A stretch of 64,000 nt of DNA from an uncultured Acidobacteriota bacterium. GTDB lineage: Bacteria > Acidobacteriota > Vicinamibacteria > Vicinamibacterales > CAVVIG01. Each line of letters starts with the position of its first letter. Positions within the stretch are counted from its first letter, which is position 1. Under the pieces are notes generated by a model that saw only the letters and a program-made list of their open reading frames with translations, ran no database searches and had not been told where the DNA came from. The stretch spans positions 175,563 through 239,562 of the forward strand of contig CAWFFB010000030.1 of NCBI GenBank assembly GCA_963814975.1. The letters are read 5' to 3'. The position numbers were made by a program, and so were the translations under genes. This document shows, one piece after another, positions 1-64,000 of this stretch.

Positions 1-1
1 G

Positions 2-556
2 CTGGGAAACCTGCTCGGCGATTACGTCAAGGGGCGGGTCGAGCGGTTCGAGCACGCTGGCATCACCGATCGGCTGCGCACCGGCATTCAGATGCATCGA
101 ACGATTGACGCGTTCTCGGATCGCCATCCCGCGGTTCATCGCAGCAAGAGGATCCTCGCTGCCGAATACGGGCGGTTGTCCGGCGTCATCGTCGATGTGT
201 TCTACGACCACGTGCTGGCGCGCCGGTGGACCGAGCATCATCCGCGGCCATTGCGGGATTACACACAGGACGTCTACCGCACGCTGATGAGCAATCTGCA
301 CCGGTTACCGGCTCCCGTGCATCCGCTGATCAAGAGCATGAGTCGAGGCGACTGGCTGCGAGGCTATGCCAGCCAGCACGGCATCGAACGCGCGCTGCAG
401 GGGATGGCGCGGCGGCGTCCGGTGGCTGCGGAGATCGGCACGGCTGGCCGCCTGCTCGCCGACCATTTCGATCGCTTCTCTGCCGACTTCGACGAGTTCC
501 TGCCCGAGCTGCGCGTGCGCTGCGCGGAGTTCCTGGCTGAGCGCGACGCTGGTTGA
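2..556 (+). CDS. acpH: acyl carrier protein phosphodiesterase (AcpH), 5' end cut by window edge
   Basis: The frame is open from nt 2. The translation LGNLLGDYVKG..IQMHRTIDAFSD..YDHVL..WLRGY..LQGMARRRP follows the conserved blocks I recall from E. coli AcpH (GNLLADFVRG, HMHRRID, DHFL, GMASRRP). Confidence 0.75.
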   Translation: MGNLLGDYVKGRVERFEHAGITDRLRTGIQMHRTIDAFSDRHPAVHRSKRILAAEYGRLSGVIVDVFYDHVLARRWTEHHPRPLRDYTQDVYRTLMSNLHRLPAPVHPLIKSMSRGDWLRGYASQHGIERALQGMARRRPVAAEIGTAGRLLADHFDRFSADFDEFLPELRVRCAEFLAERDAG

Positions 557-672
557 GCCGAGTCCGGCTCATGGACAGGTCCGGCTGCAGTCGGTGCGAA
601 TTTCTGCACCCTTCTAAGGCCATTTCGTTGCAAACGTTACCGCTGTACATGGCACCAGACCGATAGGGGTTG

Positions 673-715
673 CCTGTTGAGGGTGAATTCCCAATCGTGC
701 AGCAACCGCCCTGAA
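673..715. repeat. copy 1 of an imperfect ~45-nt repeat (core GAATTCCCAATCG)
   Basis: cctgttgagggtGAATTCCCAATCGtgcagcaaccgccctgaa resembles 27246..27290 (by eye about 75-80% identical, with a 2-nt indel). It lies in a stop-rich non-coding stretch. Confidence 0.4.
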
Positions 716-860
716 ATCACTCGCCGTTTGTGATTGGGTAACGCGCGACCTTCCGCGCGAAATGGCTTGATTCCTTCATCGGCCGGTAGAATGTCCCAGG
801 GCACATGACCGACTCCCAGCAGGCGTTGGACCACAAGCCAGCCGACGACACGTTTCTGGC

Positions 861-1389
861 GCTGACCTCTTCTATCGGTTGAACGTGTTCCCCATTCGGG
901 TCCCCTCGCTGCGCGAACGCGTCGAGGACATCCCGCTTCTCATCACCCATTACGTCCGCCGGTTCGCCGAGCGTCAGGGCAAGAAGGTCGAGGAAGTCCC
1001 CGACGAGGTGATCGCCAGGCTGAAGGATTATCCGTGGCCAGGTAACGTTCGTGAACTTCAGAACGTGATCGAGCGAGCGGTCGTGGCGACGACGGGCCCC
1101 ACGTTGACTGCCGGAGCCAGAGCACCGCACCAAGCGTGCGGCCACGGCGTCCCGCACGCTGGCGCAAGTCGAGCGGGAGCACATCGAGGCGACCTTGCAG
1201 GCCACGAACGGGGTGCTCGGCGGTTGGGACGGGGCGGCGGCGAGGCTGGGGCTGTCCAGAACGACGCTCATCTCCAGGATGCAGCGTCTGGGCATTTCGG
1301 CTGGGACCGGCCTCCGCAAGTCAGCGAGCCAGCCAGCACTCTCGCGGTGGCGAAGTGCCCGCGGTGCACAACCGCAGGTTGTTGGCTGA
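861..1389 (+). pseudogene. sigma-54-dependent transcriptional activator remnant (tail of AAA+ domain plus Fis-type HTH); N-terminally deleted and frameshifted
   Basis: The frame of ORF 879.. reads DLFYRLNVFPIRVPSLRERVEDIPLL..YPWPGNVRELQNVIERAVV. The HTH (LAQVEREHIEATLQATNGVLGGWDGAAARLGLSRTTLISRMQRLGI) sits in a different frame (ORF 1195..1389). There is no Walker A/B or receiver region upstream. Confidence 0.7.
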
Positions 1390-1509
1390 TCGAACGCCGG
1401 ATCCTGCGCGATTGCCGTTGCGACACCGAGTCTGCTCGCACCGAGTGAAACTCTTGTCGAGGTACCGGCCCCACCCTGCGACCGTCAGGAGTAAGGGGAA
1501 CCGCCTTCG

Positions 1510-2595
1510 CTATTCGCTCAAAAAATCGCCGACGCGTTTGAAAGGCTCGACATGATCGCACACGACTTTGATCGCCATCATGATAGGCACCGCCAACAAC
1601 ATGCCCCAGACGCCCCACATCCAGCTCCAGAACAGGAGTCCCGCAAAAATGGCGATGTGATTCATCTCCGCCACCTTGCCGAGCAACATTGGCGTCAACA
1701 CCCAGCCTTCAAGCGTGGTAATCGCGAGCGCGCTCAGGGCGATGTATGTCGTCGGTCCAACAGCCTCGAACTGGATGTAGCTGACAACTGACAGGACGAT
1801 GGTCACGATGACGGGACCGAAGTATGGAATGGAGTTGAAAAGACCGGCGACCAGCCCCCACAGCGCCGGCTGATTCAGCCCGAGCCACCACAACGCACAT
1901 CCGGTCAGGACCGCAACCACGATACTGGTGAAGATCTGCACCAGCAGGAAGCGCTCCATTTGGGAGCCGATGGCGTCGAGGACTTGGACCGTGATCCGCT
2001 TCTGTGACAGCCCGTCACCCACGTTCCTGACGAGTTTTCGCTTGAACAGGTCGTCAGCCACGAGCAGAAACAAGGTCAGGAAAAAGATCATGACGATGAC
2101 GCTAACGAACGCTGGCAGCGATAACCATCCAGCCCATACATAGTCTGCGGTCCGCATGATCGGCTCCTCGACCTGGACGCGAACCACACCCTGCGGGGTG
2201 GGCGTCGGCGCCGCCGCGGCCACGGTGCCGCGATCGATGGAGTCGGCCGCCTCTTGCAATTTCTCGATCGCACCCGGCTCCCCGCGGGTCTGGCCTAGCT
2301 CATCGCGGAGCTTGCGCACACCCGTGGGGAGCTGTTCGACAACGGCGACCATCTCATCGGTGAGCTGGTACAACGTGCCGCCGATGGCCGCGACGACCCC
2401 GAGCAGGATGACCGTGGCGCCGATGACACGGGGGATGCGCCATCGCTCCAGGCGATCGACGATCGGATCGAGCGCGTAAAACAACAGTCCGCTTACCACA
2501 AAGGGAATGAGCACGTCCTGCGTGTTCTTCAGCAGCCAGATGACTGCGACGATGCCTACGAGGGTGAGCGAGACATGCCGGATGTCGACCGACAT
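1510..2595 (-). CDS. AI-2E family transporter (PerM/YhhT-like permease)
   Basis: Multi-TM protein with the typical AI-2E C-terminal half (..NSIPYFGPVIV..LEGWVLTPMLLGK..LLFWSWMWGVWGMLLAVPIM). The ATG at 2595 (MSVDIRHVS) sits just before TM1. The longer ORF reaching 2730 starts on TTG. Confidence 0.8.
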   Translation of the reverse strand: MSVDIRHVSLTLVGIVAVIWLLKNTQDVLIPFVVSGLLFYALDPIVDRLERWRIPRVIGATVILLGVVAAIGGTLYQLTDEMVAVVEQLPTGVRKLRDELGQTRGEPGAIEKLQEAADSIDRGTVAAAAPTPTPQGVVRVQVEEPIMRTADYVWAGWLSLPAFVSVIVMIFFLTLFLLVADDLFKRKLVRNVGDGLSQKRITVQVLDAIGSQMERFLLVQIFTSIVVAVLTGCALWWLGLNQPALWGLVAGLFNSIPYFGPVIVTIVLSVVSYIQFEAVGPTTYIALSALAITTLEGWVLTPMLLGKVAEMNHIAIFAGLLFWSWMWGVWGMLLAVPIMMAIKVVCDHVEPFKRVGDFLSE

Positions 2596-2809
2596 CGAGT
2601 TCGGTGACCCGGGCGGCGTTCGGATCTCCGGTGCTGTCTGCGTCACGCCATCATCCTGGACCGAGGCCGCGGATGGCGGCAGTGAGGAAGGAAACGTCGG
2701 CGTGGCATTGTTCCGCACAAGAGTCCTCAATGCGACAGTCGTCCACGACTATCTCGTCGCCGCAGAGACGACGCTGGTTATCACCGAAGGCGCGGCACAA
2801 GTAACCATG

Positions 2810-2865
2810 CGAAGCTCAATATGGGAGCGACACGCGCCGAAGCTCAATATGGGAGCGACACGCGA
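2810..2865. repeat. 28-bp tandem direct repeat, 2 copies (27/28 identical)
   Basis: cgaagctcaatatgggagcgacacgcgc (2810..2837) is followed directly by cgaagctcaatatgggagcgacacgcga (2838..2865). It is intergenic, about 215 nt upstream of the permease ATG on the minus strand. Confidence 0.9.
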
Positions 2866-2977
2866 TAAGCCCATGCAAAGTTATCGCCAGGAGGGCAAGA
2901 GGGATTAGAAGGGTCGCTTCAAAGGGCTCGACCCACAGAACGATCACTCTTCCACGTGGCGGCAACAACTGATGGCC

Positions 2978-4099
2978 CTACGGTTCGCCGAATAGCGGTA
3001 GGTAGTCCCGCCGGTAGAGCACGCCCCCTGCCACGCGGAGCCCGAGGTCGCGAAGCGGGGACGGCAGGGTGCGGATGCGATCCCGCCGGTGGGTGCGCTG
3101 CTGTACCCATTGTGTACGAGCACGTCGGCGTTCGATGAACGCCGACAGAGCGTCGCCGATCGAATGGTGGCTAGCCAGCATTCGACTCAGTACCAACGCA
3201 TCTTCGAGGGCCATGGATGCACCCTCGGCCATGTTGGGCGATGTCGCGTGAGCTGCATCGCCGATCAGCACAACATGACCCCGACCCCAAGTCTGGACGG
3301 CGACCTCCTCAATGCTGGAGAAATGGATCGGATCGAAGCTCCCGAGCTGACTCAGAATGCCGGGCACGGGTTCGGCAAAGTCGCGGAATAGCGCTCGAAG
3401 TCGGCCTACCTCGCGTCGCGTGGGGTCCTCGCTTTCGTTTGTCGTGAAATCGGCGTAGCAGTAGAGGCGATTTCGGGCTACCGGCATCATCAGGAACGCC
3501 CGGCCGCGACCGAGCATCGCGGTCCAAGTCTCAATCCCGCCATCCCGATCGACCAGGAAGCGCCAGCTGACCTGGCCGACGTGGCGAGTTCCGGTCCCGC
3601 CGGACAGGAGTCGTCGAATGGACGACTGAATCCCGTCGGCTGCCACGACCAGGTCGTATTCACCCTTCGAGCCATCAGTAAAGCCAACGTTCACCGCGCC
3701 GCGATCTTGAGCGAGGGTCGTGGCGGTGGTGCCCAGACGTATCGGCACATCCGGGCACCCCTCGAGGAGGATGCGATGAAGCTCGGCCCGGGCGATCCCC
3801 ACGCAGGGACCGACCATTCCCCAGGCCTTGGCGAGATCGATTTCGGCGAGGACTCGCCCTCGGTGATTGAGCAGACGCTGATGCGGTATGCGGACCGATC
3901 GACTCAAAAGCTTGTCGACGAGGCCCAGCGCGTCCAGAACTCGAACGCCGTTGGCTGGGAGGTACAGGCCCGTACCCGGCGCCGACCACGACGCGGCACG
4001 CTCGACGATCTCCGCGGCGAAGCCCTGCTGTTGAAGCGCTCGCCCGAGCGCGAGACCACCGATGCCGGCACCGACAATGAGAATGCGTAAGGGCGCCAT
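2978..4099 (-). CDS. FAD-dependent monooxygenase (UbiH/salicylate-hydroxylase-like)
   Basis: N-terminal dinucleotide fold LRILIVGAGIGGLALGRAL, DLVVAADGIQSSIR, and C-terminal GHVVLIGDAAHATSPNMAEGASMALEDA. Start taken at MAPLRILIV. Confidence 0.8.
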   Translation of the reverse strand: MAPLRILIVGAGIGGLALGRALQQQGFAAEIVERAASWSAPGTGLYLPANGVRVLDALGLVDKLLSRSVRIPHQRLLNHRGRVLAEIDLAKAWGMVGPCVGIARAELHRILLEGCPDVPIRLGTTATTLAQDRGAVNVGFTDGSKGEYDLVVAADGIQSSIRRLLSGGTGTRHVGQVSWRFLVDRDGGIETWTAMLGRGRAFLMMPVARNRLYCYADFTTNESEDPTRREVGRLRALFRDFAEPVPGILSQLGSFDPIHFSSIEEVAVQTWGRGHVVLIGDAAHATSPNMAEGASMALEDALVLSRMLASHHSIGDALSAFIERRRARTQWVQQRTHRRDRIRTLPSPLRDLGLRVAGGVLYRRDYLPLFGEP

Positions 4100-4331
4100 C
4101 CGTTGTGACCCGCAGCCGCAAGCAAATGCCAACTCGCCTTCGGATAATGCTCCGCTGCAATTTGAATCCCTGTCGGTAGACTGTCGACCAGCTCATCAAC
4201 GATTTGCTGCCGCCGCAAGCCGCAGGGTGCTACTGTGAGTTCCTCCTGCGTTCCTGAGCCTGCCTCCTTCTGTGGGAATCGGCTGCTCCACAGACTCCCC
4301 AAGGCAAACTTCTCGCGCGTAGGGTCTGCCG

Positions 4332-5069
4332 ATGTCCAAGATGCCGATGGTTCGACCCCTCCCGTTTCTACGATCCAAGAATCGACTACTCGCCACTCTG
4401 CCCGCCGAGGACTATCAGCGTATCGTTCCACACCTTGAGACCGTTTTCCTCACTCCCAAACAAGTACTGCTGCGCCGCGACGAAGCGATTCGCTTAGTGT
4501 ACTTTCCTCACGGCGGCGTGTGTTCGGTGACAATCCTGACGGAGAACGGCGCAGAGGTTGAAGTGGGTATGGTGGGCCATGAAGGAATGGTCGGGATTTC
4601 GGCGTTTTTCGGCACTCAACCGATGCCGGGTGAGTCGACGTTGCAAGTACCGGGCATGAACGGAACGACGGCCGAACGGATGACGATCGAGGCATTACGG
4701 CACGAAGTGGACAGGCATGGGGCCCTGCACGACATCATCAGTCGTTATTCGCACGGCACGTTGACGCTGATGATGCAGTCGATCGCATGTATGGCACTCC
4801 ATCCAGTGAACGAACGATGTTGTCGCTGGTTGCTGATGACGCACGACCGGATTCAATCCAACGAGTTCGAAGTGAGCCATGGATTTCTGGCAATGACGGT
4901 CGGTGCGACCCGTCCAACCGTGACGGTGGTCGCTGGGATGTTGCAAAAGGCGGGACTCATCCGTTACCGGCATGGGCGGATGACGATCCTCGACCGGCCG
5001 GGCCTGGAAGCGGCGTCATGCGAGTGCTACGCGGTAGTGAAGACAGCGTTCGAACGGCTCGGACTGTAA
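4332..5069 (+). CDS. Crp/Fnr family transcriptional regulator
   Basis: A cNMP-binding-like N-terminal beta-roll (LLATLPAEDYQRIVPHLE..VYFPHGGVCS) and a C-terminal HTH (SHGFLAMTVGATRPTVTVVAGMLQKAGLIRYRHGRMTILD). Confidence 0.8.
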   Translation: MSKMPMVRPLPFLRSKNRLLATLPAEDYQRIVPHLETVFLTPKQVLLRRDEAIRLVYFPHGGVCSVTILTENGAEVEVGMVGHEGMVGISAFFGTQPMPGESTLQVPGMNGTTAERMTIEALRHEVDRHGALHDIISRYSHGTLTLMMQSIACMALHPVNERCCRWLLMTHDRIQSNEFEVSHGFLAMTVGATRPTVTVVAGMLQKAGLIRYRHGRMTILDRPGLEAASCECYAVVKTAFERLGL

Positions 5070-5344
5070 CTCCGAACATAAGCATCCGCGGATCGAACCA
5101 TCTCCCACGCTAATCGGGATGCCAAGCACAGTCCTTGGCTATTCGTCCATAGCCCGATCGATCTCCGTCGTCCCATAGGAGCCGTAGCTCGCGAGCCGAG
5201 GAGAGCCCGGGCTACGTCTCAGGTTACCGTTCGTGTGCTCTCTCCCTGCTCAAGTTGAGACGAGAGTGACCGTCCGTCGGCGGCGTCGAGCGGGGTGGTC
5301 TTGAGAAACCGCAGGCAGCCTCCCAAAACAGCGTCAATACCGTT

Positions 5345-5851
5345 GTGGAGCAGATGTGGTGCCGCACGTCCCACTCTGGTACACAACATGCTGTTCACAC
5401 GGTACCCACATGGAAGCCGGCCGGTCTGTACGACGGAACCACCTCTTTGAGCGATGCGGAAAACTGGCTCGCGCTTGGTAGCGGCGCATTGTTGCTGATC
5501 GTCGGCGCGTCTCGGCGGTCCGTGGTCGGCAACCTTGTGGCGGCGTCGTCGGCACCCCTGCTGTATCGCGGCATCACCGGGCATTGGCCGGAACTTGTGA
5601 ACAGCTTCACCCAGCCCGACAACACCAAGACTGCCCTCAGCGGATCGCGTGGCGTCCATGTGCGCGAATCGATTCGACTTGAGGTCCCGCTCGCCGAGGT
5701 CTACCGGTTCTGGCGTCGCCTCGAGAACCTGCCGCGGTTCATGACGCACCTCGACCGTGTGACAGAGAATTCGGACAGCCGATCGCACTGGGTTGCAGCC
5801 GGGCCGGCCGGGCTGGCCGTCGAGTGGGACGCCGAGATCATCAACGAGGTC
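5345..5851 (+). pseudogene. SRPBCC (cyclase/dehydrase) family protein with N-terminal membrane segment, 3'-truncated at a deletion junction
   Basis: ..[98 protein letters not shown]. Homology stops there and the frame runs into dehydrogenase-derived sequence. About half of the SRPBCC fold is missing. Confidence 0.6.
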
Positions 5852-5854
5852 GAC

Positions 5855-6462
5855 ACCGGTCGGCAAGGACAACAGGCGGCTGAAAGTTGGCGATCGCGTC
5901 GTGGTGCCGTTCACCATCGCGTGTGGCCGCTGCTATTTCTGCAAGGAACAACTCTGGTCGCTCTGCGACAACTCGAACCCGAATGCCTGGATGGCCGAGA
6001 AGCTGTACGGCTATTCCGCATCGGGCTTGTTCGGCTATCGCACATGTATGGTGGGTATCCGGGCGGCCAAGCGGAATACGCCCGGGTTCCGTTGGCCGAC
6101 ATCGGCCCGCTGAAGGTTCCCGACACGCTCACCGACGAACAGGTTCTGTTTCTTTCGGACATCTTCCCAACCGGCTACATGGCAGCCGAGAACTGCCCGA
6201 TCAAGCCCGGCGACACCATAGCGGTCTGGGGTTCTGGCCCGGTGGGCCAGTTCGCGATCAAGAGCGCCGATCTTCTTGGCGCCGAACGCGTGATCGCGAT
6301 CGACCGCTTCGCCGAACGGCTCAACCTCGCGACCTCACAGGGCGGAGCCGAGACCCTGATATCGCACCTTCCGTGACAAGCACGACGCGTGCATCAAGGT
6401 CGTGATGAAACCTGGCGTGGCGATCCCTCACCACACCGATCCGCCGTCTTTTCGGCAGCAGT
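5855..6462 (+). pseudogene. Zn-dependent MDR alcohol/formaldehyde-dehydrogenase-like remnant (N-terminal deletion, one frameshift, one internal deletion)
   Basis: The frame of ORF 5793 reads [52 protein letters not shown]. The sequence continues in the frame of ORF 5345 as [65 protein letters not shown]. The C-terminal tail [18 protein letters not shown] (6360..6462) follows immediately, back in the first frame. By my estimate that implies roughly 100 codons lost. Confidence 0.7.
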
Positions 6463-6587
6463 AACCGATACATGGCCAAATCCTTCCGAGCAGCCCGCCG
6501 CTAGAGGCAACGCCGGCCGTGCTCGACGCGGCGACGTGCGGACCCTCGAATTCGTCAAACAACCCATCCCACTGAGGAGACTCGACC

Positions 6588-7166
6588 ATGGCTGAAGCAG
6601 GAACGCTCCACGACGCTTTCATCGACGAATTGCGCGACACGTACGACGCAGAAAAGCAGCTGACGAAGGCCTTGCCGAAGCTGGCGAAAGCCGCGACGAA
6701 TCCGAAACTCCGGGCGGCGTTCGAAACCCATCTCCAGGAGACGCAGGGCCAGATTGCGCGTCTGGAACGGGTGTTCGAGAGCTTGGACGAAAAGGTGCGC
6801 GGCAAGCACTGTGACGGCATCGCCGGGATCATCGACGAAGGCAAGTCGATCATGGAAGAGGACTTCGATGAAACCACGATGGACGCCTGTCTGATTGCCG
6901 CGGGACAGCGCGCTGAACATTACGAGATGGCGGCTTACGGCACGCTCGTCGCGTGGGCGCAGGCGACAGGGCACACCGAGGCCGCCAAGCTCCTGCAGCA
7001 GACGCTCGATGAAGAGAAGGCCGCCGACAAGAAGCTGTCGGGGTTGGCCGAAGGCGGTATCAACCAAGGCGCGGCTGACGCGGCGTACGCTGACGATGAC
7101 GAGGAGCCGGTCGGCGTCGCCGCCAGCAGTGCCAGAAAGACTGCGTCCAAAGCCGGTCGTCGGTAG
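6588..7166 (+). CDS. ferritin-like DUF892 (YciE/YciF) family stress protein
   Basis: LHDAFIDELRDTYDAEKQLTKALPKLAKAA..LRAAFETHLQETQGQIARLERVF..AGQRAEHYEMAAYGTL..LLQQTLDEEKAADKKLS, the typical YciE pattern. Confidence 0.8.
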   Translation: MAEAGTLHDAFIDELRDTYDAEKQLTKALPKLAKAATNPKLRAAFETHLQETQGQIARLERVFESLDEKVRGKHCDGIAGIIDEGKSIMEEDFDETTMDACLIAAGQRAEHYEMAAYGTLVAWAQATGHTEAAKLLQQTLDEEKAADKKLSGLAEGGINQGAADAAYADDDEEPVGVAASSARKTASKAGRR

Positions 7167-7188
7167 GCTCCGTCCGGCCGAGGGCGCC

Positions 7189-7480
7189 ATGGTGCTGATT
7201 CAGCTGCTGTTGCCGACGCCCCGCGCGGCAAGTGCTGACGGCCTGGCGTCCCTCGCCGAGACGCGGCGGGAGCTCGCTGAATGATTCAGCGGCCTCACGG
7301 CTACCTTCGATCACCGGCGAAGGGATTGTGGACCGCCCAGATGGCCACACGGAACAGGACGATGTCGTGATGGTGGAAGTGGTGACCGACACATTCGACC
7401 GGACATGTGGCGAACCCATGCGGCCACGCTGGCCGCCCGCTTTCGGCAAGAGAGCATTCACATGCGCGCCCGCGGTGACG
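7189..7480 (+). pseudogene. small conserved hypothetical protein, disrupted by one in-frame TGA and three -1 frame changes
   Basis: The pieces join into one sensible protein: MVLIQLLLPTPRAASADGLASLAETRRELAE-(TGA)-FSGLTA / YLRSPAKGLWT / DGHTEQDDVVMVEVVTDTFDRT / WRTHAATLAARFRQESIHMRA. These pieces occupy successive reading frames. The family assignment comes only from my memory of MxLxQxLLP..-type hypotheticals. The end coordinate is approximate. Confidence 0.35.
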
Positions 7481-7620
7481 GAGATGTCGTCAGCGGCTGG
7501 AAGAACAAACTGCAGTCGGCGATTGCGAACGTGACTCCTGCCGGGATCCTTGCGGCACAACATCGCCGCATGGCCGAGCCCGGGGCAGCAGAGAAGGCCA
7601 GCGAGTAGGCCTCCAGTGCG

Positions 7621-8268
7621 ATGGTGCGATCGACGGCTCACCACGGGGAAACTCGCGCCGGCGTTGGGAAGTCCCCGGTCGCTGTCCCGGTCTCCGGGAC
7701 GGCGCTGTTGCTGGTCGACGTCATCAACGATCTCGCGTTCAACGGCTCCGAGGCCCTCGTCGCGCAGGCGGAATCGATGGCCGCGCCACTCGCCCGCCTC
7801 AAGCGTCGTGCGACGGCAGCCGGCGTGCCGACGATCTACATCAACGATAACTTCGGGCAGTGGCGGTCGGACTTTCGCCGCACCGTCGCCCATTGCACCG
7901 CGCGGACCTCTCCGGGCCGGGTCGTATCGCGCCGTCTCCGGCCGACCGCGCGCGACTACTTCGTGCTGAAGCCCAAACATTCCGGATTCTTCGACACCAC
8001 TTTGGATACGTTGCTCGAGACGCTGCGTATCCGGCGTGTCATTCTCACGGGCATGGCGGGCAATATCTGCGTGCTCTTCACGGCCAATGATGCCTACATG
8101 CGCGAATACAAGATGTTCGTGCCCGCCGACTGCATCGTGTCGAACACGGCCGCTGACAACGATTATGCCCTCCGCCAAATCAAGACAGTCCTGAAAGGTG
8201 ATGTCGCCGTGTCGACACGGCTCAGATTTCAATCGACGCGCCGTCCACGGGCCGCGAGGCGCCGATGA
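7621..8268 (+). CDS. isochorismatase-family cysteine hydrolase
   Basis: ALLLVDVINDLAF.., YFVLKPKHSGFFDTTLDTLLETLRIRRVILTGMAGNICVLFTANDAYMREY (catalytic Cys in GNICV). Intact single frame. Confidence 0.8.
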   Translation: MVRSTAHHGETRAGVGKSPVAVPVSGTALLLVDVINDLAFNGSEALVAQAESMAAPLARLKRRATAAGVPTIYINDNFGQWRSDFRRTVAHCTARTSPGRVVSRRLRPTARDYFVLKPKHSGFFDTTLDTLLETLRIRRVILTGMAGNICVLFTANDAYMREYKMFVPADCIVSNTAADNDYALRQIKTVLKGDVAVSTRLRFQSTRRPRAARRR

Positions 8269-8377
8269 TCTCGAGAGGGAGCGGTACTCGAGTGTCGAAG
8301 GGCCGGTTGACGCCGCACCACTCGTCACTGGAACCCCAAGCGCTACTGTCCGAAGCGGACTGAGACGCGGGTGGACG

Positions 8378-9501
8378 ATGGCGGTACAGGAGCCTCGAGC
8401 TTGCACGGATGTGAACGCCGTCGTGGGCGGGTACCTTCGCGATCTGGCGTTCGCACAGTCATCGCAACAGAAGATGTTCGGCTACAAGCGGGCGGCCGCT
8501 GCGATTCTGTCGTTGGACACCCCGTTGACCGACTTGCTGGGACCCGACGGCGCCCTGCCGCGGATTCCTGGCATCGGCCCGGGTTCGACGCGCATAATAC
8601 GCGAGATTCTCGAGACCGGTGCGTCGCCGACTGTCGAACAGGCCATCGAACGGGAGCGAGCGTCGCGCCGATATTCAGCGGCGCCGTGAGCTGCGTCGGC
8701 ACTTTTTGAGCCGCGCGGAGGTGCGGCGGATTCTCGCGGACTCCGCCTTCGATGGCCCCACCCTCGAGCAGTACCTGTGGCGATCTGCAAATGCACTCCG
8801 AATGGAGCGACGGTTCTCCGACGGTCGAGGAGATTGCCGACGCCTGCGTTGAGCGAGGCTATCGGTACGCGGCGGTCACCGACCACTCGTACGGACTGAA
8901 AATCGCCGGCGGCATGTCGATGGCCGAAGCTGCCGCGCAGCGTCTGGCCATTGAAGGCGTCAACGCGCGATACGGAAGCCGATTCCGACTATTGCAAGGC
9001 ATCGAGGCCAACATCGATGCGGCGGGCCATCTCGATCTCACCGCCGATGAGGCGACGAGCTTCGACGTGGTGCTGGCGGCGCCGCACTCCAGGCTGAGGA
9101 AGAACGACGATCAGACGGATCGCATGCTCACCGCTCTTCAACACCCGATGGTCCGCATCCTGGCGCACCCGCGCGGCCGCATTTCCGGATCGCGTGCCGG
9201 CGTGATCGCGAATTGGGATGCCGTGTTCGAGGCCGCCGCGCAACGTGGTGTGGCCATCGAAATCGACGGCGATCCTGCGCGCCAGGATCTCGACTACCCA
9301 CTGGGACGGCAGGCACTCACGTTCGGCTGCGTCTTCGCGCTCGATAGCGATGCACACACCACCACGCAGCTGTCCTACGCCGAGACCGCATTGGCCCACG
9401 CGCGACTGGCCGCTATCCCGGTCGACCGGGTCGTCAACTGCTGGCCGCTGGAGCGATTGCTGGCCTGGTTGTCGGATCCGTCGTCGGAGTGTCGTCGTTG
9501 A
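8378..9501 (+). pseudogene. helix-hairpin-helix + PHP-domain phosphoesterase (PolX C-terminal-like), two +1 frame changes
   Basis: The HhH part (LPRIPGIGPGSTRIIREILETG) is in the frame of ORF 8198. The linker (RRELRRHFLSRAEVRRILADSAFDGPTLEQY) is in the frame of ORF 8619. The PHP part (GDLQMHSEWSDG..AAVTDHSYGL..ILAHPRGR..IEIDG..ALDSDAH) is in the frame of ORF 8752. Frame changes fall near 8650 and 8775. Confidence 0.65.
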
Positions 9502-10743
9502 CCGCACCGCAACGACGGTTGCGCCTTGGCCGACCGCTCTGGCTTCCTGCCGCACGAGCTGAACAACGATATCCGGTGCTGTCGGGTCAGCACGATACCG
9601 CCGTGGCTGTTGTGGGTGGGGGCATGACCGGAGCCCTGGTCGCGCACGCCTTTGCGTCCGCGGGCATCTCCACAACCGTCCTGGAAGCCGCGGTTGTCGG
9701 CAGGGGCAGCACGGCAGCGAGCTCGGCGCTCCTGCTGAAGGAACCCGACCTCGAGCTCACCGAGCTGGCGCGTCGCTATGGTTCCCGCCGCAGCCGGCGA
9801 ATTTGGGAGTTGAGCCATCAATCGGTCGATCAGTTGGTCGCCTTGCTGAAGCATCTCCGGATTCGTTGCGATCTGAGGACTCGAGAAGCCGTCTACTACG
9901 CCACAACCGCGCCAGCGGCCGAACGACTTCGTCGCGAGTGTGAACTTCGCACACGATCTGGGTTCGATGCCGAGTGGCTTGGCCCTGGACAACTTCGCCG
10001 GCTGACCGGCATCGCTGGTCATGGGGCGATTGTGTCGCGCGGCAGTGCTCAGTTCGATCCGTATCGAGCGTGTATCGGCATTCTCCGCGCTGCCGCCGGC
10101 GCAGGCGCAGATGTGTTCGAAAGGTCAGAGGTTCTACGCATCGACAGCGCACACAATCGTGTGCGCATCAGAACACGCCAGGGAACGGTTCACGCAGACC
10201 GCGTGGTCATCGCGACCGGCTATTCCACTCCGCAGTTTCGGCCACTGGCGGGACGGTTTCGGATGTATCGGACCTACGTCCTTGTGACGGAGCCGATCGG
10301 CAGGTCACAACGCGACGACGTCGGTCTGTCTGACGTCATGATCTGGGACACCGAGCGGCCCTACCACTATGCGCGCTGGGCAGCCAAGCATCGACTGCTC
10401 CTGGGCGGCGAGGATCGTCTGGTAGAGCGAGGTCAACGGCGTCGTCAACAGTTCGAGACCGCATCACGTGATCTACGGGCGTACTTCGAAAGCCGGCTGC
10501 CTGCGTTGGCAACGGTTCGATACTGAACATGCGTGGGAAGGCCTGTTCGCGATCACCGCCGACAGTCTTCCGTATATCGGCCCACACCGACGGTATCCGC
10601 GTCACTGGTTCGCCCTCGGCTACGGCGGAAACGGCATGACTTTCGGGTTCCTGGCGGCTCGCCTGCTGCTGGAGCGATGGCACGGAGTGAAGTCTCGCGA
10701 TCACGGGTTGTTCGAGTTCGCGCGGTTGCGTAGTAGGCGATGA
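9489..10743 (+). pseudogene. FAD-dependent oxidoreductase (DAO/glycine-oxidase-like family), one +1 frame change near 10510
   Basis: DTAVAVVGGGMTGALVAHAFASAGISTTVLEA..GRGSTAASSALL in ORF 9489. The C-terminal part (EHAWEGLFAITADSLPYIGPH..FALGYGGNGMTFG) is in ORF 10468. The GTG start overlaps the preceding gene's last codons. Confidence 0.65.
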
Positions 10744-10829
10744 CCGGAACTCCAGACATTCGGGTCGGGACAGGCCGCACGCCGTCGACACTTACGCGAA
10801 GTGGCGTGACCGCACCCCGCCGGATTGTC

Positions 10830-11005
10830 GAGTGGCGCGACGGCGGACCAGACTGCTGACGATCGCCGGGATCGTTGATCCTGTAGATCCGCTGCCTCGG
10901 CGTAAACTGCGCGAGTTCGACCTGCTCGGCGAGCACAGCCAGTTCCTCATCGTCGAGAAGGGCGAAGAGTGGTACTGCTTTGATGATCTGTACGTCGCAT
11001 GCCAT
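10830..11005 (-). pseudogene. cyclic-nucleotide-binding-domain protein, only about the first 58 codons retained
   Basis: Strong SD (gagggag) 7 nt before the ATG at 11005. MACDVQIIKAVPLFALLDDEELAVLAEQVELAQFTPRQRIYRINDPGD is a typical cNMP-domain start. After that the frame runs antisense through the DAO gene with no further similarity. Confidence 0.4.
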
Positions 11006-11444
11006 CGCTTACTCCCTCACGTGGTTGCCTCGAAGGACCTCTCGATGCCGCGCTCTCGGTGCAGTGTCATGTCGGGGACCGCGTCGGCGCCGGATGAATA
11101 GCTGTCGACGGCATCCTGATAGCCCGCCAGGTGGCGTGGTTGACGAACAGAAGACATCGACTTCGCTCTTGTATAAATGCAGACGGAGACGATGAACAAG
11201 ATCCACGCAGCTTTCGAGCGAATCGCCTCAGTCGAGTCCGGCGTTTGCGAGGGATGCACCGCGAGATCCCCATGCAACGGTTGCGGGCCGTGCCGTCTGC
11301 GATTCTACGTCTGCATGTGCCAGGAAAGGGCCGAAGAGCCGGTCGACCGGCTACTGGATCGGCCGGGTGCGGCCGCTGTTCCCGGAGACTGTGACTTCAG
11401 CGGGCGCCAGGATGTAGGCTAATGGTCAGGAGACACCAAGAGAC

Positions 11445-12963
11445 TTGACATCTACCTGGAATCGCACGCCCTTCGCCGGGCGCCTTCTGATGCTTGGTTG
11501 TGGATCGGTCGGCCGCTGCACGCTGCCCCTCGTGGTGCGGCACATCGACATGCCGCCCGACCGGATCACCGTGATCGACTTCGAGAACGTGCGCCACCTG
11601 ATCGAAGACTCGCTCGAGGCGGGTGTGGTGTTCAAGCAGGCCCGCTTGACGAGCGAGAACTACCGGTCGATGCTCTCGGAGCTGGTCGCCCCCGGCGACA
11701 TCATCGTCGACTTGTCCTGGAACATCGAGACGCACGACCTGCTCGAGTGGTGCGGCGACCACGATGTGCGTTACCTCAACACCTCGCTGGAAGAGTGGGA
11801 TCCCTACGGCGACGTCGAAAACAAGTCTCCCTACGAACGGAGCCTGTATTCCCGTCAGATGCGGATCCGCCAGCTGAAGGACCGGCTCAATGCGCGCGGT
11901 CGGCCGAGTCCGACCGCGGTGATGGATCATGGCGCGAACCCCGGCCTGGTCAGCCACTTCACCAAGCGAGCGCTACTCGAAATTGCTTCATTGATGATCG
12001 AGCGAGAACCACCCGGCGGCAACCGGTGTGGATCGAGCGTCGTTCGAGAAGCTCGTCGCCGATGCCGAAAGTCGAGGGCCGGGGGGCGTTCGCTCGATTG
12101 AGCCAGGCGACCGGCACCAAGGTGATCCACATCTCGGAACGCGACACGCAGGTGTCGTCGCGGCCGAAGGGCATCAACGAATTCGTCAATACCTGGTCGA
12201 TCGAAGGCCTCTACGAGGAGGGCACGTCGCCGGCCGAGCTCGGGTGGGGCACGCACGAGCGCCGGCTTCCCAGGAACGCCCACACGCCGAGTGGCGGGCC
12301 GGGCAACCAGATTTTCCTCGCTCAGCCAGGGGTGCGCACGCTCGTCCACTCATGGGTCCCGGCCGGTGGTCCGATCATCGGGATGGTCGTCCGCCACGCA
12401 GAGTCCTTCACGATCAGCGACCATCTGACGGTGTGGGAGGACACGATCGAAGGGCGTCGAGCGGTCTACCGCCCCACGGTCCATTACGCCTACATGCCGT
12501 GCGACAACGGCATCCTCAGCCTCTACGAGCTGACCATGCGCAATTTTCAGCTCCAGCCGACGCTGAGAATCATGTCCGACGAGATTACCGACGGGATGGA
12601 CGAACTCGGCGTCCTGCTGATGGGCCATGCTCTCAACGCCTGGTGGACCGGGTCGCAGCTGGATATCCACGAGACGCGCACGCTGGTTCCGGGCCAGAAC
12701 GCCACGACGCTGCAGGTTGCGGCGTCCGTGCTGGGCGGGTTGGTGTTCATGATTCGGCACCCTCACAAGGGAATCCTCGTCCCGGACGAACTGCCGTTCA
12801 GGGAGATCCTGGAGGTGGCGGGTCCGTATCTCGGTCCCTGTCCGTCGGTTCAGACCGACTGGACGCCGCTGGCCAGCCGGTCGCGTCTTTTCGCCAGATG
12901 GGGGCTCCGGCAGTGGCCGAAGAAGATCTGTGGCAATTTGCCAGTTTCGTCGTCGAACCGTGA
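11445..12963 (+). pseudogene. hss: homospermidine synthase paralog 1, at least 3 frame changes
   Basis: Blocks LMLGCGSVGRCTLPLV, DLSWNIE..YLNTSLEEWDPY, DHGANPGLVSHFTK, VIHISERDTQ, NTWSIEG, GMVVRHAESFTI, YRPTVHYAYMPCD, NATTLQVA and a final EDLWQFASFVVEP are spread over three frames. Changes fall between about 12000 and 12090 (a G6 run lies at 12081..12086) and at a G5 run at 12900..12904. Confidence 0.75.
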
Positions 12964-13120
12964 CAGGTTCGTTACTTGACGCGTACCACCGGTCGAGCAA
13001 ATACTCCACGCTGGCGAGCGACTTCAGCCAGCCCAGGCTCAGGGTGTCGGTCCGCTCGATCGCAGCCCTGATAACCCTCGACGAACCGGCGGTCCTTTTC
13101 GACGCCGCTCCGGCTGAGAC

Positions 13121-14405
13121 GTGAAACTGACCGATCTGCGGGGCATCCTGCAGTACATTCCGCAGTTCCGCGAGAAGACGTTCATCCTGGCGATTGACGG
13201 CGCCATCGTCACGGACGACAACTTCGCGACGCTGTTGCTGGACGTGGCGCTGCTCTGGTCGCTGAACATCCGCGATCGTGCTGGTCCACGGCGCCTCGGC
13301 CCAGATTCACTCGCTCGCCGAGGAGCAGCAGATCACCGCTTCGGATTTCGACGGCGCCGGCGTCACGGATGCGCCGACGTTGAAGCTGGCGCTGACCGCC
13401 GCCAACCGTCTCACTCACGAGATTCTCGAAGGCCTGTCGGCCAACGACCTGCGCGCCGCCTGACACGAACGTGATCATCGCCCACCCGCTGGGCATCATT
13501 CAGGGCGTCGACCATCTATTCACCGGTAAGGTCGAGCGCGTGGACACCGAGTTCCTGCAGACGCTGCTCACGCAGGGTGTCGTCCCGGTCATTCCGCCAC
13601 TGGGATTTGACGGCGACGGCAAGACGTATCGGGTGAATTCCGACGGCGTCGCGGTGGCGGTTGCGGAACAACTCAAGGCGATCAAGTTGATCTTCGTCAC
13701 GTCAGCCGACGGCCTGGTGTACCGTGGCCAGCTGATCCGACAGATGCCCGTGGCCGAGCTGAGCACGCTGTTGCGCGACGACACCGCCGGATTTGCGCCG
13801 GAGATGCTCTCGAAGGCGCAGCACGCGGCAGCGGCGTGCCATGCCGGGGTGCCGCGCGCCCATGTCATCAACGGCAGCCTGGAAGAAGGCCTGCTCGGGC
13901 GAGGTGTTCTCCAACCACGGCCTCGGGACGTTGATCTATGCGAACGAATACGAGGACATCCGGCCAGCCAAGAAGAAGGACGTGCGGGCGATCCAGTTGT
14001 TGACCAAGCACGGCGTCGAGGCAGACGAGTTGCTGAAGCGCAGCAGGGCGATGATTGAAAAGAGCCTCGACGACTACTTCATCTTCGAAATCGACAAGAA
14101 TCCGATCGCCTGCGTCGCCCTTCACGTCTACCCAGAACAGAACAAGGGGGAGCTGGCCTGCCTGTACGTCAGTTCCCTGCACGAGAATCAGGGCATCGGC
14201 CGCAAGTTGATCCAGTTCGTGGAGAATAGGGCGCGACGACTGGGCTTGCAGCCAGTTGCTGGCGCTCTCGACGCAGGCGTTCACCTATTTTCAGTCCAAG
14301 GGGAATTTCGTTGAAGGCAGGCCCGACGATCTGCCGCCGGCGCGCCGCGAGAAGTACGAGCAGAGCGGCCGGAATTCGAAAATTCTCGTCAAGTACCTCA
14401 GGTGA
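13121..14405 (+). pseudogene. argA: amino-acid N-acetyltransferase / N-acetylglutamate synthase (amino-acid-kinase domain + GNAT), four +1 frame changes
   Basis: FILAIDGAIV.. / IVLVHGASAQIHSL.. / IIAHPLGII..VPVIPPLGFDGDGKTYRVNSD..IKLIFVTSADG..RAHVINGSLEEGLL / EVFSNHGLGTLIY..VSSLHENQGIGRKLIQFVENRARRLG / LLALSTQAFTYFQSKGF..YEQSGRNSKILVKYL. These read through frames 2,0,1,2,0. Changes fall near 13275, 13465, 13900 and 14250. Confidence 0.7.
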
Positions 14406-14423
14406 CGAAGGAGCGCAAATCGG

Positions 14424-15894
14424 ATGCTGACCTTTTCCAACCGAATCGTGTTCGTTGGTTTCGGGGCCGTCGCGCGATGCACGCTACCCATCCTGCTGCG
14501 CCTCGTCAAGGTCGATCCGAAGCGCATCACCATCATGGAGTTCGACCCGGACGAAGCCGGCGCTCAGGCCCTGGATCGAACGCGGCATGACCTTCATCGA
14601 GGACCGCGTCATGCCGGAGAACATGGACGCGCTCCTCGAGCGCGCATCTGTCGGCCGGCGACCTCCTGATCGACCTGGCCTGGAACATCGACTGCGTGCG
14701 AGATCGTCCAGTGGTGCCACGACCACGGCGTGCTGTACATCAACACGTCGGTGGAGCTATGGGATCCGTACGCCGGGTCAGGCAACAAGCACCCGACCGA
14801 GCGGACGCTTTACTGGCGGCACATGAACCTGCGGCGGATGATCGCCTCGTGGAAGGAGCCCGGCCCCACGGCGGTGATCGAGCATGGCGCCAACCCGGGT
14901 CTGATCAGCCACTTCACCAAGCAGGCGCTGCTGGACATTGCGGAGCGGGCCCTGGCGGACACAGAAGTTCGGTCGGCGCTCAGGCGGAGCAGCATCGCGC
15001 ATCACGCCGGCCGCGCGTGGAGTTCAACCACCTGGCGCACCGAGCTGGGCGTCAAGGTGATTCATTGCAGCGAACGCGACACGCAGATCACCGATCGTCC
15101 GAAGGAGGTCGACGAGTTCGTCAACACCTGGAGCGTCGAGGGATTCCGCGAGGAAGGAACGACGACGGCCGAGATGGGCTGGGGCACGCACGAAAAGGAA
15201 CTGCCGCCGCTGGCGCTTCGAGCACCAGGACGGTCCCAGGAGCCAGATCTGCCTGGCGCGCATGGGCATCAACACGCTACGTGGCGAGCTGGGTGCCGCC
15301 GGACCACCACATCGTCGGCATGGTCGTCCGCCACGGCGAGGCGTTCACGATCACCGAGAAGCTGACCGTCTGGGAGGACGGCAAGCCGTCTACCGCCCGA
15401 CGGTGCACTACGCGTATTGTCCATGCGACTGCGCGATCGCGTCGCTCTACGAGCTGCGCGGCCGCGACTACGACCTGCAGACGCGGATCCGCATCATGAC
15501 GGACGAGATCACGGGCGGCGCCGACATCCTGGGCGCCCTGCTGATGGGTCACCCGTATCAGTCGTGGTGGTGCGGTTCCGACCTCGACATCGAAGAGTCC
15601 CGCCGGCTGGTGCCGCATCAGAACGCCACGACGATGCAGGTGGCCATCTCCGTCGTCGCCGCCTGCATGTGGATGCTGGAGAACCCGCGGCGGGGACTGT
15701 GCGTGCCCGACGACCTGCCGCATGACTACGTCCTGGAGATCAGCAAGCCCTATCTGGGCAGGTTCCTCTCGGTCCCTTCGGACTGGAATCCGCTGAAGCA
15801 CTACTCAAACGTCTTCCACAGCTTCAATCGTCCGCAGCTCGATCCGTCCGACCCCTGGCAGTTCAAGAATTTCCTAATCACTGAGGGAGACTAG
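14424..15894 (+). pseudogene. hss: homospermidine synthase paralog 2, about 6 frame changes
   Basis: It carries the same blocks as paralog 1 (VFVGFGAVARCTLPIL, DLAWNID, YINTSVELWDPY, EHGANPGLISHFTK, VIHCSERDTQ, NTWSVEG, GMVVRHGEAFTI, YRPTVHYAYCPCD, NATTMQVA, DPWQFKNFLI). The frame order is 0,1,2,0,1,2,1. Changes fall near 14550, 14645, 14698, 15215, 15285 and 15390. Confidence 0.75.
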
Positions 15895-17028
15895 TGGACG
15901 AGCGAACATTGCTTCGGCTGACCAGGATGCACGGCACCCCGCTGGTGGTCGTCGACCACAAGGTGCTGCGTGACAACTATGCGGAGTTCCGTCAGTACAT
16001 TCCGCGCGCCCAGGTCTACTACGCGGTCAAGGCCAACAGCGCGCCGGAGATCGTGCGGACCTTCTATGAAGCAGGCGCCAGCTTCGACGTTGCGAGCGTC
16101 GCCGAGTTCCTGTGCGTTCACGAGAACGTGAAGGACCAGCCGGATGAGCAGCGACAGGCGTTCATCTGGGATCGGGTCATCTACGCGAACCCGATCAAGG
16201 CGATCGAGACACTCGCGCAGCTGGATCAGTACAAGCCGCTCGTCACTTACGACAACCACGAGGAGGTCATCAAGATCGCCCGGCACGCGCCACATGCCGG
16301 CCTCGTGCTGCGGCTGCGCGTGCCCAACACCGGTTCCATGGTCGAACTGTCGAGCAAGTTCGGAGCGCTGCCCGGTGAAGCCGTGGACCTGATCGCGTTC
16401 GCGCACAACAACAAGCTCGAAGTCGAGGGGTTGAGCTTCCACGTCGGCAGCCAGTGCACCAACGTCCAGAACTACATCCAGGCGCTGCATCTGGCTTCGG
16501 GCGTCTTCCAGGAAGCGAAAGCCCGCGGCTTCGAGCTCAAGCTGCTCGACATCGGCGGCGGCTTCCCGGCTCATTACGACGACACCGTCCCCGCGCTTCA
16601 AGCAGCTGGCCCGGGCGATCAACCCCGAAGTGGACCGCCTGTTTCCGCTGCCGATCGAAATCCTCGCGGAACCAGGACGGTTCCTGGTGGCCTCTGCCGC
16701 CACCGCGGTGGCCCAGATCATCGGCAAGACCGTCCGCGGCGGCAAGCTGTGCTACTACCTTGACGACGGCGTGTATCACACCTTCAGCGGCGTGATTTTC
16801 GACCACTGTCAGTATCCGATGAAGAGTTTCAAGAAGGGGCCGACGCAAATCTGTTCCGTCTTCGGTCCAACCTGCGACGCCCTCGACACGATCAGCCTGG
16901 CGGAGCAGCTGCCCGATCTGGATCTCGGGGACTTCGTCTACGCTCCGAACATCGGCGCGTACTCAGCGGCCAGCAGCACCTCCTTCAACGGTTTCCCGCC
17001 CGCGCGCATCGTGCACGTGAATCAGTGA
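15894..17028 (+). pseudogene. PLP-dependent ornithine/lysine decarboxylase (alanine-racemase-fold, group IV), one +1 frame change at a C4 run near 16590
   Basis: VYYAVKANS (PLP lysine), HVGSQ, LDIGGGFP in ORF 15894. Then FKQLARAIN..EILAEPGRFLVA..FGPTCDALD..GAYSAASSTSFNGF in ORF 16630. The GTG start shares 1 nt with the hss-2 stop. Confidence 0.75.
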
Positions 17029-17294
17029 TCGCGTGAGCCGGCGACGCGCGCGCGCCGCGAATGGTCGCGTCCGGGGTCCAGCACGGTCCTGCCGGCTTAG
17101 AAGGCGCTGGCCGATGGCTTCCACAAGACCCACCCCTCGGTGAAAGTGTCGTCGATCTTCGAAAGCAGAGGGTGGGGCCGCGGACGCCTACCGTGAAGAG
17201 GATCGGGTAAGAACGCGCTGGTGCGTTGATGTTCGAGGTGCCTGGTGGCGCTCGGCGCCCTGCAGCCGGCCGTCGGGGCCGCTTGTTTCTGCTC

Positions 17295-18983
17295 CTACCG
17301 CGCTTTCGTGAGAGCGGTGTCGACGATCCTCTGAGCGTCGCTCTGAATCCGACGAAGGTGCGGTTCGCCCCGGAAGCTCTCCGCGTAGATCTTGTAGATC
17401 TCCTCGGTGCCGGACGGTCTTGCCGCGAACCAGCCGCTGTCGGCGATCACCTTGACGCCGCCAATAGGATGACCATTGCCAGGAGCGGTTGTCAGCACGG
17501 CTCGAATCGGGTCGCCGGCAAGCTCGCCCTGGATGGCGTCCGGGGAGAGGGCGGCCAGCGCCGCCTTCTGAGCGTGGGTGGCTGGAGCATCGATCCTCTC
17601 GTAGGCGAAATCGCCAAACTCACGCGTCAGCTCACGGTACATCTCGCCCGGATCGCGGCCCTCGCGGGCAGTCATCTCCGCGGCGAGCAAGGCCGCCGCA
17701 ATGCCGTCCTTGTCGGTCGTCCAGAGCGTTCCATCGCGACGCAGCAGCGTCGCGCCTGCGCTCTCCTCGCCGACGAACCCCAGCGAGCCTTCGAGCAGGC
17801 CGTCGACAAACCACTTGAAGCCAACCGGGACCTCGTACACTGTTCGTCCACGTTCGGCGGCCACGCGATCGATCATGCTGCTCGACACCACGGTCTTGCC
17901 CACGGCAGCCGTCCCGCTCCAGGCCGGTCGGTTCGAAAACAGATAGCGAATGCACACGGCCAGATAGTGATTGGGAGGCATCAGGCCGGCGGTTCCCGCG
18001 ACGATACCGTGCCGGTCGTGGTCGGTGTCGCACGCAAACGCCACATCGAAGCGGTCCTTCAGGGCGACCAGTGAACGCATCGCGTAGGGGGACGATGGGT
18101 CCATACGGATGCGACCGTCCCAGTCCACATCCATGAAGCGAAACGTTGCATCGACCTGCGTGCTGGTCACGGTCAGGTTCAAACCGTACCGCTCGGCGAT
18201 CGCTCCCCAGTAGTTCACCCCCGCGCCGCCGAGCGGGTCAACCGCCAGCCTCAGGCCGGCGCTGGCGGCTGCGGCGAGATCCACCACGGATGCGAGGTCC
18301 GCGACGTACGCGTTCAGAAAGTCGTGGCGTCGCGTCGTGGCCGCACGCAGCGCCGCCGCGTACGGCGTGCGTCGCACCCCTGTGAGGCCCTCGCCGAGAA
18401 GGGCGTTGGCCTCCCGTTCGATGAAAGACGTGACGTCGTCGTTGGCCGGACCCCCATGCGGAGGGTTGTACCTGAACCCGCCATCGGCGGGCGGGTTGTG
18501 GGAGGGGGTGATCACGATCCCATCGGCCAGGCCGCTCTTCCGGCCGCGGTTGAAGGTCAGGATCGCATGGGACACCGCCGGCGTCGGCGTGTAGTCGTCG
18601 TTGACGGCGATGCACACGGTCACGCCGTTGGCGGTCAAGACCTCCAGGGCGCTGCGGTAGGCCGGCTCCGACAAGGCGTGCGTGTCGATGCCCAGGAACA
18701 ACGGACCGTCAATGCCTTTGAGCGATCGATACCGGCAGATGGACTGCGTGATGGCGAGAACGTGCCACTCGTTGAAACCACCGGTGAGAGAAGACCCGCG
18801 GTGGCCTGACGTGCCAAAGCGGACCCGGTGTTCCGGATTCGAGGGGTCACGTGGTTCCGTGTAGTAGGCGGCTACCAGGCGCGGGATGCTCACCAGGGTC
18901 GCGGGGTCCGGCGCCTTGCCGGCCAGCGGGCTGATGCGCCCCGCCTGCTCCGGGAGGTTAGACCCCCTGGCTTGCGTCGTCAT
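17295..18983 (-). CDS. pgm: phosphoglucomutase, alpha-D-glucose-phosphate-specific
   Basis: 562-aa intact ORF with the phosphoserine loop FGTSGHRGSS, the metal loop ACDTDHDRHG and the GEESAG sugar-binding loop. Confidence 0.9.
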   Translation of the reverse strand: MTTQARGSNLPEQAGRISPLAGKAPDPATLVSIPRLVAAYYTEPRDPSNPEHRVRFGTSGHRGSSLTGGFNEWHVLAITQSICRYRSLKGIDGPLFLGIDTHALSEPAYRSALEVLTANGVTVCIAVNDDYTPTPAVSHAILTFNRGRKSGLADGIVITPSHNPPADGGFRYNPPHGGPANDDVTSFIEREANALLGEGLTGVRRTPYAAALRAATTRRHDFLNAYVADLASVVDLAAAASAGLRLAVDPLGGAGVNYWGAIAERYGLNLTVTSTQVDATFRFMDVDWDGRIRMDPSSPYAMRSLVALKDRFDVAFACDTDHDRHGIVAGTAGLMPPNHYLAVCIRYLFSNRPAWSGTAAVGKTVVSSSMIDRVAAERGRTVYEVPVGFKWFVDGLLEGSLGFVGEESAGATLLRRDGTLWTTDKDGIAAALLAAEMTAREGRDPGEMYRELTREFGDFAYERIDAPATHAQKAALAALSPDAIQGELAGDPIRAVLTTAPGNGHPIGGVKVIADSGWFAARPSGTEEIYKIYAESFRGEPHLRRIQSDAQRIVDTALTKAR

Positions 18984-19350
18984 GATCCCGGCTCCTGCGG
19001 TGATGAGTGATGCAGATGCGCAACTGCCGATCGATCAGCCGATCGCTCTGGGTGCTCACGGCACGGGACAGGGCCGGGCGTGCCAGATGTCGGACGCGTA
19101 TCGTGAATCGTGCGGTCGCTCGAGAATCTGCCGCTCGAGGCCATGTTGAGAATCGCCTTTCCCGACCACGGGTCCCGATCATCATAAGGCCGCGACGCGA
19201 ACCTGGATGTTCGCGCAGGCGGTGAGATCGACCAGGTCGGGAAGTAACACTACCTTATCCGGCTCTGACGCTGGCAAGGGGGAAGCCTCGCATCGAGGCT
19301 TACACCTGTGTAAACAGCGGGTTACAGGCAACCGGATAGGCTACGATTGG

Positions 19351-21642
19351 ATGAAGAGCATGGACGATCCGCGTACGTCGACGGCCTCTCATACGATCAA
19401 CGCGCTCCAGTCGGCTCAAGACCGCGTAGCCGCTGATCTCGAACGGCTGGGTGCGCTCCACCGCAGCTACCGCGAGGGGCGCATCCATGTCCATGTGCCC
19501 GCGGCGCTCGAGTCAGCCGACGGACCACTGGACGACCTCGTCCAGGAATACCTGCCCACTTCCAAAGCCGCGCTCGAGGCGGCATCGAAGAGCCTGTTCT
19601 ACTCGCTGCCGGTGGCCTTCGACCCGGCCCATTCGATTGGCCCGTTCCTCGCGACAGTCGATCGCGACGCGGAGGGCCAGCCGTATCGCTTTCTCGACAT
19701 GGGTGCGCTCATCGCCACCCAGGCCTTCGGTGAGAACGATCCCGCGGTCGTCGAAGCGGTGTTGAACCATCTGCCGTACGCGTTCTCGCGCTATGCGCAC
19801 TCGGAGTACCAGACCGCGGTCTCGCTGCAGCTGAAAGCCGAGCTGAACAGCATCGCGCCGGCGGGGACGCCGCGCCACTTCGTGGTCAACACCGGCGCCG
19901 AGGCGGTGGAGAACGCGATCAAGTCCGTCCTCCTCAATCGCGTGAAAACAACCGGCGACCCGAACGGTGGCTTCATCATCTCGTTCGAAGGTGCGTTCCA
20001 CGGTCGAACGCTGGGCAGCCTCGCGGTGACGAACAGGAAGAAGGCTCGCCTCGGATTTCCCACGTTCGACTGGCCCCAGGTGTCGTTTCCCGTGCTCGAC
20101 GACAAACCGAAAGAAACGGCGCGCCGTGAGGAAAAGAGTCTCAAGCAGGTCTGGGACCTCCTGGTCTCGGGCCGCCTGCCGCACGCCGAGAAGAGCAAGG
20201 AGACGTTCCGTCGCGAGCTGGACGCGATCGACACGTTCCTGGCGACGCCGGGCCCGGACGCGACCGCGTTCGTGCTCGCCCAGCGCGCGGCGCTTAGTGC
20301 CGACACCATCAGACGCAGCCGCAGGGTCGCGGCGGTGCTGGTCGAGCCGATCCAGGGCGAGGGAGGCGTTCGCTTCACAAGCCCGGGATTCATGCGAAGG
20401 CTGCGGCTGCTCACCGGTATCTACGACGTTCCGCTCATGTTCGACGAGATTCAGACGGGCTGGGGCGCCACCGGGCGAATGTGGGCGCATGAGCTGTTCG
20501 AACTGCCCATGCCGCCGGATATCGTGGTCTGGGCCAAGAAGGCGCAGAACGGCGTGCTGTTTGTGAGCGAAGAGATGGCGACGTTCTTCCAGGAAGAGAA
20601 GAAGTTCAACACGACCTGGGAGGGCGAAGCCGTTGGCATGGTGCGCCTGCTCGCGACGCTACATCGAATCGATCTGGAGCAGGTGCGCCGCACCGGCGAG
20701 CGCGCCCGCCGGGGATTGGAGAAGCTCGCTCAAGACTATACCGGGCTGATTCAGGACGTGCGGGGTGCTGGTGTGATGCTCGCGTTCGATGTGGCACGCG
20801 CCGACTGGCGGGATGCGCTGCGCGACCGCGCCTTCCGGCGCGGCCTCGTGCTCCTGCCGGCAGGGGATCGGGCGCTGAGGTTCTATCCGCGCTACGACAC
20901 CGAGCCGTATGCGATCGACGAGGCGCTCTCGATCCTGAGAACTGCAGTGGAAGACATCGTGAGTGGGCGCGTGGAACCGTTGACAACGGGACCGAACATC
21001 CGCGTCGGGGCGCTGGAGTGCCTGCTCGAGGCGATCGACGTGCTCGACATCACCGCAGCGAACTTCCCGGAACACAGAGCCCAGGTCATGGACGTCGAGG
21101 TCGAGCACTACGGCGCGTTGAAGCAGTATCCGCCCGATGTCCTGCAGGCCGGCGGGCGGCCGCTGCTCCAGTTGCCTTCCGAGGTACTCGAAACGACGCT
21201 CTCGAACGATCGGGCCGTCGGCGTGGCGCTGCGCGACGGCGTCAGCGGCCGCATCGTAGCCTACGCGCTCGGAAGCGCACTCGAGGATCACGACGAAGAA
21301 GGGGTCGGATCGGATCCCTCCTTTGGCGAGCACAACACGTTCTACCTGCAGGCGATGGCCACGCTGCCGTCGGTGCAGAACCAGGCGGCGATCGAGAACA
21401 AGCTGCTCGAGTTAATCCGCGTTCGGGCTCTCGCGGCCGGTTACGAATATATCTCGACACTCATCGAGGAGCGCGTTCACCAAACCGGCCCGGAATGGCT
21501 GCGCGAGGCGCAGGTGATCCGACTGATCGACAACTATCTGCGCAGCAGCATCCCTTTCGTGTATCTGCACGTGCCGCTCGAGCAACAACGAGGGCCGGAC
21601 TCGCGCGTCGACACCGAGTCGCCTCAGCGGAGGGTCTCATGA
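19351..21642 (+). CDS. class-III (L-lysine 6-aminotransferase-like) aminotransferase with a ~220-aa C-terminal GNAT-like extension
   Basis: NTGAEAVENAIK, SFEGAFHGRTLGSLAVTN..FPTFDWPQV, EPIQGEGG, FDEIQTGWGATGRMWAH, VWAKKAQ. After about nt 20970 there is an extra domain with an acetyltransferase-like pattern (..VGVALRDGVSGRIVAYALG..FYLQAMATLP..). Start taken at the ATG at 19351 (MKSMDDP). The ORF is open from 19207. Confidence 0.7.
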   Translation: MKSMDDPRTSTASHTINALQSAQDRVAADLERLGALHRSYREGRIHVHVPAALESADGPLDDLVQEYLPTSKAALEAASKSLFYSLPVAFDPAHSIGPFLATVDRDAEGQPYRFLDMGALIATQAFGENDPAVVEAVLNHLPYAFSRYAHSEYQTAVSLQLKAELNSIAPAGTPRHFVVNTGAEAVENAIKSVLLNRVKTTGDPNGGFIISFEGAFHGRTLGSLAVTNRKKARLGFPTFDWPQVSFPVLDDKPKETARREEKSLKQVWDLLVSGRLPHAEKSKETFRRELDAIDTFLATPGPDATAFVLAQRAALSADTIRRSRRVAAVLVEPIQGEGGVRFTSPGFMRRLRLLTGIYDVPLMFDEIQTGWGATGRMWAHELFELPMPPDIVVWAKKAQNGVLFVSEEMATFFQEEKKFNTTWEGEAVGMVRLLATLHRIDLEQVRRTGERARRGLEKLAQDYTGLIQDVRGAGVMLAFDVARADWRDALRDRAFRRGLVLLPAGDRALRFYPRYDTEPYAIDEALSILRTAVEDIVSGRVEPLTTGPNIRVGALECLLEAIDVLDITAANFPEHRAQVMDVEVEHYGALKQYPPDVLQAGGRPLLQLPSEVLETTLSNDRAVGVALRDGVSGRIVAYALGSALEDHDEEGVGSDPSFGEHNTFYLQAMATLPSVQNQAAIENKLLELIRVRALAAGYEYISTLIEERVHQTGPEWLREAQVIRLIDNYLRSSIPFVYLHVPLEQQRGPDSRVDTESPQRRVS

Positions 21643-23114
21643 CCGACGTTGCCATGTGGATCGATCACCGACACGACGGCGCACGGGGGGGCGAGACCAT
21701 GCCGGTCGAGAACCCGGCCACCGAGGAAACGATTGCCTCGGTCCCGCGGGCGCAGGCGGCCGACGTGGCTGTTGCCGTGGAACGGGCTCGGAGCGCTCAG
21801 CGCGCGTGGCGGCGGGTCCCTGGACTGGAGAAGGCGAAACTGCTGCACGAGGTGGCTGCCCGCATTCGCGCGATGCATCGGGAGTTGGCCGAGACGATGA
21901 CGCTCGAGGGCGGCAAGCCGATGATCGAGAACCTGGACGAGATCGAGTGGACGACCGCCTGCTTCGATTACTACGCGGAGCTCGGGCGCCACTCGCGGGG
22001 GACGTCGATCCCGCCCAGCTTCGAGCACCAGGTGAACTTCACCGTCAAGGAGCCGTTCGGCGTGGTGGCCGCGATTGCGCCCTTCAACTACCCGCTGTTG
22101 CTCATGGCGTGGAAGGTGGCACCGGCGCTGGCTGCCGGCAACACCGTCGTCATCAAGCCGGCCGACGAGACGCCACTCGCGACGCTCAAGCTGGCACACG
22201 CCTTCGAGGTCCTGCCGCCGGGAGTGGTGGGGATTGTCACCGGGACCGGAGAGGAGGCGGGCGAGGCCCTCGTTCGTCACGCGCACGTCGACATGATCGC
22301 GTTCACCGGGTCGACCGCAACCGGCAAGCGCATCATGCGCATCGCCGCCGATTCGCTCAAGAAAGTGAACCTCGAGACGAGCGGCATCGACCCCTTCATC
22401 GTCTGCGAGGACGCCGACCTGGACGTGGCCGCCCACGCCGCGGTCTGGGCCCGCTATCTCAACGCCGGCCAGGTGTGCACGTCGGCCAAGCGGATCTACG
22501 TCGTCGACGCTGTCGCCGATCCCTTCGTCGAGCGCTTTGTGCAACTGGCCCGGCAGGTCAGGGTCGGTGACCCTCGGCGGCCCGAGACCGACATGGGGCC
22601 GCTCATCTCGAGTCGGGCCCTGGGGGCAGTGAAGCGGTCGATTGAGAACGCCACCCGGGAGGGAGCGCGCCTCGCGACCGGTGGTGGGCGGCCCGAGGGC
22701 TGCGAGCGCGGTCATTTCCTGGAGCCCACCGTGCTCGACCGCGTCCGCCATGGCGGCTGTGCGACGCGGGAGGAGGTATTCGGTCCGGTCGCGGCTATCG
22801 TACGGGTGCGTGACGTCGAAGAGGCGATCGCCCTGGCGAACGACAGCGAGTACGGCCTGGGCGCGAACATCTACACGAACAACCTGCGCTACGTGATGAC
22901 GGCGATGGAGGAGATCAAGGCGGGCACATTCTGGGTGAATGACCCGCTCACGGACAACGAGGCCGGCCCGTTCGGCGGCATGCGCCAGAGCGGCATCGGC
23001 CGCGAGTTGGGCGAAGAAGGGCTCGACGCATTTCGCGAGACCAAGCACGTGCACATCGACTACATCCAGGAGCGCAAAAGCTACTGGTTCCCGTACGCCG
23101 AGCGACAGTGGTGA
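21639..23114 (+). CDS. NAD(P)-dependent aldehyde dehydrogenase
   Basis: [37 protein letters not shown], catalytic [16 protein letters not shown]. The ATG overlaps the upstream stop as ATGA. The usual LELGGK box reads LETSGI. Confidence 0.85.
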
Positions 23115-23119
23115 GAGAC

Positions 23120-24586
23120 ATGGACCCATTGCCGCTCTACATCGGCGGTCGTTTCACGAAGGGCGCCGAACCGCCAGCAGAGATCATCAACCCCGCGACC
23201 GGGTTGCCGATCGCGCGGGCGGCGCGCGCCACCCGCGCGGAAGCTCAGGCGGCGATTCAGGCCGCTCGCGACGCGTTCGATTCCGGCGCGTGGTCGGGCC
23301 TCACGGCGACGAAGCGCGGTCAGGTGCTGCTCGAAATCGCGCGACAGCTGCGGGAGTGTTCAGCGGAGCTCGCGCGACTCGAGACCGAGAACATGGGGAA
23401 GCCGATCGTCGAGTCCGAGTTCGACGTGGCAGACGCGGCGACCTGCTTTGAGTACTACGGGGGCCTTGCCAACAAGATCACCGGCGAGGTCAACCCGGTT
23501 CCCGACGAGGCGCTCAGCCTGACGCTCAAAGAGCCGGTCGGCGTCTGCGGGCAGATCATCCCCTGGAACTACCCGCTGCTGATGGCCGCCTGGAAGATCG
23601 CACCGGCGTTGTGCGCAGGGTGCACCGTGGTCCTGAAGCCGGCCGAGGCCACACCGATGACGGCTCTTGCGCTCGCCCGCATTCTGGACGGCATCCCGGA
23701 CCTGCCCAAGGGCGCGGTCAGCGTGGTCACAGGTGATGGTCCGGTGGTGGGGGCGCTCCTGGCCGAAAGCGACCTCGTCGACAAGGTCGCCTTCACCGGT
23801 TCGACGCGCACCGGTCGCGCCATCCTGCGCGCCGCCGCCGACTCGAACCTGAAGCGCGTCACGCTCGAGCTGGGTGGCAAGTCCCCGAACATCTTCTTCG
23901 CGGACGCGGACTGGGAGGCGGCAGTCGAAGGCGCGGTGTTCGGGGTGTTCGTGAATCAGGGCGAGGTGTGCTCGGCCGGGTCGCGCATCCTGGTCGAGAA
24001 AGCGATCCATGCGAAGTTTCTCGACGCGGTCGTTGCCAAGGCGAAGACCATCCGGCTCGGCGACCCGCTGGACCGCGACACGCGGATGGGTCCGCTCGTC
24101 ACCGCTGCGCATCGCGATCGTGTGATCGGTTACGTCGAGCAGGGAAAGCACGAAGGCGCGCAACTCGTGCTCGGCGGGGGCAAGCCGGGGGGCGCACTCG
24201 CGCGCGGTCTGTTTGTCGAGCCCACGATTTTCGACCGCGTGGATCCGGGCATGCGGATCGCGCAGGAGGAGATCTTCGGTCCGGTGGTTTCCGTGATTCC
24301 GTTCGAGGGCGAGCGGCAGGCGATCGAGATTGCCAATGCCACGCCTTACGGTCTGGCTGGCGCGGTGTGGACGCGCGACATCTTCCGCGCCTTCCGCGTG
24401 GTCCGGAAGCTGAGGGCCGGTATCGTCTGGGTGAATCACATGCAGCCCACCTACGTCGAGGCTCCGTGGGGTGGGGTGAAGATGAGCGGCGGTGGCCGCG
24501 AGCTCGGGCTGCACGGGGTCGACAACTATCTCGAGATGAAGCAGGTGCACGTCAACCTGAACGAAAATCCGATGGGCTGGTACTGA
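23120..24586 (+). CDS. aldehyde dehydrogenase (betaine/aminoaldehyde dehydrogenase-like)
   Basis: WNYPLLMAAWKIAPALCAGCTVVLKP, FTGSTRTGRAI, LELGGKSPNI, GEVCSAGSRI, EEIFGPV. It starts 5 nt after the upstream stop. Confidence 0.85.
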   Translation: MDPLPLYIGGRFTKGAEPPAEIINPATGLPIARAARATRAEAQAAIQAARDAFDSGAWSGLTATKRGQVLLEIARQLRECSAELARLETENMGKPIVESEFDVADAATCFEYYGGLANKITGEVNPVPDEALSLTLKEPVGVCGQIIPWNYPLLMAAWKIAPALCAGCTVVLKPAEATPMTALALARILDGIPDLPKGAVSVVTGDGPVVGALLAESDLVDKVAFTGSTRTGRAILRAAADSNLKRVTLELGGKSPNIFFADADWEAAVEGAVFGVFVNQGEVCSAGSRILVEKAIHAKFLDAVVAKAKTIRLGDPLDRDTRMGPLVTAAHRDRVIGYVEQGKHEGAQLVLGGGKPGGALARGLFVEPTIFDRVDPGMRIAQEEIFGPVVSVIPFEGERQAIEIANATPYGLAGAVWTRDIFRAFRVVRKLRAGIVWVNHMQPTYVEAPWGGVKMSGGGRELGLHGVDNYLEMKQVHVNLNENPMGWY

Positions 24587-24588
24587 GC

Positions 24589-25938
24589 GTGGCGAGATTG
24601 ACATGCGATGCGATCCGCATCCGTACGTCGCTCCCCGGACCCCGGAGCCGGGCTCTGGTCGAGGAGCGCCGGCGTTTTGTCGCCGCCGGAGTTGCCGAGG
24701 CGCGGCACGGCATCTTCTTCGAGCGCGCCGAGGGGGCACGTCTCATCGACGTCGACGGCAATGTGCTCCTCGACTTCAGCGGCGGCATTGGCTGCCTCAA
24801 TGCCGGCCACGGAGCGCCGCGCGTCATCGCTCGCGTTCGTGAGCAGCTGGACAAGCTTCAGCACGCGTGTTTCATGGTGGCGCCTTACGAGCCGTATGTC
24901 GCCCTGGCCCGCAAGCTGTGCTCAATCGTCCCGATCCCGGGGCCGACAAAAGCAGCGCTCTTCAACAGTGGGGCCGAAGCGGTCGAGAACGCGGTAAAAA
25001 TTGCTCGCTCCGCCACCGGCCGGCCCGCCGTGCTCGCGTTCGATCCGGGATTTCACGGTCGCACACTGCTCGCCCTGTCGCTCACCAGCAAGGCCTTCCC
25101 CTACCGAAGCGGCTTCGGGCCGTTCGCACCCGAGGTGTACCGGCTCCCCATCCCGGACGTGCTGCGCAGACCGCATGGCACGTCGGTCGACGAGTGGGTA
25201 GGGCATGCCATCAGGGAGCTTCACCGTTGTCTGAAAAGCACGGTCGATCCGCAGTCGATCGCGTGCGCCATCATCGAGCCCGTGATGGGCGAGGGCGGAT
25301 TCATCGTGCCGCCACGCGAGTTTCTGGCGGATCTGGCAAGTACCTGCAAGGAACACGGCATCGTCCTCGTTGCCGACGAGATACAAACGGGCTTCGGACG
25401 CACCGGCCGGATGTTCGCCTGCGAGCGTGTCGGCCTCGAGCCGGACCTTGTGTGCCTGGCGAAGTCGCTGTCCAATGGATTCCCGCTTTCGGCGGTGGTG
25501 GGGCGTGCGGCGATCATGGACGCCGTGCAGCCGGGAGGCCTGGGCGGGACATTCGGAGGCAACCCGGTCTCGTGCGCCGCGGCGCTCGGGGCCATTGAAA
25601 CGCTCGAGCAGGATGGACTGGTGGACCGCGCGGAAGCCATCGGCACGGTGGTGGCCAGGCGCTTCGAGGGAATGGTGGCGCGGTATCCCTTCATCGCCGA
25701 GACGCGCGGGCTGGGCGCCATGCGCGCGCTCGAACTGGTTGACGATCGCACGTCTCTCAAGCCTGACCAGCCCCGCACCGACCGGGTCCTGGCGCTCGCC
25801 GCGACGCGCGGCTTGCTGCTTCTTTCAGCCGGCCTGTACGGCAACGTGATCCGCACGCTGATGCCGCTGACCGTGACCGACGCCGAGCTCGAGGAGGGAC
25901 TCGACGTGCTCGAGTCATGCCTCGCTGATACCGCGTGA
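24589..25938 (+). CDS. gabT: 4-aminobutyrate/omega-amino-acid aminotransferase (class III)
   Basis: DFSGGIGCLNAGH, NSGAEAVENAVKIAR, FHGRTLLALSLT, EPVMGEGGF, ADEIQTGFGRTGRMFA, LAKSLSNGFPLSA (PLP lysine). GTG start 2 nt after the upstream stop. Confidence 0.8.
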   Translation: MARLTCDAIRIRTSLPGPRSRALVEERRRFVAAGVAEARHGIFFERAEGARLIDVDGNVLLDFSGGIGCLNAGHGAPRVIARVREQLDKLQHACFMVAPYEPYVALARKLCSIVPIPGPTKAALFNSGAEAVENAVKIARSATGRPAVLAFDPGFHGRTLLALSLTSKAFPYRSGFGPFAPEVYRLPIPDVLRRPHGTSVDEWVGHAIRELHRCLKSTVDPQSIACAIIEPVMGEGGFIVPPREFLADLASTCKEHGIVLVADEIQTGFGRTGRMFACERVGLEPDLVCLAKSLSNGFPLSAVVGRAAIMDAVQPGGLGGTFGGNPVSCAAALGAIETLEQDGLVDRAEAIGTVVARRFEGMVARYPFIAETRGLGAMRALELVDDRTSLKPDQPRTDRVLALAATRGLLLLSAGLYGNVIRTLMPLTVTDAELEEGLDVLESCLADTA

Positions 25939-27158
25939 TGCGACCGAAACCCGGAACTGGAGCGAAACCGCGAATCGTCATCCTGGGAGGGGCGGGCGCG
26001 ATGGGCCGGATCATGGTGCGCGATCTGCAGCGCACGAGTCGCGGCAAGGTGCGTATCGTTGTCGCCGACCGCGACGTCTCTGCCGCGCCGGGCCTCCGGG
26101 TCGAGACCACGCAGGTCGACGTCACCGATTCCGGGAGCCTTCGGCGCGCGCTGGACGGCGCCTACGCGACTATCGCCTCTCTGCCGTATCGTTACAATCT
26201 CGAGGCGATGCACGGAGCCCTCGAAGCGGGGGCGCATTACGTCGATCTCGGTGGCCTCTTCCACATGACCCGCCGTCAGCTCGAGCTCGCTCCTGAATTT
26301 GAGCGCCGCGGCCTGATGGCGATCCTCGGCATGGGCTCGGCGCCCGGGATCGTGAACGTGCTCGCAACGCTCGCGGCGCGCGGCCTCGACGCCGTCCGGG
26401 AGATCCATTGCCTGGTGGGCGGAATCGATCGAACCCGTTACCGCAACATGTCTCCCTTGTGGTTCGGCTACTCGGCCGACACGTTGCTCGACGAGTTCAC
26501 GATGCCCTCGCCCGTCTTTCGCGCAGGCAGATTCACGACGGTCCCCCCTCTCGATCCCGGCGAGCGCGTTGCCGTCCACTTCCCGGCTCCCGTCGGAACG
26601 ATCCCTGTCGACACCACGATCCACTCGGAGGTCGCAACCCTGCCCTTGTCGTTTGGTGACCGTGGCATTCGCGAAGTGACCTTTCGCCAGGGCTTTGACA
26701 CGGAGTTCAGGGACAGACTGAGCTTTCTGGTGCAGCTTGGTCTTGCGGAGACGACGGCGCTGGCCTCCTCCCTCTCGCAGGGCTCGACCTGTTCTGGCAT
26801 CGTGCCGCGCGATGTGCTGCTCGCGCTCGTTGGCCGCTTTCCACCGCCAGTGCCGATCGGGAAGCCGCACCGCTACGAAGTACTGCGCACCGTTGTCGGT
26901 GGGACGCACCGTGGCCGCCGGGTGACCGTTACCGCCGATTGCCACGCCGGCAGTAACGCGGGATGGGGAATCGGACCCGACATCGATACCGGCGCCCCGC
27001 CGTCGATCGCGGTGCAGCTCATGCTTTCCGGCGAAATCGAGCTGCGCCCGGGTGTCTGGGCCCCGGAACAGGTGGTTCCAGCCGGACCGTTCGTGCGCGA
27101 ACTCAGCCGTCGCGCCATGCGGGTGACGTGTCGCAGGCGAGCAGTCAGACGCGAGTGA
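25938..27158 (+). CDS. saccharopine-dehydrogenase-family NAD(P)-binding protein
   Basis: Rossmann start RIVILGGAGAMGRIMVRDL, ..HYVDLGG.., ILGMGSAPGIVNVLA, and a C-terminal Sacchrp_dh_C-like half. The ATG overlaps the gabT stop as TGATG. Confidence 0.7.
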   Translation: MRPKPGTGAKPRIVILGGAGAMGRIMVRDLQRTSRGKVRIVVADRDVSAAPGLRVETTQVDVTDSGSLRRALDGAYATIASLPYRYNLEAMHGALEAGAHYVDLGGLFHMTRRQLELAPEFERRGLMAILGMGSAPGIVNVLATLAARGLDAVREIHCLVGGIDRTRYRNMSPLWFGYSADTLLDEFTMPSPVFRAGRFTTVPPLDPGERVAVHFPAPVGTIPVDTTIHSEVATLPLSFGDRGIREVTFRQGFDTEFRDRLSFLVQLGLAETTALASSLSQGSTCSGIVPRDVLLALVGRFPPPVPIGKPHRYEVLRTVVGGTHRGRRVTVTADCHAGSNAGWGIGPDIDTGAPPSIAVQLMLSGEIELRPGVWAPEQVVPAGPFVRELSRRAMRVTCRRRAVRRE

Positions 27159-27245
27159 CGTCCTGGCTTACTGTGGTTCTCGGAAATTTCCTACAGCGCC
27201 CGACCGATCGCGCCTGGGATTGGGTGGAGCTCATTTCCTCGTCCA

Positions 27246-27290
27246 CCTGTTGGTGGCGAATTCCCAATCGGGGTGCAACACCGCTCTGAA
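27246..27290. repeat. copy 2 of the GAATTCCCAATCG-core repeat
   Basis: cctgttggtggcGAATTCCCAATCGgggtgcaacaccgctctgaa. See copy 1 at 673..715. Confidence 0.4.
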
Positions 27291-27559
27291 CGAAGTCGCG
27301 ATTCGGCCCGAGTTCGTCTCTACCTGCCGGTGCACCGCGGTAGTCGATCTGATCGACGCCGCGCGAGGCCGGACAGGTTTCCCGCAGGCGTCGTCGACAT
27401 TTCTCTCTGCTACCTCTTGCTCGAAGCTGCTTCACAGGTTGACCAATGGTCTCTCCATATCAGGCTGAAGACCTCGATGCCGACACAGGCCGACACCGGC
27501 GTGCCCGGATAGCACGGATTCGCGCATCGACGTTGGCCACGTTCACCTGGAACGCCAGC

Positions 27560-27710
27560 CGACTTCCGGCCCGCGACGGATGCCGCGGTCTGATCCGACA
27601 CGATGCCGCTGAGGGTGGTCGGTTGCTGAGCGGCACTCAGAACCGACGTGCCCACGAACGTGAACACGACAATCGGAGCAACAACGAGGCAGCGAAACAA
27701 CGACAACATG
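27560..27710 (-). pseudogene. 5' stub of a secreted carboxypeptidase-regulatory-like / TonB-dependent-receptor-like protein
   Basis: MLSLFRCLVVAPIVVFTFVGTSVLSAAQQPTTLSGIVSDQTAASVAG is a signal peptide plus the characteristic start of a CarboxypepD_reg domain. No recognisable continuation exists in any frame. Confidence 0.3.
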
Positions 27711-27914
27711 AGGCTCTCCCTTTTCCGGGACTGAACGCTCGACGAACCAGATCGACCTGCCTCCGCGAGGCTCGTCACACCAGCGCGGTGGGCGAGTCGA
27801 CGCAAACGCGCCGCGTGCGAATTTGCCCGCGAGCGTATGAACAGACGTGCGGTGGTCACAGTCCGTCGCGCTCTTGGGTGGCCGGGCTGTGCCGGTTGGC
27901 GAGACGAAGAAGGA

Positions 27915-28235
27915 CTAGATACGAGGCGGCGGGGGGTCTGGAGGGAGCGTGCCGTCCGAAAGCAAAGGGGGCTGGTACTCGATCGGGCGCGACGGCGTCG
28001 CATCAGCTACGACGGTGGCGGCTGCGACAGGAGGCGTCAGCGGTCCGAGCATCGACGCCAGGGCGAGACCCAGCTCATTCTGTGTGCTCTGCAAGCGGCA
28101 GCGTGCCGAGTCGGCCGGCTTGCCATGCATCGGGCACGAACCGTGGTCAGCCCCGTCCGCACACGTACAGATAATGCCTGTCTCTGAAGCTCCGCTTGTG
28201 AGCAGAAGGGCGGTCGTTCCAGTTACGACGGACAC
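27915..28235 (-). CDS. hypothetical small Cys/His-rich protein with Pro-rich tail
   Basis: 106-aa ORF: hydrophobic N-terminus, then CTCADGADHGSCPMHGKPADSARC, ending PPLLSDGTLPPDPPPPRI. No family recognised. Confidence 0.35.
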   Translation of the reverse strand: MSVVTGTTALLLTSGASETGIICTCADGADHGSCPMHGKPADSARCRLQSTQNELGLALASMLGPLTPPVAAATVVADATPSRPIEYQPPLLSDGTLPPDPPPPRI

Positions 28236-28411
28236 GTGGAGGAACAGCTACGCGACCGCCGCTGGGACGAGCAGACGTCGGATCTTCAGCACGAGTGCCG
28301 TTCAGCTTAGTGCCGGCACCAAGGCCGGCCAAGTGCTCGGGCCGGAATTGCGCCCCTGCGGGGCGTCCTTGCGGTAGCATTGCGACCAACAACCGACCCA
28401 GGGAGCGAATC

Positions 28412-29428
28412 ATGAGCTTGAGGCTGCCGAGACTTGTCGTTGCGTTGTTCGCCTCCACCGCATGCGTGGCAGGCGCTCAGGCGCAATCGAGTTATCCGTG
28501 TGCGAACGATCTGCCCAATCCGTACCGTCTGGTGACGAATTGGGCGACGACGCCGCGCGGTTGGGCGCCGATCAGCGCGATCACGGTCGATGACAGGAAC
28601 AATTTCTGGGGCGTCGACCGCTGCGAGGAGCCAGGCTGCAAGTCCGTGTTCGAAATTGGCCCCGACGGGAAGACGATCCGGAATTTCGGCACCGATCTGT
28701 TCGTCGAGCCGCACCAGGTCGCCGTCGATCATGACGGCAATGTTTGGGTGGCTGATGCGAGCGCGAAAGGCGCGAAGGGTCTGCAGGTGACAAAACTGAG
28801 CCCGGATGGACGCGTGCTCTTGAAGCTCGGCAAGCCGGGTCAGGGACAGGGCAGCGCGGCGTTGGATAGTTTCGATTCACCGACCGGAGTCGCTGTTTCC
28901 AGCAATGGGGACGTCTTTATTGCCCAAGGCCATGGCGAGAACCCGAACAATTCGCGCATTCTGAAATTCACCAAGGACGGCAAGTTCATCAAGAGCTTCG
29001 CGACCTATGGCGCCGGGAACGGGCAATTGCGCTCGCCGCATGCGATTGCCATCGACCGCCAGGACCGGCTCTACGCCGCCGACCGCAGCAATTCGCGCGT
29101 CGTGGTGTTCGACAAGGAAGGGAATTTCCTCGCCGCCTGGAAACAGTTCGGCCGGCCGAGCGGAATCGCTGTCGACAAGAACGACATGCTCTATGTGATC
29201 GATTCCCAATCGTCGGACAACCAAGGCGCGGCCAATTACAATCCCGGCTGCAAGCGCGGCATCCGCGTGGGCAGTGTGAAGGACGGCAAGGTCACGGCCT
29301 ACATCCCGCCGCCGCCACCCGCCGATCCGAAATGGCAGCCGGCCATCGGCATCGCCGCGGATCAGAATGGCAATATCTACGCCGCCTCCGACGACCAGCA
29401 CAATGTGGTGAAGTGGGTGAAGAATTAA
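28412..29428 (+). CDS. secreted NHL-repeat six-bladed beta-propeller protein (PAL-like fold)
   Basis: SD gggag before the ATG. Signal peptide MSLRLPRLVVALFASTACVAGAQA. Repeated NHL-type blades (PHQVAVDHDGNVWVAD, PTGVAVSSNGDVFIA, PHAIAIDRQDRLYAADRSNSRVVVF, PSGIAVDKNDMLYVID). Confidence 0.8.
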   Translation: MSLRLPRLVVALFASTACVAGAQAQSSYPCANDLPNPYRLVTNWATTPRGWAPISAITVDDRNNFWGVDRCEEPGCKSVFEIGPDGKTIRNFGTDLFVEPHQVAVDHDGNVWVADASAKGAKGLQVTKLSPDGRVLLKLGKPGQGQGSAALDSFDSPTGVAVSSNGDVFIAQGHGENPNNSRILKFTKDGKFIKSFATYGAGNGQLRSPHAIAIDRQDRLYAADRSNSRVVVFDKEGNFLAAWKQFGRPSGIAVDKNDMLYVIDSQSSDNQGAANYNPGCKRGIRVGSVKDGKVTAYIPPPPPADPKWQPAIGIAADQNGNIYAASDDQHNVVKWVKN

Positions 29429-29793
29429 CCGGCGGAGGGGACCGAAGCTAGCCTCCTGGTAGGATTGACCTCGGACCTCCGGTGTCCTCCTCTATTCCAC
29501 GACATCAAAGCGCAGGCCGCTCGAACCTTCGCCGCGGCCGACCGTCTTGCGTCGGCCGATCCACAGTCACGGGCTGCCGTCGAACCAGCGGGCGTATTGA
29601 TAGGAACGGGTGCCCCGGCAGCCTTCGCGTGGGATCTCCTCGTCGAAAATGTCGAGAGGGCCGACGCTGGGTTTCAGGATGGGTCCGGAACTGGCGCGGT
29701 AATCCGTAAGGCCGCTCCTTGGCTGTGTCGGGGTTCGTGCCCGTTTAGGAGTAGCCGTCGTCCCGTTTCCAGTTCCCGACCCTGCAACCAAAG

Positions 29794-30906
29794 CTACTGG
29801 TTTTTCTGGCTGCGAGGGGTATCGCTGCGGGACCGCTTGATGTACTTCGTCAGTCCTCCGGAAGGAGTCTCGGCCCCAAATACGTTCCCTGCGGCGTCAA
29901 CCGCGACGCCACCGGCGGCGGTTCCCCCTTCGCGTATGTTGTTCGCGTGCGGCGGAATGAAGAACATCACTTTACCGTCCGCGTTGCCGATTCGAATACC
30001 CTTCCTCCAACCTGGGTTGACGAGGGAATCCGATCCCGAGTCGCTCGTGTAAACGATGTCATTCCTGATGTACAACCCGCTTGCGCGACTGAATTGCTTC
30101 CACTCGTCAAGGTACTTGCCGTCCTGATCGAAGATCTGGAGACGAAAGTTGGCGCGGTCAGCGACGAACAAGCGGCCACGGGAATCGAACGCCAGCGCGT
30201 GCGCCCGCTGGAGTTCCCCCGGGCCGGAACCGAACTTGCCCCAGCTCTTGAGGAACTTGCCGTTGCGATCGAACTTCACGATGCGTCCGACCCTGGTGGA
30301 CGGAGTCGTGTTCTCGCCTCCATCATGGCCGTCCGCCACGAAAATATCGCCGTTGGGGGCCGTGATGACGGCGGCCGGCTCGTTCAACAAATCGGGCGGA
30401 TCACCTGCCGTGCCTGGCTTTCCAAGCGTCATCAACACCTTGCCGTCCGGGCTGAACTTGATGACCGTGTGGCCCTTGGCTTTCTCTGCCGGAAACTTCT
30501 TCAGTTCGTCAGCGGTCGTCGCGCGCCCGTCGGTCACCCAAACATTCCCTGCTCGATCCACGTGAATCCCGTGTGGATAGACCAACATGCCCGCGCCAAA
30601 GCTCTTCACAAGCTTGCCGGACGGATCGAATTTGAGCACAACGGTCAGGTCCGATCCCGCACAGGAATCTGCGCCGCACCTGTCAACGGCCCAGACGCTC
30701 TTTCCGTCAGGATCGATATCGACCCCTGACGTATTTCCAAAGATTCGTCCTCCGGGAAATTTTCCCCAGTCGCTGATCGTTTCGTATGGATTGGGCAGAT
30801 CATTGACGGGTGTGACGGCACCCTGGCTATGGGCGCCTTTTCCATAGAGTGAGACGATCGCAACGGCTGCTGCAATCCTTGTTACTGCGAACAGACGGCT
30901 GCTCAT
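29794..30906 (-). CDS. secreted NHL-repeat beta-propeller protein, paralog of 28412..29428
   Basis: Signal peptide MSSRLFAVTRIAAAVAIVSLYG. Shared DLPNPY motif and blades (PHGIHVDRAGNVWVTD, PAAVITAPNGDIFVADGH, AHALAFDSRGRLFVADRANFRLQIF). Confidence 0.8.
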   Translation of the reverse strand: MSSRLFAVTRIAAAVAIVSLYGKGAHSQGAVTPVNDLPNPYETISDWGKFPGGRIFGNTSGVDIDPDGKSVWAVDRCGADSCAGSDLTVVLKFDPSGKLVKSFGAGMLVYPHGIHVDRAGNVWVTDGRATTADELKKFPAEKAKGHTVIKFSPDGKVLMTLGKPGTAGDPPDLLNEPAAVITAPNGDIFVADGHDGGENTTPSTRVGRIVKFDRNGKFLKSWGKFGSGPGELQRAHALAFDSRGRLFVADRANFRLQIFDQDGKYLDEWKQFSRASGLYIRNDIVYTSDSGSDSLVNPGWRKGIRIGNADGKVMFFIPPHANNIREGGTAAGGVAVDAAGNVFGAETPSGGLTKYIKRSRSDTPRSQKNQ

Positions 30907-31362
30907 CGAGCTTCCTTTCGGGACTTTAACAGTCATGGTCTCCACAGTCTAATCGTGAATTGAGAACGTCGGGGCGGAGACGCGTTCTCAGGGCGAACCG
31001 GGCATCCGAGCTCTCAGTGCCCGGCACGTTCTCGGACCTCACTCCCAGGTATATCGGAAGCCCGAGATTCGTAAAAGTCAGAGACTGTTGTGCGGCAGCG
31101 CGTCGGGTGTTGATCGACGGACGAGCGGTCAAACGGAGAGGGGAGCTCGTCGGGTTCGATCCTGCATTTCCGGCGCGGCGCCAAACTGGTCTATCGTTTC
31201 GTAAAGGACGACCCGGAACGCCGACGAACAAGCCGCATCTGGAATTCCACAGGCTGGACATGACCACCGACTCGTCGACTGAAAGTTATCCCGCCGGTAT
31301 CGGACAGAGGATTCTCGCCGACGTCGCATTTGGTCGGCGCAACAGGACGGACAGCTATTCCG

Positions 31363-32589
31363 ATGAAGCCTGACGATCTGGTGTTGATTGCCGGCGGCGG
31401 GCCGGTCGGGCTCCTTTGTGCCCTGTTGTTGGGGCGGCGCGGTCTGCGGGTCCGCCTGTTCGAAGCGTGTGCCTCGCCGCAGGAAGATCCGCGCGCGGCG
31501 ACCACCCACCCTGCAACCCTCGAGGTGCTCGGCGAGGCGGGACTGGCGGAAGACCTCGCCCGCGTCGGGCTGGTGGCGCCGATCGTTCAGTTCTGGGACC
31601 GGCCAACCGGCTCGCTCATTGCCGAATTCGACCACGCGATATTGAAAGACGACACAGCGTATCCCTTCGTCGTGCAGTGCGAACAATTCAAGACAGCGAT
31701 GCTCGCGCTGAAGCGACTCAGGGATCTTCCCAACGTCGAGATTCTGTTCGAACACGAAATCGTCGATGTGTCGCAGACCGGACGGCATGTCAGTGCCAGC
31801 GTGCGTGAACCAGGACGCGTCACGAGGCATGTCGGCGGGTATCTCATCGGTGCTGATGGGGGCCGCAGCACGGTGCGCAAGCAAACGGGCATTTCCTTCG
31901 ACGGGTTTACCTGGCCCGAACGCTTCATCGTGCTCACGACGCCCTTCGATTTCGAGACTGGTATCGGCTGCTGCACGCGGTCCTATTTCGCCGACCCCGA
32001 GGAGTGGTGCAATTGCTTCAAAGTGTCGGCGAACGGGCCGCCCGGCCTCTGGCGAGTGGTGTTTCCCACCAATCCCGATACCCCCGACGAGGAGCTGATC
32101 AGCGACAAGGCGGTTCAAGCGCGACTTCAGAAGTTTTTCCGGTTGTCGACGAAGTACAACATCGTTCACCGCAATCTGTACGTCACGCATCAGCGTGTGG
32201 CGAGCACCTTCCGCCTGGAGCGGGTGTTGCTCGCGGGCGACGCCGCCCATGTCAACAATCCCATCGGCGGCATGGGGCTGAACGGCGGCCTTCAGGACGC
32301 GGCCAATCTTTCGGAAAAGCTTGCGTCGGTTCTGCTGGATGGCGCGTCCGACCGCCAACTCGATCTCTACGACAGGCAGCGCCGCACGGTCGCGATCGAC
32401 TTCGTGCAGCAGCAGAGCATCGACAACAAGAAGCGGCTGGAGGCGCGCGATCCCGAGATCCGGGCCAGGCATCTCGCCGAACTGCGCGACATCGCCGCCG
32501 ATCCGTCGAGGGCGCGGCAATTTCTGCTGCGGACCTCCATGATCGCCAGCCAGCGCCGCGCGGCCGCCATGAGGCTGGAGGAAGCGTGA
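31363..32589 (+). CDS. FAD-dependent monooxygenase (aromatic-ring-hydroxylase, PheA/TfdB-like)
   Basis: DLVLIAGGGPVGLLCALLLGRRGLRVRLFE, YLIGADGGRSTVRK, RVLLAGDAAHVNNPIGGMGLNGGLQDA. Confidence 0.8.
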   Translation: MKPDDLVLIAGGGPVGLLCALLLGRRGLRVRLFEACASPQEDPRAATTHPATLEVLGEAGLAEDLARVGLVAPIVQFWDRPTGSLIAEFDHAILKDDTAYPFVVQCEQFKTAMLALKRLRDLPNVEILFEHEIVDVSQTGRHVSASVREPGRVTRHVGGYLIGADGGRSTVRKQTGISFDGFTWPERFIVLTTPFDFETGIGCCTRSYFADPEEWCNCFKVSANGPPGLWRVVFPTNPDTPDEELISDKAVQARLQKFFRLSTKYNIVHRNLYVTHQRVASTFRLERVLLAGDAAHVNNPIGGMGLNGGLQDAANLSEKLASVLLDGASDRQLDLYDRQRRTVAIDFVQQQSIDNKKRLEARDPEIRARHLAELRDIAADPSRARQFLLRTSMIASQRRAAAMRLEEA

Positions 32590-32590
32590 T

Positions 32591-33520
32591 GTGAAGCTCG
32601 CGGTCCCGGATCTCATCTCGAACTCGTACCTTCCGGCGGTGGCGGCCATCGAGCTCGGCTTCTTCAAGCGCGAGGGCCTTGACGTCACGCTCGAACTGAT
32701 CTTCCCGGTCGACAAGGCCTACGCGGCGCTCGCAAATGGCCAGGTCGATCTGGTCGGCGGCTCCGCGCACTCTGCCCTGGCTGCCTTTCCCGAGTGGGAC
32801 GGTGTGAAGCTGCTCTGCGCGCAGGGGCAAGGCATGTACTGGTTCCTCGTCATGCACGCGGATTTGCAGGCGAAGCGCGGCGATGCCGGCAGCGTCAAGG
32901 GACGCAGCATCGGGGCGGCACCCTGGGTGGATATGGGGCTGCGGGGTCTTTTGGAGGCGTCCGGCATCGATCTGGTACGCGACGACGTGCGTATTGCACC
33001 CGTGCCGGGGGCGGCAGGGGCCGGGGTCAACTTTGGGGTGACCGCGGCGAAAGCCCTGGAACAGCGCCAAATCGACGGATTCTGGGCCAACGGTATGGGC
33101 GCCGAGGTCGCGGTGCGTCGCGGCGTCGGTATGGTGGTCTTCGATGTCCGCCGTGGCGACGGCCCTGCGGCCTGTTTCCATTTCACCATGGCCTCGCTCG
33201 CGGCGGCAGATCGGCTGATCGCCCATTCGCCGGAGACTGCTGCGGCAGCGGTGCGCGCGATTGTCAACACCCATGCCGCGCTCAAGGCTGACCCCGGGCG
33301 TGCAACCGAAGTGGGGCGAAAACTTTTCCCACCCGCCGAGGCGGAACTGATCGCGGAGCTCATCCGGCGCGACCTGCCGTTCTATGATGCATCGATCTCA
33401 CAAGCCTCCGTTGCCGGCATGAACCGCTTCGCGCGCGCGTCGGGCATTCTGAACACCGACCCTGCCTACGATCGGATCGTCGCCACCCAATTTCGTGGCC
33501 TGTGGGAAATGGCGGATTGA
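32591..33520 (+). CDS. NMT1/THI5-like (SsuA/TauA-type periplasmic-binding-protein fold) protein without signal peptide
   Basis: MKLAVPDLISNSYLPAVAAIELGFFKREGLDVTLELIFPVDKAYAALANGQVDLVGGSAH.. is typical of the NitT/TauT-binding-protein fold. There is no leader or lipobox. GTG start 1 nt after the upstream stop. Confidence 0.65.
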   Translation: MKLAVPDLISNSYLPAVAAIELGFFKREGLDVTLELIFPVDKAYAALANGQVDLVGGSAHSALAAFPEWDGVKLLCAQGQGMYWFLVMHADLQAKRGDAGSVKGRSIGAAPWVDMGLRGLLEASGIDLVRDDVRIAPVPGAAGAGVNFGVTAAKALEQRQIDGFWANGMGAEVAVRRGVGMVVFDVRRGDGPAACFHFTMASLAAADRLIAHSPETAAAAVRAIVNTHAALKADPGRATEVGRKLFPPAEAELIAELIRRDLPFYDASISQASVAGMNRFARASGILNTDPAYDRIVATQFRGLWEMAD

Positions 33521-33564
33521 CACGGTTCGCACGTCGGACTTAGCCTGTCGACAGCAGGAGGGAC

Positions 33565-34440
33565 ATGGTGCCGTCGGTTCACGAAAAGCCGGTCATCAGG
33601 ATTGCGCCCAACAACCCGGTCTTCGATCTCCCGGTCATCGTCGGCATCGAGGAGGGCCTGTTCGACGCGGCCGGTCTGGACGTCGGTTTCTCCGCCACCT
33701 ATGCCGATCGCGAGAAGGACAAAGCGGAACGTCCGATCATGTCGCGGCTCAAAGAGCAGATGTTCGAGTGCGGGTCCGCGGACAGCTACAACGTCTGCGA
33801 ATGGGCGAGCATCGACCGGCTGGAACGCGGCGCGCGGGCCGGCAACATCGCGGCGCTGCGTGCCGCCGTGGCGGCGCAGGCCATCTTGACGTTCGATGAA
33901 GCGCTGCAGGTCCCTCGCGACCTCGCCGACGTGCCGGTTGTGGTTCAGGAGCTCACCGGCTCGCATTACTGTACGGTGCAGATGCTCGAAAGTGCGGTGG
34001 GCCCGGAGCACGTCAGGATCGAGCGCGGCGGGCTGCCACAAATGCGCTGGGCGGCGCTCGAGGCGGGCACCATCCGCATGGCAACGCTGATGGAGCCGTT
34101 CATCAGCCTCGGCCTGAAGGCAGGAGCGCACCTCATCGCTGCGTGCTTCTACCGCGGAGGCGAGGTGATCTCACCCGATCTGACGCCAGCGCAACGCAAG
34201 GCGTACTACGATGCGGAAAACCAGGCAGTGGATCGCATCAACGCCGACTTCTACAAGTACGCCCACCATGTCGCGGCGCACGCCAACGGCGCGTTGCAGC
34301 CGCATGAGCTGCTGCGGGCTTTCGTGCGCTACAAGCATGTCGACTCCTACGATCCGGTCCTGTTTGCCCGCACCTACGACTGGATGAAGGCGCGTGGGCT
34401 CACGGAAGGCGGCAGCGAACATGCCGCGCTCGTCATTTGA
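33565..34440 (+). CDS. second leaderless PBP-fold (NMT1-like) protein
   Basis: VIRIAPNNPVFDLPVIVGIEEGLFDAAGLDVGFSATY.. and later ..LMEPFISLGLKAGAHLIA resemble the same fold more weakly. No signal peptide. Confidence 0.5.
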   Translation: MVPSVHEKPVIRIAPNNPVFDLPVIVGIEEGLFDAAGLDVGFSATYADREKDKAERPIMSRLKEQMFECGSADSYNVCEWASIDRLERGARAGNIAALRAAVAAQAILTFDEALQVPRDLADVPVVVQELTGSHYCTVQMLESAVGPEHVRIERGGLPQMRWAALEAGTIRMATLMEPFISLGLKAGAHLIAACFYRGGEVISPDLTPAQRKAYYDAENQAVDRINADFYKYAHHVAAHANGALQPHELLRAFVRYKHVDSYDPVLFARTYDWMKARGLTEGGSEHAALVI

Positions 34441-35675
34441 ACCCGGCCTCGGCAGTCTATCGGTGGAACATCTTGCTGCTGCTGGCGGGCTCGCAGGCGA
34501 TCGCCTATATCGATCGCGTCAATTTCGCCGTGGTCGCGCCGCACCTCATCAAGGTCTACGACTACACTCCGACTCAAGTCGGCATTCTTCTCTCCGCGTT
34601 CAATTGGGCGTTCACCTTCTCGCTGCTGGCGGCGGGTCCGCTGGTCGATGTGATTCGTCCGCGGCGCGCCTATTCGATCGGGGTCGGATTCTGGTCGCTT
34701 GCGACGGCGCTCTGCAGCCTGACGAAATCATTTGCCCCGCTGCTGGTGTTCCGCGCCCTCGTCGGCGTCGGCGAGTCGGTAATGATTCCATCGGGCGCGC
34801 GGGTGATTCGCGAGACGTTCGACAAGAAGCATCGCGCCTTGGCTGTCGGAACCTTTTTCGCCGGCAACAGGATCGGCCTCACACTCGGCATCCCGCTCGC
34901 CTCGGTCGTCCTGGTGAATTGGGGGTGGGAGTGGGTCTTCTACATTACAGGATCGCTCGGCCTCTTCTGGGTCGCGTGGTGGCTCGCGGTTTATAGTCCG
35001 CCGCCTGACGAGGAGGCGACCCGCGCGCAGCCGCATGAAGCCCGGGACCAAATCAGGTGGGCGACGCTCCTCAAATACCCCACGACCTGGGGCGTCATGC
35101 TGGGGCAGGCTGGCTATCTCTACATCTACTACGTCTTCGCAACCTGGCTGCCCGGCTACCTTGTCTTGCAGCGCGGCCTGTCGACGCTGACCACCGGTTT
35201 CGTCGGGATGCTGCCGTTCCTCGTGGGAACGACGTGCGTCATCCTCGGAGGGTGGGCGGGGGACCGCCTGATCGCGGCGGGATGGCGCGTCACGCTGGTG
35301 CGCAAAGGGTTCGCTGTCGGCGGCCTTTTCGGCGGCACGGTTTTCACGATCGCAGGCGCCTACACTCCGGACGACGTCTTGGCGATCACCTTCCTGACGC
35401 TTTCAGTTGCAAGCGTCAGTTTCTCCACGGCGGCGGTGAACTCCATCCCGATCGACGTGGCGCCGGCCCACATCGTCTCCTCGCTGGTGTCCTTGCAGAA
35501 TTTCGGCGGGAACGTCGGCGGGTCCTTCGCGCCGCTCGTCACCGGCGCGTTGATTTCGGCTTCCGGAGATTTCACAGTTCCGCTGCTCGTGGCGGCCGGC
35601 GTTGCCCTCGTCTTCGGTTGCGGCTCGTATGGTCTGATTGTCGGCAATCTCGACCGGGAACTGGGAACGCGATAG
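34437..35675 (+). CDS. MFS transporter (anion:cation-symporter-like)
   Basis: 12-TM pattern with AYIDRVNFAVVAPHL.., GILLSAFNWAFTF, LVFRALVGVGESVMIPSGARVI. The TTG start overlaps the upstream stop. Confidence 0.8.
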   Translation: MNPASAVYRWNILLLLAGSQAIAYIDRVNFAVVAPHLIKVYDYTPTQVGILLSAFNWAFTFSLLAAGPLVDVIRPRRAYSIGVGFWSLATALCSLTKSFAPLLVFRALVGVGESVMIPSGARVIRETFDKKHRALAVGTFFAGNRIGLTLGIPLASVVLVNWGWEWVFYITGSLGLFWVAWWLAVYSPPPDEEATRAQPHEARDQIRWATLLKYPTTWGVMLGQAGYLYIYYVFATWLPGYLVLQRGLSTLTTGFVGMLPFLVGTTCVILGGWAGDRLIAAGWRVTLVRKGFAVGGLFGGTVFTIAGAYTPDDVLAITFLTLSVASVSFSTAAVNSIPIDVAPAHIVSSLVSLQNFGGNVGGSFAPLVTGALISASGDFTVPLLVAAGVALVFGCGSYGLIVGNLDRELGTR

Positions 35676-35684
35676 GAAAGCTCT

Positions 35685-36521
35685 ATGACATCGTCTGCAG
35701 ACTTCCCCAACCTGCCATCGGTCTGGCTTCACGAGCTCACATGGGAAGAGGTGGCGTCGTACCTCCGCCGCCGCGACACCATCATCGTCCCGTTCGGAAC
35801 CACCGAACAGCATGGTCCCGCCGGGTCGCTTGGACTGGATGGGTACGTGGCGATCGGCCTTGCCGAAGACGCTGCCAGGAAGGCCGGAGTGCTTTCGGCT
35901 CCTCCGGTGTGGTACGGCGACTCCAGCCATCACCTGGGGTTCCCCGGAACCATCTCCTTGAGAACCGAAACGGTCATGCAGATCGTGTACGACATCGTGC
36001 GCTCGCTGGCTCGCCACGGTTTCAAGCGGATCCTGCTGCTGAACGGGCACAAGTGGACCAACCTGCCGGCGCTCACCAGCGCCGCCCGCAACATCCGCGA
36101 ATTCGAGCTGCCTGGCGTGCTGACGGCCGTGGCGGATCCGATGTACCTGGCGCGCGGGGTCGCCGGAAAAATCAAGGAAGCAAACGAGCACCATGCGGGA
36201 GAATTGGAAGTGTCACAGGTCCTTTACAAATTTCCTCACACGATCAGGCCGGACAGATTTTCAGACGCGGCGTGCGACTTCAACCAAGCGCTCGGGCCCT
36301 TTGCCAACGACGACCTTTTTGGCGGCGGGCGTGACACGATTGACCAGCCCTGGACATCCTGGGACCAGAAGCGGATGGCGCCAACGGGCCAGTTCTCATC
36401 CAACCGCGCCGCTTCGTCAGAGAAGGGAAAGCAGTACCACGACTACATGGTGGACCGGCTCGTGGAATATCTGAACTGGTGGCAGTCCTACCAGGGGCCG
36501 CTCGGCCAGGAAACGGCGTGA
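35685..36521 (+). CDS. creatininase-family amidohydrolase
   Basis: TIIVPFGTTEQHGPAGSLGLDGYVA.., PPVWYGDSSHHLGFPGTISL, RILLLNGHKWTN, HHAGELEVS. Confidence 0.8.
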   Translation: MTSSADFPNLPSVWLHELTWEEVASYLRRRDTIIVPFGTTEQHGPAGSLGLDGYVAIGLAEDAARKAGVLSAPPVWYGDSSHHLGFPGTISLRTETVMQIVYDIVRSLARHGFKRILLLNGHKWTNLPALTSAARNIREFELPGVLTAVADPMYLARGVAGKIKEANEHHAGELEVSQVLYKFPHTIRPDRFSDAACDFNQALGPFANDDLFGGGRDTIDQPWTSWDQKRMAPTGQFSSNRAASSEKGKQYHDYMVDRLVEYLNWWQSYQGPLGQETA

Positions 36522-38209
36522 CGCACCTGAGCGCTGACGTGCTGGTGGTTGGAGCCGGCGGGGCCGGCATGTACGCCGCAATTGCGGCGGCTAGAGAGGG
36601 GAGCTCCGTCCTCCTGCTCGACAAGAACCTGATTGGACGCGGCGGTGCCACCATCATGGCTCAGATGACCGTGGCCGCGGCGATTGGGCATCAAGAGCCG
36701 GACGATTGGGTCCTCCATCTGGAAGATACCCTGGAGGCAGGACGAGGAATCTGCAACGAACCGCTTTCGGCGATGGTGTGCCAGCGGGGCCCTGAGCGGA
36801 TCCTCGAAATGGACCGCTGGGGCACCCGTTGGGCCCGCCAAGACGGGCATATCAAACAGGTCGGCGCACCAGGTCACCGCCGCAAACGCTGTTGCTACGT
36901 CGATTTTCTGAGTACCGGACCGGCCGTGGCGGGCACGCTGCGCCGGCAGGTCAGCGGCATGGCAAACGTCCGCCGACTGAGCAACGTCGCGGTCATTGAA
37001 ATTTGTGTTGCGGCCGGTCACGTCCGCGGTGCGGTCGCGTTGGATCTTTCGAGGGGATCGCTGCTCACGATCGCTGCCCGCACGGTGATTCTGGCGGCCG
37101 GCGGGTTGACGAAAATCTTTCGCCGCAACAGCGCCTCGGCAAACATGAGCGGAGAGGCGTACTGGCTGGCGCTGGAGGCTGGCGCCGAGCTGGTGGACAT
37201 GGAGTTCGTGCAGTTCTTTCCGATTGCGCATCTGGCGCCTCGACTGGTCGGCATGGACCCGATCATGTGGGATCCGTTCCGCTACAAGCTTGGCGGAAAA
37301 CTGTTGAACGGAAACTTCGAGGAGTTCATTCATCGATACGGTGGCCAGGATGAAGGACGCTACACCGCCGCTCGGGATCTGGCGTCGTACGCAATCCTGA
37401 AAGAGGTCGAGGCCGGACGCGGGTCGCCTCATGGGGGCGTGTATCTCGATTTTCGTCATGTCCCCGACGACAGCCTTCGAGAAGCCTTCGGGCCTGTCAT
37501 CGATCGCCTTCTGAAAAACGGGATTGATTTGACCCGGGTGCCGATTGAAGTGGCGCCGACGGCCCACTATCATATGGGCGGTATTGCGGTAAACGACCGC
37601 ATGGAGACCCGGGTTGCCGGTCTGTTTGCGGCGGGTGAAGCCGTCGGAGGAGCCAACGGCGCGAACCGCCTGTCGGGCAACGCCATCACCGAGGCCTTGG
37701 TCTTCGGAGAGCGCGCCGGCTTTTTTGCCGCCAAGGCCGCCATGGACACGGATCTGGACTGGTCACCAGCATACGTTCAGCGGGCTCGTGCGGAATTCTC
37801 CGCGCTCCGGCAACACAAAGAAAAAGGCTTGGGGCCCGCAGCCCTGCAGAACAGCATCCAGGACCTGATGTGGGAAAACGCCGGACCGTTTCGATCGGGC
37901 AAGAATCTCGAAAGGGCTCTGCCGGCGCTGCACGGATTCCATGATCAATTACAGGAGCTGGCGATAGCACCCGGCGACATTTTCAATCTGGATCTGCAGG
38001 ACTGGTACGAACTGAAGGCAATGCTCCGTAGCTCCGAGGCGGTCGTCATGGGAGCGTTGAACAGGGCAGAAAGCCGAGGAGCGCATCAGCGACTCGATTT
38101 TCCGCAGACGATCGCGGCGTTCGAGAGAAATCAGCTGTTGTCGCTCGAGGATGGAACGATGACGAGCCGCTGGACTTCTGTCGTCCGGTCGGGAATGCCA
38201 TCCGCCTGA
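36518..38209 (+). CDS. FAD-dependent SdhA/FrdA/NadB-family flavoprotein
   Basis: DVLVVGAGGAGMYAAIAAAREG, AHYHMGGIAV, GLFAAGEAVGGANGANRLSGNA, RAESRGAHQR. No His at the covalent-FAD position (GATIMAQMTVAAA). The GTG start overlaps the upstream stop as GTGA. Confidence 0.8.
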   Translation: MTHLSADVLVVGAGGAGMYAAIAAAREGSSVLLLDKNLIGRGGATIMAQMTVAAAIGHQEPDDWVLHLEDTLEAGRGICNEPLSAMVCQRGPERILEMDRWGTRWARQDGHIKQVGAPGHRRKRCCYVDFLSTGPAVAGTLRRQVSGMANVRRLSNVAVIEICVAAGHVRGAVALDLSRGSLLTIAARTVILAAGGLTKIFRRNSASANMSGEAYWLALEAGAELVDMEFVQFFPIAHLAPRLVGMDPIMWDPFRYKLGGKLLNGNFEEFIHRYGGQDEGRYTAARDLASYAILKEVEAGRGSPHGGVYLDFRHVPDDSLREAFGPVIDRLLKNGIDLTRVPIEVAPTAHYHMGGIAVNDRMETRVAGLFAAGEAVGGANGANRLSGNAITEALVFGERAGFFAAKAAMDTDLDWSPAYVQRARAEFSALRQHKEKGLGPAALQNSIQDLMWENAGPFRSGKNLERALPALHGFHDQLQELAIAPGDIFNLDLQDWYELKAMLRSSEAVVMGALNRAESRGAHQRLDFPQTIAAFERNQLLSLEDGTMTSRWTSVVRSGMPSA

Positions 38210-38211
38210 AC

Positions 38212-38559
38212 ATGTCGGCCCCCGACTCGGCTCGCGTGATGCGCCTTCGGGTCTGGCGCGGCTCGGCGCGGGTCGAGGGTTACTACCAGACTTATGAAGT
38301 TCCGTTCGAGGAGGGAATGTCGGTGCTGGACGCGTTGCGCTGGATTCGCGCCCGCCAAGACTCGAGTCTGGCCATTCGTTACAGTTGCATCAACGCGAAT
38401 GCCTGCAGGACCTGCATGGCGCTCGTCGACGGCGTTGTTGAATATACGTGCACGGCGCGGCTGAACGAATCCTGCGCAACCGTCGAACCGCTTCCTACCA
38501 GGCCGCTCATCCGGGATCTCGTGACGGATACTGCTCCCGCAGACGAGACACAACCCTAG
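38212..38559 (+). CDS. small 2Fe-2S protein corresponding only to the N-terminal domain of SdhB/FrdB
   Basis: 115 aa. MRLRVWRG..YYQTYEVPFEEGMSVLDALRWIRARQDSSLAIRYSCINANACRTCMALVDGVVEYTC shows the SdhB N-domain layout with Cys spacing C-x5-C-x2-C..C. No 4Fe-4S/3Fe-4S domain follows. Confidence 0.65.
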   Translation: MSAPDSARVMRLRVWRGSARVEGYYQTYEVPFEEGMSVLDALRWIRARQDSSLAIRYSCINANACRTCMALVDGVVEYTCTARLNESCATVEPLPTRPLIRDLVTDTAPADETQP

Positions 38560-38584
38560 GCACTCCAGGTTCGTGTCGGATCGC

Positions 38585-38827
38585 TCAGGCGGCCGCGCGT
38601 CCGGTCGAACGCGGATACAGCCGGACATACTCGCCTTGGGACGTTCTGCTCAGCACGCCGGCCTCCACCAGCACGTTCAGCACCGCCTCGCACGTGGCCG
38701 CACTGGTGGCAAACCGCCGCCGCGCCTGCGGCAGCGTCAGCCTGTACGCCGGCGCATCGAGAAAGGCCTGCTGCATCCTGACGACCAGGTCCTGAATCCG
38801 GCGGCGGCGATCGGCAATCATCGTCAA
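38585..38827 (-). CDS. small winged-helix-like hypothetical protein
   Basis: 80 aa. ..LTLPQARRRFATSAATCEAVLNVLVEAGVLSRTSQGEYVRL resembles a wHTH recognition helix plus wing. Confidence 0.4.
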   Translation of the reverse strand: MTMIADRRRRIQDLVVRMQQAFLDAPAYRLTLPQARRRFATSAATCEAVLNVLVEAGVLSRTSQGEYVRLYPRSTGRAAA

Positions 38828-38999
38828 TACCTCCCTCGTTCAACACGTGCGTTGCACGCCTTACATACCCGTTCAGGTGAGCAAGGTGTGTACCCTATGG
38901 TGAGCGAAAGGGTCGTTGCGTTACACGCGCAGAAGTTCCGGCCATTCAGGATTCACGAAACGCACATAACCATGGTTGGTCCTGAACGTAGTCAACCAT

Positions 39000-39734
39000 C
39001 TATTGCACCGGCCCCAGCTCTGCCACAGCCCCGTCTAACGCGGTGAGCGCGGCCTGATACGCGGCCGCTTGTTGTTCGGGCGTGGTACCCTCCCCCACGC
39101 GGGCGACCGGTTCCCAGCTTGATGGCGGCACGCCGGCCAGCGTGGCGTGACGGCCGATGTACTGGCGCAACGGGTGCTGCAGTTCGCCGCCGCTTATGTC
39201 GGCGAGCGCGGCGGCGACACCGACGTGCATGCCGAGCAGCAGCAGATGCCGGTGGCGCCGGGACAAGGCCTTCTCGACCCGCGCCGCCAATCCGAGCTCG
39301 TCCGAATCCAGCCGGTCGTTCACGCGGCCGAATTCCTCGGCGTTCGACACGGGCAGGAGGGAAACCTCGCCGACGCCCAGTTCGTTCCCCAAATCGTGCA
39401 TGGTCCTGATGCGGGGCGCCAGGATCTCGCGCACACGCGATCGCATCTCGGGCGGCGACAGCACGACGCTGCCGAGGACATTGCTGCAGTAGCCGACGTG
39501 AAAGCCCAGCCGGTATGCGGCGGCCCGCGTGGCCGCGGGCAGGCGGCCGTCGGCGTCGCGCGCGGCGTCGGCGACGGCCGCCGCATCGCGTGCCCAGGCG
39601 GATGCCGTCCGCGCGTCGAACAGCGCCGCGAGCGACGGCGTGAGCGCCAGCCACAGTGCGTTCAGGGCCAGGTAGAGGCCGGTGATGCCGAGTGTTACCA
39701 GCAGGAAGCGCTTCACGCCCGGTCGCGGTAGCAT
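39000..39734 (-). CDS. hypothetical protein with one N-terminal transmembrane anchor
   Basis: 244-aa ORF with coding-like composition. TM segment FLLVTLGITGLYLALNALWLAL. No recognised family. Confidence 0.45.
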   Translation of the reverse strand: MLPRPGVKRFLLVTLGITGLYLALNALWLALTPSLAALFDARTASAWARDAAAVADAARDADGRLPAATRAAAYRLGFHVGYCSNVLGSVVLSPPEMRSRVREILAPRIRTMHDLGNELGVGEVSLLPVSNAEEFGRVNDRLDSDELGLAARVEKALSRRHRHLLLLGMHVGVAAALADISGGELQHPLRQYIGRHATLAGVPPSSWEPVARVGEGTTPEQQAAAYQAALTALDGAVAELGPVQ

Positions 39735-39757
39735 AGCAGTCCCCGTCCGGGGACGCC

Positions 39758-41368
39758 ATGCATCCAGGCCAGTTCATTGCGCATTTCATCAACACCGCGA
39801 TCATCACGGCCATCGTCGCGGCGCTGGTGCTCTGGCGCTACAAGGTGGGTGTGCTCGCGGGCATGAGCACTGGCGGTACCGTGGAGCTCCCGATACCACC
39901 GCCAGCCTTGCGAGCGCCGGCCTCCGGGACCGCGGCCGCGGCGGACGCCGTCGTCTGGGAGCGGCAGGTGCGGCGCCGCGTCGACGTCGGCACCGCCCTG
40001 ATCGTGCTGGTGTGCTCGCTGCCGCTCGCATATCTCGCCGCCGCAGCCGTCGGCGACACGACGCCGATGCATGTGCTGGGGCAGACGGGTCAGTTCCTGC
40101 TTGCCGCGGTGCCGATCGCCGCCTTGCTGGCAGCCTATTCGTGGCGCCAGGCGCTACTTCATGCCGTCGCGCTGCTGGCCGGCGGCGCGGCGCTGATGCT
40201 GGCGGTGTCCGCTCTGCAGCGGTTGGCAGTCGGCCGGTCGCCGTCGCCGGATCAGTTCCTCAACGGTCTCATCTTCCTGCAGCTGACCGCGCTCAATGCC
40301 GTCGCGCCGCTGCTGGTGATGCTGGTGACCGCGCTGCCGCGGGTGCGGGGAGTGGCGCCGATGACGTTCGTGGGCCTGCTGGTGTTCAGTCTTGCGCCGC
40401 TCGGGGGATCTCAGCTGACCCGCGCACTGGCCATGACCAGAACCGGCAGCGAGCTGGTCGTGAACGCGGGCCTGTCGATCGGGTTCGTCCTGCTGGCGGT
40501 GCCGACCGGCTGGGTGGCATGGCGGTGCCTGGCGGCAACGGCACGGGCGTTCGAGACCAAGCGTGTCGCCGACAGCGAGGTGCTGGTCAACGTGTGGTGG
40601 GTGATGTTCGTGTCCGCGTTCTGGATTGACTACGTGAACGTGCACCCCTGGTCGTGGCCGCCGCTGCTGATCGCCGTGGCCGTGTGCGTGGCGTTCGCCG
40701 TCCTCTACCGCTTGACGCTTCGGCGGTGGCTGCCGCCCTCGCGACCGGCATGCCGGACGCTGCTCCTGTTGCGAGTGTTCGCCGACGTGTCGCGTACTGA
40801 ACGGCTGTTCGATCGGGTTGCCGGCCGCTGGCGATGGCTGGGTCCCGTGACGACGATCGCGGCGCCGGACGTGGCGGCCCGGACGGTGGACCCCAGCGAC
40901 TTCCTGGAGTTCGCCACCGGCCGGATGCACGCGCGGTTCGTGAATTCGGCCGCCGACCTCGACGAGCGCCTGCGGCATCTCGACGGGGCTCCCGATCCCG
41001 ACGGCCGCTATCGTGTGAGCGAGCTGTGCTGTCGAGCCGACACCTGGCGCGCGGCTGTCGTAAGCCTGATGGATCGCGCCGACGCCGTTCTGATGGACCT
41101 CCGGGACTTCTCGAAGAAGCGCGCCGGCTGCGCCTTCGAACTGCAGCAGCTCGGCCAGCGCTTCGACGCGCATCGGCTGGTGCTGGCCGTGGATGCCAGC
41201 ACGGATCGCGAGTTTCTCGCCACGAACCTCGCCAGCGGCGCGGCCCGCATAGTCGAGCTGCCACGGTACGCCAGCGATCGCGATCTGGAGCACGTGTTCG
41301 AGGAAGTTGTTGCCGGGGCGTATGGCCAGGATGCAGCGCCACCTCGAGCCACGACGACGGTACGCTGA
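39758..41368 (+). CDS. polytopic membrane protein with ~200-aa C-terminal soluble domain, unknown function
   Basis: 536-aa ORF with about 9-10 hydrophobic segments. The soluble tail reads LLLLRVFADVSRTERLFDRVAGRWRWLGPVTTIAAPDVA..DGRYRVSELCCRADTWRAAV..AVLMDLRDFSKKRAGCAFELQQL. It is divergent from 39000..39734 with a 23-nt gap. Confidence 0.55.
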   Translation: MHPGQFIAHFINTAIITAIVAALVLWRYKVGVLAGMSTGGTVELPIPPPALRAPASGTAAAADAVVWERQVRRRVDVGTALIVLVCSLPLAYLAAAAVGDTTPMHVLGQTGQFLLAAVPIAALLAAYSWRQALLHAVALLAGGAALMLAVSALQRLAVGRSPSPDQFLNGLIFLQLTALNAVAPLLVMLVTALPRVRGVAPMTFVGLLVFSLAPLGGSQLTRALAMTRTGSELVVNAGLSIGFVLLAVPTGWVAWRCLAATARAFETKRVADSEVLVNVWWVMFVSAFWIDYVNVHPWSWPPLLIAVAVCVAFAVLYRLTLRRWLPPSRPACRTLLLLRVFADVSRTERLFDRVAGRWRWLGPVTTIAAPDVAARTVDPSDFLEFATGRMHARFVNSAADLDERLRHLDGAPDPDGRYRVSELCCRADTWRAAVVSLMDRADAVLMDLRDFSKKRAGCAFELQQLGQRFDAHRLVLAVDASTDREFLATNLASGAARIVELPRYASDRDLEHVFEEVVAGAYGQDAAPPRATTTVR

Positions 41369-41412
41369 ATCAGAAACGGCCCTCGCGGTACGGCAGCCTG
41401 ATCTCGCTCGGT

Positions 41413-41473
41413 CGGAACAAGGCCAACGTCGCGGGAATCGTGCGAGAAGGTTGTTTCCTCAGCCTGGAGTCGG
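41413..41473. repeat. copy A of a 61-62-nt conserved non-coding repeat (possible structured RNA or REP-like element)
   Basis: cggaacaaggccaacgtcgcgggaatcgtgcgagaaggttgtttcctcagcctggagtcgg versus 63930..63991: 5 mismatches plus 1 indel. The indel breaks any shared reading frame. Confidence 0.75.
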
Positions 41474-43038
41474 AACCGCTCGCTCCGATCGAAGCGACCC
41501 GGCTGGGCTCGAGACTGGTCTGGTATCTCCCGCGCGGCTTCGCGCCAAGCGGCCTTTATACAGGCATGACAGGAAATCGTACACCACGAGCTCCTGCGCG
41601 CGCTGTTCGGCTCTGAACAGCCGATTGAGATGCATGTGAACGTAGCTTTCCGCGAGCACCGGGATCGGCACATCCAGCGATCCCGAACGCTCCGCGGCGT
41701 GCAGGGCTGCTAGCGCCTCTTGTGCGCGCGTCGAGCGATCAGCGAACGCGTCCAGCCACCCTGTCGACGCGTCGGATGGCTCTGAGTCGAGCAGACGGTG
41801 CAGGCCTGGTCCGACAGCGCGGTACTTCGCCGCCAGCTGACGTGCGAACGGCGCATCGGCGCGGAACTCCCGGCCGAAGATCTCGCGGAGCTTCTGCATC
41901 AACCGGAGTTTCGCCTCCAGATCGAAGCCGAGGTCCGACAGCAGCGCGTCGATGCCAGCGATAGCGGCTTGCCATCGCAGAACGGGGCTGCCGATGCCGC
42001 TCACCGGATCGAGCAGCTGGACGATGGTTTCACTATCGGCCCAGAAGTAGCGTTCGGCAGCGTCGATCCCAGCCTCGCCGCCGTAGCGTTCGATTTCACG
42101 CTCGTAGGTGTCGAACCCGAGCCGGCGCACGAGCCCATCGCCGAGCGCCTTCGCGACGACGCGCTCGATGCGGCGTTGAATTGTGGCGGCGTGTGTCTTG
42201 CCGGCCGCATGCAGGCGCCATCTGAGATGCTCGTCGGGATCGGTGTAACGGATGAAGAACCATCGATCGATCACGCGCTTCGACAGCAGTGCCTTGCTGA
42301 CCGGGCCGATCAGCTGTGACAGCAATCGGTCGGCGGTGCTCGCGCTTGTGTACAGCTTGGCAAACACCCATTCCGACCCCGGCGCGAACGTGCGCGGAAT
42401 CGAGATCGGATCGCAACGGCGCGGCGTCGGGGCGGGTGCGCTCGCTGCCGTCTGTGGTCGCACGACTCGCGGAATCAGCAGCTCGTGCATGTAACGCCCA
42501 TCATCGCCTTCGGCGCACAGTTCATCCGGGCCCGGGTACATCTCTGTGAGCGTCGCGGATTCACGGTCCTTCAGCAAGTGGATCAGCGAGTCGATCGCGA
42601 GAGCGTTGTCGAGATCAACGGGGAGCGTGTTGTCGGCGTCGGTCAGCACGACCCAGCGCGGCAGCCGACGCCGGACTCTTCGTCGAGCGCCTCGACGAGC
42701 GACACCTCGCGATACTCATAGCGCTCGGCGAATACCGCCCGAAAGCGACGGAGTCGATCGTGGTCGGCGCCTGGAGTCAGCCGGCGCAGGACGTCGACGC
42801 CGCGGATGATCTCGGCCACGAGCGCTCGATCGAGCGTCGCCCGGAACGCCGGGCGGACGAGATCGACTTGAAAGAGACGCGTCAGGTCGACCTTGACGGG
42901 GAAGGTCCCCAGCCGGTGTGCGATGCCGCGGTACCGTGCGGGTTCCGCTCCGAGCCCATCGCGGTCGAGCGATTCGAGCAACGCTGCCACCTGCGCCAAC
43001 TCCCGCGCCACAGGTTCACCCTCGGGAGCGCGGCGCAA
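41459..43038 (-). pseudogene. LanB-type lanthipeptide/thiopeptide dehydratase remnant (N-terminal and internal deletions)
   Basis: The C-terminal elimination (SpaB_C) domain is intact in sequence: PGSEWVFAKLY..RWFFIRYTDPDEHLRWRL..GFDTYEREIERYGG..YVHMHLNRLF. Upstream, in another frame, is a short piece of the glutamylation domain (..RFRAVFAERYEYREVSLVEALDEESGVG). The end of that domain (LPRWVVLTDADNTLPVDLDN) follows directly. From my memory of LanB architecture I estimate about 150 N-terminal and about 300 internal codons are missing. Confidence 0.7.
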
Positions 43039-43145
43039 CAGGTGGACCAGACAGGCTCGCGAGGCCTCTATGCGGCGTGTCGGTGGTAGTCCTTCAACTG
43101 TTCACCCAACCGCAGGGACAGACTAATCAGTAGCCACATCATGAA

Positions 43146-45194
43146 TCAATCGATAGCGCGCGGCGAGGACTTGTTTGGCAGTGCGCGATAGACCTGGACC
43201 CTTCCCCACCCGTCCTCGAACTGTCCTATCCACTCCAAGTCTCCCCGCCCCTCGAGTATCGTGACAGCTGTGACGTATGGTGCGGGATCAAGGAATCGCT
43301 CATGGATGATGACGTACACCGCACCGCGTCTCAGCAGCTCGTCCACCCAGGGTCCCGCGGGGAAATCGCGAAGAGCGTCCAACATGGTCCGATACGCGGG
43401 AGGATAGTAGCCGCTATAGCCGTTGAGCAGCGGATGCCAGTGAAAGGTTGATAGGTACTGGTAGATCGCGTCGTTCCTCGGAAACCAGTGGGGCAGCGGC
43501 ATGGGTAATTCCGCCACGATCCCGGTCGGTTGCTGGCGCAGCCAGCGATAGGCCGAGGGCACGCCCGAGGGCAGGCGCATCAGCGACGGGGGAGAGAACA
43601 GCTCGATCAGGAGCAGCACGGCTGTGCACACGGGAAGCGCTCGGCGCAGGTGAGTCGAGGAGACCCAAGTCATCACACGCGCAAACCCGAAACCGGCGAG
43701 GACCGCAAGCGCAAGCAGCACTAGCACACCGAACCGGGTGGGTACCCTCAGGCTGCGATACGGTGCGATCCAGGTATAGAGCACCTCATACAATGGCCCA
43801 TTGAAACCCAGCGTGGCGGACACCGAGAATGCGAGGATCACACCGTACATCAAGCGGTGGCGTGTCGGTGGCCACACGCCGAGCGCCGCGAGTGCGAGAG
43901 GGAGCAAGCCGGGAAAAAGATTGGTCTCCTGTCCGCCGAACTCTCTTTGGGTCCATCCGTACACGACGCTGTCGGCCGTCGCAGCCAGATAACTGGCCGC
44001 CGTGGCGCTGTAACGACGAACCTCGTCGACCGCGCGCCCACCTGTCATGTCCAGATTGGCCAGCAAGGGCTGCGCATAACAGGTCGCCACGGTGATGGCA
44101 AACAGCGCGCCGGCCAGGAGCGCGCCTGCGGTACGCACCTGTATACCCCGCGCGCGTGTCAGCAGGATGATCGGTGCGGTGGCGATGATGGTTGTCACGA
44201 AAAAGATAGCGTAATAGATGCTCGAAAGCGTCTGAAGGGCGACGAACATGCCGGTGTACAGGCCGTCTCGGAGCCGGCCCTGCTCGAGGGTACGGTGGAG
44301 CGCCAGAAGCGCGAAGGGCATCCACTGTCCCCACAGCAGCTCGAGATGCATGTAATGGTCGATCCGATAGAATCCGAACGCGTAGATAATGCCCGCCAAC
44401 ACGCCGGCCGTTGCCTGTCGTGTCAGGTGCTGCACCAGCAGAAACGCCCCGAGGCCAGACAGCACGAAGCTGGCGAGCACCAGCAGGTTGTAGGCGAGGA
44501 CCTGATCCATGCCGATCCACAGAAGAGGCCCTGCCAGCACGCCTTGAAGCAGCACCGGATCCGAGTAGGCGAGGGTACGAGCTGCCGGGAAGAAGATGTT
44601 GCCCTCAAACAGATCGACCGGGTCGTGCCACAAGTGACGGGCAATCGAGGCCAGACGCCAGATGTTGAAAAAGGAGTCGTGGTGCGCAGCAACGTGCGTC
44701 GACAGCCCTGTGACCTGTGGCCAAGTCATCACCAGCGTCAGCCCAACGAACAGCCCTGCCACTCGAGCGGACATGCCGACGCGGGGTAAACGCCGCCAAG
44801 CGTCCCAGATCCGCAGATGGAGCGGGCACCGACGCACGAGCGTGTGACGAAGCGCCAGCACCACGAATGCCAGCAGGAGTACGCGCCAGCTGGACATCAC
44901 CGACACTCTGATGCCGATCGCTGCGAAGCGGAAACCGCCCAACACCGCCACCCACGCTCCTGCAACGAGTAGCACGAGGCCGGACGCATCGGCTGCGCGG
45001 ACCCATGCAGGAAGAGCGCGGCAGTCTGGCGCCTGGCGACTCATGGACGCACGAAACGTGCATAGCTCCGCTGGCGTCATTCGGCGCAGAGCTCGCCTGA
45101 ATCGGGAGACATGTCGGTCTCGTGTTTCGGAGGGCTCCATGGACTCGTTCATACGGCAGCCGGCAGCGAGCTTAGACAAATACCGTCGTGTCAT
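43146..45194 (-). CDS. large polytopic membrane protein, possibly GT-C-type glycosyltransferase-like
   Basis: 682-aa ORF with at least 12 hydrophobic segments and a C-terminal soluble part (..YQYLSTFHWHPLLNGYSGYYPP..). The architecture resembles PMT/ArnT/YfhO-like enzymes. I cannot point to a catalytic motif. The real start may be an internal Met. Confidence 0.5.
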   Translation of the reverse strand: MTRRYLSKLAAGCRMNESMEPSETRDRHVSRFRRALRRMTPAELCTFRASMSRQAPDCRALPAWVRAADASGLVLLVAGAWVAVLGGFRFAAIGIRVSVMSSWRVLLLAFVVLALRHTLVRRCPLHLRIWDAWRRLPRVGMSARVAGLFVGLTLVMTWPQVTGLSTHVAAHHDSFFNIWRLASIARHLWHDPVDLFEGNIFFPAARTLAYSDPVLLQGVLAGPLLWIGMDQVLAYNLLVLASFVLSGLGAFLLVQHLTRQATAGVLAGIIYAFGFYRIDHYMHLELLWGQWMPFALLALHRTLEQGRLRDGLYTGMFVALQTLSSIYYAIFFVTTIIATAPIILLTRARGIQVRTAGALLAGALFAITVATCYAQPLLANLDMTGGRAVDEVRRYSATAASYLAATADSVVYGWTQREFGGQETNLFPGLLPLALAALGVWPPTRHRLMYGVILAFSVSATLGFNGPLYEVLYTWIAPYRSLRVPTRFGVLVLLALAVLAGFGFARVMTWVSSTHLRRALPVCTAVLLLIELFSPPSLMRLPSGVPSAYRWLRQQPTGIVAELPMPLPHWFPRNDAIYQYLSTFHWHPLLNGYSGYYPPAYRTMLDALRDFPAGPWVDELLRRGAVYVIIHERFLDPAPYVTAVTILEGRGDLEWIGQFEDGWGRVQVYRALPNKSSPRAID

Positions 45195-45660
45195 CTGATG
45201 ATCCCACTATATGAGCGCATCCGAAGGGGAATCCCCGACCAAGGCTCATAAGCCATTCGCACTCTTCCGAGCGTAACAGTCGGACGGGTCCACTGCCCGT
45301 TTCACCATCCCTCATGCTCCTTGGGAATTGAGGCGGACGCCGCTTGAGCGCCCCCGCACAATAGGCGGTGGGAGCCGTTCCGTCTGGGCGATTCCCCGCG
45401 GTTTATCCAGCAGCTCCTCCAGTCATTGCTCGAATTGATGCCGCTTGAAACGCCGCGGTCGGTCACTCGCCGCGTGTGATTCGGCAGCACGACCGAAGGA
45501 CCTCTTTCGCAATGGCCGCGGTTCACTTCTTGCCAGCCGCCCGCCGTGTACGAGCGTCATGTAACGAATCGCAGGGACAGAACACTAGACATCGTTACGT
45601 AGAGGTCACTCTGATGCCGCACGTTTCACGTGCCCTGAGCAACACCGAAGGAGTTGCGCG

Positions 45661-46596
45661 ATGCAGATCAACCGATTGTGGACGGCGATGCTCACCCGCG
45701 AGCGCGTGGACTCCGACACCGACAGCTCCATCAACGTGTCCGTGAATACCGATGGCGTTGAGCGTTTGAATCGTACATTTCCCGACGCTCAGCAGACCGA
45801 TCAGGAACGCGGAGTTGCCAATCTGTACGATGTCGACGTGACCGATAACTCCATTCAGGGCGAGCAGCTCACGGATTCCTCCATCCGCATCGGAATCAAT
45901 GGTGACGACGCATGGCGCCCGCAGCATGTGTTCGTTTTTGGCGAAGGCGTTACCCGACGGGGAATCAACGAAACACAAGCCCTGGCCATCGAGACGGAGA
46001 TCGACACGACGCTGAGCACGGATTCGAGCGAGGGACCGTCTGGCGTGCCGCTTCGTCTCGTGGGGCATGGCAGCGGTAGCCTGCCAATCCGGCGGCTCTT
46101 CATCCTCGTGCGCAGCATCGCGAGCGATCGTCCGCCGGAGGATGGAGGCATCTTCGGCAGTGCGGTCCCCCATGGGACCGTCACGGACGCGCCGCTTGAA
46201 ATCCAGATTGTCAGTCAGGGCAGATTGGTGGTTCTGTTTCAGATTCGTGATACTCCCCAAGAAGACCTGGAGTTTGGCGAAGCCAATTTCTACACCATGC
46301 CCGTGATTCTGCCGTTTACACGCGCGCAGCTCGAGATTGATTCCATCACGCTCCGCATTATGGGTATGGACGACTACGAGCCGCTTAGCCTGTTCATCTT
46401 TGGCGCGGACCAGGCAGCCGGCCGTCCGACGTCCATGGTGCCCCTGGTGAGCATTTCGAATTGGCGCCAGGCCGGCTTAGGCGTAATCGACTACGACCCC
46501 ACCAACGGTACCGGTGCGGTGGCACTGCCCCTAGCGGCGTTGCCTACCGAGGTGCCTTCGGTCGTCGAGACGACGTTCACCGCGGCAATTTCTTAG
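45661..46596 (+). CDS. hypothetical protein with two PLAT/LH2-like beta-sandwich repeats
   Basis: GGAG 8 nt before the ATG. Repeat 1: DSDTDSSINVSVNTDG..DQERGVANLYDVDV..IRIGINGDDAWRPQHVFVFG. Repeat 2: TVTDAPLEIQIV..DLEFGEANFYTMPV..ITLRIMGMDDYEPLSLFIFG. By eye the GC content looks lower than in neighbouring genes. Confidence 0.5.
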   Translation: MQINRLWTAMLTRERVDSDTDSSINVSVNTDGVERLNRTFPDAQQTDQERGVANLYDVDVTDNSIQGEQLTDSSIRIGINGDDAWRPQHVFVFGEGVTRRGINETQALAIETEIDTTLSTDSSEGPSGVPLRLVGHGSGSLPIRRLFILVRSIASDRPPEDGGIFGSAVPHGTVTDAPLEIQIVSQGRLVVLFQIRDTPQEDLEFGEANFYTMPVILPFTRAQLEIDSITLRIMGMDDYEPLSLFIFGADQAAGRPTSMVPLVSISNWRQAGLGVIDYDPTNGTGAVALPLAALPTEVPSVVETTFTAAIS

Positions 46597-46718
46597 AGAA
46601 TCGCAGAATTGTGCCTGCGGATAGGCGTCGATGAACGCGCTGAACCGCAGGTCGAGCCTGGGTTTTGAAGGCCTGCGCGACTTCTGAGTGCAGCGTCCTC
46701 CGAGGTGCACGTTGCTGT

Positions 46719-47516
46719 TCAGACGTCCTTGCCGATCGCCGCGGTCCACGCGGCGATCTGACTCTCGGTCATGGTGCCCGTGGGCTCGGCGCGGCCGTCG
46801 CGATAGTGCAGGCGTTCCAGGTCGTAGAGATACTGTTCGCGCGACAACATCGTTCCATAACAGATGTCGTTGTCGGTGCGCGGACGACTGACCCCGAGCC
46901 GCCGGATCAGCTCGTCCATCACCCACGTCGGCACGCTCTCGCGCTTGTCCGGATAGACGAAACCGAACAGAATCAAGTGGCTCAGGAGCACGCGCCAGTG
47001 ATCGCCGAACCGCATCAGCAGCCGCGGCCAGTCGAGCGATGGACCGGTTTCGCGGAGCAGGTGTATGACGTCGGCGCCGTCGAAGCGCTCGCGTTCCTGC
47101 ACGAAGGCCTTGGACCAGATCATTTCCTCGACCGGCGACAGCCGCGTCACGACGCCAAGCAGATTGGCTTTGGTGGCGTGCTCGAACCAGAGGTCGTCGA
47201 CGCGCGCGACACCATTTCCGGAGGCAAAAATCACGTCGATGAAATGCTCGTCCTTCCACACTTTGCCGAGCCAGTGCGTGAACGTCAGCTCGGTTCGGCA
47301 TCCGGCGTTGGCGAACGCCTCGAGGACGCGGGCGCAATCAGGCGGCTTGACGAAAATATCCATGTCCTTCGTGTTGCGCGGGACGTTCGAATAGTGTGAG
47401 TAGGCGAGCGCACCGCCGACGAGAAAAGGAATGCCGGTCCCTTCGAGTGTCTGCAGCACGCTCCGGTAAAATATCGCCTCCGGCGCTTGTACCGCGCGAG
47501 CGTTGGAAGTCTCCAT
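46719..47516 (-). CDS. nucleotidyltransferase (DNA polymerase beta superfamily) protein
   Basis: GIPFLVGGALAYSHYSNVPRNTKDMDIFV matches the G[GS]..x..DxD minimal NTase signature. 265 aa, 23 nt downstream of the phosphoesterase gene. Confidence 0.65.
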   Translation of the reverse strand: METSNARAVQAPEAIFYRSVLQTLEGTGIPFLVGGALAYSHYSNVPRNTKDMDIFVKPPDCARVLEAFANAGCRTELTFTHWLGKVWKDEHFIDVIFASGNGVARVDDLWFEHATKANLLGVVTRLSPVEEMIWSKAFVQERERFDGADVIHLLRETGPSLDWPRLLMRFGDHWRVLLSHLILFGFVYPDKRESVPTWVMDELIRRLGVSRPRTDNDICYGTMLSREQYLYDLERLHYRDGRAEPTGTMTESQIAAWTAAIGKDV

Positions 47517-47539
47517 GTGGTCCTTTGCGGCAGCCGGCG

Positions 47540-48319
47540 CTACGCCTGCGACATCGCGGCAGATGCGACGGGCTGCTCGTGCGGCTCGTCGCTGAGTGGA
47601 ATTTCGAATAACCGGAATGGAGGACGATCCGCAAACGACCGCGCCAGCAGCGGCATCGACACGTTGTAGACTGGCACCCCGATGGCGGTCCTGCCTTCAA
47701 GGTGGCCCCGGTGAGCGTGGCTGTGCACAACCAAAGAAACCCTGTACGTATTGATCGGTTCTTCGAGACGGCTCGATCCGAGGAACGGATAGATCTCCAG
47801 GGGCTCGCCTTCCACCGTCTGGACGATCGGTGAGTAATGCAACAAGGCGACGATCGGCACCGAGCCGATGCGGCCGAGCGCTGTCTCGAGCTTCAAGGCT
47901 TCGTCGACCGCTTCGTGCACGAATTGCTTGATCGTCGTTTCGCCCCACGGCGCGAGCGAGCGCTGGCCGAAGCCGCCGCCGAACCCCTTCACGCCTGCGA
48001 TCCCGATGCCGTGCGTCTCGCAGATATCGCCATCGAGAATTGTGGTGCCCGACTCGCCGAGGATGTGCCGGACCTCGTCGGCTTTGCCCGACTCGTGGTC
48101 GTGGTTGCCGAGAACGGCGATCACCGGCACGCGAACGGCGGTGAGCTCGCGCGCCAGCATTCGAGCCTCGTCGGGGAGGCCGTGGTCCGTCAGGTCGCCG
48201 GCGAGCAGCACCAGCTCGGCCGATTCCCCGGCTTTAGCCAGTAGAGGCTGCAGCGTCGCCTGCGACGATTTGGAACAGTGCAGGTCGCCGAGCGCTGCGA
48301 TGCGCACCACTTTTGCCAT
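47540..48319 (-). CDS. metallophosphoesterase (calcineurin-like)
   Basis: GDLHCS, LLAGDLTDHG, VLGNHDHE, LLHYSP, VVHSHAHRG: the complete set of metallophosphoesterase motifs. Confidence 0.8.
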   Translation of the reverse strand: MAKVVRIAALGDLHCSKSSQATLQPLLAKAGESAELVLLAGDLTDHGLPDEARMLARELTAVRVPVIAVLGNHDHESGKADEVRHILGESGTTILDGDICETHGIGIAGVKGFGGGFGQRSLAPWGETTIKQFVHEAVDEALKLETALGRIGSVPIVALLHYSPIVQTVEGEPLEIYPFLGSSRLEEPINTYRVSLVVHSHAHRGHLEGRTAIGVPVYNVSMPLLARSFADRPPFRLFEIPLSDEPHEQPVASAAMSQA

Positions 48320-48820
48320 GGCTGGATACCTTCAAGAGTTGAGCCAAGAAACGCGGCCGTCGAAAACTACTATGCCAGGCCGACATGGAGGCCTGGCTCG
48401 AACGTCACGAGCATGGTCCGAGGAATCATGGAGATGCGGTGTGAATAGAAGGTGCTCGCGGACGAAATCGTGGCCGATCGGTCCCACCCTTGACGAATCG
48501 ATTCAACGTGACGTAAAAGCCAACGGAGAGTCCCCAGACCGATCACACTGGACGGCATAGCCTCGGTTGCTCGATCGCGAGGCACCGTCAATGCTCTCGG
48601 GGCGCATTGACTCAATGGGCTCTTACCCGAGTTGCGTGAGTGCAGAACCGCGGCGACCGGCGCGACCGGCTCGGTAGTCGTCACCCTGACCGCGGATGGA
48701 GTAGCTGCCGAGACATTCGGCGCCGTGCGAAGACGAACGTTCGCGTCGCCGCAAGTGTCGATTCCTGGCTGACGCCGCACGGCTGCACTTGGAGATGTCC
48801 CTCACCTCTACATTTAGTTC

Positions 48821-48866
48821 CGCTGACAGCGTTCACCAGATCACGCTGACAGCGTTCACCAGATCA
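48821..48866. repeat. perfect 23-bp tandem duplication
   Basis: cgctgacagcgttcaccagatca (48821..48843) is repeated exactly at 48844..48866, inside an ~860-nt stretch with no convincing ORF. Confidence 0.9.
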
Positions 48867-48869
48867 GAA

Positions 48870-49175
48870 GTGTACGCCACTTCTCAGAATTGCGTCGGCT
48901 CAGCCTTTTGCGACAGTTCCATCGAATTCCGCAATGCGATTGAGGCAAGCCCGAGTGTTGCCTCTCGCGCTTCAAACCTTGTGAACGTCCGGTGGCTCAA
49001 CTTGGTGCATGCTGCGCAGCCGCACCAGGGTCAGCGTCCGCGATTCCTGGCCCAACCGCCGCTGCTTCCCGTGGATCTGGAGAATCGGCCCGCAGGGAGA
49101 TCTCAATCCCGTAGAGCAGGCAAACCGCACGGGCTCTCGGGCGCCGGCGCTTAGTTCGTCCAGTGTGGTGAGCAT
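48870..49175 (-). pseudogene. possible degenerate OmpR/CadC-type winged-helix DNA-binding domain (very tentative)
   Basis: Minus-strand frames give VRFA / LLYGIEISLRA / ILQIHGKQRRLGQESRTLTLVRL / ..CLNRIAEF... These are reminiscent of the RFGxFELDxxxxELxRxGxxVxL..LL pattern of trans_reg_C domains, but only if several frame changes are allowed. Confidence 0.2.
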
Positions 49176-49178
49176 TGA

Positions 49179-49499
49179 TTACGCCGGCTCGCGCAAGCCG
49201 TCCCTGAGGCCGATCCGTTCGAGCAGGCGCCTGAATCGCGGATCGTCTCGAACCCGGTCGTAACGCGGATTCACCAGCAGGGTGACGAGCATGCTCGATC
49301 GCTCGTGAATCGCGCGCTCCAGCCATTCGAACGCACGATCGTACTCGCGCAACGCAAGGTAGATCTCGGCAATGCCCGGCGCGGCGACGTAGGAGGACGC
49401 CGGCTCGGAGCAGCGCCGCCCATTCAAGATTCGCTGCGTCGAGGCCTGGCTCGCGATCGTTCGCAGCGCGCTAAGATAAGCAGGCCCGTCATGGATCCA
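49179..49499 (-). pseudogene. C-terminal TPR fragment of a larger protein (no start, upstream part missing)
   Basis: ..AEIYLALREYDRAFEWLERAIHERSSMLVTLLVNPRYDRVRDDPRFRRLLERIGL is the characteristic C-terminus of wHTH/TolB/TPR-type proteins. The frame is closed by a stop at 49500..49502, only about 105 codons upstream. Confidence 0.45.
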
Positions 49500-49611
49500 C
49501 TAAGTCGTGTGATTGCCACGTCACGAGCCCGGTACGCCGCGATTCCAAGCGGCAGACACAACGGCACGCAATCTGCGTAACGTGCTGTGCCGGCTTGCCA
49601 TGGAGTGTTCA

Positions 49612-50226
49612 ATGACTCGTATGCATCACGTCATCATAGCGTTTGTCCTCGTGGCCCTCTTCTGTGCGCGCCCCGTGGGGGCGCAGGACGACGACCGTGC
49701 GTTTCAGGCAGGCGTGCAGTTCGCAGGTGCGGTGTCGAGCGAGTTCGACAGTACGGACTTCGGTGTCGGTGGTCGGATCTCGTGGCATCCTGCGACGCTC
49801 ATTGGCGTCGAAGCAGAGCTCGATTATTATCCCGCCGACTTCGCCGACGACCCCGTCTTCAGCGGTAGTCGGATCGAGGGGCTTTTTGGCGCAACCGTGG
49901 GTCCGCGCATCGGGCCGCTCCGTCCGTTCGCGAAGCTTCGGCCCGGGTTCGTGACATTTGGCGAGGCACCCGAACCCTTCGTCTGTATCCTGATCTTCCC
50001 CCCTCCATTGGCGTGTCACTTGGCTTCGGGCCGCACGGTGTTCGCGCTCGATGTCGGCGGCGGCGTGGAGTGGCTCCCGTCCGACCGCATCGTTATCCGC
50101 GTGGACGCCGGCGACCGCGCAGTGCGATATCCCGGTCCGGTCATCGACCGCGACGGCACGGTCCGGGACGACACGTTCTTCGGCCACGATTTCAGGTTCA
50201 CCATCGGCGGCGGCGTGCGCTTCTGA
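49612..50226 (+). CDS. outer-membrane beta-barrel protein (OmpW/porin-family-like)
   Basis: Signal peptide MTRMHHVIIAFVLVALFCARPVGAQ, alternating beta-strand pattern, and a terminal ..FRFTIGGGVRF ending in Phe. Confidence 0.6.
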   Translation: MTRMHHVIIAFVLVALFCARPVGAQDDDRAFQAGVQFAGAVSSEFDSTDFGVGGRISWHPATLIGVEAELDYYPADFADDPVFSGSRIEGLFGATVGPRIGPLRPFAKLRPGFVTFGEAPEPFVCILIFPPPLACHLASGRTVFALDVGGGVEWLPSDRIVIRVDAGDRAVRYPGPVIDRDGTVRDDTFFGHDFRFTIGGGVRF

Positions 50227-50421
50227 GGCGCGAGGGGCTGCGCGAGCGGCACGCCGCAGACGATCAACGATGGCTGTGGCGCGGCTCGAGACGAGCATCA
50301 GCTCTTCGTCGAGCGCGTCACGGACCGTGCACGCGATGACGTCACCCGTAGATAGGATGAAGCAGGCCGGGGGCGCGGAAGGCGAGTTCTTCCGCCCAAA
50401 CCGCATTCCGGCGCGACTCTC

Positions 50422-50805
50422 TCAGCGGGGCTTCTTCAAGTAATCGAGAAGCGCTGTCCGCTCGGCTGGGTTACGCGGTCCGGGCGGCTTCTGCATCGCG
50501 GTACCGGGGACCATAGCGTTCGGGTCCTGGATGAATTGCTCGATCAGCTCGGGCGTCCACGCCTTGCCGGCGCCGAAGCTCTTCATCGCGTCGGAGTACT
50601 GGAAATCCGCCTTGGAGGCGATCGGACGTCCGATGACGCCGTTCAGGTTGGGCCCCGAAAGGACCTCGGTCTGGTTCGGCTCGAGGCTGTGGCACGAGAA
50701 GCAATACTGGAAGGCGCGCTCTCCGGGGTCGGAGATGCCTTGCGCGAATGCGGATGCGCCCGCCGCGATGGCGGCGAGCGCACCCACTGCGATCGGCAAC
50801 CGCAT
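50422..50805 (-). CDS. class I (c2-like) cytochrome c
   Basis: Signal peptide, heme motif CFSCH, distal Met in VPGTAMQ. 127 aa. The start overlaps the upstream stop as TAATG. Confidence 0.8.
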   Translation of the reverse strand: MRLPIAVGALAAIAAGASAFAQGISDPGERAFQYCFSCHSLEPNQTEVLSGPNLNGVIGRPIASKADFQYSDAMKSFGAGKAWTPELIEQFIQDPNAMVPGTAMQKPPGPRNPAERTALLDYLKKPR

Positions 50806-51783
50806 TACGACTGCGATCCGGTGTTGACGACGGTGATCGCCGCATTGCCGGATTCAGGCAGATACACCGCACCGTTGATGCCGAGGATCTGGCGGATGGC
50901 GGCGTTCGCCTTGCTGCCCGGAACCGACGAGAAGCTCTTGGTCTTCGGGTCGTAGCCGTAGGTCTTGTTGTCGGCCCAGTTGCTCACCCAGACGACATCC
51001 CTGTTGTCGACATAGACGGCGTAGAGAGTGGCGCGCTGGTTGCCTGGAAGCGGAATGCGCTCCCAGTTTCCGGTCGACGGCGAATAGTGCGAAATCTGAC
51101 CGCCGTTCCACTCCGACATCCAGAGATCGCCCTTGCTGTCGCTCCATACGCGACGCACGCCCGATGTTCGGGACGGGGGGCTCGATCACCTTCACATTGC
51201 CAGTCGCGCGGTCGACCTGACCGAGATACGAGTTGGCGAGCGAGACGAACCACACATTGCCGTCCGGCGTCGTGGTCATGCCGTAGGAGCCACGGCCCTT
51301 GGGCGACTTCCAGGCGCTGACCTTGCCGGTCTTGACGTCGACCTTGCCGTGCCAGCCGTTCTGGCCGGTGAACCAGATGTTGCCGTCGCCGTCTTCGGTC
51401 GGCGTGTTGAGGTTGGTGTAGCCGCCCGTCTCTTCAGGAAGCTTGTAGACCGTGACCTTCTCGGTCTTGGGGTCGTAGCTGACGATCGCGTTCTGGCCGC
51501 CATCGGTGATCCAGGCCTTGCCGTCCTTGCTCTGAATGATGCCGTGCGGCGCGGAGTCGGGCCCAAGCGTCACGAACTTGTTGGCGCCCGTCTTGGGGTC
51601 GAGGATGCCGAGCTTGCCGTCGCTCTGCGCCGTCCACCAAATGAGGCCGCCGGGAGCCGGGGCTAGGTCATGGATGAAGGTCTGGTTCGGGAGCGGGAAG
51701 GTCTTGGTCGGCGGGGTCTGTGCGAGACCCGGCAGAGCGATGAGGGTCACGCCCAAGGTCGCGGCGAGAAGATTGCGTCTCAT
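50805..51783 (-). pseudogene. Vgb (streptogramin-lyase, COG4257)-like beta-propeller, one frame change at a C6 run
   Basis: Signal peptide MRRNLLAATLGVTLIALPGLAQ. Blades: APHGIIQSKDGKAWITDGGQNAIVSYD, GDGNIWFTGQNGWHG, TPDGNVWFVSLANSYLGQVD. After the plus-strand G6 run at 51175..51180 the protein continues in another frame (SRTSGVRRVWSDSKGDLWMSEWNGGQISHY..VVWVSNWADNKTYGYD). Removing one C restores a single frame. Confidence 0.65.
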
Positions 51784-51972
51784 GTGATCCTCCGTAAGTG
51801 CTCGTTGGGCCTCGGACGAGCTGGTGTTCCAGACGACCAAACTACCCGGAAATATAGCCCACGTTGTAGGCTAAGTCTCTCACAAAGCCGAGGGGGCCCG
51901 GCTTCGTCCGACCTTGGGTCGAGAAGAAGAGCCGATATAATTCGCTTCTAGCGGTGACGCCAACCCGGTAGG

Positions 51973-53388
51973 ATGCGAGCGACTCGTCCCCAGTCCGCCA
52001 TGACGAAACCAGCCTCGATCATTGCCTCTGTGCTCCTCCTGACGGTGCTCGACATGCCGGGGGCGGAGGCCAATCCTGTGGAGCTGCGCGTGACCGGCAG
52101 GGCCGGAACGCGCGCCGGAGATCCGTCGGAGTCGGCCCGGCGGCTCGCGCTCGCTGACGCCAGGCGGCGAGCGCTGGAGAGCGCCGCTGTGCTTCTCCGG
52201 GAACGCGCCGACATCAAAGCGCTCGAGCTGGCGCCAGGTCACCTGGAGGCGTTCACCGCCGTTCTCGTGGACGTCGTCGAACCGGCGTCCGAGCCCACGA
52301 ACGGCCGGATCGCCGTCGTCGCCCGGCTGGATGCGGAAGGCGCAGCCGGCATGATCCTCGCCGTTCGCAGGGATCAGGACGTCACCTTTGAGCTGGTGTA
52401 CGCCTGGCGACGAATGCTGCGGCTGCACGATCAGTTCGACGAGCGGGCCAAACGCCGCGCCGGAGCGGAGGGCGACGAGTCTGCCCGCCTTCTGCAGGAG
52501 CAACTGCAGATCGCCGGGGCGCTCGACGTGACGCACATCATCGCGCAGGTCTACGCCGCGCTGGCGCGCACCGAACCCGCCGCTGCGGGCGGACGAACGA
52601 TTCGTGCGGGCGGCCTCGAGCGGGCCAGACAGCTCGCCGCCAGAGCCCTGGCGCTCTCGCCAGATGCGTCGGAAGTTCACTACCTGATTGGCGACATCCT
52701 GGTTGAATCGGAGGAGGTCGAGGCTGCCGAGGAAACCTACCGCCGGGGGCTCGACGCCGACGTTCCGTCGCCGATCGGCAGGACCAAGCTGGCCGCCGCG
52801 CTGCGCCTGCAGGGGAAGATGTCCGACGCGCTCGTGGAGCTCGCCGAAGCACGGCACATCGATCCGACCTACGCACGTGCGTATAGCGACGCGGGCATGA
52901 TCCTGCTGTCTGAGCAGAAGCTGTCGGAGGCGTTGAGCGCTTACCGGGAAGCCGTGCGCCTGGACCCCGACTCGGTCGACGCGCATAACGGCCTGGCGAT
53001 AACGCTCGCCAACAGCGGGAACCTGGTGGAAGCCGCCGCGGAGTTCCGCGAGATCGTCCGGATCGATCCAGACTCGACGATCGGCTACTACAATCTGAGC
53101 CGCGTGCTGGCCGACCTGGATCGCGACGTCGAAGCAGCCGCCGCGCTGCGTGAAGTCATACGCATCTATCCGGACCACTACAATGCGCGCTACAACCTGG
53201 CCGAGCTGTTCAGGCTCGAGGCCAAGTACGACGATGCCGCTACGCAGTTCCGCGAGTATCTGCGCCTGGCTCCGGACACGCCCCAGAATCGCCGCAACAT
53301 CACGCGCGCCACAGGCTTGGTCCAGCAGTTCGAGGACCCGAACGCGCCTCTCGTGTCAGACGCGATGAGTCCGCCCCGGCCACGCTAG
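51973..53388 (+). CDS. secreted TPR-repeat protein
   Basis: Signal-like IIASVLLLTVLDMPGAEA, then at least 6 TPR units in the C-terminal half (AYSDAGMILLSEQKLSEALSAYREAVRLDPDS.., AHNGLAITLANSGNLVEAAAEFREIVRIDPDS.., etc.). Confidence 0.7.
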   Translation: MRATRPQSAMTKPASIIASVLLLTVLDMPGAEANPVELRVTGRAGTRAGDPSESARRLALADARRRALESAAVLLRERADIKALELAPGHLEAFTAVLVDVVEPASEPTNGRIAVVARLDAEGAAGMILAVRRDQDVTFELVYAWRRMLRLHDQFDERAKRRAGAEGDESARLLQEQLQIAGALDVTHIIAQVYAALARTEPAAAGGRTIRAGGLERARQLAARALALSPDASEVHYLIGDILVESEEVEAAEETYRRGLDADVPSPIGRTKLAAALRLQGKMSDALVELAEARHIDPTYARAYSDAGMILLSEQKLSEALSAYREAVRLDPDSVDAHNGLAITLANSGNLVEAAAEFREIVRIDPDSTIGYYNLSRVLADLDRDVEAAAALREVIRIYPDHYNARYNLAELFRLEAKYDDAATQFREYLRLAPDTPQNRRNITRATGLVQQFEDPNAPLVSDAMSPPRPR

Positions 53389-53552
53389 TGTCGTGTGTCT
53401 CAGAAGTTCGTTTGCATTCGGCCGCCGATGCATCCCGCCCCGCAGCGTTGCTCGTCGGTCAAATACTCCCGGTATGCTCCCTCCTCGCGCCTTGCGGGAC
53501 GGGCGCCTCGGCGCCCTCGGTGCGACAACGAACTTCTGAGACTCGACACTAG
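53385..53552. repeat. 168-bp element bounded by imperfect inverted repeats of 28 and 26 nt (MITE-like, or a very large intergenic hairpin)
   Basis: The left arm is ctagtgtcgtgtgtctcagaagttcgtt (53385..53412). The reverse complement of the right arm (53527..53552) is ctagtgtcgagtctcagaagttcgtt. 24 nt pair, with a small internal bulge. Both ends are CTAG. It fills almost the whole gap between two convergent genes. Confidence 0.7.
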
Positions 53553-53554
53553 CG

Positions 53555-54013
53555 TCACCGGCCCGCGTCGCACGTTCCGTAGTACTGCTCAGGGCTCGAG
53601 GTTGCGCCGGGCAGCGGTGTCGTGAAGAGTTCATGCCGGGAATGCGCCGCCTTGAAGCCCCGAGCGGTGGCTCCCGCGGCGAAGACGGTCGTTGTATAGA
53701 GCGGCCCGGTCCGGAATGCCTGCATGAGATGCAAGTACCCCTCGGCCAGGCGCACGGTGACGTCGGTCGCCATCGCGCCGTTGCGCAGCAGGGCCGTCCC
53801 CGACTCGGCGTCGATCGACTCGAACCGGAGGATGAGTGACGACGCGCGCACGGCGGTCTCGGGCGCGTCCCCCTTCGCCCAGCTCCCCGTCGCCTGACGC
53901 GTGAATGTGCACCGTAAGCTCTTGACCTCCGCGAGCGTCGTTTGCGCCGTGGCCGCTGCCGCGCCAGGCCCGACCAACAGCGCAAGCACGGCTGCCGCGA
54001 GCAGTACCATCAT
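53555..54013 (-). CDS. hypothetical secreted protein
   Basis: MMVLLAAAVLALLVGPGAAAATAQ is a signal peptide, followed by about 125 aa with no recognised family. The upstream part of the 244-aa ORF looks non-coding. Confidence 0.4.
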   Translation of the reverse strand: MMVLLAAAVLALLVGPGAAAATAQTTLAEVKSLRCTFTRQATGSWAKGDAPETAVRASSLILRFESIDAESGTALLRNGAMATDVTVRLAEGYLHLMQAFRTGPLYTTTVFAAGATARGFKAAHSRHELFTTPLPGATSSPEQYYGTCDAGR

Positions 54014-54473
54014 GGCCGCATAGGTCGCGGCGCACGGCTGGCCGTCCTGAAGAATTTCTGAAGCTCTCGTCAACTGGGATTGGCGATCGCGGACTCTGCT
54101 TGTGAAACGAAAGAGCGCAAGCTCACGGCGTTCCTGAAAGCGGGCGCCCGGTGCGACGGGGCGAGATCGATGCCCTGCCTTGAATGGCAGCAGGCACCGC
54201 CATGAAGCAACTCCGGCAATCGTCGGCCGACTTTGGATGTCGGGTGCCGAGTCGCCTCTTGAGAGCTGCTCTAATGAGTCGGATGACATGCGCCGATTCT
54301 ACCGAGGAATGCCCTCGTGTGCCGTCGGACGCGACGCGAGCCGGACGCTCGACGTGAGATTACGGCAATCCCTCCAAGCTGAGGCCGATCACACGACGTC
54401 CCCGGCGGCCGAAAGTAAATCCAGGGGAAAGTCCAGACTGTGTAGGCCTGACCGATGACGATAGGCTGCGACA

Positions 54474-56048
54474 TCACGATGCGGAGGAATGGAGCTGGTA
54501 CCCCTTCGCCAAGGTGCGGAATGACTCCACGTCGGCGGCCTGACGCGGCGCGTCCCAGCCAAGTTCGCCACCCATCAGCCGTGCGACTTCGGGTGCCATG
54601 GCTTCCGCCGCACGTGCGTTGAGGAACAGCGCTCGCGTGCGGCGTGCCAGCACGTCTTCGACGGTGCGTGCCATTTCGTGACGAGCAGCCCAGACGACTT
54701 CAGCGCCGGTGTACGGCAGCTGCGCATGGAGTGGTGCCGCCAATGACGGTGTCGCGCGCATCAGATCCTGAATCGCGAGAGCGTCAGATCCGTACACGCC
54801 GAGCGCGCCAAATCGCTCGGCGTTGGAATGGAATCCATGGACGTTGAGTGTGCGGGTCACACAGGGCCGTTCGGCCAACCGCGCGAAGTCGGCAGCCTGG
54901 TCGATGGTGTGCTCGGCCATGTTGCGGTACGTCGTCCACTTGCCGCCGGTCGTCGTCAACAGACCAGAGGCATCGAAGTAAATCGTGTGATCGCGCGACA
55001 ACGCGGCAGTCAGCTTGCTGTCGCCGCTCTTGACGAGCGGACGGATACCTACGAAGACACTCAGGACGTCGTCGCGAGTGGGTGGCTTGAGGAGATACCG
55101 ACTGGCAGTCTCGAGGATGAAATCGATCTCCTCTGGCAGCGGTCGCGGCTCCAGCGTTGGTGTGTCAATCGGCGTGTCGGTCGTGCCGACGAGCGTGTGA
55201 CCGTGCCACGGAATCGCGAACATCACGCGGCCGTCCGAGGTGTGGGGCACCATGATCGCCGACTCCGCCGACAGAAACGAGTGATGAAACACGAGATGGA
55301 TGCCCTGGCTCGGCGCCATCAGCGCCGGGACGTCGGGTTCTGCCATCCGGCGAACCGAGTCTGAAAATGCGCCAGTCGCGTTGACGACGACGCGCGCCGC
55401 GATCGTCCACTGCTGTCCGGTCTCCTGATCGGCCGCGACGAGCCCGTCGACGAAACCGTCTGGCCCCTTCGTAAGCGCGACCACGCGCACGTAGTTGATC
55501 AGCGTCGCGCCCTGATCGGCGGCGGTGCCCACAAGATTGATCAACAACCGCGTGTCGTCGAACTGGCCGTCGTAGTAGACGACGCCGCCGCGAAGACCCT
55601 CGGTCTTGATCGTGGGCAGGCGGGCCAACGTCTCTTCGCGCGTGAGGATCTCAGACGAGCCGAAGCCGTACTTGCCCGCGAGTGCGTTATAGATCTTGAG
55701 GCCCAGCCCGTAGAAGGGCGCCTCCCACCAGTCGTAGTTGGGGACGACGAACGCCAGGTTGCTCACCAGATGCGGAGCGTTCTGTCGAAGCAGACCCCGC
55801 TCCTTGAGCGCCTCCATCACCAGCGCGATGTTGCCTTGTTCGAGGTAACGAACACCGCCGTGCACGAGTTTGGTGCTTCGGCTCGACGTGCCCTTGCCGA
55901 AGTCGTGCTGTTCCAGGAGCAGGACGTCGTAACCGCGGCTCGCCGCGTCGACCGCGATGCCCACTCCCGTGGCACCGCCGCCGATGATGACGATGTCCCA
56001 GAGTTCGTGGCGCTGGTCGATCTTCGCGATCATGTCAGAGCGACGCAT
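54474..56048 (-). CDS. glpD: FAD-dependent glycerol-3-phosphate dehydrogenase
   Basis: DIVIIGGGATGVGIAVDAASRGYDVLLLEQHDFGKGTSSRSTKLVHGGVRYLEQ plus a conserved C-terminal domain. It sits directly downstream of glpK. Confidence 0.9.
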   Translation of the reverse strand: MRRSDMIAKIDQRHELWDIVIIGGGATGVGIAVDAASRGYDVLLLEQHDFGKGTSSRSTKLVHGGVRYLEQGNIALVMEALKERGLLRQNAPHLVSNLAFVVPNYDWWEAPFYGLGLKIYNALAGKYGFGSSEILTREETLARLPTIKTEGLRGGVVYYDGQFDDTRLLINLVGTAADQGATLINYVRVVALTKGPDGFVDGLVAADQETGQQWTIAARVVVNATGAFSDSVRRMAEPDVPALMAPSQGIHLVFHHSFLSAESAIMVPHTSDGRVMFAIPWHGHTLVGTTDTPIDTPTLEPRPLPEEIDFILETASRYLLKPPTRDDVLSVFVGIRPLVKSGDSKLTAALSRDHTIYFDASGLLTTTGGKWTTYRNMAEHTIDQAADFARLAERPCVTRTLNVHGFHSNAERFGALGVYGSDALAIQDLMRATPSLAAPLHAQLPYTGAEVVWAARHEMARTVEDVLARRTRALFLNARAAEAMAPEVARLMGGELGWDAPRQAADVESFRTLAKGYQLHSSAS

Positions 56049-56050
56049 GA

Positions 56051-57565
56051 CTAGCGAGGCTCCGCTTCAGACTGACGAGCGTGGGCCCAGCCCTTCGAGC
56101 GGCCCAGCGCCTCGTGCCACTCCGCGCGGCGCGCCGCCGAGTGCGACGGGGGGTGTGACGGCTCGAAGCGCCGGTCGATACGCCAATGATGCGCGAGTGT
56201 GTCCATCGAGTCCCAGAAGCCGACCGCCAGCCCCGCCAGGTACGCCGCCCCGAGGGCGGTTGTCTCTGTCACTCGAGGACGCACGACCGTGACGCCAAGC
56301 AGGTCGGCCTGAAACTGCAGCAGACCGTCGTTGGCGGCGGCCCCGCCGTCGACGCGCAACTCGGTCAGATCGATTCCGGCGTCGTCTTTCACCGCGGACA
56401 ACAGGTCAACGACCTGGAACGCGATGCTTTCGACGGCCGCCCTCGCAATATGCCCGGCCGTGGTACCTCGCGTGATCCCCACGATGATGCCGCGTGCGTA
56501 GGGATCCCAGTGCGGCGCACCCAGGCCCGCAAAGGCGGGCACGAGGTATACGCCACCGTTGTCGGGCACGGACGTGGCGAGTGCCCCGACGTCAGAAGAC
56601 CTGGCGATGAGACCGAGCCCGTCTCGCAGCCACTGGACCACGGCGCCGCCGATGAAGACGCTGCCTTCGAGCGCATACACCGTCTTGCCGCCGATCTGCC
56701 AGGCGACCGTTGAGAGCAACCGGTTGCGCGACACGGCCGGCCGCTCGCCGGTATTCTGCAATAGAAAACAGCCGGTGCCATAGGTGTTCTTCGTCATCCC
56801 GGGAGATAGACACATCTGACCGAACAGCGCGGCCTGCTGATCGCCGGCGATGCCGGCAATGGGGACGTCGCCGACGCCGAGCGTCGTGGAGACGCGACCG
56901 TAGACCGCGCTGGACGGGCGGACCTCTGGCAACATGCTCGCCGGGACGCGCAGCACCTTCAGCAGATCTTCGTCCCATTGCAGTGTGTTGATGTTGAACA
57001 GCATCGTGCGCGACGCGTTGCTGACGTCGGTGATGTGGGTCGAATCACTCGTGAGCTGCCACACCAGCCAGCTGTCGATGGTCCCGAACGCCAGCTTCCC
57101 GGCCTCCGCTCTTGCGCGCGCGCCCGGGACGTTGTCGAGAATCCACGCGACCTTGCTGCCTGAAAAATACGCGTCGATCACGAGCCCGGTGCGCTCGCGG
57201 ATGAAGTCTTCGTGGCCGTCGCGTTTCAGGCGATCGCAGAAGTCCGCCGTGCGGCGATCCTGCCAGACGATCGCGTTGTAGACGGGAACTCCGGTGTCTC
57301 TATCCCACACGACCGTCGTCTCGCGCTGGTTGGTAATGCCAATCGCCGCGATATCCCGAGGGCGCAGGTGCGCCCTGCCGAGCGCCTCCGTGACGACGGC
57401 GATCTGGGTGGCCCAGATCTCTCCGGGATCGTGCTCAACCCAGCCCGGACGCGGAAAGATCTGTTGAAACTCCCGCTGACCGACGGCGACGATGGCGGCG
57501 TCGTGATCGAAGATGATGGCGCGCGAGCTCGTCGTGCCCTGATCGAGGGCGAGGATGTATGGCAC
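56051..57565 (-). CDS. glpK: glycerol kinase
   Basis: [62 protein letters not shown]. 504 aa, intact. Confidence 0.95.
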
Positions 57566-57633
57566 TATTCAGCCTCCGAAAGCGACACCGACACAGTGGG
57601 CGAGGTCGGCATTCTACTGGAGTCATTGCCACC

Positions 57634-58383
57634 ATGACGAACTACACCGCTGAAGCGTTTGGGACCGCGATGCTCATCCTGTTGGGCGACGGCGTGGTGG
57701 CCAACGTGCTGCTCGCGCGATCGAAGGGCGAGGGCAGTGGATGGATCGTCATCACGTTTGGCTGGGGCGTTGCGGTGATGGTCGCCGTGTACGCCGTCGG
57801 ACGCCTGAGCGGCGCACATCTGAATCCCGCCGTAACAGTGGCACTGGCCTCGATCGGCGCCTTTCAGTGGTCCGACGTTCCCGGCTACGTCGCGGCACAG
57901 ATGGTTGGCGCCGTCGTCGGCGCCGTGCTGGTGTGGCTGGTGTACCTACCGCATTGGCCGGTCACGCAGGACGCGACCCTGAAGCTCGCGGTGTTCTGCA
58001 CCGGGCCGGCGATCCGCAAGCCGGCCGCGAATCTCGTGGCAGAGACCATTGCCACTGCCGCATTCGTATTCGCCATACTCGCGATCGCCGCCAACGCACA
58101 GGCGCTTGCCAAGCCCGGAGACATCGATTTGTCCGTTGTCTTCAGCAGCGGGCTGCAGCCGCTGCTTGTCGGAGGTCTGGTGCTGGGTGTTGGATTGTCG
58201 CTCGGCGGCCCGACCGGTTATGCCATCAACCCGGCAAGAGATCTGGGGCCCCGCATCGCGCACTTCGTGCTGCCGATTCCCGGCAAGCGGGATTCAGACT
58301 GGGGCTACGCGTGGATTCCGATCGTCGGCCCGATCGTTGGTGGCGTGATCGGCGCTCAGCTGTTCAAAGGGGTTGGATTCTAA
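57634..58383 (+). CDS. glpF: aquaglyceroporin / glycerol uptake facilitator
   Basis: Two NPA boxes (SGAHLNPAVTVA and GYAINPARDLGPR) and six TM segments. Divergent from glpK. Confidence 0.85.
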   Translation: MTNYTAEAFGTAMLILLGDGVVANVLLARSKGEGSGWIVITFGWGVAVMVAVYAVGRLSGAHLNPAVTVALASIGAFQWSDVPGYVAAQMVGAVVGAVLVWLVYLPHWPVTQDATLKLAVFCTGPAIRKPAANLVAETIATAAFVFAILAIAANAQALAKPGDIDLSVVFSSGLQPLLVGGLVLGVGLSLGGPTGYAINPARDLGPRIAHFVLPIPGKRDSDWGYAWIPIVGPIVGGVIGAQLFKGVGF

Positions 58384-58392
58384 CGCGAGGTC

Positions 58393-58503
58393 TCAGAACG
58401 TGACACGAACTCCCCACTGAACCTGCCGCGCATCGTACGCAGTGGTGCGAACCGGGAACACGGGCGCATTCATCGGAACGGCCGCACCCGCCGGGTTGCC
58501 AAA
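58393..58503 (-). pseudogene. 3' stub of an outer-membrane beta-barrel / TonB-dependent-receptor-like gene
   Basis: The minus-strand frame ends ..FGNPAGAAVPMNAPVFPVRTTAYDARQVQWGVRVTF-stop, a typical terminal beta-strand with C-terminal Phe. The frame is closed about 65 codons upstream and the upstream residues look non-coding. Confidence 0.4.
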
Positions 58504-58576
58504 TGGCGGCCGCCTCAGGAGGGCAGCGTAGATCGCGATTCGCCTCAGCAGACAGCGCCATTCTGAGGGACGTGCA

Positions 58577-59170
58577 ATGCCGGACGTCCTGCCTCACAAT
58601 ATGGACATGATGAACATGTCACGGCTTTCCCGTCGTCCACAGGTGGGATACCCCTTCGCCTCGGCGCTTGTCCTGGGGCTGGCAATGGTCGCCACGGGGG
58701 TGTCCGGCCCCGGCGGCGTCGATGGCATCGTCTCGGCTCAGACGCTGAACCCGTGCGCACTGCTCACGACCGACGAGATTCAGCCACTCGCAGGGAAGGC
58801 GAGCGTCAGCGATGGTGTCTCGAGCTCACTCCCGTCCTTCGGCTACGTGAACTGTCGATATACGTGGGGTGTCGGCACCGGCCGCTTCAAACTCGATGTT
58901 ATCGTCTACGACGCGTCCGGGAGGTTTCCCGGAATGAGTCCAGACCAGATCAAGCCGCGGCTCCTGGAGTCAGTCAAACCGGGAACGGCGGAGGCGGTCA
59001 TCTCGGACGTGGGCGAAGCCGCGGTGTTCAAGTCCGACTCGCCCTACTATGCCACTGCGACCGCGCTCCTGAAAGGCCGCATTCTGGAGGTGCACCTCGA
59101 CGGCTTAGTCGCGCGCGAGGAGAAGGATCAAGCAATTGCGCTGCTGAAGTCGGCTGCGTCGCGGCTCTAG
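58577..59170 (+). CDS. hypothetical secreted protein
   Basis: Signal-like FASALVLGLAMVATGVSG, then ..NPCALLTTDEIQPLAGK... No family assigned with confidence. The true start may be the Met at 58616. Confidence 0.5.
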   Translation: MPDVLPHNMDMMNMSRLSRRPQVGYPFASALVLGLAMVATGVSGPGGVDGIVSAQTLNPCALLTTDEIQPLAGKASVSDGVSSSLPSFGYVNCRYTWGVGTGRFKLDVIVYDASGRFPGMSPDQIKPRLLESVKPGTAEAVISDVGEAAVFKSDSPYYATATALLKGRILEVHLDGLVAREEKDQAIALLKSAASRL

Positions 59171-59643
59171 CCAACCTCGCTCCGGTTCCCGGATGGACGT
59201 CACCCTGACACCGGTCGTGTTCAGGAGCGTCCCGGCGGCACCGGCGCTCTTCGCCACGCGAGAGGACCAGCGAATGGTCTGCGAGACCGATCGATCACCG
59301 CTTGGCAGTCGATGGGGCACGACCACAGCGAGCGTGCCGTGCGGTGTGCTGTTGCGAAACGGGGAGCGTGGAGATGGTGTACCAGAACATCACCGTTGGA
59401 ACCCATTGATTAGCTGGCTGCGTCGTCTCGCCGAACTTCTCAAGGCCGCTTGAGGGGATCACAATGGCCGCGGTGATGTTTCGACGAACCGGGTTGAACG
59501 AGCAGGCTTGCAAAGCGATTGCGGCGACGCTCGCCGAGCGACACCGAATCACCTCGTTGTGCATACGGTTCAACAAGTTGCCGCCACAGAGTGAGCAGCA
59601 GTGACTGACGACGAGGCTGCTTCGCGCGACTGAAGGGTGAACT

Positions 59644-60846
59644 ATGACCACACGCTTGATTGCCGCAACCGTCGTATTGTTCGTGGCGTGCGGTCCGCCG
59701 GGGGACCAGATCACCGCGGGCGCCCAGGCCTCACAGGCCTCACCGCTACCGACAGGCACGCTGGACCAATTGCTCGCTCCGATTGCGCTCTACCCAGACC
59801 AACTGCTCGCGCAGATACTGATGAGCGCGACCGACCCCACGAAGATCACGGAGCTCGACACGTGGCTGAAGGCCAACCAGAAGCTGACAGGCACGCCGCT
59901 TCAGGACGCCGCAGTCAAGGCCGGGTTCGATGCGAGCTTCGTGGCGTTAGTGCTTTTCCCTCAAGTCGTGGCGAAGATGGCGGACCAGATCGCGTGGACG
60001 AGGGTCCTGGGGCAAGCGTTCACGTCCGATCGAAGCGCGGTTTTTGCCAGCATCCAGAAATTGAGGCTGCAGGCGAAGAACGTCGGGACGCTGAAAAGCT
60101 CGCCCCAGCAGGAGGTCGAAACCAAGACCACGTCATCTGGCCAGGAAGTGATCGTCATCGAGCCCACCAATCCGCAGATCGTCTATGTCCCGCAATACAA
60201 CACCGAGGTGGTGTACACCCAGCCTCCGACGACCGTGGTCGTCCAGGAAGACAATGACGCTGGCGTGGCGGTCGCGGCCGGCCTCATCGGCTTCACTGCC
60301 GGGATCGCGATTGGCGCGGCGATGGACAACAACTACTACTACGGTCCATACGGATGGCGCGGCGGCGGCTACATGTACAACGACGCCTGGGACGACTACT
60401 ACGACGCGCGCGAAGACGCCCGCGAGGACTGGCAGGACCACCGCGAGGACCTCGCCGAGGATCGCGGCGATCGTGCGGAGAACCGATCGGAACAGCGGAC
60501 CGAGCGCGCTGGCGCGACCCAGGAGCAGCGCACGGACCGTCAACAGACGCGGCAGGAAAATCGGCCCGAGTCGCAGGCGCAACGAACGGAGCGCAGCACG
60601 CAGGCACGAGACGCTTCGACCCGGAGCGCGACGTCACAGGCACAACCTTCCGGTCGTACAGGAAGTACCGAAGCCCGCGGTTACGGCGATGGAAGCCGAA
60701 GCCAGGCAGCGACTCGACGGAGCAGCGGCAGCTCGGACGCGTTCTCGGGATATTCGAGCGGACAATCACAACGCGCGTCCAGTGCTCGTGGACAACAGAG
60801 CCGAGGCAGCTCGCGCGGTGGCGGTGGCGGTGGCCGCCGCCGGTAG
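59644..60846 (+). CDS. DUF3300 family protein with long R/E/D/Q/S-rich C-terminal tail
   Basis: LDQLLAPIALYPDQLLAQILMSATDP..FDASFVALVLFPQVV..IAWTRVLGQAF..IQKLRLQAKNVGTL is the DUF3300 signature as I recall it. It is followed by a TM segment and about 170 aa of low-complexity sequence. Confidence 0.8.
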   Translation: MTTRLIAATVVLFVACGPPGDQITAGAQASQASPLPTGTLDQLLAPIALYPDQLLAQILMSATDPTKITELDTWLKANQKLTGTPLQDAAVKAGFDASFVALVLFPQVVAKMADQIAWTRVLGQAFTSDRSAVFASIQKLRLQAKNVGTLKSSPQQEVETKTTSSGQEVIVIEPTNPQIVYVPQYNTEVVYTQPPTTVVVQEDNDAGVAVAAGLIGFTAGIAIGAAMDNNYYYGPYGWRGGGYMYNDAWDDYYDAREDAREDWQDHREDLAEDRGDRAENRSEQRTERAGATQEQRTDRQQTRQENRPESQAQRTERSTQARDASTRSATSQAQPSGRTGSTEARGYGDGSRSQAATRRSSGSSDAFSGYSSGQSQRASSARGQQSRGSSRGGGGGGRRR

Positions 60847-60870
60847 GCGCTTCGGAAGAGGTCGACACAC

Positions 60871-61854
60871 ATGACCAGCACGATCCGTATGAATCGATCG
60901 AGTAACGATCTCGTACCCCTGCGCCGCAGCCTCAGCGCTCGAGTGTTCGCGTGTGCGTGGCTGGCGCTTCTGGCATCATCGGCGACCGCCGCGGGACAGA
61001 CCGCGACGCCCCGCACGTTTGCCACGCCTGAAGACGCCGTCAAGGCGCTCGTCGACACGGTCAAGACCGGGAACGTCGACGCGCTGCTGGCGTTCTTCGG
61101 TCCCGAAGGGCGGGAGCTGGCCGCGTCATCCGATCCCGCGACCGCTCGTATGAACCGCCAGGTGTTCACTGTCGCGGCGAGCGAGCAGTGGCATCTCGAG
61201 GATGGGACGCCCGATCGAAAGACGCTCGTCATCGGCAACGAGGAGTGGCCCTTCCCGGTGCCGCTCGTCAAAGGGGCGGACGGATGGCGATTTGACACAG
61301 CCGCCGGCAAGGAAGAAGTACTGGCGCGGCGGATCGGACAGAACGAGCTGGGAGCGATCGCGACTTCCCGTGCCTACGTCACCGCGCAGCGGCGCTACGC
61401 GCAACAGGGACACGACGGCAAGCCCGCAGGCGTGCACGCGACGAAGTTGAAGAGTGATCCCGGCAAAGAGAACGGCCTGTACTGGCCGACCGCGCTCGGC
61501 CAGAAGCGGAGTCCACTTGGTGACCTGGTGGCACAGGCAGCGGAGGAAGGACGTAAGCTCGGCGGCGAGGATCGCCCCCAGCCCACGGGCTTTCATGGTT
61601 ACTATTTCAAGATCCTGACCCGCCAGGGAGCCGCAGTACCGGGTGGAGCCAGGAGCTATATCGTCAAGGGCGAGATGTCTGGAGGGTTCGCACTTGTCGC
61701 CTGGCCAGCTCAGTACGATGCGACCGGGATCATGACGTTCATCGTCAATCAGGACGGAATCGTGCGGGAACGAGATCTGGGCCCTCAAACGGACGCCATA
61801 GCTCGAAAGATGACGGTCTACAATCCGGACGCATCCTGGCGACAGGTCCAGTGA
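60871..61854 (+). CDS. DUF2950 family secreted protein
   Basis: FATPEDAVKALVDTVKTGNVDALLAFFGPEG.., WPFPVPLVK..GWRFD, RRIGQNELGAI, DPGKENGLYWP, FHGYYFKIL, GGFALVAWPAQYDATGIMTFIVNQDG. Confidence 0.8.
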   Translation: MTSTIRMNRSSNDLVPLRRSLSARVFACAWLALLASSATAAGQTATPRTFATPEDAVKALVDTVKTGNVDALLAFFGPEGRELAASSDPATARMNRQVFTVAASEQWHLEDGTPDRKTLVIGNEEWPFPVPLVKGADGWRFDTAAGKEEVLARRIGQNELGAIATSRAYVTAQRRYAQQGHDGKPAGVHATKLKSDPGKENGLYWPTALGQKRSPLGDLVAQAAEEGRKLGGEDRPQPTGFHGYYFKILTRQGAAVPGGARSYIVKGEMSGGFALVAWPAQYDATGIMTFIVNQDGIVRERDLGPQTDAIARKMTVYNPDASWRQVQ

Positions 61855-62363
61855 TTCGTGCCCGTCTCCGTTTCAGATCAATACGAGAGTGTGGTTGCCG
61901 GAACTGTTTTTGGGGTGTCGGCCGGCAGCCACAGTGGACGACATTCCAGATGCCGAACCAAATCGTCTGGCTGAGCAAGGGGTTCGATTGGATCTGGACG
62001 CTGAGCGTCTGACTGACAGCTCCCGCCGGAGCTTGGCGGAGGCGGGAAGCCGTTCGCAGACAGGATCGTGGGCCCGCCTACGCGTCGCTTCCGCAGTTGC
62101 GCTTCGCGTTACTGGCGCGACCAGTCGCGACGCTATGGCGCGGCGTCCTTCGCGCGTGAGCGACTCGCTTGTTTACCGAGCCGAAGCTCGCCATAGGCGA
62201 GCGAAGGATGGTGGACCAGAACAGCGCCAGTTGGAACCACATCTGCATCTGGCTGGGAGAGATTGACGCCATTCGGAGCCTGCCTTGGGCGTGTCCCGCA
62301 GTGACTGCTTCAGCGAGACAGGGCTCAGCCAGATCTGAACGCGATCGGACGCGCCCCTTCTCA

Positions 62364-63836
62364 CTATCTTTGCACGACGGCGAGGGCATAAGGCTCGTGC
62401 CCCAGACCTGTCACCGTGGCGACGACGCTGCGCGACCGAAGGTCGATCACGTAGAGGTGGCCGAGCTCCTGCGAGAACGGCGGCGACGAGGGTCCGCCGC
62501 TGATCACCGCATACCGACCGTCGGACGTGATCGCGGAGCCCCGCGGGCGCGCTGGCTGGCCGTCGGGTCGGACGAGGGGGATGCGTGCGACTTCCGCGTC
62601 AGGACTGCCGGCGAGCGCCCGCTCGATGTCCACGATCGACACGTTGTTCGAACGCACGTTCGGGACGATCACTTCCCGGCCGTCGGGTGTGACGGAGGGG
62701 ATCAGTGGATGGGTCTGTGCCGAGGGATCGTCGGTGCCGACGAGGACGCGGGCAACTTCGGCGCGGCCCGCGCCGACGCTCGCCCGGTCGACGTCAATCA
62801 CAGAGATCGAATTGCCCGCGGATCCATCCCGCTGACTCCCGCCGTTCGCCACGATGATGTGTCTCCTGTTGGGAGTCGCGGTAATGCCCCACGGGCCGAC
62901 CTGCGTCGCGATGCGACCGATCTCCGCACGAGCGTCCCCTCGTAGCGCACGGCCGAGGTCAATCACGGACACGTCGTTCGTGCCGCCGTTTGCGGAGAAG
63001 AGATAGTCGCTTCCATCGGCGGCCCGGCCCACCGCCAACCCATTGGGGTTCGGGAAGCACCCAAAGCCCTGACCCGGGGCTTGCACGGCCAGGTTCCGCG
63101 GTGGCCCGTACGGCGGGACGTAGGGCACCGGGTAGTCGGGACACGGAAACCCGGGCGAGCCCAGCGCGAGCTCTACGGTGCCGCGGAGGCTGCCGGTCCG
63201 TCGGTCGACGAACGCGATGCGATTACCGCCGTCCTCTGTCAGGTGGTTTTCGGCATTGGCGATGACCAGCATCTCAGGCAGGAGCACGATGCCGAGCGCC
63301 CCGAAGCCGCCGGAGTCCATGTGTCGCCGAAGTGCGTTTGCGGTGCCGTCGTTCCGTGGGGCCAGGAGGTCGTCGACCTCGAGTACCGCGATCTGTCCGC
63401 GCCCACCGTGCTGGCGAAACGCCGCGTTGTCGATGGCGCCATGATGATTCACCACGTAGACGGTGCGGCTGTCCTCGCTCACCACGAGATTGGCCGGATC
63501 GCCGAGCAAACGCCCGTCCGATGCCTCCGTCGCCACTTTGCTGCGACCGAGGATCGCCTTGGATGTGCGGTCGTTCGCTGGATCGAGAGCGGCATCGAGC
63601 GAGATGATGTACAAGTACGGGAGTCGGCGCCCCGTCGCGAGGATGTACCGACGCTGGCCCACCGCCTCCTGTGCGTCGATCGCCGTCCCGAGAAGGGCCG
63701 TCACCTCGAGTGTGAGATATATGAGGGACGCTAGCGCGGAGGGCATGGTCAACGAGTCGAGAAGCGCCCGGGCGGCTCTCAGCATCGAGGATGCCGGCGC
63801 TACGGGCGCGAGGCCGAGCGTGGCGGTTCGTCGCAT
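62364..63836 (-). CDS. secreted beta-propeller protein with YVTN-type repeats
   Basis: Signal region, then recurrent ..V(S/Y)V(I/V)D(L/V/I)..A.. blade ends (TVYVVNHHG, NDVSVIDLGRA, NSISVIDVDRA, NNVSIVDIERA, HLYVIDLRS). Confidence 0.7.
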   Translation of the reverse strand: MRRTATLGLAPVAPASSMLRAARALLDSLTMPSALASLIYLTLEVTALLGTAIDAQEAVGQRRYILATGRRLPYLYIISLDAALDPANDRTSKAILGRSKVATEASDGRLLGDPANLVVSEDSRTVYVVNHHGAIDNAAFRQHGGRGQIAVLEVDDLLAPRNDGTANALRRHMDSGGFGALGIVLLPEMLVIANAENHLTEDGGNRIAFVDRRTGSLRGTVELALGSPGFPCPDYPVPYVPPYGPPRNLAVQAPGQGFGCFPNPNGLAVGRAADGSDYLFSANGGTNDVSVIDLGRALRGDARAEIGRIATQVGPWGITATPNRRHIIVANGGSQRDGSAGNSISVIDVDRASVGAGRAEVARVLVGTDDPSAQTHPLIPSVTPDGREVIVPNVRSNNVSIVDIERALAGSPDAEVARIPLVRPDGQPARPRGSAITSDGRYAVISGGPSSPPFSQELGHLYVIDLRSRSVVATVTGLGHEPYALAVVQR

Positions 63837-63929
63837 GTGAGCCCCTGCGGCGGATTATAGGCACATCGCCCGCCACGGGGTCCACCGCGAGCCGTCGCGC
63901 CCGGTTCGTTGCGTTCGCGGCCAGGGCAA

Positions 63930-63991
63930 CGGAGCAAGGCCAGTGTCGCGGGAATCGTGCGATGAAGGTTGGTTCCTCAGCCTGGACTCGG
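63930..63991. repeat. copy B of the 61-62-nt conserved non-coding repeat
   Basis: cggagcaaggccagtgtcgcgggaatcgtgcgatgaaggttggttcctcagcctggactcgg. See copy A at 41413..41473. It lies about 95-155 nt upstream of the minus-strand propeller gene start. Confidence 0.75.
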
Positions 63992-64000
63992 CACAGGTCT

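Follow-up and report, generated by a model that had tools for sequence, protein, structure and literature searches.

Results

A seven-gene operon on one strand

ORF calls placed seven open reading frames on the + strand at positions 31363-38559 of the window, the whole 64-kb stretch of DNA analysed here, and all seven show the high third-position GC of real genes. The first gene, g1 (31363..32589), encodes a group-A FAD monooxygenase (PF01494, 9e-59) and is followed by g2 (32591..33520), for an NMT1/SsuA-fold protein and putative enzyme (PF09084 NMT1, 5e-10), and by g3 (33565..34440), for a further PBP-fold protein and putative enzyme that has no Pfam match when searched alone. Downstream lie g4 (34437..35675), for an MFS transporter (MFS_1, 5e-55; TIGR00893, 4e-61); g5 (35685..36521), for a creatininase-fold metal-dependent hydrolase (Creatininase PF02633, 7e-61); g6 (36518..38209, its longest ORF starting at 36479), for a TfrA/SdhA/NadB-like flavoprotein with FAD_binding_2 and Succ_DH_flav_C domains; and g7 (38212..38559), for a stand-alone 2Fe-2S protein of 115 aa with Fer2_3 only (8e-20).

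The genes are tightly packed. The TGA stop of g1 occupies 32587-32589 and the GTG of g2 lies at 32591, 1 nt past it; 44 nt separate g2 from g3, 9 nt separate g4 from g5 and 2 nt separate g6 from g7, while g3 and g4 overlap in TTGA (34437-34440) and g5 and g6 in GTGA (36518-36521). These junctions read exactly as in a previous sequence-only reading of this DNA, whose seven family assignments also held in profile searches, g3 being recognisable by its family profile only. We found no further operon gene after g7, no regulator adjoining the operon in the window and, as had been noticed for the immediate surroundings, no ABC ATPase or permease homologue, here across all 64 kb at E <= 1e-3.

Conservation and modular organization

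All seven genes occur in identical order in five other loci (L010 and L105-L108), and a six-gene version without the MFS gene is present in at least seven further Acidobacteriota contigs (L001, L011, L012, L014, L089, L112 and L113). Because the same gene order is found again, with proteins 60-86% identical, in many independent contigs, the set is a real conserved operon, beyond chance. Neighbourhood comparisons thus recovered the genes together elsewhere, as seven-, six- and three-gene sets; no close orthologue belonged to a characterised pathway and, in agreement with the sequence-only reading, a literature search found no described pathway with this gene set.

The three-gene set, g5-g6-g7 (the trio), was found in 27 loci from Acidobacteriota, Actinomycetota, Bacillota, delta-proteobacteria/Desulfobacteraceae and one Dehalococcoidales (Chloroflexota) MAG. 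Fifteen of these loci also encode a UbiD or a Mo-hydroxylase large subunit, and at least 12 a PBP-fold enzyme, either of the g3 type or of the F22 type, a different PBP-fold protein that occupies the equivalent place in other phyla and is ~46% identical to an annotated 4,5-dihydroxyphthalate decarboxylase. The Mo-hydroxylase large subunit of these relatives is closest to 4-hydroxybenzoyl-CoA reductase alpha, and their UbiD most resembles PtHmfF, an enzyme that decarboxylates heteroaromatic dicarboxylates (PMC8988006). UbiX and NitT-type importers also belong to the conserved company, and locus L003 carries an Amidohydro_2 gene alongside the HmfF-like UbiD and the Mo-hydroxylase. Actinobacterial trio loci are flanked by aminotransferases, a 2-oxoacid:ferredoxin oxidoreductase and a PALP-type PLP enzyme, and those of Bacillota by an NCS1 permease, an M20/M42 peptidase and an M24 peptidase.

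The seven genes had been regarded as one unit, but g1-g2-g3 plus a carboxylate transporter (module A) and g5-g6-g7 (module B) also occur separately, and g2 is always found with g1, the pair being kept even in loci without the trio. The cluster in the window is therefore a fusion of two modules, in which the MFS gene is an optional component missing from the six-gene relatives.

Although each of the seven genes is whole, the cluster that had been called intact is truncated with respect to its closest full versions. Full-length clusters have a Cupin_7 gene preceding g1; only its first 34 codons remain in the window (31221..31319, + strand), as detected by tblastn and blastn comparisons with relatives. 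The L106 cupin aligns at 68% identity over residues 2-35 only, and the blastn alignments of the window with L010 and L105-L108 end at about 31318, leaving a scar ~44 nt upstream of g1 with the rest of the cupin gene deleted. The UbiD and Mo-hydroxylase genes, located downstream in relatives, are likewise absent from the entire window. With these genes missing and the cupin reduced to a remnant, the copy in the window is a trimmed form of a larger cluster, which comprises at least 14 genes.

The monooxygenase and the transporter

Searches of g1 against PDB retrieved PnpA (6ain, 2e-68) and HspB (7da9, 4e-55), the next matches being 1e-29 or weaker. The protein scores below all NCBIfam equivalog cut-offs, and its PF01494 domain and closest similarity to PnpA and HspB place it in the clade of these two para-hydroxylating, ipso-substituting enzymes, of which PnpA acts on a phenol. 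The best subfamily for g4 is TIGR00893, which we take to be an anion:cation symporter group, and g4 is presumed to import an organic acid.

Two PBP-fold proteins without export signal

Both g2 and g3 fit the NMT1/SsuA fold but lack the export signal and the adjacent permease and ATPase genes of a NitT/TauT importer. As the sequence-only reading had indicated, they begin directly with the mature fold, without the hydrophobic leader that is found in the true periplasmic binding proteins of related loci; signal peptides are also absent from the relatives that we read and from a g3 homologue of Neorhizobium.

The g3 family profile matches SsuA (PDB 2x26, 4e-9), DszB not being among its matches, and 12 of 26 family members match PF09084. 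The family is small, with only 453 representatives among 1.84 billion proteins, and for g3 there are at least 120 clusters at > 81% identity. An invariant Cys-Glu-Trp motif (C78, W80) is specific to the family. In hhalign comparisons, the g3 family matched the dihydroxyphthalate-decarboxylase-like family along its whole length (92% probability, E 7e-7, 17% identity), whereas g2 reached a probability of 4% against the decarboxylase-like PBP family, with no specific similarity in the profile comparison. The AlphaFold model of g3 is of low confidence (pLDDT 46.7).

The trio is missing from 18 of the 25 metagenome g3 loci with enough flank, and the Neorhizobium homologue (48% identity) is encoded in an ABC-importer operon, directly upstream of a periplasmic binding protein, a permease and an ATPase; the link of g3 to ring opening is therefore loose. 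Source databases annotate the g3 family as NitT/TauT binding protein. The proposal that g2 and g3 are more likely cytoplasmic enzymes nevertheless agrees with the lack of leader peptides, the lack of ABC partners in the window and their conservation beside enzymes, and gains from the equivalent place that the decarboxylase-related F22 holds in other phyla.

A creatininase-fold hydrolase adjoining a TfrA-like flavoprotein

The product of g5 matches PF02633 over residues 16-262 with 206 bits (cut-off 31.3) and stays under the equivalog cut-offs for creatininase (TIGR04448, 108.3 vs 235), IolN (NF041098, 102.7 vs 245) and MftE (TIGR03964, 99.7 vs 172), matching the three about equally. The creatininase family also includes IolN, which is a C-C hydrolase, and MftE, a peptidase. 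Among 15 orthologues, E41, H43, D52 and the block E168-H169-H170-G172-E173 are invariant, and H122 is nearly so; these residues may correspond to the E-x-H...D...H and H-A-G-x-x-E motifs of the Pseudomonas enzyme. Two positions after H122, where we would expect the Glu ligand of the second metal, the residue is not Glu.

The g5 gene adjoins g6 in the 27 trio loci. Orthologues at 54-62% identity also occur in other contexts: beside genes for a D-Glu cyclase and a luciferase-like monooxygenase (LLM), beside an M24 peptidase, PALP and RidA, or beside hydantoinase A/B. An Asp_Glu_race/Amdase-family gene, from a superfamily that also includes maleate isomerase, lies near related creatininase-like genes. 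Most characterised creatininase-family members cleave C-N bonds, and we propose that g5 is a ring-opening hydrolase acting on a cyclic amide.

For g6, the best NCBIfam match is TfrA (389 bits, cut-off 718), and NadB (TIGR00551) scores 292.9 against a cut-off of 452.75. The protein has the SdhA/FrdA architecture and, by comparison with E. coli FrdA, retains the catalytic residues Arg287, His355 and Arg390 but lacks the covalent-FAD His (His44 -> Ala) and His232 (-> Phe). This pattern extends to all 27 family members: the three catalytic positions are kept, that of His44 is occupied by Ala, Ser or Asn, and position 232 by Phe, Tyr or, once, Ile. We propose that the FAD of g6 is bound non-covalently. 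Loss of the covalent-FAD His and of one carboxylate-binding His, with the catalytic Arg and one carboxylate clamp kept, argues for an enoate-type (C=C) reductase rather than a succinate dehydrogenase, so that the direction implied by the former label of dehydrogenase is probably wrong.

The g7 protein is equivalent to the N-terminal domain of SdhB/TfrB without the 4Fe-4S part, and the four Cys of its C-x5-C-x2-C-x11-C motif are conserved across the family. In loci of anaerobes it is replaced by full TfrB-like or SdhB-like proteins, and the TfrB-like partner of g6 in these organisms carries CCG domains. We infer that g7 relays electrons to g6. A complex II was considered and rejected: g7 has 115 aa with Fer2_3 only, no anchor gene follows it, and the NCBIfam complex-II models remain below cut-off.

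Discussion

Our results suggest, tentatively, that the locus is an uncharacterised catabolic operon of two modules in a soil Acidobacteriota (Vicinamibacterales-like) bacterium, through which a hydroxylated ring acid, most likely an N-heterocycle, would be opened by reduction and then hydrolysis, by enzyme families not known to act in this way. The catalytic assignments, the direction of g6 and the substrate that we infer would combine as follows. The g4 transporter would import a hydroxylated (hetero)aromatic acid, which g1 would hydroxylate at the position para to its OH group, perhaps with loss of a substituent; g2 and g3 would act next as cytoplasmic PBP-fold enzymes, with non-oxidative decarboxylation or tautomerisation as their most likely chemistry. 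Module B would then open the ring without oxygen: g6, fed by g7, would reduce a ring C=C beside a carboxylate or lactam carbonyl, and g5 would hydrolyse the cyclic amide so formed, giving an amino or oxo acid with an open chain. A 2-pyridone-type carboxylate, such as a relative of hydroxypicolinate or hydroxynicotinate, would be the likeliest class of substrate, supplied by other organisms or by Mo-hydroxylase and UbiD genes elsewhere in the genome. With neither gene in the window, the preceding steps that we assume by analogy with relatives may not hold for this copy.

The sequence-only reading had suggested catabolism of an N-heterocycle or cyclic amide. This fits the company of Mo-hydroxylase, UbiD/UbiX, aminotransferase and NCS1/NitT genes, although a nitrogen in the ring is deduced indirectly, and the substrate may instead be an O-heterocyclic or carbocyclic acid. 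We consider it rather unlikely that the same modular operon serves such a hydroxy acid (for example a phenolic di-acid or a derivative of furan-2,5-dicarboxylate or 2-furoate), in which case g5 would be a lactonase or, like IolN, a C-C hydrolase whose substrate is a reduced cyclic dione, and the pathway would release no nitrogen. This would suit the resemblance of the relatives' UbiD to an FDCA decarboxylase, of their Mo-hydroxylase to 4-hydroxybenzoyl-CoA reductase, of g1 to the phenol-hydroxylating PnpA, of F22 to a phthalate-pathway decarboxylase and of g5 to IolN about as much as to creatininase; moreover, TctC and MFS transporters, families associated with carboxylate uptake, accompany module A. 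However, several kinds of neighbour of the trio speak for nitrogenous rings: importers of the NCS1 and NitT/TauT types, aminotransferases, PALP enzymes and M20 carbamoylase-like peptidases. C-N cleavage also prevails among the characterised members of the family of g5. Besides, the furoate route as known depends on CoA activation and involves no reduction (PMC8091172), and a CoA-ligase-type (AMP-binding) gene appears in only one related locus, L072, which lacks the flavoprotein. It is highly improbable that this is an ordinary locus for the use of creatinine, creatine or hydantoin in which g5 would be a true creatininase. Despite the strong Pfam match, the JGI label of creatinine amidohydrolase for its homologues and a 62%-identical homologue adjoining hydantoinase A/B, g5 falls well short of the creatininase equivalog cut-off, the cluster contains no creatinase, sarcosine oxidase or N-methylhydantoinase gene, and its conserved partners are the flavoprotein, the 2Fe-2S protein, UbiD and Mo-hydroxylase.

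Two other readings concern single steps. It is unlikely that g6 and g7 act oxidatively after ring opening, as a NadB-like amino-acid or acyl dehydrogenase or oxidase that would convert the amino di-acid released by g5 to an imino/oxo acid or enoate and deliver electrons to the 2Fe-2S protein and then to the respiratory chain. The nadB models score nearly at the TfrA level (293 vs 389 bits), NadB likewise uses non-covalent FAD, a dehydrogenase would suit aerobic hosts, and a one-domain 2Fe-2S partner could pass electrons to other acceptors. Nevertheless, NadB keeps the equivalent of FrdA His232, which we take to be its His244, and this residue is replaced throughout the g6 family; the partner in anaerobes, of TfrB type, is the sort of thiol/heterodisulfide-like subunit that reductases typically have, and several loci already have aminotransferases to deal with the amino group. 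We regard as very unlikely that g2 and g3 are non-enzymatic, that is, orphan or cytoplasmic ligand-binding proteins (transport accessories, sensors or substrate chaperones) that would leave only three or four catalytic steps. Binding proteins dominate this fold, and the annotation of the family and the ABC genes next to the Neorhizobium homologue would agree with such a role; against it stand the missing signal peptides, in Neorhizobium as in the window and the relatives, a 64-kb window without ABC genes, the high conservation of g3 with its invariant motif and the decarboxylase-related protein in the equivalent position in other phyla.

Returning to the reductive and hydrolytic reading, we raise more speculatively that the trio could be an undescribed, oxygen-independent reduce-then-hydrolyse opener of hydroxylated heteroaromatic acids, spread over several phyla and usually acting after a Mo-hydroxylase and an HmfF-like UbiD, and that the g3 family could be a new class of cytoplasmic PBP-fold enzymes with a Cys-Glu-Trp catalytic motif. 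If so, the two together could explain how an N-heterocyclic acid abundant in soil is broken down, for instance a pyridine mono- or di-carboxylate. To our knowledge, the catabolic genes for several such pyridine carboxylates are poorly known or unknown.

Comparison with known systems

Several PBP-fold proteins, including DszB, THI5 and MqnA, are enzymes. With another, 4,5-dihydroxyphthalate decarboxylase, g2 and g3 share membership of the NMT1/SsuA superfamily and the lack of a leader, but the relation is distant for the g3 family and absent for g2. TfrAB and SdhA/FrdA/NadB resemble g6 in domain architecture and catalytic residues, and g7 in the N-domain of SdhB/TfrB; the two substituted His, the lack of a membrane anchor, scores under all NCBIfam cut-offs and, in the aerobic version, a partner without 4Fe-4S/3Fe-4S or CCG domains set the window proteins apart.

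The relatives, which have an HmfF-like UbiD together with a Mo-hydroxylase and, in L003, Amidohydro_2, recall furan (hmf) clusters (PMC8091172), and their UbiD, Mo enzyme and hydrolase recall lumazine cluster I of Cupriavidus, which joins UbiD, a Mo-dehydrogenase and a hydrolase (PMC12391406). Neither type of cluster has creatininase-fold, TfrA-like or cytoplasmic PBP-fold proteins, none of which we found in the lumazine paper, and UbiD and the Mo enzyme are in turn missing from the window. Aerobic pyridine-carboxylate and nicotine pathways (nic, pic and HspB of Pseudomonas putida S16) share with the window the homology of g1 to HspB, and with its relatives the Mo-hydroxylases and non-oxidative decarboxylases. 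Ring opening here, in contrast, appears reductive and hydrolytic, and no ring-cleaving dioxygenase, deformylase or maleamate amidase was found among the annotated ORFs of the window.

Reductive pyrimidine catabolism proceeds through dihydropyrimidine dehydrogenase, dihydropyrimidinase and a carbamoylase: a ring C=C is reduced, the cyclic amide is hydrolysed and the product is then deacylated, and the trio of Bacillota lies beside an NCS1 permease and an M20/M42 peptidase, although all three pyrimidine enzymes come from other families. The reductase of the reductive nicotinate route is of Fer2/ASKHA type and its enamidase belongs to the amidohydrolase superfamily, whereas the window has TfrA/SdhA-like and creatininase-fold enzymes. 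This route, known from Eubacterium barkeri and also reported in Azorhizobium caulinodans, leads from nicotinate dehydrogenase through 6-hydroxynicotinate reductase to enamidase, hydroxylating, reducing and hydrolysing by way of 6-hydroxynicotinate to THON (PMC3511419). The likeness is one of logic only: once a Mo-hydroxylase has placed an OH beside the nitrogen, the pyridone ring is reduced by an Fe-S flavoprotein, and the cyclic enamide is opened by a metal hydrolase. A Mo-hydroxylase adjoins the trio in relatives of the cluster but is absent from the window, which adds to this scheme an FAD monooxygenase and two PBP-fold proteins.

Organization of the operon and family assignments

Region 31363-38559 contains seven plus-strand ORFs (g1 to g7) with coding-type third-position GC, which is 0.73-0.83 in the six ORFs passing the GC3 filter, with g6 falling below it. 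The tight junctions claimed by the sequence-only reading were found as described, with TGA-T-GTG at the g1/g2 boundary, TTGA shared by g3 and g4, and GTGA at 36518-36521 shared by g5 and g6, the longest g6 ORF starting at 36479. The spacing is 44 nt between g2 and g3, 9 nt between g4 and g5, and 2 nt between g6 and g7. Scanning for promoters and terminators gave counts no better than in shuffled sequence. Immediately upstream of the operon lie two convergent genes for NHL-repeat beta-propellers of 377 and 383 aa (28295-29428, plus strand, and 29794-30945, minus strand).

Searches against Pfam and NCBIfam upheld the families proposed for six of the products: an FAD_binding_3 monooxygenase (g1), an NMT1 protein (g2), an MFS_1 transporter (g4) with TIGR00893, presumably the anion:cation symporter group, as its top subfamily match, a Creatininase protein (g5), an FAD_binding_2 plus Succ_DH_flav_C flavoprotein (g6) and a protein with only Fer2_3 (g7). 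Alone, g3 had no match in Pfam, NCBIfam or a PDB sequence search; a profile of 26 members of its family matched SsuA (4e-9) and 12 of these 26 members matched NMT1, which confirms the NMT1/SsuA (PBP) fold assigned to it. Also as proposed, a leader is absent from both g2 and g3, and ABC genes are missing nearby; no ABC ATPase or permease homologue occurs anywhere in the 64-kb window at E <= 1e-3. An AlphaFold2 model of g3, built from a very shallow alignment, reached a pLDDT of 46.7 and was discarded.

Recurrence in other genomes

To examine recurrence, we scanned one genome per species with the g5 alignment, obtaining 80 loci, and metagenome contigs with g3, obtaining 80 further loci. The g5 family comprises 1599 homologues below 1e-20, with a top identity of 93%, almost entirely from metagenomes and MAGs. 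Comparison of the seven proteins with these loci by tblastn recovered the same gene order, so the set does co-occur elsewhere. The order was complete, at 77-86% identity, in a Vicinamibacterales MAG (L010) and in loci L105-L108, and lacked only the MFS gene in seven others (L001, L011, L012, L014, L089, L112 and L113). Two short contigs, L094 and L095, show 97% DNA identity to the window with the same local order. These matches make a Vicinamibacterales-like acidobacterium the most likely source of the window.

The trio g5-g6-g7 is present in 27 loci, from hosts that include Acidobacteriota, Actinomycetota, Nitriliruptoraceae, Acidimicrobiales, delta-proteobacteria and Bacillota. Cultured carriers among these are the actinomycetotes Nocardioides soli DSM 105498 and Streptosporangium sp. 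NPDC051022, which also have UbiD and Mo-hydroxylase genes with the trio. Related creatininase-like loci without the flavoprotein occur in Mycolicibacterium litorale, together with UbiD/UbiX, F22 and Mo-hydroxylase genes, and in Pseudonocardia spinosispora. Among the 25 metagenome loci with enough downstream sequence, seven combine g3 with the trio. In a common other arrangement (L118-L130), for example in L127 (6680-10864), four genes form a compact unit, with g2-g1 transcribed divergently from a TctC receptor gene and the g3 behind it. What surrounds this recurrent unit is otherwise unrelated, so g1, g2 and g3 may make up a self-sufficient module with a tripartite-transporter receptor. The gene set is thus modular. 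A plasmid search for cultured carriers returned only distant or differently organised homologues, on RHA1 pRHL2, P. aurescens pTC2 and Neorhizobium pHAMBI540a.

A trimmed copy with plastic flanks

The full seven-gene loci have DUF2848 (FAH-like), PNPOx-like and Cupin_7 genes upstream of the operon; downstream come genes for a UbiD decarboxylase and for a Mo-hydroxylase of three subunits, with CoxG too in L107. Apart from a piece of the cupin gene, all of these flanking genes are missing from the window. Neither genes nor remnants for UbiD, UbiX, Mo-hydroxylase, a TPP enzyme or F22, the 4,5-dihydroxyphthalate decarboxylase-like PBP-fold family of related loci in other phyla, were detected in the 64-kb window. 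In L105-L108 and L010 the Cupin_7 gene ahead of g1 is complete (137 aa); here 34 codons of it (codons 2-35) persist at 31221-31319 on the plus strand, 44 nt upstream of g1. The remainder has been deleted, indicating that the upstream edge of the operon is a deletion scar and that the window carries a trimmed copy relative to the full loci.

Homology between the window and L094 (1-2578) ends within g1, at window position 32436, and an unrelated 372-aa gene comes next. In L095 (5215-5598) it ends directly past the g7 stop codon, where another ORF begins that, judged by eye, resembles a transposase N-terminus. These breaks, which reflect either strain-level rearrangement or assembly chimerism, occur in contigs 97% identical to the window and thus indicate that the operon flanks are plastic.

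Downstream of the operon, a gene with a lantibiotic dehydratase C-terminal domain (Lant_dehydr_C; 41459-42649, minus strand) lies beside two large ORFs with no significant Pfam match (39758-41368, plus strand, and 43146-45194, minus strand), and this region may be a peptide natural-product locus. We rejected a biosynthetic link with the operon, because the gene is absent from all related loci having flanks and the flanks differ even among 97%-identical relatives. Farther downstream are a glycerol utilisation set (54474-58383), in which a DAO-family flavoprotein carrying the C-terminal domain of alpha-glycerophosphate oxidase is joined by an FGGY-family sugar kinase and an MIP channel, and a pair of neighbouring genes for DUF3300 and DUF2950 (59644-61854, plus strand). 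On the other side, some 7-12 kb upstream of the operon, a class III aminotransferase gene followed by two aldehyde dehydrogenase genes (19207-24586, plus strand) is an amine or omega-amino-acid catabolic trio, and a link with the product of the operon is conceivable. Saccharopine-dehydrogenase N- and C-terminal domains are encoded on separate short plus-strand ORFs about 3 kb apart (11445-12101 and 15262-15894). The next ORF (15894-16763, plus strand) has an Orn/Arg decarboxylase N-domain and is just 289 aa long. Together these ORFs may represent split or frameshifted genes of the carboxynorspermidine type.

Predicted activities of the operon products

The hydroxylase g1 is far nearer to PnpA (2e-68) and HspB (4e-55) than to other solved hydroxylases. 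Both enzymes attack para to a ring hydroxyl and expel a substituent.

The g3 family is small (453 representatives among 1.84 billion proteins) and strongly conserved, with an invariant Cys-Glu-Trp motif, and aligns end to end, distantly, with F22. Soil metagenomes hold at least 120 of its sequence clusters with identities above 81%, which makes the function an ecologically common one. DszB is missing from the matches of the family profile, so that the idea of g3 as a DszB-like desulfinase found no support. A leaderless homologue (48% identity) retaining Cys-Glu-Trp is encoded on Neorhizobium galegae pHAMBI540a (L093, 9974-13413), directly upstream of genes for an NMT1 binding protein with a Tat/Sec signal, an ABC permease and an ATPase. 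This layout agrees with a cytoplasmic enzyme whose substrate is an acid brought in from outside, and a binding role is the less likely reading.

When g6 is aligned with E. coli FrdA, His44, the carrier of covalent FAD, is replaced by Ala, and His232, which binds one substrate carboxylate, by Phe; g6 retains Arg287, the proton donor, and the carboxylate clamp formed by His355 and Arg390. These features are common to all 27 family members, with Phe, Tyr or, once, Ile at position 232. Succinate oxidation in this family requires covalent FAD, and relatives reducing monocarboxylic enoates have lost one carboxylate site. The top curated model for g6 is the reductase TfrA, although g6 scores below every NCBIfam cut-off, and g7 corresponds to the first domain of SdhB/TfrB, with four conserved cysteines. 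From the substitutions, the best model and the g7 domain, we read g6/g7 as a putative soluble two-electron reductase of a C=C bond beside a carboxylate or carbonyl.

The hydrolase g5 is clearly a creatininase-fold protein; its scores of about 100 bits hardly differ between creatininase, IolN and MftE and lie far under the curated cut-offs. Its orthologues (54-62% identity) are found in other cyclic-amide contexts, including a D-Glu cyclase with a luciferase-like monooxygenase (LLM), and hydantoinase A/B. A creatininase-like gene 55% identical to g5 also belongs to a conserved plasmid operon with genes for an M24 'Xaa-Pro peptidase', MFS, PALP and RidA, in Rhodococcus jostii RHA1 pRHL2 (L091, 10687-16258) and Paenarthrobacter aurescens TC1 pTC2 (L092, 10820-16472), which is another, putative, cyclic-amide pathway using this hydrolase clade. 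The range of contexts hints that the members of this clade are ring-opening hydrolases with versatile roles. A mycofactocin role for g5 was rejected on the curated cut-offs and absent partner genes.

Gene neighbours of the g5-g6-g7 trio

Of the 27 trio loci, 15 have a UbiD or Mo-hydroxylase large-subunit gene within 10 kb, and at least 12 encode a PBP-fold protein of the g3 or F22 type. F22 is about 46% identical to the products of annotated 4,5-dihydroxyphthalate decarboxylase genes on Novosphingobium and Marinibacterium plasmids. The Mo subunit of related loci is nearest to the alpha subunit of 4-hydroxybenzoyl-CoA reductase, then to CO, ketone, nicotinate and quinoline enzymes, and the nearest PDB entry to their UbiD is 6H6V (9e-78), the furan-2,5-dicarboxylate decarboxylase PtHmfF (PMC8988006). 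Also recurrent are UbiX, GntR regulators, MFS transporters and NitT/TauT ABC importers with true periplasmic NMT1 proteins. Actinobacterial loci add class III and class V aminotransferases, a PLP decarboxylase, a 2-oxoacid:ferredoxin oxidoreductase and a PALP enzyme. Three Bacillota MAGs have a full TfrB-like subunit (Fer2_3, Fer4 and CCG) and an NCS1 permease, and one Bacillota locus (L007) additionally has PALP, SHMT, M20/M42 and M24 genes behind a sigma-54 activator. Together these neighbours are what one would expect of a pathway that breaks down a heteroaromatic polycarboxylate.

Proposed pathway and alternatives

The gene families, their conservation and modularity, the g6 substitutions and the lack of leaders and ABC partners are shown directly, and the reaction steps set out here are inferred. 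The operon is very probably catabolic, and an N-heterocycle is, by a modest preference, the probable substrate, being favoured by the nitrogen-handling enzymes of the neighbouring genes. We tentatively propose five steps, a scheme with slightly less than an even chance of being right as a whole. A hydroxylated ring acid would be imported by the MFS transporter, g1 would introduce another oxygen in the position para to the existing one, g2 and g3 would catalyse non-oxidative reactions, most likely decarboxylation, g6/g7 would reduce the ring, and g5 would hydrolyse the resulting cyclic amide.

The kinship of the UbiD in related loci with a furan enzyme can be set beside those nitrogen-handling neighbours, and a substrate that is O-heterocyclic or carbocyclic seems unlikely to us. 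That g6 instead works oxidatively, after ring opening, is rather improbable. Non-enzymatic PBP proteins would agree with a binding role of the kind conceivable in Neorhizobium, and are quite improbable for g2 and g3, leaderless and with no ABC partners in the window. Genuine creatinine utilisation, the function that the family name of g5 evokes, is scarcely credible, since g5 misses the curated cut-offs and the partner genes are missing; the same evidence led us to reject a creatinine role for g5 itself.

If the proposed scheme is correct, it would define new chemistry for three protein groups, all of them large and poorly understood: sub-threshold 'creatininases'; SdhA/TfrA-like flavoproteins without complex-II hallmarks; and leaderless SsuA/NMT1-like proteins, which annotation routinely mistakes for ABC binding proteins. 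It would also mean widespread dioxygenase-free opening of heteroaromatic rings in abundant, mostly uncultured soil bacteria, the carriers being Vicinamibacterales, other Acidobacteriota and several Actinomycetota. The cultured carriers of the trio open the scheme to testing, and N. galegae offers a cultured system where the role of g3 could be examined.

Comparison with known systems

The gene set had not been recognised as any described pathway, and we likewise found no description of it in the open-access literature, including that on pyridine-dicarboxylate catabolic clusters. With the lumazine (PMC12391406) and hmf (PMC8091172) clusters, the trio-associated set shares solely the pair of UbiD and Mo-enzyme. 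The logic of the proposed scheme matches that of the reductive 6-hydroxynicotinate route (PMC3511419) and of reductive pyrimidine catabolism, although the operon enzymes appear to come from families other than those of these routes. We rate the operon as a familiar catabolic logic run by unfamiliar enzyme families.
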